A stretch of 20,040 bases of DNA from a virus. Lineage: Duplodnaviria; Heunggongvirae; Uroviricota; Caudoviricetes. The notes under the pieces were generated by a model. That model was not told where the DNA came from. It searched no databases and saw only the letters and a list, made by a program, of their open reading frames with translations. Made by a program: the position numbers and the translations under genes. The stretch lies in IMG/VR virus record IMGVR_UViG_2667527582_000006; one strand, written 5' to 3'. Of this stretch, positions 1 through 20,040 are shown piece by piece (positions within the stretch are counted from its first letter, which is position 1; every line of letters starts with the position of its first letter).

Positions 1-1
1 A

Positions 2-1297
2 TTAATTTTTCATTGCTTCGTTATGGGGCATGGTTGGGGCAAACTCGCTTAACTGTGTATTTAACAAAGCTACCTGTGCATTATTGTTTTCAGACATCCA
101 TTTTCCGTATACCTGAAATACCATTTGCGCATCTGCATGGCCCATCTGGTTTGCTATAAATGCCGGGTTAGCACCAGCTGTCAGCGACCAGCAGGCATAA
201 GTATGTCTCGACTGATATGATTTTCGATGGCGGAGTCCGGCACGTTTTATCGCTGCGTCCCACATCTGCCTTATTGAGTCAACGGTAAAATGGTCACCAT
301 AATTTTTTACTCTCGCTGACACTTCAGGTTGAAAAACAAAGGTGCATTTATGTTTTTCTGTTCTGCCATACTCTCTGAGGTGAACATCAATGATATGCTC
401 TTTGCTCAGTCTCGTTAATGTCATCTGACTCCGGAGAGCGTCGATTGCTGGCTTAATAAGATGAATGACCCGATTGGTTCCCGCCTGTGTTTTTGGTACC
501 GTGAAACGGTCTTTTGCTAAATTTCTCCTGATCATCATTGTTCCATTTTTCAGATCTATGTCCTCCCATCCAAGTGCACACAGCTCACCAGGGCGAACGC
601 CAGTATAAACAGAAACACACCATAAATTTTTGGCTTGCTGATTTCTGCACGCATCGATAAGACGGATGAATTCCTCCCGCGAAAGAGGATCCGGAATGGT
701 TCTTGATTCCTTTAATGGCGAGATCCCCTTAAACGGGTTATCTGCCAGGTAACCGTTATCAACACCAAACTGGAACACGGCGTTAAGATTTGTCATGTAA
801 TTATTTACAGTTACAGCCGATCTCCCTGGTTGTGTAACAATATAGTTACTTTTGGGGATCTGGTATCCAGTCAGTAGCTCTTTACGAACCTCCAGTAATT
901 TTTCTTTATTAATCGATGAGGCAAGATTTTTTTCACCGATTATGCTCAGGATATTTTTGATGACGGCACGGTATGTGTTGAGTGATGTTTTTGCGACTTC
1001 AGTTTCTTTCAGTGCCAGAAATTTTTCAGCCAGTTCTTTTATGGTTAAATCTTGTCGGGTCTCACCAAATTTTTCCAGATTGCGTGAGGAGGGAAACTGT
1101 TTTGCATAGTCGAAAACACCAGTTTTTATTGCGTAACAAACAGAGGCGCGTAGCTCACCTGCAACGCGCCTGTTTTTTGCTGTGTCAGGAACCCCCAGGT
1201 TTTCCCTGACTCTTACGCCTTTATAAACAAACCAGATACGTAATTTCCCTCCATGGTTTTCCACGCCTGTCGGATATTTCATTTCAATTTCTCTCAT
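2..1297 (-). CDS. Phage tyrosine integrase (site-specific recombinase)
   Basis: 431-aa ORF; N-terminal arm-type DNA-binding region (GKLRIWFVYKGVRVRENLG); C-terminal catalytic region with R...HxxR...Y pattern (RHTYACW, YGKW). Alternative start at 1282 (MKYPTG). Confidence 0.85.
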   Translation of the reverse strand: MREIEMKYPTGVENHGGKLRIWFVYKGVRVRENLGVPDTAKNRRVAGELRASVCYAIKTGVFDYAKQFPSSRNLEKFGETRQDLTIKELAEKFLALKETEVAKTSLNTYRAVIKNILSIIGEKNLASSINKEKLLEVRKELLTGYQIPKSNYIVTQPGRSAVTVNNYMTNLNAVFQFGVDNGYLADNPFKGISPLKESRTIPDPLSREEFIRLIDACRNQQAKNLWCVSVYTGVRPGELCALGWEDIDLKNGTMMIRRNLAKDRFTVPKTQAGTNRVIHLIKPAIDALRSQMTLTRLSKEHIIDVHLREYGRTEKHKCTFVFQPEVSARVKNYGDHFTVDSIRQMWDAAIKRAGLRHRKSYQSRHTYACWSLTAGANPAFIANQMGHADAQMVFQVYGKWMSENNNAQVALLNTQLSEFAPTMPHNEAMKN

Positions 1298-1316
1298 TAG
1301 TTAGTGTGGCTTTTAG

Positions 1317-1568
1317 TCAAGTAAGATGACGTCTTGGTCTTGCTGATGCCTGGCGCTCAATCCAGCGATCAATTTCTTCCAGGTTGTAAAAGCATGGACT
1401 GTTATCCCATGGCATACCGTCATGAGCGACATGCTTATATTCCCTTCCTTCCATAAACGATTTTTCCCGGGCCTTTTTTAACGTACCTTTTTTTATTCCT
1501 TTCAGCGCAATTAACTGCTCTTCGGATACCCATTTGCCGGGAGAGACAATCATGATTACTTCGCTCAT
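1317..1568 (-). CDS. Excisionase-like small DNA-binding protein
   Basis: 83-aa basic ORF directly upstream of int on the same strand, 19-nt gap; position and size typical of Xis. Confidence 0.5.
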   Translation of the reverse strand: MSEVIMIVSPGKWVSEEQLIALKGIKKGTLKKAREKSFMEGREYKHVAHDGMPWDNSPCFYNLEEIDRWIERQASARPRRHLT

Positions 1569-1640
1569 CGATTTCTTTATCTCTTACATCAGACGAGCGC
1601 CGGTTGCAGAATACCAGTCACAACCGGCGACAGTTGAACA

Positions 1641-4112
1641 TTAAGAATCAGCCTGACTCGGGATCAGTTTTTGCCAGATAACTGAAACGTATTTTGCCTG
1701 GTAACGGGCGTCATCAAGTGCATTATGGCGCTCACCTTCGAATGGAATAGCCGTTCTGGCATCGAAGTCTATGGCTTTCCCCAGCTCAACGATTGTGCGT
1801 ACATCGCGATCGTTGTAGTAACGCCACGGGCAGGGGATCCCCTGCCGTTCGTATGAACGGCGCAAAATCGTGTTGTCGAAGTTGGCTCCATTTCCCCAGA
1901 CCTGAACAAAAAATTCACCGGAGTTTTCGTCGATAAATTCCCACAATTGTAACAGTGCATCATCTAACGGGATTTCATCGGTCATAATGGCAGATTGCGC
2001 TTCGCGTGATTGCTTAAGCCACCATTTAATGGTGTCCCGATCAATGACTCCGCCAGCAGTTTCCAGATCGATAGTCTTACTAAATTCCGGTCCCATATCT
2101 CCGGTTTGCGGATCGAAAAATATTGCACCTATTGAGATGATCGGGGCATCAGGATTTTTTCCCATGGTTTCAAGGTCGATCATTAGATGGTCACACGTCC
2201 TGCTGGTGGATGTGATTTCTTGATGACCGTTCACCTTAATTGAGTGATCTGCCGTCTCGCCAGTTTCATTATCGCTATCGTGATGCTGATTGCCGCCAGT
2301 GTTCTCCTTGTGTGGATGTTCAGCGCCTTCCATTTCCTCCGGATCATCTTCCTGAACTTCAATCTGATACTCTTCATCGAATGTTTCCTGGTATGTTGCG
2401 TCGCCCATTACCGCGCCACAATCAGGGCAGTTGCCGCCGCCGGTCTGACCGCAGGCGGTGCAGACTTTTTCCACTTCCTGTTGCGCCACTGATTCAGGCT
2501 GTTTCGTTTCTGGCTCGTTTTGTAACGCATTTGGGCTGTTTTGTTCCGCTTTTTGGTAGTTCCGTTCCGATTCATGCTGGTTCTGGTTCACAGAATCGCG
2601 GGTCTGGATCCCCTTAACCCATTTCGGATCATTCGGGTCACTAATCCCTTCAACAAATTCACCACGTGATGCAGCAAGCAACTTATCGGCGTCAGGCTGG
2701 ATGATATTGGCTGCCTGCATAATTTTGTTTACTTCGTCAGCGGTAACTTTTATCGGCTCTGGTTGTTCTGAATCTTCAGCGGTATCTACATTTTGCGGTA
2801 AGCCCGTGTATGTGCCATTTTTTCGGGCAAAATATTCTTCTTTTGTGATTTCAGTGGCGCCAGCAGCCAGTGCCTTATCCAGACCAGAAAGTTTGTTTGC
2901 GCGACCGTATTTTTCTCCGTCCTTATCTGCGAAGAGGAAATAGAACGGCCCCTCACGCTCTACAGATGGTTCAGCTTCCGGCGCGGTTTCATTTTTTGGG
3001 ATATCAGATACCTCAGTTTCCACTGCATCAGTTTGTGTTTCTGATGACTGGAGAACATCAACAGTGCCCAGGTCTGTTTCTTCATTCTCAAACACGCCCT
3101 TTGTCGTCAGGTATTCGCAGATATATTTGTTCAGTGCTACGGGATCTTTGTGAATGTCGATCGGACGCTCACGGACAAGGCCAAAAATAGTTTGGCGGTC
3201 GTAGCGAAGGGCATCAGGCTGTTTGCGCATTGATGCCGAGATACGCTTCCAGTCTTCGCGGTCGTTGTCGATAACTTCATTTTTTGCCCAGCGATGGATG
3301 CTGCCGTCAATGTTTCCGGCATCCACATCACCAGGCCAGAGAGCGTAGGCCAGTTCGTCATCCAGTGTTTTCCATGTCTGCTTGTATTCGCGATGAATGG
3401 CAGCAATGACCGGGCTGATTTTTCCTGTTGAATTTTCAGTGTACTGTTGATTGGCTCTGGCGCGGGCGAGATCAACAACAGACGTGTATTTTCCGGTTTC
3501 CTTGCGTTCACCTTCGCGACGTTTTTTCCAGATGCGCATCTCTGCCTGAATTTCGGGCCATTTAGCACCAGGAATACATTTATGCTTAACCCACCCAATG
3601 GCGTGCAACTTAAGCTCCGGATACATGGCGTTAACTTCTGGCATTTTCATCAACGCTTCAACGATATGTCCGTCGAATGTTGCCATGTCTTCCTGCAACA
3701 ATTCCTGTGCGCTAATAACCATATCAACGGTGATGTTTTCACATGTGTCGAACTTAACCATGACAGCGTTCTGTACTTCAGGGGCCAGCTTGTCAAAAGT
3801 GACGTTCATCGGATCGGATTCAGTCTCAACCGGGACAAAAGAAGCAGACTCCTCATCCCAGCGGTTTTCCTGCATATATTCAGCATCCCATGAATCGAGG
3901 GCAGGGCGGGGTATGCCAGGTTTATCCTCGCAGACAATAAATTTATAAGCGCAGTCCTGAGCAGCCGGATAATGTTCCAGGAATTGCCAGTGAAATTTTG
4001 CTCGAGCACGGCGTTCGTCGCCAGCTTCAATGGCTGTGGCTACAGCCACAGCGCCTTCTTCCCTTGTTGCCAGTTCGTCAGGAATAGCGGCGCAAATAAA
4101 GACTTTACTCAT
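1641..4112 (-). CDS. Exodeoxyribonuclease VIII-like protein: N-terminal region, RecE-like middle segment, C-terminal DnaQ-like (DEDDh) 3'-5' exonuclease domain
   Basis: Central DADKLLAASRGEFVEGISDPNDPKWVKGIQTRD and CTACGQTGGGNCPDCGAVMGDATYQETF segments match remembered RecE. C-terminus has MIDLETMG (DxE), WGNGANFD and HNALDDARYQ (H-x4-D) motifs. Start taken at M13 (4112), which has a GAGG 8 nt upstream; ORF is open to 4148. Confidence 0.8.
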   Translation of the reverse strand: MSKVFICAAIPDELATREEGAVAVATAIEAGDERRARAKFHWQFLEHYPAAQDCAYKFIVCEDKPGIPRPALDSWDAEYMQENRWDEESASFVPVETESDPMNVTFDKLAPEVQNAVMVKFDTCENITVDMVISAQELLQEDMATFDGHIVEALMKMPEVNAMYPELKLHAIGWVKHKCIPGAKWPEIQAEMRIWKKRREGERKETGKYTSVVDLARARANQQYTENSTGKISPVIAAIHREYKQTWKTLDDELAYALWPGDVDAGNIDGSIHRWAKNEVIDNDREDWKRISASMRKQPDALRYDRQTIFGLVRERPIDIHKDPVALNKYICEYLTTKGVFENEETDLGTVDVLQSSETQTDAVETEVSDIPKNETAPEAEPSVEREGPFYFLFADKDGEKYGRANKLSGLDKALAAGATEITKEEYFARKNGTYTGLPQNVDTAEDSEQPEPIKVTADEVNKIMQAANIIQPDADKLLAASRGEFVEGISDPNDPKWVKGIQTRDSVNQNQHESERNYQKAEQNSPNALQNEPETKQPESVAQQEVEKVCTACGQTGGGNCPDCGAVMGDATYQETFDEEYQIEVQEDDPEEMEGAEHPHKENTGGNQHHDSDNETGETADHSIKVNGHQEITSTSRTCDHLMIDLETMGKNPDAPIISIGAIFFDPQTGDMGPEFSKTIDLETAGGVIDRDTIKWWLKQSREAQSAIMTDEIPLDDALLQLWEFIDENSGEFFVQVWGNGANFDNTILRRSYERQGIPCPWRYYNDRDVRTIVELGKAIDFDARTAIPFEGERHNALDDARYQAKYVSVIWQKLIPSQADS

Positions 4113-4204
4113 TTGTTTTAACCTCATGACAGATTTAAGGATGAACAAATCCCTGCCATTGCTGGCATATAAGAATGAAACCGGATATTTATTACGGAAC
4201 TGTT

Positions 4205-4396
4205 TTAAAGACCTGCCGGGATTTCGATATTATCCTGGTGAATAACTTTATCGACCGGGTAACAGTTACCGGGAATTTTCTGTTCGGTTGCTGCAGTCAT
4301 ACACTCCTGCATTGTCCTGTGAACACTGACTGCAATATCAACTGGCTCTCCGGAAACAAGAAAAACTGTCAGAACAAGCACAAATGCTGAATTCAT
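4205..4396 (-). CDS. ydfD: Small exported/membrane protein, YdfD-like (63 aa)
   Basis: MNSAFVLVLTVFLVSGEPV signal-like N-terminus; ATG overlaps the dicB stop (ATGA); size and position downstream of dicB match remembered ydfD. Confidence 0.55.
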   Translation of the reverse strand: MNSAFVLVLTVFLVSGEPVDIAVSVHRTMQECMTAATEQKIPGNCYPVDKVIHQDNIEIPAGL

Positions 4397-4581
4397 TGTG
4401 CACATCCTTTTGGCATCAGACGTAAACGAGCCAGCATTGAAACAATGCATATTTTATTTAATAGCTCCCGTTCTTGTTTTCTCTTGTTAATGGCATCTTC
4501 AGTAAATACTGGGTTACTGATAGTGACACCAATTTCAAAACAACCTTCAGACGTATTAACGTTTGGTAATAACGTTTTCAT
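4393..4581 (-). CDS. dicB: Cell-division inhibitor DicB (62 aa)
   Basis: MKTLLPNVNTSEGCFEIGVTISNPVFTEDAINKRKQERELLNKICIVSMLARLRLMPKGCAQ; GAGGA 8 nt upstream of ATG; immediately downstream of DicF. Confidence 0.7.
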   Translation of the reverse strand: MKTLLPNVNTSEGCFEIGVTISNPVFTEDAINKRKQERELLNKICIVSMLARLRLMPKGCAQ

Positions 4582-4750
4582 TATCGCGTCCTCAACAATG
4601 AATTTTGTGATGCAGTGCCTGGTGCCTCCAGGTGACGTTAACCAGTTAACAATTAACGCCGGATACAGAGAATCCACCCATAACACTGTTTTTGGTTTTA
4701 ACTGTTCCGCGTGCGCTCAGCCGCATTCACCACATCACAAAATTCACTTT

Positions 4751-4808
4751 AAAAAGGGCGGCAGAGCAGTCACGGAGTAAAACTGATACCGCCAAACGTC
4801 ACCAGAAA
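4751..4808 (-). ncRNA. dicF: DicF small regulatory RNA
   Basis: Minus-strand sequence UUUCUGGUGACGUUUGGCGGUAUCAGUUUUACUCCGUGACUGCUCUGCCGCCCUUUUU matches remembered DicF, with a 3' U-tract; sits between ydfC and dicB as in Qin. Confidence 0.7.
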
Positions 4809-5148
4809 ATTGATAACAGAGGGCGTTGCAGCGGGGTTGTCACTTAAGCGTATGGTCAACCTGACAACCCGGTGTCCTCAACGGGGAAGAAATAACCCCG
4901 CCATACTTACCGCCGCACCATTTCGCGGGTTGCCACAACCGGAAGCGCACGGTCGACGAAAATTTAACGACAGGCTATCTATGAACCAGCTACCTCGCCG
5001 TGCGCTTTCGCGTTATGGTCTGACTTTTCAGGGAAATATCCTTTCAGTAAACTGTCAGTGCCGGATGCTCACCCGTGTCCGGCGCACGCACTCCACCTCA
5101 CCCGTGGAGAACTCCTTAATTACCAACCTTAGCTTCGTTGGTTAGCTA

Positions 5149-5367
5149 TTAACGCGGGTATGTAATCATTCTGGCAATGCTTAATGCCGCTGCTTTTTCC
5201 AGATTGGTGATATCCTGCTCCAGAGCGGACAGATTTTCAGCCTGCTTAGCCCTGGCTTCATTGGCCCATTTCAGATCCTGCGCTGCATTAATTTTCTGGC
5301 GCATCCACTCATAAAGTTCATCATCGGTATAGTCTGGCGCGATGATGACGGGTTCTCGTTTCTGCAT
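5149..5367 (-). CDS. ydfC: Small prophage protein, YdfC-like (72 aa)
   Basis: ORF with GAGGAA RBS; size and operon position (ydfA-ydfB-ydfC-dicF-dicB) match. Confidence 0.55.
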   Translation of the reverse strand: MQKREPVIIAPDYTDDELYEWMRQKINAAQDLKWANEARAKQAENLSALEQDITNLEKAAALSIARMITYPR

Positions 5368-5396
5368 ACTGATTCCTCGCGGTGCTGTTTCGCTTA

Positions 5397-5525
5397 TCAG
5401 CCGTTAGATTTTGCCGAACTGGAAAGCGCCTGTTTAAATTCGTTGAAGCTGTGAGCTTCTTCGCCTTCGGCAAGGCCTTCGAAGTATTCTTCGTAAGCCT
5501 TTTCCATGATTGTGTCAAAATCCAT
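5397..5525 (-). CDS. ydfB: Small acidic protein, YdfB-like (42 aa), not in the ORF track
   Basis: Manual translation MDFDTIMEKAYEEYFEGLAEGEEAHSFNEFKQALSSSAKSNG; GGTGAG RBS 7 nt upstream; start 1 nt after the ydfA stop. Confidence 0.5.
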   Translation of the reverse strand: MDFDTIMEKAYEEYFEGLAEGEEAHSFNEFKQALSSSAKSNG

Positions 5526-5526
5526 A

Positions 5527-5682
5527 TCACTCACCTGAGTTTCTTTCCAGCCAGCGACGGGCACCATTTTCGGTTTTAAACGTTTTGCTTTTGGTATACG
5601 TCATTGCGGTGAAGGTGCCGTCCTGGTTTGGAAACACGCCGTACACCAGAGATTCGTTGTTGCCAAGATCGATAGTATCCAT
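5527..5682 (-). CDS. ydfA: Small protein, YdfA-like (51 aa)
   Basis: Internal start MDTIDLGNNESLVYGVFPNQDG... with GAGG 6 nt upstream; first gene of the leftward operon; size matches. Confidence 0.55.
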   Translation of the reverse strand: MDTIDLGNNESLVYGVFPNQDGTFTAMTYTKSKTFKTENGARRWLERNSGE

Positions 5683-5889
5683 GCTGACCTCATTTCCCCT
5701 TAACGCCGGGGTAGCGGAACAAAAACCTGCTGCATAGTTATTAAAGTTGAACCCTGCCGTCATGTTCTTACGCCTCGGGCTGGCTACTTAACCCCTGACC
5801 ACTGCCTGGTAACTCGAAGTATTGCCCTGCATTCTGTAGGATGGGGTGAGGGAATGAATGAAGTTTAGAAAGACGAACTTTCCAGGTCA

Positions 5890-5909
5890 ATGTTTTTTTA
5901 TCAAAACAT
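5890..5909. promoter_or_regulatory. Putative left operator (OL-like): palindrome ATGTTTT-N6-AAAACAT
   Basis: Perfect 7-bp inverted arms, 6-bp spacer, upstream of the leftward ydfA operon; same motif recurs at the cI/cro intergenic region. Confidence 0.4.
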
Positions 5910-5974
5910 TTTAAGCAGGCAGCTGTTAAGCCATCACCACGATGGCATACAGTTAATCAAATAGATGAGGTTGG

Positions 5975-6613
5975 TTAAATATCTTGTTGAATTTTAAAGC
6001 ATACGCCCAATATGCAAGATAGATCATCCAGCATAATTGAAGGGTAGCGAGGATTCGTGGGGACTAAAAGAATATCCGGCCCTTCTATCTCCAGTTTACG
6101 AATGACAGGTGTTGTGGTCCCTTTGGGTAAGGCAAGGACAATATTTCCTGGTTGTACGGTTCGATCGGGATCAACAAAAACTGTTGAACCATTTGGGATG
6201 GAAACTCCCCCACCAGATGTTGACATACTGTCACTCTCTAGAACAACTGCAAAGGTATTGACCGGGATTTCTCCGACAAGCTGCACACAAGAGGTTATTG
6301 AGGAATTTTTCATATAATCACTCCAGCTTGCTGCCTGCTGAAGTGATAGTAGCGGAACCGTTTTTATCGGCGGTAAAGATAGATCAAGCGAATCACCTGT
6401 ATTTAACTCTCCTCCATTAAGAAGCCAATTTTCGTTTACTTTCAATATTTTTGCCAGTGAACTTATGTAACGCGAGGACGGCGCTCCTCCACCGTTCATC
6501 CATTGACTTACGGAGCCTTTTGATGCGCCAGTGCCATTGACAAGGTCTTTGCCTTTCAGGTTTAGCGCATGCATACGTTGGGTTATGCGTTCAGATATAG
6601 TTTGCTTGCTCAT
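5975..6613 (-). CDS. CI-like prophage repressor (N-terminal HTH, C-terminal S24/LexA-like autopeptidase)
   Basis: 212 aa; HTH region KDLVNGTGASKGSVSQWMNG; S24-like region with Ser in VVLESDSMS and Lys in PVIRKLE; divergent from cro-like gene. Confidence 0.85.
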   Translation of the reverse strand: MSKQTISERITQRMHALNLKGKDLVNGTGASKGSVSQWMNGGGAPSSRYISSLAKILKVNENWLLNGGELNTGDSLDLSLPPIKTVPLLSLQQAASWSDYMKNSSITSCVQLVGEIPVNTFAVVLESDSMSTSGGGVSIPNGSTVFVDPDRTVQPGNIVLALPKGTTTPVIRKLEIEGPDILLVPTNPRYPSIMLDDLSCILGVCFKIQQDI

Positions 6614-6676
6614 GTTTTGATTTTAAAACACAGATGGTTTTGTTTCTTGACTTTCTTTGGTTTTGATTATTAAACT
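6612..6676. promoter_or_regulatory. Putative OR-like operator/promoter region between cI and cro
   Basis: ATGTTTTgattttAAAACAC at 6612-6631 overlaps the cI start codon; two further GGTTTTG(A/T)TT half-site-like repeats at about 6637 and 6659. Confidence 0.45.
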
Positions 6677-6704
6677 TTTGACGTTCAGTTTTATGGAGCG
6701 ACTC

Positions 6705-6935
6705 ATGAAAAAATCAGAAGTATTAGGCTATTTTGGCGGAGTTGTTAAAACAGCCGCAGCTCTAGGAACGTCAAAAACCACAGTCAGCATGTGGGGGGAA
6801 GAGGTTCCGTGGAAATGGGCGTTGCTAATTCAGGCAGTCACTGCCGGGGCGCTCAAATATGAGTTACACATACCGACGGTTGTCATTCCCGGTTCTGATC
6901 ATAATCCGCCTTCTAACCAAGGGGGGGATTCATGA
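6705..6935 (+). CDS. Cro-like HTH regulator (76 aa)
   Basis: MKKSEVLGYFGGVVKTAAALGTSKTTVSMWGEEVP... resembles P22-type Cro; GGAG 6 nt upstream; divergent from the repressor. Confidence 0.7.
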   Translation: MKKSEVLGYFGGVVKTAAALGTSKTTVSMWGEEVPWKWALLIQAVTAGALKYELHIPTVVIPGSDHNPPSNQGGDS

Positions 6936-7357
6936 AAATCAAGCATGAACACATCCGCATGGCGATGAATGCCTGGGCGCATCCGGACGGCGAAAAAGTA
7001 CCGGCTGCGAAAATTACCAAAGCGTATTTCGAGCTGGGAATGACGTTCCCGGAACTGTATGACGACAGCCATCCGGAAGCCCTGGCTCGCAATACCCAGA
7101 AAATTTTCCGCTGGGTAGAGAAAGACACCCCTGATGCAGTTGAAAAAATTCAGGCGTTGTTACCAGCGATCGAAAAGGCAATGCCACCTTTGCTGGTGGC
7201 CAGAATGCGCAGCCACAGTTCAGCTTATTTTCGGGAGCTGGTGGAGACGCGGGAGCGACTGGTGAGAGACGCTGATGATTTTGTCGCAGTGGCAATCGCC
7301 GGTTTCAATCAGATGAACCGTGGTGGCCCGGCAGGAAATGCTGTGGCAGTACATTGA
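6932..7357 (+). CDS. CII-like / YdaT-like regulatory protein (141 aa)
   Basis: ATG overlaps the cro stop (ATGA); G-rich SD; position after cro matches CII/YdaT of Rac-type immunity regions. Confidence 0.5.
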   Translation: MKIKHEHIRMAMNAWAHPDGEKVPAAKITKAYFELGMTFPELYDDSHPEALARNTQKIFRWVEKDTPDAVEKIQALLPAIEKAMPPLLVARMRSHSSAYFRELVETRERLVRDADDFVAVAIAGFNQMNRGGPAGNAVAVH

Positions 7358-7428
7358 CTGACAATAGCCATATCGAATCGCTTCCGGCAACTCGTGAGTA
7401 AAAAGATTCGGTATCAGAAGAGGTGAGT

Positions 7429-8499
7429 ATGGCTAACGCCTGGCTCAGATTATGGCATGACATGCCAAATGACCCTAAGTGGCGAACAATTGCCAGGGTG
7501 TCAGGGCAGCCAATTGCAACAGTGATGGCAGTGTATATCCACCTCCTGGTGAGCGCGTCACGAAATGTCACGCGAGGTCACATTGATGTCACGACAGAAG
7601 ATTTGGCAAGTGCGCTCGACGTGACAGAAGAGGTAATTGATTCAATTTTGCAGACGATGCAGGGGCGGGTACTTGATGGTGATTTAATCACTGGATGGGA
7701 AAAACGCCAGGTGCTGAAAGAGGACAACGGCAATATTTCGCAAACCGCAAAATCTCCGGCAGAGCGCAAGAGGGCGCAGCGAGAGAGGGAAAGAAAGCGG
7801 GAACAAAATGGCGATTGTCACGGCGCGTCACGAAATGTCACGCACATGTCACGACGAGTCACGACAGATAAAGATACAGATAAAGATACAGATCAAGAAG
7901 ATCAAAACACTATGGTCCATGGCGTAAAAAACGCCACGAACCAGGCAGGGGATGTTCAGACCGTCAATCCTGGTCAGCCAGCAGGCACGACACCGGAAGC
8001 CGATTCAGCGTATGCGCTGAAAGCCGATTCGGGCGCTGTGCAGCAGGTGATGACCCCAAGGCCGGAGCAATCACACCAACTGCAGCAGCCTGAAGCCGAT
8101 TCCGCCATTCAGCGGGAAGCCGATCGGGTAGTCCCGGAAAACACCGGGCTGTCTGTGGGACGAGTGGATTATCCGGATGTGTTCGAACAGGTCTGGCGGG
8201 AGTACCCGTTGCGTGCCGGAGCAAACCCGAAGAAATCCGCTTTCAGTGCCTGGAAGGCCAGATTACGCGAGGGGGTGCCACCAGAGGCCATGCTGGATGG
8301 CGTGAGGCGTTACGCAAGATACTTGGCGGCTACCGGGAAAACGGGAACGGAATTTGTTCAGCGAGCGACGACGTTTTTTGGACCGGACCGGAATTTTGAG
8401 AACCCCTGGTTGCTCCCGGTAAGCGGCACGAACAACCAGCGTTGTGTGAATCATATTTCTGAACCGGATACCGAAATTCCACCGGGCTTCAGGGGGTAA
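7429..8499 (+). CDS. Replication initiator, lambda O-like (replisome organiser N-terminus), containing the origin iterons
   Basis: N-terminus MANAWLRLWHDMPNDPKWRTIARVSGQPIATVMAVYIHLL typical of the phage replisome-organiser N-terminal domain; GAGGTGAG SD; internal iteron arrays. Confidence 0.75.
   Translation: MANAWLRLWHDMPNDPKWRTIARVSGQPIATVMAVYIHLLVSASRNVTRGHIDVTTEDLASALDVTEEVIDSILQTMQGRVLDGDLITGWEKRQVLKEDNGNISQTAKSPAERKRAQRERERKREQNGDCHGASRNVTHMSRRVTTDKDTDKDTDQEDQNTMVHGVKNATNQAGDVQTVNPGQPAGTTPEADSAYALKADSGAVQQVMTPRPEQSHQLQQPEADSAIQREADRVVPENTGLSVGRVDYPDVFEQVWREYPLRAGANPKKSAFSAWKARLREGVPPEAMLDGVRRYARYLAATGKTGTEFVQRATTFFGPDRNFENPWLLPVSGTNNQRCVNHISEPDTEIPPGFRG
7556..7593 (+). repeat. Iteron cluster 1: four GTCAC(G/A) repeats at 10-11 bp spacing
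   Basis: Copies at about 7557, 7567, 7577 and 7588; the 18-mer CGTCACGAAATGTCACGC recurs identically at 7826-7843. Confidence 0.6.
7817..7888 (+). repeat. Iteron cluster 2 (five GTCACG repeats at 10-11 bp spacing) followed by GATAAAGATACA x2 tandem repeat; candidate ori
   Basis: Copies at about 7817, 7827, 7837, 7848 and 7858, then GATAAAGATACAGATAAAGATACA and an A-rich stretch, all inside the O-like ORF. Confidence 0.6.
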
Positions 8500-8539
8500 G
8501 TGTTGATTTCTGGTCATGAGGTAATTTTCAGGAGGGCTT

Positions 8540-8962
8540 GTGGCAAAAGTTTTTACACAAGAAGAGCGAGAAAAAATTAAAGGGCAGGTTGTTGAACTCG
8601 TACGCCAGAGTGGGCGTGAGACGTTACGGCAACTGGAAGTCAAGACAGGTGCGACAAGATATCTGATGAGCGTTCTCGCAAGAGAGCTGGTTGCCAGCGG
8701 CGATGTATACAACTCCGGCTACGGGTTATTCCCCTCTGAACAGGCGCGTAAGGACTGGCAAAACGCCCGCAAAAAACTCTCGAGGGCAAAGGTGAAGAAA
8801 CCTGCTGTGGTTGATCCGGACCTTATCTGGTCATCACCTGACGGAGAAATACGTCGCTACGACAGTCGCCTAAACATAATCTGTCGCGAGTGCCGGAAGA
8901 GTGAAGCTATGCAGCGTGTACTGGCTTTCTATCAGGGTAATTTTCAGGAGGCGGTACTGTGA
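8540..8962 (+). CDS. Hypothetical protein (140 aa), replication-module position
   Basis: GTG start with AGGAGG 4 nt upstream; basic, possibly DNA-binding; no recognised motif. Confidence 0.5.
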   Translation: MAKVFTQEEREKIKGQVVELVRQSGRETLRQLEVKTGATRYLMSVLARELVASGDVYNSGYGLFPSEQARKDWQNARKKLSRAKVKKPAVVDPDLIWSSPDGEIRRYDSRLNIICRECRKSEAMQRVLAFYQGNFQEAVL

Positions 8963-9019
8963 GTGAAATTAGCTATCAGGCTTCAATTACCGCTGGCATT
9001 CGCATCAAAGGAGAGGAGC

Positions 9020-9376
9020 ATGGAAATAAAACCAGAGGATGAGTTAAGCAATATCGTTTTATTTCCGGTAAAAGAGGATGACCCTCGTAATCAGGTTAAT
9101 TTTCTTTATGAGCCATCGGAAAGACCATATTGTCATCACGCCTCTGTCCGGGTTGACGAAAAAGAGCGTCAGGTCCGCTGTAAAATCTGCGGTGCAGTTG
9201 TGGAGCCATTTGACTGGATGCTCTCTGTGGCGAAAAGAGAAACCAGACTGGCAGATGATGTAAGGCTCTTGCGTCAGGAGGAGCGGGAAAGGCGAAAAAA
9301 TATAGAAAAGCTAATTCAGATTGAGCGTAACGCGAAAGCGCGGATACGCAGGGCGACAAAATCCAGAACTGAATAA
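9020..9376 (+). CDS. Hypothetical protein (118 aa) with Cys/His cluster and basic coiled-coil-like C-terminus
   Basis: ATG at 9020 with AGGAGAGGAG SD; CHHASVRVDEKERQVRCKICG possible zinc-binding; the track ORF begins at an upstream GTG (8963). Confidence 0.5.
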   Translation: MEIKPEDELSNIVLFPVKEDDPRNQVNFLYEPSERPYCHHASVRVDEKERQVRCKICGAVVEPFDWMLSVAKRETRLADDVRLLRQEERERRKNIEKLIQIERNAKARIRRATKSRTE

Positions 9377-9469
9377 TTAAATTTAGCTCTGTTAAAAATT
9401 TAATCCTTAACCGGAGGGATTTCTGCACCCTCAGAACATCAGGAGGCCGCCCGAAAGGGCGGTAGTTAA

Positions 9470-9652
9470 ATGCGAAAGTTTAAAATAATTATTGAAACGG
9501 GAATAGCCGGTGGAGATTTCGAGGATGAATTCGAAGTGGATGATGATGCGACGCCTGATGAAATACATGACGAAGCAAAAGATATTTTCTTTAACTACTG
9601 CAATTACTCATATCACGAAATAAAAGACGAAGAGGAAGAACAAAATGGCTGA
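9470..9652 (+). CDS. Small highly acidic protein (60 aa)
   Basis: MRKFKIIIETGIAGGDFEDEFEVDDDATPDEIHDE...; SD AGGAGG separated from the ATG by a GNRA-loop hairpin. Confidence 0.45.
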   Translation: MRKFKIIIETGIAGGDFEDEFEVDDDATPDEIHDEAKDIFFNYCNYSYHEIKDEEEEQNG

Positions 9653-9821
9653 TTTTGGTTCAACTAAATACAACGTCAGTTTTGAAGAATGGCATGAACT
9701 GTTAATGGACTATGCAGAGTTACGTGGTGGCAGTGCTGCTGATGCTGAAGCATGGCGTGATGATTATGAAGCAGGAAAAACTCCGGTCGAAGCATATTGT
9801 GATGAGTGGGGCGATGAATGA
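9645..9821 (+). CDS. Small acidic protein (58 aa), not in the ORF track
   Basis: Manual translation MADFGSTKYNVSFEEWHELLMDYAELRGGSAADAEAWRDDYEAGKTPVEAYCDEWGDE; GAGGAAGAA SD; start overlaps the upstream stop and its stop overlaps the next ATG (ATGA). Confidence 0.4.
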   Translation: MADFGSTKYNVSFEEWHELLMDYAELRGGSAADAEAWRDDYEAGKTPVEAYCDEWGDE

Positions 9822-10134
9822 GCGAGGTTAATTATCAGGAAGGGCATGAAACGGCGGGGCAAGCAAAAACAGTGGCATGGCGATATCGCTACGTGAAAAA
9901 AAAGGCGTTACGGACTTTCAGGGGAAGTAGTGGTCTGGTGACTGGAAATATGTACCGAAAAAAGAGGATTGTAACGACAGGCCGAACTATGAAATTCAGG
10001 CCTTATTCACTGCCCCGCCAGTCCCGGTTACATCAGAAGAACTGGTTAAAGCTGTGCACTTTTATGAACAACTAAAACGCGAAAATCCACCAGCATCCGG
10101 AAACCTGATTACAGATTCCCAGATAAGGCAATGA
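9818..10134 (+). pseudogene. Hypothetical gene with apparent frame disruption: ATG frame 9818-10075 and a more protein-like -1 frame from 9931 to 10134
   Basis: Annotated frame after the A8 tract (9896-9903) is K/R-rich and junk-like; the -1 frame encodes ...DWKYVPKKEDCNDRPNYEIQALFTAPPVPVTSEELVKAVHFYEQLKRENPPASGNLITDSQIRQ but has no start codon. Confidence 0.3.
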
Positions 10135-10304
10135 GCTACCTGGCGCAGAACGGGCTGATAAGTATGGGGAATGTTTTACGATGAATATTTAGACTAAAGA
10201 GTTTGTAACGCTATGTAAGTGATTTTTTCTGGTTTAGATATTTATATGTCCGGCCAAATTGAGGTGTGTTTAAATGTAATTGCACATTGATTGTAGGAGG
10301 AATA

Positions 10305-10484
10305 ATGAAAAACGCATTGCAGTTTTTGTTTGTTGCGTTCTGGTTGTTCGTATCATGTATGCCCATCATCTTCACAGCAAGGTATATGGAAAAAGTTGAT
10401 GTTTTGATATTAATATTTGGATATATAAATGCCCTTTTTTTAGGGGTGTTCATGGCGGTCATGTGCATTGAATACTGGCGGTAA
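10305..10484 (+). CDS. Small hydrophobic membrane protein (59 aa, two predicted TM segments) in an AT-rich moron
   Basis: MKNALQFLFVAFWLFVSCMPIIF...LILIFGYINALFLGVFMAVMCIEYWR; strong AGGAGG SD; AT-rich surroundings. Confidence 0.5.
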   Translation: MKNALQFLFVAFWLFVSCMPIIFTARYMEKVDVLILIFGYINALFLGVFMAVMCIEYWR

Positions 10485-10629
10485 ATACAGCGAACGCCAT
10501 TGGTTTAGTTGGATATTTACTGTGCCGGACAAAAACGGTTTGCGGGGAAATCTTAGTTAAGTAGAATGACTGCGGGTGCTTGAGGCTATCTGTCTCAGGC
10601 ATGAACACCAAAAGGCAGATAGAGAAAAG

Positions 10630-10693
10630 CCCCAGTTAACATTACGCGTCCTGCAAGACGCTTAACATTAATCTGAGGCCATATCTATGCGAC
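10630..10693 (-). ncRNA. Putative Sok-like antisense RNA of the hok locus (extent approximate)
   Basis: Minus-strand promoter-like TTGACC (10729-10724), 18-nt spacer, TAATCT (10705-10700); the transcript would be antisense to the leader-ORF start region, as in hok/sok. Confidence 0.3.
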
Positions 10694-10746
10694 ACATAGA
10701 GATTAGCCTCTTACGGACCGAAAGGTCAAGGAGAAGCAGGCTATGA
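10687..10746 (+). CDS. Putative mok-like leader ORF (19 codons), translationally coupled to hok
   Basis: ATG at 10687; stop TGA overlaps the hok ATG (cuAUGA). Confidence 0.3.
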   Translation: MRHIEISLLRTERSRRSRL

Positions 10747-10898
10747 AGCAGCAAAAGGCGATGTTAATCGCCCTGATCGTCATCTGTTTAACCGTCATAG
10801 TGACGGCACTGGTAACGAGGAAAGACCTCTGCGAGGTACGAATCCGAACCGGCCAGACGGAGGTCGCTGTCTTCACAGCTTACGAACCTGAGGAGTAA
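10743..10898 (+). CDS. hokD: Hok-family type I toxin (HokD/RelF-like, 51 aa)
   Basis: MKQQKAMLIALIVICLTVIVTALVTRKDLCEVRIRTGQTEVAVFTAYEPEE: single TM helix and conserved Hok periplasmic tail with Cys. Confidence 0.85.
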   Translation: MKQQKAMLIALIVICLTVIVTALVTRKDLCEVRIRTGQTEVAVFTAYEPEE

Positions 10899-10966
10899 GA
10901 GACCTGGCGGGGGAGAAATCCCTCGCCACCTCTGATGTGTCAGGCATCCTCAACGCACCCGCACGT

Positions 10967-10993
10967 AACCCGCTTCGGCGGGTTTTGTTTTTT
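10967..10993 (+). terminator. Rho-independent terminator of the hok transcript
   Basis: CCCGC-TTCG-GCGGG hairpin followed by TTTTGTTTTTT. Confidence 0.7.
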
Positions 10994-11065
10994 CCTGGCA
11001 TTCTGGTTTACAATTCGCACGCCAGCCTGAACAACTGGCACCTGCTGCGCCAGCAGAGACAACCG

Positions 11066-11344
11066 ATGGCGCACGATACCAAATTACACAATTCTAATGA
11101 TTCTGCCGTCTTTGCCAGTAGGTGCGGACGGCGTTTTCACGCATTCAAATCAGACTGGTTCCAGCATCCTCCATGCACTGAAGAGCAGGCGGAATGGATA
11201 ATTCAGTGTTACCGCAGGCGCGGATACGAGGTTAAGAAAGCTCTTAGCCTCGACTACCGTCACTGGATAATCTCAGTCAGACTCCCTTACTCCGAACGCC
11301 CACCGCGTTCATCCCGCACATACCAGCAACGGATCTGGAGGTAA
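11066..11344 (+). CDS. Hypothetical small protein (rem-like position between hok and ydfU)
   Basis: ORF in frame with track ORF 10937..11344; the first ATG downstream of the hok terminator is at 11066; stop abuts the ydfU-like start. Confidence 0.45.
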   Translation: MAHDTKLHNSNDSAVFASRCGRRFHAFKSDWFQHPPCTEEQAEWIIQCYRRRGYEVKKALSLDYRHWIISVRLPYSERPPRSSRTYQQRIWR

Positions 11345-11345
11345 C

Positions 11346-12395
11346 GTGCGGGTATTACTTCGACCTGTTCTGGTACCGGAACTCGGGGTGGTGATCGTTA
11401 AGCCGGGCCGTGAATCCATGCCGGTATTCCACAATACCCGGGTACTGGTGGAGCCGGAACCGAAAAGCATGCGTAATCTGCCGTCCGGGGTCGTTCCTGC
11501 CGTTCGCCAGCCGCTGGTGGAAGACAAAACATTGCTGCCGTTTTTCAGTAACGCACGGGTGATTCGTGCTGCTGGTGGTGCTGGTGCATTGTCTGACTGG
11601 CTGTTGCGCCATATTAAATCCTGCCAGTGGCCACACGGCGATTATCACCACAGTGAAACCGTCATTCACCGTTATGGTACCGGCGCAATGGTGTTGTGCT
11701 GGCACTGCGACAACCAGCTGCGTGACCAGACATCCGAATCACTCGAGCAACTTGCTCATCAAAACCTGTCAGCATGGATGATTGACGTCATCGGTCACGC
11801 AATAAGCGGTACGCAGGAGCGTGAATTATCTCTGGCTGAATTATCCTGGTGGGCGGTCCGAAATCAGGTGGCGGATGCGCTACCTGAAGCGGTATTACGT
11901 CGCTCGCTGGGATTACCAGCGGAAAAAATCCGCTCAATGTACCGCGAAAGCGACATCGTACCGGGAGAGCAGACCGCCACCAGCATATTGAAACAGCGCA
12001 CAAAAAATCTTGCACTGTTGCCTCACGCCCACCAGGAACAACACCCACTACAGGAAAGGACGGTGGTAAGCATCACCGTTGATCCTGAGTCTCCGGAATC
12101 TTTCATGAAGCTACCTAAACGTCGCCGCTGGGTTAAGGAGAAATACACTCGCTGGGTGAAGACACAGCCGTGTGCTTGCTGCGGTATGCCAGCCGACGAT
12201 CCGCATCATCTGATTGGTCACGGGCAGGGCGGAATGGGAACCAAAGCACATGATCTTTTTGTGTTGCCTTTATGCAGAAAGCATCACGACGAACTGCATA
12301 CGGATACCGTGGCATTTGAAGAGAAGTATGGCTCCCAACTGGAGCTGATTTTTCGATTTATCGATCACGCGCTGGCAATTGGTGTGCTGGCCTAA
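11346..12395 (+). CDS. ydfU: DUF968-family prophage protein (YdfU-like, 349 aa) with C-terminal Cys/His-rich HNH-like segment
   Basis: GTG start with GGAGG SD; C-terminal CACCGMPADDPHHLIGHGQGGMGTKAHDLFVLPLCRKHHDELH; size and position match remembered ydfU. Confidence 0.7.
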   Translation: MRVLLRPVLVPELGVVIVKPGRESMPVFHNTRVLVEPEPKSMRNLPSGVVPAVRQPLVEDKTLLPFFSNARVIRAAGGAGALSDWLLRHIKSCQWPHGDYHHSETVIHRYGTGAMVLCWHCDNQLRDQTSESLEQLAHQNLSAWMIDVIGHAISGTQERELSLAELSWWAVRNQVADALPEAVLRRSLGLPAEKIRSMYRESDIVPGEQTATSILKQRTKNLALLPHAHQEQHPLQERTVVSITVDPESPESFMKLPKRRRWVKEKYTRWVKTQPCACCGMPADDPHHLIGHGQGGMGTKAHDLFVLPLCRKHHDELHTDTVAFEEKYGSQLELIFRFIDHALAIGVLA

Positions 12396-12412
12396 TTTTG
12401 TGGAGTAAGTTG

Positions 12413-12459
12413 ATGCGTGATATTCAGATGGTTCTTGAGCGTTGGGGAGCGTGGGCGGC
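12413..12459 (+). CDS. Antitermination protein Q-like, N-terminal fragment only (truncated by the assembly gap)
   Basis: MRDIQMVLERWGAWA... with GGAG SD; reading frame runs into the N tract. Confidence 0.5.
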
Positions 12460-12469
12460 NNNNNNNNNN
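12460..12469. other. Assembly gap (10 N)
   Basis: Run of n characters in the sequence. Confidence 0.97.
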
Positions 12470-12481
12470 AATTCATATCAA

Positions 12482-12506
12482 CGGACCTCCACGGAGGTCC
12501 GTTTTT
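12482..12506 (+). terminator. Rho-independent terminator-like hairpin just right of the gap
   Basis: CGGACCTCC / GGAGGTCCG perfect inverted repeat followed by TTTTT. Confidence 0.6.
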
Positions 12507-12665
12507 GCATTCTAAGCCCGCCAAAACCAACATTCCTACAATCCCTTAACTCCACCCAACTCAATCAACTTCAACCCGCATCAAGTCCCTTGCGAGGGTA
12601 CAACTGAGGGTATAGTCTGATTCGATAAAATTTATACCCCTTTTTACTATCAGGAGATACCGCCA

Positions 12666-13928
12666 ATGGCGCTCACTGACGCTAAAATCCGTGCCGCTAA
12701 ACCGGATGAAAAACCTTATAAACTTGCCGACAGCGGCAACATGTTCTTGCTCGTTCACCCTAACGGCTCTCGCTACTGGCGGCTCCGCTATCGGTTTCTG
12801 GGCAAAGAGAAAACGCTCGCTCTGGGGGTCTATCCTGAAGTCTCGTTATCAGAAGCAAGGGAAAAACGCGATACGGCGAGAAAGCTGATAGCTGAGGGAA
12901 CTGACCCATGCGAACAGAAAAGGATCAAAAAGTCGGTACCCGAAACAGCTCAGACATTTGAAGGCATCGCAAGACAGTGGCATAAGAGCAACAAAAAATG
13001 GTCAGCCTCACACAATGAGAGGATACTGAAAAGCCTCGAAACTCATGTTTTCCCCTTTATTGGTTCACGTGACATTACCACCCTCAGGACTCCCGATTTA
13101 CTTGTTCCCGTTAAAGCAGCCGAAGCAAAGGAGATATATGAAATCGCAGCGCGCCTTCAGCAGCGTATCACTGCAATCATGCGCTATGCTGCCCAGTCAG
13201 GCATTATCACCTATAACCCTGCCTTGGATATGGCTGGCGCGTTAACCACAGTGAAACGCCAGCACCGCCCTGCCCTCGCCTTAAATCGCATTTCAGAGCT
13301 TCTTGAACGACTGGATGCCTACAGAGGACAACCTCTCACCCGGCAGGCAACTAAACTCACCCTGCTTATCTTCATCCGTTCCAGCGAACTACGCTTTGCC
13401 AGGTGGTCTGAGATCGACTTCAAGAAAGCCATGTGGACCATTCCTCCTGAGCGGAAACCTATTGAAGGGGTCAAGTATTCCCATCGTGGCTCAAAAATGC
13501 GAACAGAGCATCTTGTGCCACTATCTACTCAGGCGGTGAATATACTGAAGCAGATCCACACTATCAGCGGAGAACATGAACTGATTTTCACCGGCGATCA
13601 CAATCCATGGAAACCCATGAGTGAGAACACTGTAAATAACGCACTGCGTCTGATGGGCTATGATACAAAGGTCGATGTCTGTGGTCACGGCTTCCGGGCA
13701 ATGGCCTGTAGTTCGTTGATTGAGTCAGGTCTTTGGTCCAGAGATGCGGTAGAACGGCAGATGAGCCATATGGAACGCAATTCGGTGAGGGCGGCGTATA
13801 TTCATAAAGCGGAACATCTGGATGAGCGCAAGCTGATGTTGCAGTGGTGGGCTGATTTTCTGGATGCCAATCGGGAAAGGGGAATTACGCCGTTTGACTA
13901 TGCGAAGATCAACCGGGGTAATATGTAG
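12666..13928 (+). CDS. P4-type (CP4-like) tyrosine integrase
   Basis: 420 aa; N-terminal MALTDAKIRAAKPDEKPYKLADSGNMFLLVHPNGSRYWRLRYRF arm-binding signature; C-terminal HGFRAM...RAAY catalytic motifs; AGGAGA SD. Confidence 0.85.
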   Translation: MALTDAKIRAAKPDEKPYKLADSGNMFLLVHPNGSRYWRLRYRFLGKEKTLALGVYPEVSLSEAREKRDTARKLIAEGTDPCEQKRIKKSVPETAQTFEGIARQWHKSNKKWSASHNERILKSLETHVFPFIGSRDITTLRTPDLLVPVKAAEAKEIYEIAARLQQRITAIMRYAAQSGIITYNPALDMAGALTTVKRQHRPALALNRISELLERLDAYRGQPLTRQATKLTLLIFIRSSELRFARWSEIDFKKAMWTIPPERKPIEGVKYSHRGSKMRTEHLVPLSTQAVNILKQIHTISGEHELIFTGDHNPWKPMSENTVNNALRLMGYDTKVDVCGHGFRAMACSSLIESGLWSRDAVERQMSHMERNSVRAAYIHKAEHLDERKLMLQWWADFLDANRERGITPFDYAKINRGNM

Positions 13929-13946
13929 CATATGTGTTTAAATATA

Positions 13947-13988
13947 TTAGCTCAGATTTGATCTGACACAGCTCTGGCACAGAGCTAA
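13947..13988. repeat. Nested palindromic element downstream of the integrase
   Basis: TTAGCTC...GAGCTAA outer arms enclosing TCAGAT-ttg-ATCTGA and AGCTCTG-gca-CAGAGCT. Confidence 0.4.
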
Positions 13989-14095
13989 ACCTAATCTGCA
14001 GGCAGCTCTGTTCCATAGGCGGAAGTTTATCTTTGTAGCCTAGATGCCAGTTAGGAAGAAAATAGAGACAGGAAAGATGATGACTAAATCAGTCT

Positions 14096-14118
14096 CCCAC
14101 CCGCACTGTGCGGGTGGG
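14096..14118. repeat. GC-rich hairpin (9-bp stem CCCACCCGC / GCGGGTGGG), possible terminator in the convergent intergenic region
   Basis: Perfect inverted repeat with 5-nt loop; lies between the convergent integrase and MTase genes. Confidence 0.35.
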
Positions 14119-14458
14119 ATATGTCTTTCCGAGAGAATACCGGCGGCAGCGAGCATCGTTAATTTTAGCTACAAAAGCTGTCCGGAGATGGCGGGTCAAG
14201 ATCAGTCGGAAGATCTCTAAAAGTGGATGGGCCGTTTTGCTGGGATTCTTAGATTGGCAAAAAAGTGGTGAAGCCATCAGATAGGAAGTGGATGGCGCAG
14301 TATTCAGTCTAACACTGAGGAATATTGTGATAATGAAAAGGCTACATATGTAGTGATGTGATTTACTCCCATAGCAAACGCAAACTGTGGCAGTATTACA
14401 TTGGCTGCTTCAGGAAAGGGGGCATCACATCACGACATTTTCTTCCACTGCAGGGTCA

Positions 14459-15775
14459 TTAGCCTGCTGTTCGCTCCAGACCCTGGTTCTTACCAGCCAG
14501 TATTTCGGCTTTTTTCATAGTTTCGACCAACTGTTCCGAGACAGCACGGATGACATTCATGCAGACAGAGTTGCCAAATTGCTTGTAGATCTGGCCCTGT
14601 GAAACAGCATCGACGATGTAGTCGTCAGGGAATCCCTGTAGACGTGCACATTCGCGCGGAGTTAGCTTGCGTGGGTTCCTACCCAAATGTGACTGGTCAA
14701 TCAGGATTTCGGAGCCGTCCTTGTAATAACGTGCACTGATGGTATTAGTGTATTCGCTGTCCTTGTTGAAAAGAGAATAGCCGAAACCGTTACCTTTCTT
14801 TTCGTGTTCCAGTTTCCGTTTCTGGTGGCCTATCCACAGTCTATCCGAGATGGTATATCTGTCTTGTGATAGAGGCAGACGATCGAGGTCTTCCAGAATG
14901 TCACCAACACGGGTCGGAGTCATAGGAGGTACCGGCCATCTGAATACACTGTCGAAATCCACGCCCCTATAATAGTCACGGTCAAAACCAACGATGAAAA
15001 TACGTTCACGGTTCTGGGGGGCACCGAAGTCACCTGCACGCAGTACACGGTAATCAACCCAGTAATTGAGTTTTTCGGACAGAGCATTGCGGGCATCCTC
15101 ACTAATCGGGATATCGTCCGGAACGGAATGGGTTCCATTGCCCCGCAGGATATCGAGAATGGTTTTCAGGGTACGACCCTTATCATGTCCCTGCAGTTGC
15201 TTGACATTTTCCAACATGAATGCCTTTGGACGCTTGGCTGTCATTATCCGCTGAATTTCGAAGAACATGGTTCCACGGGTATCGCTGAAACCTTTTTTCA
15301 AACCGGCCTGTGAAAAAGCCTGGCATGGAAATCCGCCAAGCAGTACATCGTGATCAGGAATGTCGGATGCCGGAATTCTAGTGATGTCACCTTGGGGCAT
15401 TTCGCCGAAATTCGTTAGATAGGTCTTCTGGGAGAACTTGTCCCATTCGGATGAGAATACACAGTGCCCTCCCTGCTGCTGATAAGGAAGACGAATACCT
15501 CCGATACCAGCAAACAGATCGATGAAGGTGAAATTGCATTCATTTTCAGGCTTCTGGCGGAAAGGTGCGTTTTCCAGATATTCAGTCATCTTCTTTTCCA
15601 CATCGAGAATGGCCTGCCATTTGGCGGAAGACGGTTCATGTTCCTCTTCTTCCCATCCTCGGACTGTACGTTCTCCGGTGGCACCGAGTCCGAGAAGATT
15701 GGCAAATTCGGTGCGACCTATGCCTAATTTTTTTCTCATATTTTTGATATATTGGAATTTATTCTTACTGTCCAT
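14459..15775 (-). CDS. DNA (cytosine-5)-methyltransferase, Dcm/EcoRII/SsoII family, with N-terminal HTH regulatory extension
   Basis: Motif I FIDLFAGIGG, motif IV GGFPCQAFS, ENV, QNRERIFIVG, TISARYYKDGSEILID, TPRECARLQGFPDDY; N-terminal GIGRTEFANLLGLGATGERTVRGWEEEE HTH-like segment. Confidence 0.9.
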   Translation of the reverse strand: MDSKNKFQYIKNMRKKLGIGRTEFANLLGLGATGERTVRGWEEEEHEPSSAKWQAILDVEKKMTEYLENAPFRQKPENECNFTFIDLFAGIGGIRLPYQQQGGHCVFSSEWDKFSQKTYLTNFGEMPQGDITRIPASDIPDHDVLLGGFPCQAFSQAGLKKGFSDTRGTMFFEIQRIMTAKRPKAFMLENVKQLQGHDKGRTLKTILDILRGNGTHSVPDDIPISEDARNALSEKLNYWVDYRVLRAGDFGAPQNRERIFIVGFDRDYYRGVDFDSVFRWPVPPMTPTRVGDILEDLDRLPLSQDRYTISDRLWIGHQKRKLEHEKKGNGFGYSLFNKDSEYTNTISARYYKDGSEILIDQSHLGRNPRKLTPRECARLQGFPDDYIVDAVSQGQIYKQFGNSVCMNVIRAVSEQLVETMKKAEILAGKNQGLERTAG

Positions 15776-15887
15776 CCCATGCTCACCTTATCCGGTTTTA
15801 TTCCCGGCGATAGTATCACTGTACGGATGATCAATCAATGAGGGGGTCTCATGTCTATCGACATTTCTGGGCATAGTCCGAATCTTT

Positions 15888-17162
15888 TCAGACTGTAAAA
15901 ATTTCGCGGGTCAGTTCTACCAGCTTTTCTCCTGTTGAATACAGCCGAAGTAGTTCTAGGGGATCCTGGTAATGGCAATGAATCGGCGGATATTCGGACA
16001 GACAGTCAGCTTCTGTAACCAGAACCTTTCCCCTTTCCGCAACATGGACAGCCCTGAGTGGCTTTTCTGTTCCAGGAAAAATGAAATGGTTTGTGATGTG
16101 GGTACCGACCGGCACTAGGTAAGAAAGCGCCTTCTGGTAGAAAAACTGTTTTACCAGATCCGGCCAACCAGGAGCACTATCCGGTGTCTTCGCATCATAG
16201 TATTTGGCATCTATGATCGCGACGTGCGTTTTTTCTGCATTGTGGAGAACCGTATCCGTTCTCTGGCTCTTGTTGGCAACGGGAACAAACCTGTCACTGC
16301 CGGCCCGATACACGGGAATAGGCAATTTATTGTTAACTCGGTATTTACCCACCAAGCATTCATCCAGCATGGCTTCCCACAGACTGTGAAACTTCCTGAC
16401 ACCGATAAGAACCCCGCCATTCCGCATTCCTCTCCCTGTTTCAAGATACATGATCAGTCTCCGCAAAAGGAAAATATCCCTTTCGGAATAGCTGAACTGC
16501 AGTTCTCTTCTTAGGTGTACAACCCATGAGAAAACATTTCCCTCAGGACGCGGAACATTCTGCAGTCGTTCAGGAGTGCCCTGACTGCCTGTCCAGAGCA
16601 TTCCGTATACCGGATAGAGCTCCCTCATTACAGAGGCATGAATCTTTGCTGTCTCGCTATCGGTGAGGTAGCGCGAACGTGTGGTTACAGGATCGATATA
16701 TACAGGCCCAGATGGGCTAGTATAGGCAGTCCCTCGGGCAATTGTCTCCGGCCATACAACTTTTCCGGAGTTGGTTGTATCGACTCTAATCCGGCGGACA
16801 TAGAGACCATTCGTCTGATAGTCGTCAATCAGTGCAGTTGCCAACGACAGGGATTCACCACCGATAAGTCCGGTTCCTGCATCCCCATCAAAAACACCGG
16901 TGTCTCTATCTCGGTAGAATTTCAGGAGTGAGCGGAGCAGATAATGTGCTGAAAGAGCCTGCGATTCACGAGAAGAACTGTTATTTCGTGGCAGAAATAC
17001 AGCCAGACCTCCACTGAAAGACATGACTCCACAGAAATGGATTTTCTGCATGTCGGGGGCCAGCAGCCCCCTGTTTCTCAGCTCATCGAGCACGGTCGCA
17101 GGAATACTGCGATCGGTGACAGGTGTCCTGTCTGAAAGATACAGAATATCAGCTGGCAACAT
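15888..17162 (-). CDS. McrC-like PD-(D/E)xK nuclease subunit
   Basis: 424 aa; C-terminal HVAIIDAKYY matching the (D/E)xK catalytic core; start overlaps the upstream AAA+ gene by 14 nt. Confidence 0.7.
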   Translation of the reverse strand: MLPADILYLSDRTPVTDRSIPATVLDELRNRGLLAPDMQKIHFCGVMSFSGGLAVFLPRNNSSSRESQALSAHYLLRSLLKFYRDRDTGVFDGDAGTGLIGGESLSLATALIDDYQTNGLYVRRIRVDTTNSGKVVWPETIARGTAYTSPSGPVYIDPVTTRSRYLTDSETAKIHASVMRELYPVYGMLWTGSQGTPERLQNVPRPEGNVFSWVVHLRRELQFSYSERDIFLLRRLIMYLETGRGMRNGGVLIGVRKFHSLWEAMLDECLVGKYRVNNKLPIPVYRAGSDRFVPVANKSQRTDTVLHNAEKTHVAIIDAKYYDAKTPDSAPGWPDLVKQFFYQKALSYLVPVGTHITNHFIFPGTEKPLRAVHVAERGKVLVTEADCLSEYPPIHCHYQDPLELLRLYSTGEKLVELTREIFTV

Positions 17163-19089
17163 CTTGCGGATCCCTGTTCATGTCAACAGGAGTGCCCACC
17201 CCTTCAAGTCTGTTCTCTACGGCAGTGGAGAAAACAGCCATGTCATTGCGAAATGCTGCAGATAGGTTGCCGAACGTTCTGAAGGTAGACGCAAATATTT
17301 TCTGGTGTCCGACATGTCTCAGCACATCATCCCACAAATAGATGAACAGTTTTCCGCCAAGGGCAGCTTTCGCTGCTTCCCTATTTTCCAGTTCTTTAGA
17401 ATCTAGGAAAAACGGGCCGATCAGACGATCCTCTGCTATTTCACATTCGACAAGGGTGTCATTAATAATTTGAGCAAAATCGCGCCAGAGTACCGAATAT
17501 TTTCCTGAATTGGTGGTGAAAACGATTTCGGTTTGTGGGATCTCCGGTTTTGATAAATCGATTGGTAGATATTCGAAATTCCAGCGCCGTTTGAATGCAG
17601 TATCCAGCGGCATAACTGCCTGATCACTGCTGTTCATGGTAGCCAGTAGAGACATATTGGACGGGATCCGTAAGCTATCGACAGGAGTACATCCCATAGT
17701 ACCTAGTTCCGTATTTATATACTCGATCATATCCGGATCAGTGGCATTGATGCTGTAGGTACTCGTTCCATCAGGCTCCCTGTCTAGAAGCTGGAAAAGC
17801 TCGCCGAAGACAGCTGCAGCAGAAGCACGGTTGATTTCTTCGATAATGAGACAGACCTTTCTGTCTGGACGAGCAATGGCCAGTATGAGTGCGCAGGTAA
17901 AGGGGCCTGGTCTGAAACTGTAGGTTATGCTGCTTTCTCCCTGTTCATTCTTTTCCATTTTAGGCTTCAGGGCACCGACAAAATCGTTATGCTGAGTATC
18001 AGGATGGAAAACTGTGACAATCTTTTCTGCACCGTCACTCATTTCACCATGGACCCTGTAGCTTTTTCCCGTACCGGGTGCCCCATAGAAGATTCTGTTC
18101 GTTCCACCGGTCACTCTAGGTCCGGATACGGAGGCTCTGGTCGATGACTCGAAAAAGAACTTGCCCTCTCTGTTCCGGATACTCATCCCCAGCCATAAAC
18201 CGGAAACCAGAACCGATATTTTTTCAAGTGAATCGGGAGTATCCAAGAGACCCTTTCTGATGAAAATATATTTCTCCAGCGGAACAGAAAAATGGACGGG
18301 ATTCTGGACATACAGCGCATTGCCGGGTTCCCTGGATGGGCGGAGAAGAAATGCCCTGTCTATATCATTCCATGAAACAAATTCGGCATCGGGGTCAGTC
18401 CCCAGTAAAGGCTCAAACTGACCGGACCAGCCAATGGTTGTCATTATTCTGAACAGCAGTTCATCCCCATCAGGAACACTGAACATATAAGGAAGACTGG
18501 GCATATATCTCCTTTGAAGGTAATCATATGTTTCTTGAGAACGCACCAGATCAAGAATCAGGGTACCGAGTGTTTCCGAGCTTACATTCGGGACCGGCAA
18601 TGATGCCAGCAAGACCGATTTGACAAAATCATCGGATTGCCTATAACTCTTTTTCCCAGTTTTTGAGCTCGTGTTTATTAGATTTTTTGCCTCAAGTCTT
18701 GTTCTGGGATCTTTGAAAGCCCAGAAAAAGTTACTGCGGCTGTAGATGTCCAGCGAAACGAGCGCCTGCTCGTTTGACGTTCCGCTTTCGATCATTGCTT
18801 CGAATTCTGCCGGAAACATATTTTTTTTGATTTCTTCGAATACAGAGATGTAGTTGTCCAGTAGTCTTACAAATGGCCCAATCTTTAGCATATACATCAG
18901 ATACTGGCATGGTATATAACAGTGATACCCGCTTCCAGTTTTCATCCGTGCTGTATGGTCCAGCAATGTCAGTCCGGTTGTTGATAGAACCGTTCTTGTT
19001 TCATCATCGAATCCGATCTCATCGAATTGCCATGCCGATTCAGGTTCATTTTTGAACCAGTTCATCACCATATCCAGTTCTGAAAGCAT
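17149..19089 (-). CDS. McrB-like AAA+ (AAA_5) NTPase with about 330-aa uncharacterised N-terminal domain
   Basis: Walker A GAPGTGKS; Walker B/McrB signature LIIEEINRASAAAVFGELFQLLDR; NxxD-like MNSSD; N-terminal 330 aa without recognisable motif. Confidence 0.75.
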   Translation of the reverse strand: MLSELDMVMNWFKNEPESAWQFDEIGFDDETRTVLSTTGLTLLDHTARMKTGSGYHCYIPCQYLMYMLKIGPFVRLLDNYISVFEEIKKNMFPAEFEAMIESGTSNEQALVSLDIYSRSNFFWAFKDPRTRLEAKNLINTSSKTGKKSYRQSDDFVKSVLLASLPVPNVSSETLGTLILDLVRSQETYDYLQRRYMPSLPYMFSVPDGDELLFRIMTTIGWSGQFEPLLGTDPDAEFVSWNDIDRAFLLRPSREPGNALYVQNPVHFSVPLEKYIFIRKGLLDTPDSLEKISVLVSGLWLGMSIRNREGKFFFESSTRASVSGPRVTGGTNRIFYGAPGTGKSYRVHGEMSDGAEKIVTVFHPDTQHNDFVGALKPKMEKNEQGESSITYSFRPGPFTCALILAIARPDRKVCLIIEEINRASAAAVFGELFQLLDREPDGTSTYSINATDPDMIEYINTELGTMGCTPVDSLRIPSNMSLLATMNSSDQAVMPLDTAFKRRWNFEYLPIDLSKPEIPQTEIVFTTNSGKYSVLWRDFAQIINDTLVECEIAEDRLIGPFFLDSKELENREAAKAALGGKLFIYLWDDVLRHVGHQKIFASTFRTFGNLSAAFRNDMAVFSTAVENRLEGVGTPVDMNRDPQDVAS

Positions 19090-19116
19090 ACTTGTCCCGT
19101 CCTTGCATGAGAAAAA

Positions 19117-20040
19117 TTAGTCATACTTGATCCAGAGATTTCTGGATATTGTCTGTCGCATGTTTTCAATAAATTTCTTGTTCTGGTCCGAAAACTGAGA
19201 GTTTTCATACTGCCCCATAAAAAACAGCAATTCGGCCAGTGCACAGCCCTGGTCTTTCGCCTGATTTTTCATCACGGGATGTTCAGTATTGATGGTAATG
19301 AAATGATCGTCCCCGTAACCAGGTTCCCACAATGAACCGTCGGCTGTTTTACCGAAACGAATATCGATGTCGTCAGGAGCAGTCATCATTACCCTAAATC
19401 TAGGCAGATTGCCGCTTTTTCCAGAAAACAGGAGCCTAAATTCGAGTAGGGCATTGAATATGATAGCCAAGGCATCACTGAAACCTGAACGGTAAATATT
19501 ATAACGGTCGGCAATGATATTACCGAACATGTCAGTATTGTCCTGCCCGATGGTGTCACATCCCTGAATGTTGTTCACCAGATCCTTTACCGGACTCGGC
19601 ATGAATAGACGGGCATACTTTTTCCCTTGGTGAGCAAGCGATTTTGCGATCCTATCACCGGAAAACCTGAACTCTGAAAGGCCCAGAAGCTCCGCGATTT
19701 CATATATCATACGGACAATTCTGCAATTTTCAGGCAGATGTTCATCCACCCACGTGGACAGTGCTGGTATTTCCGCTTTAAGCTTGTCGGTTGGAAGATT
19801 TGTCACTTCCAGCCCGAAGGTACTCTCGAATGACTCTTTTTCGCTGAAAACGGCAGCGCTTGCTGCTACCTGATAAACAAAATCTGCAATTATCAGATCT
19901 GATTCATCGAATATTCGATTGAACAGGTCAATCGGCAACGGAATCCTGTTCTGCCAGAAAATCAGTCCATCTACCCTGTAACTGTGGTTTTTGTCGTAAA
20001 GGTAACGTTTGAAATCGGCCAGATCGTATTCATAATTCAT
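19117..20040 (-). CDS. Hypothetical protein (307 aa), first gene of the McrBC-like/MTase cluster
   Basis: ORF begins with ATG exactly at the window edge and ends 27 nt upstream of the McrB-like start; no motif recognised. Confidence 0.5.
   Translation of the reverse strand: MNYEYDLADFKRYLYDKNHSYRVDGLIFWQNRIPLPIDLFNRIFDESDLIIADFVYQVAASAAVFSEKESFESTFGLEVTNLPTDKLKAEIPALSTWVDEHLPENCRIVRMIYEIAELLGLSEFRFSGDRIAKSLAHQGKKYARLFMPSPVKDLVNNIQGCDTIGQDNTDMFGNIIADRYNIYRSGFSDALAIIFNALLEFRLLFSGKSGNLPRFRVMMTAPDDIDIRFGKTADGSLWEPGYGDDHFITINTEHPVMKNQAKDQGCALAELLFFMGQYENSQFSDQNKKFIENMRQTISRNLWIKYD

Follow-up and report, generated by a model that had tools for sequence, protein, structure and literature searches.

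Which DNA feature is read by the long N-terminal region that precedes the AAA+ core of a McrB-like protein, and how is this region related to the readers carried by other motors of the same kind? The question is raised by a restriction cassette in a stretch of viral DNA of 20,040 nucleotides, the whole of which is here called the window. McrB-family enzymes are the textbook case of one motor with many interchangeable readers, and to our knowledge only a few of their reader domains have been described, namely DUF3578/ADAM, YTH and B3.

The restriction cassette and its McrB-type motor

The genes of the cassette lie on the same strand in the order UP, R1, R2 and C5-cytosine methyltransferase, R2 and the end of R1 having 14 nt in common. 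The genes, and the features of the motor within R1, are as follows:

19117..20040, minus strand: UP gene, 307 aa, of no known family, directly upstream of R1
17149..19089, minus strand: R1 gene, a 646-aa McrB/LlaJI.R1-type AAA+ NTPase with an N-terminal module (ORF and translation, ATG start)
15888..17162, minus strand: R2 gene, a LlaJI-family (McrC-analogous) PD-(D/E)xK endonuclease (PF09563 RE_LlaJI, E 6e-32)
14459..15775, minus strand: C5-cytosine methyltransferase with an N-terminal HTH, of the SsoII/Ecl18kI/PcaRCI type (PF00145, E 1e-94; weak HTH_3 match)
17152..18093, minus strand: AAA+ (McrB-type) motor of R1 (Pfam, PDB matches, identity to pNP40, motifs)
18061-18084, minus strand: Walker A, GAPGTGKS, aa 336-343
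17827-17850, minus strand: Walker B, LIIEEINR, aa 414-421
17620-17637, minus strand: McrB NxxD signature, MNSSDQ, aa 485-490

The translation of R1 starts with MLSELDMVMNWFKNEPESAWQFDE, and its residues 1-330 are encoded by positions 18100-19089, the 5' third of the ORF. The sole Pfam match in R1 is AAA_5, which spans residues 333-502 (E 2.8e-10). The REase_II models of PADLOC (Type II REase) cover residues 325-601, and in sequence searches the PDB chains of McrB from E. coli and T. gammatolerans align to residues 323-510 only, the alignment with the full-length E. coli chains beginning at residue 324. The AAA+ region is 38% identical to LlaJI.R1 of pNP40 over 285 aa, and the McrB equivalog model of NCBIfam scores 30.9 bits on R1, on the AAA+ core only, against a cutoff of 637. 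With an AAA_5-type core, the Walker A and B motifs, the NxxD signature and an adjoining gene for a McrC-type nuclease, R1 is a member of the McrB family. The matches to AAA_5 and to the McrB chains bear out the statement of a first-pass annotation that the AAA+ core is confined to the C-terminal ~300 aa, and the N-terminal region is indeed, as stated there, about twice as long as the N-domain of E. coli McrB, which comprises ~160 aa (PMC7680126). Taken as a whole, the genes make up a LlaJI-like restriction system of the McrBC type that is linked to a methyltransferase; it is not a Type IV system.

The product of UP has no match in Pfam, PADLOC, NCBIfam or the PDB, and the idea that it might be a paralogue of the N-terminal module of R1 was rejected (probability 0.5%). 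Its homologues, 61-64% identical, lie upstream of R1 in the loci L001-L007, which form the window's own subclade. Judging from the loci of these relatives, the subclade always carries UP together with SNF2 and GHKL genes in one operon, and the resulting set of six genes (the methyltransferase, an SNF2 helicase, a MORC-like GHKL ATPase, UP, the McrB-like motor and the LlaJI-type nuclease) is not known to have been described as a unit.

As regards the remainder of the window, ten Ns at positions 12460-12469 indicate that it consists of two joined contigs. The first of these represents a Rac-like prophage of E. coli and shares 96-98% identity with E. coli chromosomes, and a P4-type integrase is encoded at 12666-13928. 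For the restriction cassette, 5,426 complete E. coli genomes yielded no close match at the DNA level. Between the R2 and methyltransferase genes, an inverted repeat resembling the SsoII operator was sought but not found.

Conservation and predicted fold of the N-terminal module

Residues 1-325 of R1 have no match in Pfam, NCBIfam or PADLOC. A profile of 25 sequences of the module (alignment A1) found nothing among the PDB sequences, the McrB chains included, and the 25 aligned members have no Pfam match in common even at E<=1. Searches of viral structures and phage genomes likewise gave no match. The lack of recognizable similarity that had been noted for residues 1-~330 therefore persists in database searches, and neither of the two relationships named in advance as contradicting it, with the canonical McrB N-domain or with the N-domain of a LlaJI R1, was found: the McrB chains and the NCBIfam model match the AAA+ core only, and for the N-terminus of pNP40 LlaJI.R1 the hhalign probability is 0.15%.

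Homologues of the module are nevertheless detectable. While a word-indexed search found none with the N-terminal sequence and a single protein with the profile, 1.84 billion representative proteins searched exhaustively with phmmer gave 43 matches or clusters, 31 of them at E<=1e-10 and the best at 2e-78; the family is rare. Almost all of the full-length matches share a Met-Leu start at one and the same position, and their alignment extends over the whole ~325 residues. Since this common start recurs across the 43 clusters and the predicted fold is of high confidence, the N-terminal region is a genuine conserved domain family and not chance ORF sequence.

Structure prediction of this region, along with comparison to readers of the EVE, YTH and SRA types, had been proposed in the first-pass annotation. 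A single-sequence AF2 model of the whole protein reached a pLDDT of only 34, and the model of the module was built from the 25-sequence alignment, with a pLDDT of 90.3 and a pTM of 0.88. It consists of two parts, N1 (residues ~1-230) and N2 (~235-318), from which a disordered linker leads into the AAA+ core:

18400..19089, minus strand: N1 sub-domain, aa ~1-230 (AF2 pLDDT ~90; N1 HMM; the conserved core of the family)
18889..18915, minus strand: motif IPxQYxxYA, aa 59-67, at the start of a long helix 62-88 (alignment A1 and conservation count)
18574..18690, minus strand: conserved stretch, aa 134-172, with A134, a K135...R150 beta-hairpin, a D154-x3-S158 helix and a PxPNVSS loop
18136..18387, minus strand: N2 sub-domain, aa ~235-318, small alpha/beta (beta4-alpha-beta2)
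18094..18135, minus strand: low-confidence linker before the AAA+ core, aa 319-332 (pLDDT <50 at 320-325; no conservation)

According to the model, helices make up most of N1, which also contains a small sheet of three strands (40-60) and a beta-hairpin (138-149). Comparison of the module with EVE, YTH, SRA and PUA readers of modified bases gave no match in sequence or fold, and no DNA-binding fold was recognizable for N1 in our searches. In alignment A1 the residues P60, Q62, Y63 and Y66 of the motif IPxQYxxYA are nearly invariant. For the stretch 134-172, AF2 predicts two strands (138-140, 147-149) and two helices (152-163, 168-183). Within it, K135 and S158 do not vary at all, and R150, D154 and S170 each recur in at least 23 of the 25 sequences. 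The elements of this stretch are candidate DNA-contact elements, and candidate contact residues are Q62, Y63, Y66, K135, R150, D154, S158 and S170, polar residues that vary little or not at all and that cluster in the helix start, the beta-hairpin and the loop. Net charge was also considered as a sign of DNA binding and offers no support: neither N1 nor N2 is basic (mean net charge about -2; pI 4.9 for N1 of the window), and N1 is acidic to neutral.

Linkage of N1 to one methyltransferase type

Separate HMMs reveal that N1 and N2 occur independently of each other. The N1 model matches all members of the family, including the equivalent of PcaRCIA (see below) and R1 of a Salinivibrio plasmid, both of which possess N1 without N2. 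On the other hand, N2 without N1 is found in L017 and L018, in which N2 and the motor have been kept behind a different N-terminus of ~160 aa. N2 is best read as an optional, accessory element that connects N1 to the AAA+ core. At least four McrB/AAA_5 motor subtypes carry the module (LlaJI.R1-like; GLSGSGKTKLAQAF...ADFLS; GISGTGKSRFVR...ADYLS; and a canonical McrB-like core), and the nuclease encoded downstream of the N1-bearing motors is either RE_LlaJI or DUF2357+PDDEXK_7. Because of this variety of motors and of nuclease partners, the module can be said to behave as a swappable unit, like the specificity domains known from McrB proteins (PMC7680126).

The genomic neighbourhood of N1 is much more uniform with respect to the methyltransferase. 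Loci were retrieved with a five-sequence alignment and an alignment of the distant clade, as alignment A1 was too diverse for this purpose; the window's subclade contributed seven of them (from genomes or plasmids), distant members 24 metagenomic ones, and one more was found via its methyltransferase, in addition to plasmid controls. N1 is present in 32 loci (the window, L001-L016, L019-L032 and L036), L017 and L018 not being counted, as they lack it. A complete C5-methyltransferase with the signature TISxxLWxGHxxRK...GFG...YTxTISARYYKDGSEILI is encoded in 24 of the 32, a truncated homologue stands at the contig edge in another four, and in the last four the contig ends too early or has no flank. 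An m5C methyltransferase of the SsoII/Ecl18kI/PcaRCI type accompanies N1 in every locus with a visible neighbourhood. Its gene may lie directly upstream or downstream, or may be divergently oriented at a distance of three genes.

Several natural swaps indicate that N1 tracks the type of methyltransferase and not the phylogeny of the motor. L017 and L018, which have no N1, adjoin two unrelated C5-methyltransferases. The R1 protein of Acinetobacter pSGAir0122, whose AAA+ region is 43% identical to that of the window, combines an unrelated N-terminus with another methyltransferase, and LlaJI.R1 of pNP40 (AAA+ 38%) is without N1 and is accompanied by two other methyltransferases. The Salinivibrio R1 (AAA+ 54%), in turn, has kept a divergent N1, and its methyltransferase is 74% identical to that of the window.

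An experimental anchor for these observations is PcaRCI from Pectobacterium carotovorum RC5297, which was studied by Birkholz et al. 2022 (PMC8989522) and which restricts unmethylated plasmids and phage, m5C methylation of CCNGG being protective. It is composed of a Dcm-like methyltransferase (CCNGG), a McrB-like AAA+ subunit with an "unrelated DNA-binding domain", and a DUF2357 nuclease; large uncharacterised extensions are reported for PcaIB (PMC8989522). We reconstructed residues 96-399 of M.PcaI from Supplementary Figure S2 of that paper and used them as a search query. A 416-aa methyltransferase that is 97% identical to this fragment is encoded on the contig L032, and at its junction with the next gene the sequence agrees with the published primers except at single bases, where errors of text extraction may be responsible. 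The product of that next gene, 638 aa in length, starts with MLKDL and is matched by the profile of the N-module (hhalign 99.4%, E 1.7e-21), the alignment including the motifs IIPNQYFSYA and DCFGSVILKGINLPDVSSS; it is followed by a gene for an 826-aa DUF2357+PDDEXK_7 protein, as described for PcaIB. On account of the identity of the methyltransferase and the primer junction, L032 is almost certainly the PcaRCI locus and the 638-aa protein R.PcaRCIA, although the identification is indirect. The relative of N1 found in the 638-aa protein would thereby sit in a system of known biological polarity.

The likely target site can be approached through the methyltransferase. The enzyme of the window is 53% identical to the M.PcaRCI-equivalent, with a TRD signature common to both; the corresponding values are 52% for M.Ecl18kI on pECL18 (over aa 10-420, HTH included) and 63% for the methyltransferase partner of a LlaMI-family endonuclease. 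Ecl18kI/SsoII and LlaMI are CCNGG enzymes, as is generally known from REBASE. Since the methyltransferases related to that of the window, i.e. those of PcaRCI, Ecl18kI and the LlaMI family, all belong to CCNGG systems, the site is most likely 5'-CCNGG-3', with CCWGG, judged by sequence alone, as a less likely alternative.

A proposed reader and its relation to known systems

We propose that N1 is probably the reader of unmethylated CCNGG in a methyltransferase-linked McrBC-like enzyme, with N2 as the connector. According to this scenario, N1 (~1-230) would bind the target of the neighbouring methyltransferase, probably 5'-CCNGG-3', as long as this site is unmethylated, and binding would be blocked once the cognate methyltransferase has methylated the site at C5. 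N2 (~235-318) would position N1 on the AAA+ ring, and with N1 on unmodified sites the McrB-type hexamer would hydrolyse NTP and the LlaJI-type R2 would cut, as in McrBC and LlaJI. The sequences and the model establish the homology within the family, the domain boundaries, a fold of high confidence, the linkage to this methyltransferase type and the relationship to the N-terminus of the PcaRCIA-equivalent, whereas we infer the direct binding of DNA by N1, the CCNGG site and the sensitivity to methylation. One part of the proposal in the first-pass annotation, that target recognition would reside in the N-terminal region and that the latter is a candidate new DNA-reading module, appears sound, while the other part, that it might read modifications, does not.

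It is unlikely, in our opinion, that N1 and N2 merely bind DNA non-specifically or serve as an assembly or regulatory domain, with specificity residing in R2, in the extensions of the DUF2357 nuclease or in UP, SNF2 and GHKL. Such a role would be in keeping with the large uncharacterised extensions of PcaIB, with the constant presence of UP, SNF2 and GHKL in the operons of the window's subclade, and with a fold that gives no hint of base reading. However, neither UP nor SNF2 occurs in the distant N1 loci or in the PcaRCI-equivalent locus, GHKL is present in only two of the distant loci, the type of nuclease partner differs between the clades, and N1 possesses invariant polar residues. Because the accessory genes are so patchily distributed and the nuclease type varies, N1 is the sole non-motor element common to all systems with a methyltransferase of this type. 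A related idea, that N1 is an adaptor for UP, SNF2 and GHKL, was rejected in view of the same distribution.

Quite unlikely, too, is the possibility that N1 docks onto the methyltransferase protein, whose TRD would find the site and recruit the motor and the nuclease, in analogy to Mod and Res of Type III systems. The strict co-occurrence of N1 with one type of methyltransferase across motors and nucleases would be explained equally well by docking, and the acidic to neutral character of N1, as well as the failure to detect a known DNA-binding fold in it, fit this hypothesis. On the other hand, every structurally characterised N-domain of the McrB family binds DNA directly (PMC7680126). Moreover, the methyltransferases have no conserved extra domain that could serve as the dock: those of the window's clade carry the N-terminal HTH, whereas the PcaRCI-equivalent enzyme bears an unrelated extension of 90 aa. 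The methyltransferase gene differs between loci in where it lies and how it is oriented, and the same type of methyltransferase serves independent Type II enzymes, e.g. Ecl18kI and the LlaMI family. Finally, it is highly improbable that the module reads modifications in the manner of Type IV systems, e.g. hypermodified cytosines of phages, because N1 is best read as a reader of the unmethylated site.

If N1 is regarded as the reader of unmethylated CCNGG, a wider picture suggests itself, plausible though not quite probable as a whole: N1 would represent a new fold that reads unmethylated CCNGG and senses C5-methylation, shuffled together with the methyltransferase as a cassette onto several McrB-type motors and feeding, in the window's subclade, the six-gene machine. 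It is already known that variable N-terminal readers reside on McrB-family motors (PMC7680126), McrBC branches associated with methyltransferases have been mentioned, though without a detailed description (PMC11090510), and one member of the N1 family, PcaRCI, has been studied phenotypically. What is new here is the definition of the N1/N2 module with its confidently predicted and so far unmatched fold, the strict association of N1 with SsoII/PcaRCI-type methyltransferases across motor types, and the occurrence of the LlaJI-type version in an operon with UP and, in relatives, with SNF2 and GHKL genes. The module would add to the McrB family a confidently predicted reader without a match among solved structures and with a clear, testable target, CCNGG, of which DNA in either methylation state can readily be made, and N1 would account for the "unrelated DNA-binding domain" left unexplained in the paper on PcaRCI (PMC8989522). 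It would also constitute a clean comparative-genomic case of a reader domain that travels with its methyltransferase across motors and nucleases. In practical terms, N1 may provide a new methylation-sensitive DNA-binding domain, and its definition allows for better annotation than the current "AAA family ATPase".

Among the known systems, PcaRCI shares with the window the type of methyltransferase, a McrB-like AAA+ subunit with an N1-homologous N-terminus and a separate PD-(D/E)xK nuclease subunit, and the expected logic is the same, i.e. cleavage of unmethylated DNA and protection by m5C methylation of CCNGG. However, the PcaRCIA-equivalent contains N1 only, on a motor of another McrB subtype (GISGTGKSRFVR...ADYLS), its nuclease is of the DUF2357+PDDEXK_7 and not the RE_LlaJI type, its methyltransferase has no fused HTH, and UP, SNF2 and GHKL genes are lacking. 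LlaJI from L. lactis pNP40, as well as LlaJI.R1 of H. pylori, resembles the window in the homologous AAA+ core, the PF09563 nuclease partner and an m5C methyltransferase in the operon. It is a methyltransferase-linked McrBC-like enzyme in which the N-terminus of R1 reads an unmodified specific site (PMC7680126), yet LlaJI.R1 does so with a B3-like site-specific DNA-binding domain that is not found in R1 of the window, and the pNP40 system has two m5C methyltransferases and an asymmetric site, whereas the window encodes a single methyltransferase. With E. coli McrBC, a Type IV system, the window has in common the AAA+ fold, the Walker motifs, NxxD, the gene for a partner nuclease and the location of the specificity domain before the motor. 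The N-domain of E. coli McrB is a DUF3578/ADAM domain of ~160 aa that reads methylated cytosine, whereas the N-terminal region of the window is bipartite, 325 aa long and unrelated to it, and Pfam, NCBIfam, PDB and profile searches found no DUF3578/ADAM domain in residues 1-325. As this region is encoded beside a cognate methyltransferase, the polarity of the window system is expected to be opposite to that of E. coli McrBC. Ecl18kI/SsoII and the LlaMI-family Type II enzymes share with the window the family of HTH-bearing m5C methyltransferases and presumably the CCNGG site, but they are single-polypeptide nucleases without an AAA+ motor and without similarity to N1. If the proposed function is true, N1 is another independent solution to the recognition of CCNGG, beside those found in Ecl18kI/SsoII and in the enzymes of the LlaMI family.

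Assembly of the window and a possible integrative island

The window contains a run of ten N at 12460-12469, which marks a scaffold gap. Positions 1-12459, an Escherichia coli Rac-like prophage, and positions 12470-20040, carrying the integrase and the restriction cassette, are thus separate contigs joined end to end, which may not be true neighbours and may even stem from different hosts. The prophage segment matches many E. coli chromosomes at 96-98% identity. The features considered here are:

1-12459, Rac-like lambdoid prophage segment (integrase, exonuclease with Rv2179c-like domain, S24 repressor, YdaT, DUF977, DUF968)
12666-13928, P4-type tyrosine integrase (Arm-DNA-bind_3, Phage_int_M, Phage_integrase)
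14459-15775, minus strand, C5-cytosine methyltransferase with fused N-terminal HTH (residues ~10-58)
19117-20040, minus strand, UP, a 307-aa protein encoded upstream of R1 and reaching the window edge

The P4-type integrase gene, preceded by a terminator-like hairpin at ~12481-12507, opens the second contig, which suggests that the restriction cassette resides on an integrative island. No tRNA genes were found within the window.

Graded conservation of the cassette

The window methyltransferase can be aligned to M.Ecl18kI from residue 10 onwards, and M.Ecl18kI regulates its own restriction-modification operon through such an N-terminal HTH domain (PMC2760811). The 112-nt gap upstream of the methyltransferase gene contains no obvious operator inverted repeat.

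Comparison of the cassette (15888-19089) with its relatives reveals a gradient of conservation: the methyltransferase shares 67-78% identity with them, UP 61-64%, the nuclease R2 51-56%, and the N-module (N1 and N2) that precedes the motor of the McrB-like protein R1 35-44%; for the AAA+ part of R1 the one case measured, against the homologue from Vibrio vulnificus pFORC54, gave 52%. The N-module is the fastest-evolving part of the cassette, despite the conserved target-recognition domain of the methyltransferase.

In the pFORC54 locus (4891-7902) frameshifts split the homologues of both UP and R1, the latter being annotated as three CDSs; these genes are either decayed pseudogenes or products of sequencing errors. 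In two further loci (L017 and L018, 7623-9569) the R1 homologue retains N2 and the motor, but possesses a different N-terminus of ~160 aa, to which no family could be assigned and which may represent another undescribed reader domain. Ahead of this R1 homologue are two unrelated C5-methyltransferases as well as a 215-aa ORF with no assigned function.

UP and a possible six-gene unit

UP exhibits no match to any family in the libraries searched, nor to any protein in the PDB. In Vibrio, Aliivibrio, Shewanella and Undibacterium its homologues, at 61-64% identity, lie directly upstream of R1. The same operon carries there, ahead of UP, genes for a ZorD/DpdE-like SNF2 helicase and for a MORC-like GHKL ATPase resembling MzaB. 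Because the start codon of UP coincides exactly with the end of the window, the SNF2 and GHKL genes of the window's own operon have probably been cut off. The six-gene unit that includes UP, SNF2 and GHKL does not seem to correspond to any described system.

Follow-up and report, generated by a model that had tools for sequence, protein, structure and literature searches.

X307, a conserved companion of an SNF2 helicase and a predicted MORC-type ATPase in a defence island of Escherichia coli

The window analysed in this study, a 20,040-nucleotide stretch of DNA from the viral record IMGVR_UViG_2667527582_000006, carries a prophage and a defence island. Positions 1 to 12400 are a Rac-like prophage with 98% identity to E. 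coli chromosomes, indicating that the host is E. coli. This flanking prophage is common; the island gave no match in a megablast search of 5,426 complete E. coli genomes and is rare in E. coli. The features of the island are listed in Table 1. The gene at the end of the window encodes a 307-aa protein, which was named X307 here. An initial annotation had described X307 as an uncharacterised protein that leads an McrBC-like operon, is tightly linked to the following NTPase gene, and may act as a specificity or sensor subunit of an McrBC-like enzyme. The coordinates given for the ORF were exact, and its ATG occupies the final three positions of the window.

Table 1. Features of the X307 gene and its surroundings in the window
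Feature	Position	Strand	Description
X307 gene	19117..20040	(-)	307 codons, complete; third of six operon genes
X307 N-terminal domain, residues 1-205	19426..20040	(-)	small beta-hairpin region first, remainder all-alpha (AlphaFold)
Motif H-x-G-K-K-Y-x-R, residues 137-144	19609..19632	(-)	from the diverse X307 alignment
Motif block N-x-D-M-F-G-N-x-x-A-D ... Y-R-S-G-F-S-D-A ... F-N-x-L-L-x-F, residues 168-201	19438..19539	(-)	
X307 variable linker, residues 206-225	19366..19425	(-)	low confidence in both models (pLDDT 40-56); variable in length and sequence
X307 C-terminal domain, residues 226-307	19120..19365	(-)	three-strand beta-meander and two long helices (AlphaFold)
Spacer, X307 stop to McrB-like ATG	19090..19116	(-)	27 nt, from sequence
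McrB-like AAA+ NTPase, 646 aa	17149..19089	(-)	PF07728 AAA_5 at 2.8e-10
LlaJI-family (McrC-like) restriction endonuclease, 424 aa	15888..17162	(-)	PF09563 RE_LlaJI at 6.2e-32
C5 cytosine DNA methyltransferase, 438 aa	14459..15775	(-)	PF00145 at 1e-94; TIGR00675 dcm at 8.7e-91
P4-type tyrosine integrase flanking the defence island	12666..13928	(+)	Arm-DNA-bind_3, Phage_int_M, Phage_integrase (Pfam, equivalent L004 gene)

The first two genes of the operon are located beyond the window edge. The exact X307 protein is encoded on six Escherichia-type contigs (L001-L006), and contig L004 contains the exact reverse complement of window positions 10000-20040. On L004, an in-frame stop codon was found 10 codons 5' of the X307 ATG, indicating that X307 is not part of a larger gene continuing past the window, a possibility that the initial annotation had raised. 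In all six contigs, a gene for a 616-aa SNF2 helicase and then a gene for a 532-aa HATPase_c_3 protein lie 5' of X307 on the same strand. The suspicion that the system extends past the edge was therefore correct, whereas the placement of X307 as the first gene has to be revised: with two co-oriented genes preceding it, X307 is the third of six genes and not the leader. The order of the island is SNF2 helicase, predicted MORC-type GHKL ATPase, X307, McrB-like NTPase, LlaJI-like nuclease, and C5-methyltransferase, all co-oriented; on L004 these six genes lie within positions 6250-15700. Approximately 300 bp of non-coding DNA lies 5' of the SNF2 gene, and a promoter scan was uninformative on transcription starts (14 sites vs 13.6 expected).

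The neighbouring genes were assigned by domain searches. The 616-aa protein matched SNF2-rel_dom (4.5e-50) and Helicase_C (7.5e-19) in Pfam, and the 532-aa protein matched PF13589 HATPase_c_3 at 4.3e-30. The TGA of the ATPase gene and the ATG of X307 overlap as ATGA, which couples the two genes translationally. Downstream of X307, the 646-aa NTPase showed further matches to NCBIfam McrB (1.2e-7), PADLOC REase_II (1.7e-49), and PDB McrB (3.5e-8), and its N-terminal ~320 aa received no family assignment in Pfam. This protein is the R1-like subunit of a nuclease module that is exchangeable between loci, as described below. The LlaJI-family nuclease gene overlaps the NTPase gene by 14 nt. In the B. 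subtilis BsuMI system, McrB-like and LlaJI-like proteins are accompanied by a third restriction subunit, YdiR, which may be a lead for comparison. The methyltransferase, which presumably marks self DNA, had a weak N-terminal HTH_3 match (E 0.019; 15.4 bits, under the curated cutoff of 23).

The database searches showed that X307 is a member of a compact protein family. A search of a large protein database returned 224 homologues, almost all of which were 307-323 aa in length (307-316 aa among the 120 listed), and HMMER, run exhaustively over 1.84 billion cluster representatives, yielded 52 representatives of mostly 305-332 aa. One further match, the 1698-aa protein P0163 with 24 repeats, was discarded as a repeat artefact. 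The dN/dS value of X307 against its Rheinheimera orthologue was 0.087, and the neighbouring genes had similar values. X307 is a real, complete, and strongly conserved gene under purifying selection. All its relatives are named "hypothetical protein" in the databases.

No known family could be assigned to X307, in agreement with the initial annotation, which had recognised no catalytic or DNA-binding motif. Pfam and PADLOC each returned 0 families at E values up to 1, and NCBIfam returned noise only (best E 0.21; 11 bits vs a cutoff of 500). A PDB sequence-profile search with the whole X307 family found nothing, and no PADLOC model matched the distant family members in loci L025 and L062. In the fold search, the matches to the zincin-like structures 2ejq, 3e11, and 4qhf and to the HtpG C-terminal domain were too weak for use. 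No known reader or DNA-binding domain was detected by Pfam, NCBIfam, PADLOC, or fold. Homology to a housekeeping or unrelated prophage protein, which had also been considered, did not appear, and there was no X307 match in the phage collection.

The domain organisation of X307 was derived from two AlphaFold models, with pLDDT values of 81.6 and, after a more diverse alignment was used, 90.3. A predicted N-terminal domain, found in the X307 family only, is joined by a variable linker to a predicted C-terminal domain. The diverse alignment, which includes members with identities as low as 23% to the window protein, revealed two conserved regions in the N-terminal domain. In the first motif, G139, Y142, and R144 do not vary at all, and conservation of H137 and K141 reaches at least 90%. 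In the second block, which includes D-M-F-G-N-x-x-A-D (residues 170-178) and Y-R-S-G-F-S-D-A (residues 183-190), D170, D178, Y183, R184, G186, D189, and F195 likewise never vary. In the C-terminal domain, the positions with full or nearly full conservation are W-E-P (238-240), H-P (254-255), E279, and E-x-x-R-x-x-x-S-R (292-300). X307 is acidic, with a pI of about 5-6 in most members, a property more in keeping with a protein-binding subunit than with a general DNA binder.

The companions of X307 were analysed in 85 X307 loci, comprising 27 from species-representative genomes, 56 from metagenomes, 1 from IMG/VR, and 1 from a plasmid. The ORFs of these loci were classed by phmmer against the operon proteins, and the counts take the loci with enough flank. 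The GHKL ATPase gene lies directly 5' of X307 in 64/64 loci, and an SNF2 helicase gene is upstream in 56/56 loci. A Dcm-type methyltransferase was found nearby in 34/35 loci with large flanks, and a McrB-like gene was directly downstream in 31/59 loci. Among the 53 loci with both flanks, 29 were of the McrB/LlaJI type, 21 were of the HNH type, and 3 had neither nuclease module. The X307 proteins of the McrB/LlaJI-type loci are the closest to that of the window (44-100% identity), and the named genomes are proteobacterial. The HNH-type loci encode distant X307 proteins, and the named genomes are Bacteroidota plus one alphaproteobacterium; their HNH gene, with a product of ~255 aa, is placed after the ATPase gene and before X307 (Pfam HNH, E 1.5e-7 to 3.4e-5). 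A profile comparison showed no similarity between the N-terminus of the HNH protein and that of the McrB-like protein, which would have suggested a common docking domain.

In the three remaining loci (L028, L054, and L062), SNF2, GHKL, and X307 genes are present without an HNH gene or a directly coupled McrB/LlaJI pair. L062 keeps a Dcm gene plus a Vsr-like ORF, the latter called by eye from its translation. L028 is without Dcm as well and could be what is left of a decayed locus. In L054, a McrB/LlaJI/Dcm block is still nearby, and the genes NsnABC are embedded in the cluster.

To rank the partners of X307, pairwise divergence was correlated between X307 and each companion, with shared phylogeny uncorrected. 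The correlation was highest for SNF2 (r = 0.97) and GHKL (0.97), followed by Dcm (0.91), McrB-like (0.82), and LlaJI-like (0.66) proteins. This ranking agrees with the presence/absence pattern, and X307 therefore belongs to the SNF2/ATPase/Dcm core, with a swappable adjacent nuclease. X307 is an obligate companion of the SNF2/MORC-type pair, and the nuclease module is exchangeable, consisting of McrB-like and LlaJI-like proteins in proteobacteria and a single HNH protein in Bacteroidota and others. These results leave little room for the view that X307 takes no part in the defence mechanism, being instead a passenger, a regulator, or an embedded gene. Other defence genes do embed in such clusters, as NsnABC does in L054, but the strict co-occurrence of X307 with the ATPase and SNF2 genes across Proteobacteria, Bacteroidota, and metagenomes, its start codon overlapping the ATPase stop codon, its low dN/dS, and a domain that it has in common with the ATPase (see below) make such a role scarcely credible.

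The same counts bear on the proposal of the initial annotation that X307 leads the operon and serves the McrBC-like (LlaJI-like) enzyme as a specificity or sensor subunit. The tight link to the NTPase gene that it had noted is real, with the X307 stop codon 27 nt before the NTPase ATG, and a McrB-like gene directly follows X307 in the proteobacterial loci. However, X307 is the third gene rather than the first, its constant partners are SNF2 and the MORC-type ATPase, and the McrB/LlaJI pair is missing in 24/53 loci, 21 of which have the HNH nuclease instead. Conversely, locus L008 has a Dcm-McrB-like-LlaJI-like cassette that adjoins the cluster and lacks X307. Co-divergence with the McrB-like and LlaJI-like proteins is also the weakest among the partners.

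The comparison with LlaJI itself pointed in the same direction. LlaJI has two methyltransferases (M1 and M2), a McrB-like R1, and a McrC-like R2, and R1/R2 form a motor-nuclease pair that cuts unmodified DNA (PMC12707154; PMC1459862). The three downstream genes of the window resemble it, with an AAA_5/McrB-like NTPase, a PF09563 nuclease, and a C5 methyltransferase. In contrast, the LlaJI system is without SNF2, a GHKL ATPase, and X307, and the window has one methyltransferase rather than the two of LlaJI. Only M1, M2, R1, and R2 are described for LlaJI in these sources (PMC12707154; PMC1459862), and X307 has no similarity to R1, R2, or the methyltransferase. X307 was therefore rejected as a LlaJI component, and a role as a subunit of the McrBC-like enzyme is very unlikely.

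A broader role in recognition was also considered, in which X307 would sense unmethylated sites or another foreign-DNA signature for the whole system and license the MORC/SNF2 motor. Some component would have to discriminate Dcm-marked from unmarked DNA, given the near-constant presence of Dcm, and every other core protein already has a role assigned to it, leaving X307 as a candidate. The properties of the protein fit this role poorly. X307 is acidic and has no known DNA-binding fold, and clades with methyltransferases just 44-54% identical to that of the window have the same invariant motifs in X307. A variable DNA-specificity subunit would not be expected to combine an acidic pI with motifs that are invariant across phyla. 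Moreover, DNA recognition by LlaJI is performed by the N-terminal domain of its McrB-like R1 subunit (PMC12707154), and the R1-like protein of the window has the unassigned N-terminal region of ~320 aa. We regard a sensor function of X307 as improbable.

The ATPase encoded directly upstream of X307 was then characterised. Its only PDB sequence matches were human MORC2, MORC3, and MORC4. Furthermore, its consensus "GFYIYREGRLI" fits, when matched by eye, the MORC-specific S5 motif GhXhhpXXRhl defined in PMC2292703, and G290, R295, E296, R298, and I300 are invariant in the ATPase alignment. These results indicate that the 532-aa GHKL protein is a MORC-type ATPase, as judged from its sequence. 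In 2008, bacterial ATPases of the MORC type were predicted to have given rise to the MORC chromatin regulators of eukaryotes and to act in restriction systems (PMC2292703). In that study, Iyer, Abhiman and Aravind predicted three classes of prokaryotic MORC restriction-modification operons, of which class 2 combines MORC and a SWI2/SNF2 helicase with HNH or EcoRII-like nucleases, cytosine methylases, and Vsr (PMC2292703).

The operon described here resembles class 2, as a GHKL+S5 ATPase with the MORC motif stands beside a SWI2/SNF2 helicase, and the adjacent genes include a nuclease and a methylase. In related loci, HNH, EcoRII-like, cytosine methylase, and Vsr-like genes are nearby: the HNH-type locus L060 has a full EcoRII beside Dcm (Pfam), and the Vsr genes in L026, L020, and L062 were recognised by eye from translations only. 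The HNH-type X307 loci fit class 2 (PMC2292703), whereas in the window version the HNH protein is replaced by the McrB-like/LlaJI-like pair. The operon class is thus already known from the 2008 comparative-genomics prediction (PMC2292703). No description of the X307 subunit or of the McrB/LlaJI-coupled operon form was found in the searchable literature, which contains very few papers on bacterial MORCs and, as far as we found, none testing this operon type. Neither a McrBC census nor a 2026 E. coli domain-centric screen makes mention of the present operon architecture.

Other defence systems with related components were compared with the island. Hma (Helicase-Methylase-ATPase), as defined in PADLOC, brings together the three proteins of its name and frequently harbours further defence genes within its locus (bioRxiv 10.1101/2024.01.29.577857). 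The combination of helicase, methylase, and ATPase is similar here, as is the nesting of defence genes in L054. However, the SNF2 protein matched HmaA only weakly and partially (1.4e-12, in the helicase C-terminal lobe) vs 2.3e-124 for ZorD, the GHKL protein had no Hma match, X307 had no PADLOC match, and no Hma model was found among the 25 listed of the 63 PADLOC matches of the methyltransferase. For Mza, MzaB was matched by the ATPase only, and the X307, McrB-like, LlaJI-like, and SNF2 proteins matched no Mza model. Hma, Mza, DISARM, Dpd, and Zorya were ruled out as the identity of the system, with only generic SNF2/GHKL domains matching in PADLOC. TgvAB, from a V. cholerae VPI-2 paper, and VcSduA, a paraMORC3/Shedu protein from a WASA paper, are different systems.

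Profile-versus-profile comparison revealed a relationship between X307 and its cognate ATPase. X307 residues ~230-305 align with residues ~437-520 of the ATPase, which form the ATPase's own C-terminal domain. The hhalign probability was 98.3% (E 2.6e-14), with local hhalign runs giving 98.0-98.6%, whereas 19 control profile comparisons among or against other operon proteins were all at or below 1.5% probability. Of 1791 ORFs searched with an HMM made solely from X307 C-termini, 77 were matched at E<1e-3 (best 5e-15), every one of them a GHKL ORF. When X307 and the ATPase were aligned jointly, six residues (W, P, H, E, R, and S) were constant throughout the two families and the two clades, giving the common pattern W-x-P, H, E, R-x-x-x-S. 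These results, which are new, indicate that the last ~75 residues of X307 share homology with the cognate MORC-type ATPase's C-terminal domain, on the evidence of the sequence profiles.

The ATPase C-terminus is the only detectable homology of X307. ATPase residues 13-360 match PADLOC MzaB at 2.2e-42, and this match stops before the domain in common with X307, indicating that the C-terminal module is not a general MutL-like feature. A PDB sequence-profile search with the shared domain found nothing, and a large protein search with the 82-aa domain as a query returned only 7 fragments. Counting against the docking role proposed below, the invariant H, E, R, and S of the shared domain may denote a site of ligand binding or catalysis instead of an interface.

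In MutL, Hsp90, and MORC, the part of the protein that follows the ATPase keeps the dimer together or serves as a docking site for partners, and in eukaryotic MutL-alpha, two paralogues pair via homologous C-terminal domains. MutL/MutL-alpha and Hsp90 are similar to the present ATPase in having an N-terminal GHKL ATPase and a separate C-terminal module, a likeness that is used here as an analogy. Because such GHKL C-terminal regions hold dimers or dock partners and X307 carries the same module, we infer that X307 would join the MORC-type ATPase via the common C-terminal domain, either pairing with the domain of the ATPase or taking the same docking site. Pairing or competing with the ATPase C-terminal domain is the simplest reading, as X307 has the same module and is encoded immediately downstream with an overlapping start codon. 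With moderate confidence, we propose that X307 is an accessory, ATPase-less subunit that docks on the MORC/SNF2 motor through the shared C-terminal domain. Its conserved N-terminal domain could regulate this motor or link it to the nuclease module of the locus, of whichever type. In a model of the system based on PMC2292703, the methyltransferase would mark host DNA, unmarked DNA would be engaged, the MORC-type clamp and SNF2 translocase would connect recognition to cleavage, and the nuclease module would cut.

Two further observations run counter to an adaptor role. The N-terminal domain of X307 contains many invariant D, H, K, R, and Y residues, which look more like an active site than an adaptor surface, and three loci have no separate nuclease. 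Both are also what would be expected if X307 were the conserved effector enzyme of the core system, a nuclease or a DNA-modifying or nucleotide-processing enzyme with a new fold, to which the HNH and McrB/LlaJI modules are add-ons. The candidate residues, invariant or near-invariant and clustered in short motifs, would be H137, K141, Y142, R144, D170, D178, Y183, R184, and D189, and L028, L062, and L054 retain SNF2-GHKL-X307 with neither type of coupled nuclease. However, no nuclease or enzyme family was matched by sequence or fold, a dedicated nuclease is present in 50/53 of the both-flank loci, and X307 is acidic. Two of the three exceptional loci are also equivocal, since L028 without Dcm may be a remnant and L054 has the McrB/LlaJI/Dcm block nearby. 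An effector function is therefore rather unlikely, although it has more in its favour than a sensor function.

A more far-reaching form of the accessory-subunit proposal, which we put forward only tentatively and consider possible rather than probable, is that X307 founds a new family with a new fold, an ATPase-less partner that pairs with the bacterial MORC-type ATPase by means of a duplicated C-terminal domain. If this were true, prokaryotic MORC restriction machines would be hetero-oligomeric MORC/partner/SNF2 motors that take different nuclease cartridges (HNH or McrB/LlaJI), and catalysis or nucleotide binding of a new kind might take place at the invariant site of the X307 N-terminal domain.

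In this analysis, SNF2, the MORC-type ATPase, X307, and Dcm stand out as a minimal conserved core distinct from the interchangeable nuclease modules, and the C-terminal domain common to the ATPase and its putative partner supplies a specific hypothesis. The work provides a testable lead into the build of bacterial MORC-type restriction machines rather than a radical surprise, and as the island is found in E. coli, the question of bacterial MORC restriction is directly testable by genetics. Because no Pfam, NCBIfam, or PADLOC model exists for the X307 family, annotation tools most likely label the island as a plain type II restriction-modification system and miss half of it. The peptide of residues 168-201 was specific enough to pull the X307 family from genome and metagenome collections.

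The genomic setting of the island that carries the X307 gene, which encodes the 307-aa protein of the defence operon, was examined on both sides (coordinates are collected in the table). One side is formed by a P4-type integrase gene adjoining a Rac-like prophage that is 98% identical to E. coli chromosomes. At the far side, in the overlapping locus L004, a tRNA-Leu(CAA) gene was found together with IS elements, and in L002, another locus with the exact X307, the same island adjoins icd. The 5.6-kb island had no match among 5,426 complete E. coli genomes.

Coordinates of features in the window and in loci encoding X307 or its relatives
Sequence	Position (strand)	Feature
Window	1-12400	Rac-like prophage
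Window	12666-13928 (+)	P4-type integrase
Window	14459-15775 (-)	C5 methyltransferase
L004	3520-3604	tRNA-Leu(CAA) gene
L005	14222-16534	IS66 element
L008 (Xenorhabdus)	1158-5377	X307-less Dcm/McrB-like/LlaJI-like cassette
L025	4866-5414	~182-aa ORF; equivalent position in L028, L029, L030, L062
L028	6163-10939	minimal variant
L062	4228-10796	minimal variant
L054 (metagenome)	8964-12205	NsnA/NsnB/NsnC cassette
L060	11632-14536	EcoRII endonuclease adjoining Dcm gene
L060	2-2490	canonical McrBC pair

Many copies of the X307-bearing system were damaged. An IS66 element separates the LlaJI-like gene from the Dcm gene in L005, the SNF2 gene is split in four loci (L008, L013, L030, and L072), the X307 gene is split in L032, and the copy on the Vibrio vulnificus plasmid pFORC54 (L034) is fragmented, suggesting that the system is often inactivated. 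The Xenorhabdus locus also carries a second, shorter cassette directly upstream of its SNF2-GHKL-X307-McrB-like cluster, the latter being frameshifted. Furthermore, SNF2-GHKL-X307 was found without an HNH or McrB/LlaJI gene in L028 and L062. No Dcm gene was found within 10 kb in L028, and L062 retains Dcm and a Vsr-like ORF, so called from its translation alone. Such minimal loci are either what is left after decay of the system or a version of it that lacks a nuclease.

Two weak N-terminal matches to helix-turn-helix (HTH) domains were obtained for the window C5 methyltransferase, one to HTH_3 (E 0.019, under the Pfam cutoff) and one to an MqsA-family HTH (4.9e-4, under the family cutoff); if true, this HTH would resemble those through which certain methyltransferase genes are autoregulated. 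In Sphingobacteriia-type loci, a conserved ORF of ~182 aa lies directly upstream of the SNF2 gene and overlaps it. Its weak matches were to Sigma70_r2 (3.9e-4) and DUF433, and it could be a dedicated regulator.

Other defence genes were present within or beside X307 loci. In L060, a full-length EcoRII endonuclease (EcoRII-N, 9.8e-38; EcoRII-C, 6.8e-68) adjoins the Dcm gene alongside the SNF2-GHKL-HNH-X307 cluster, with the McrBC pair lying upstream; the methyltransferases of X307-bearing systems may be of an EcoRII/Dcm-like type. In L054, a complete Nsn cassette (PADLOC E 4.6e-114, 2e-98, and 1.4e-60) is flanked by X307 on one side and by an inverted McrB-like/LlaJI-like/Dcm block on the other, a nesting of one defence system in another.

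The only fusion seen in the X307 family was the C-terminal extension of P0143 (471 aa), consisting of repeated YxGEW...GxG units that, on reading of the sequence, look like MORN repeats.
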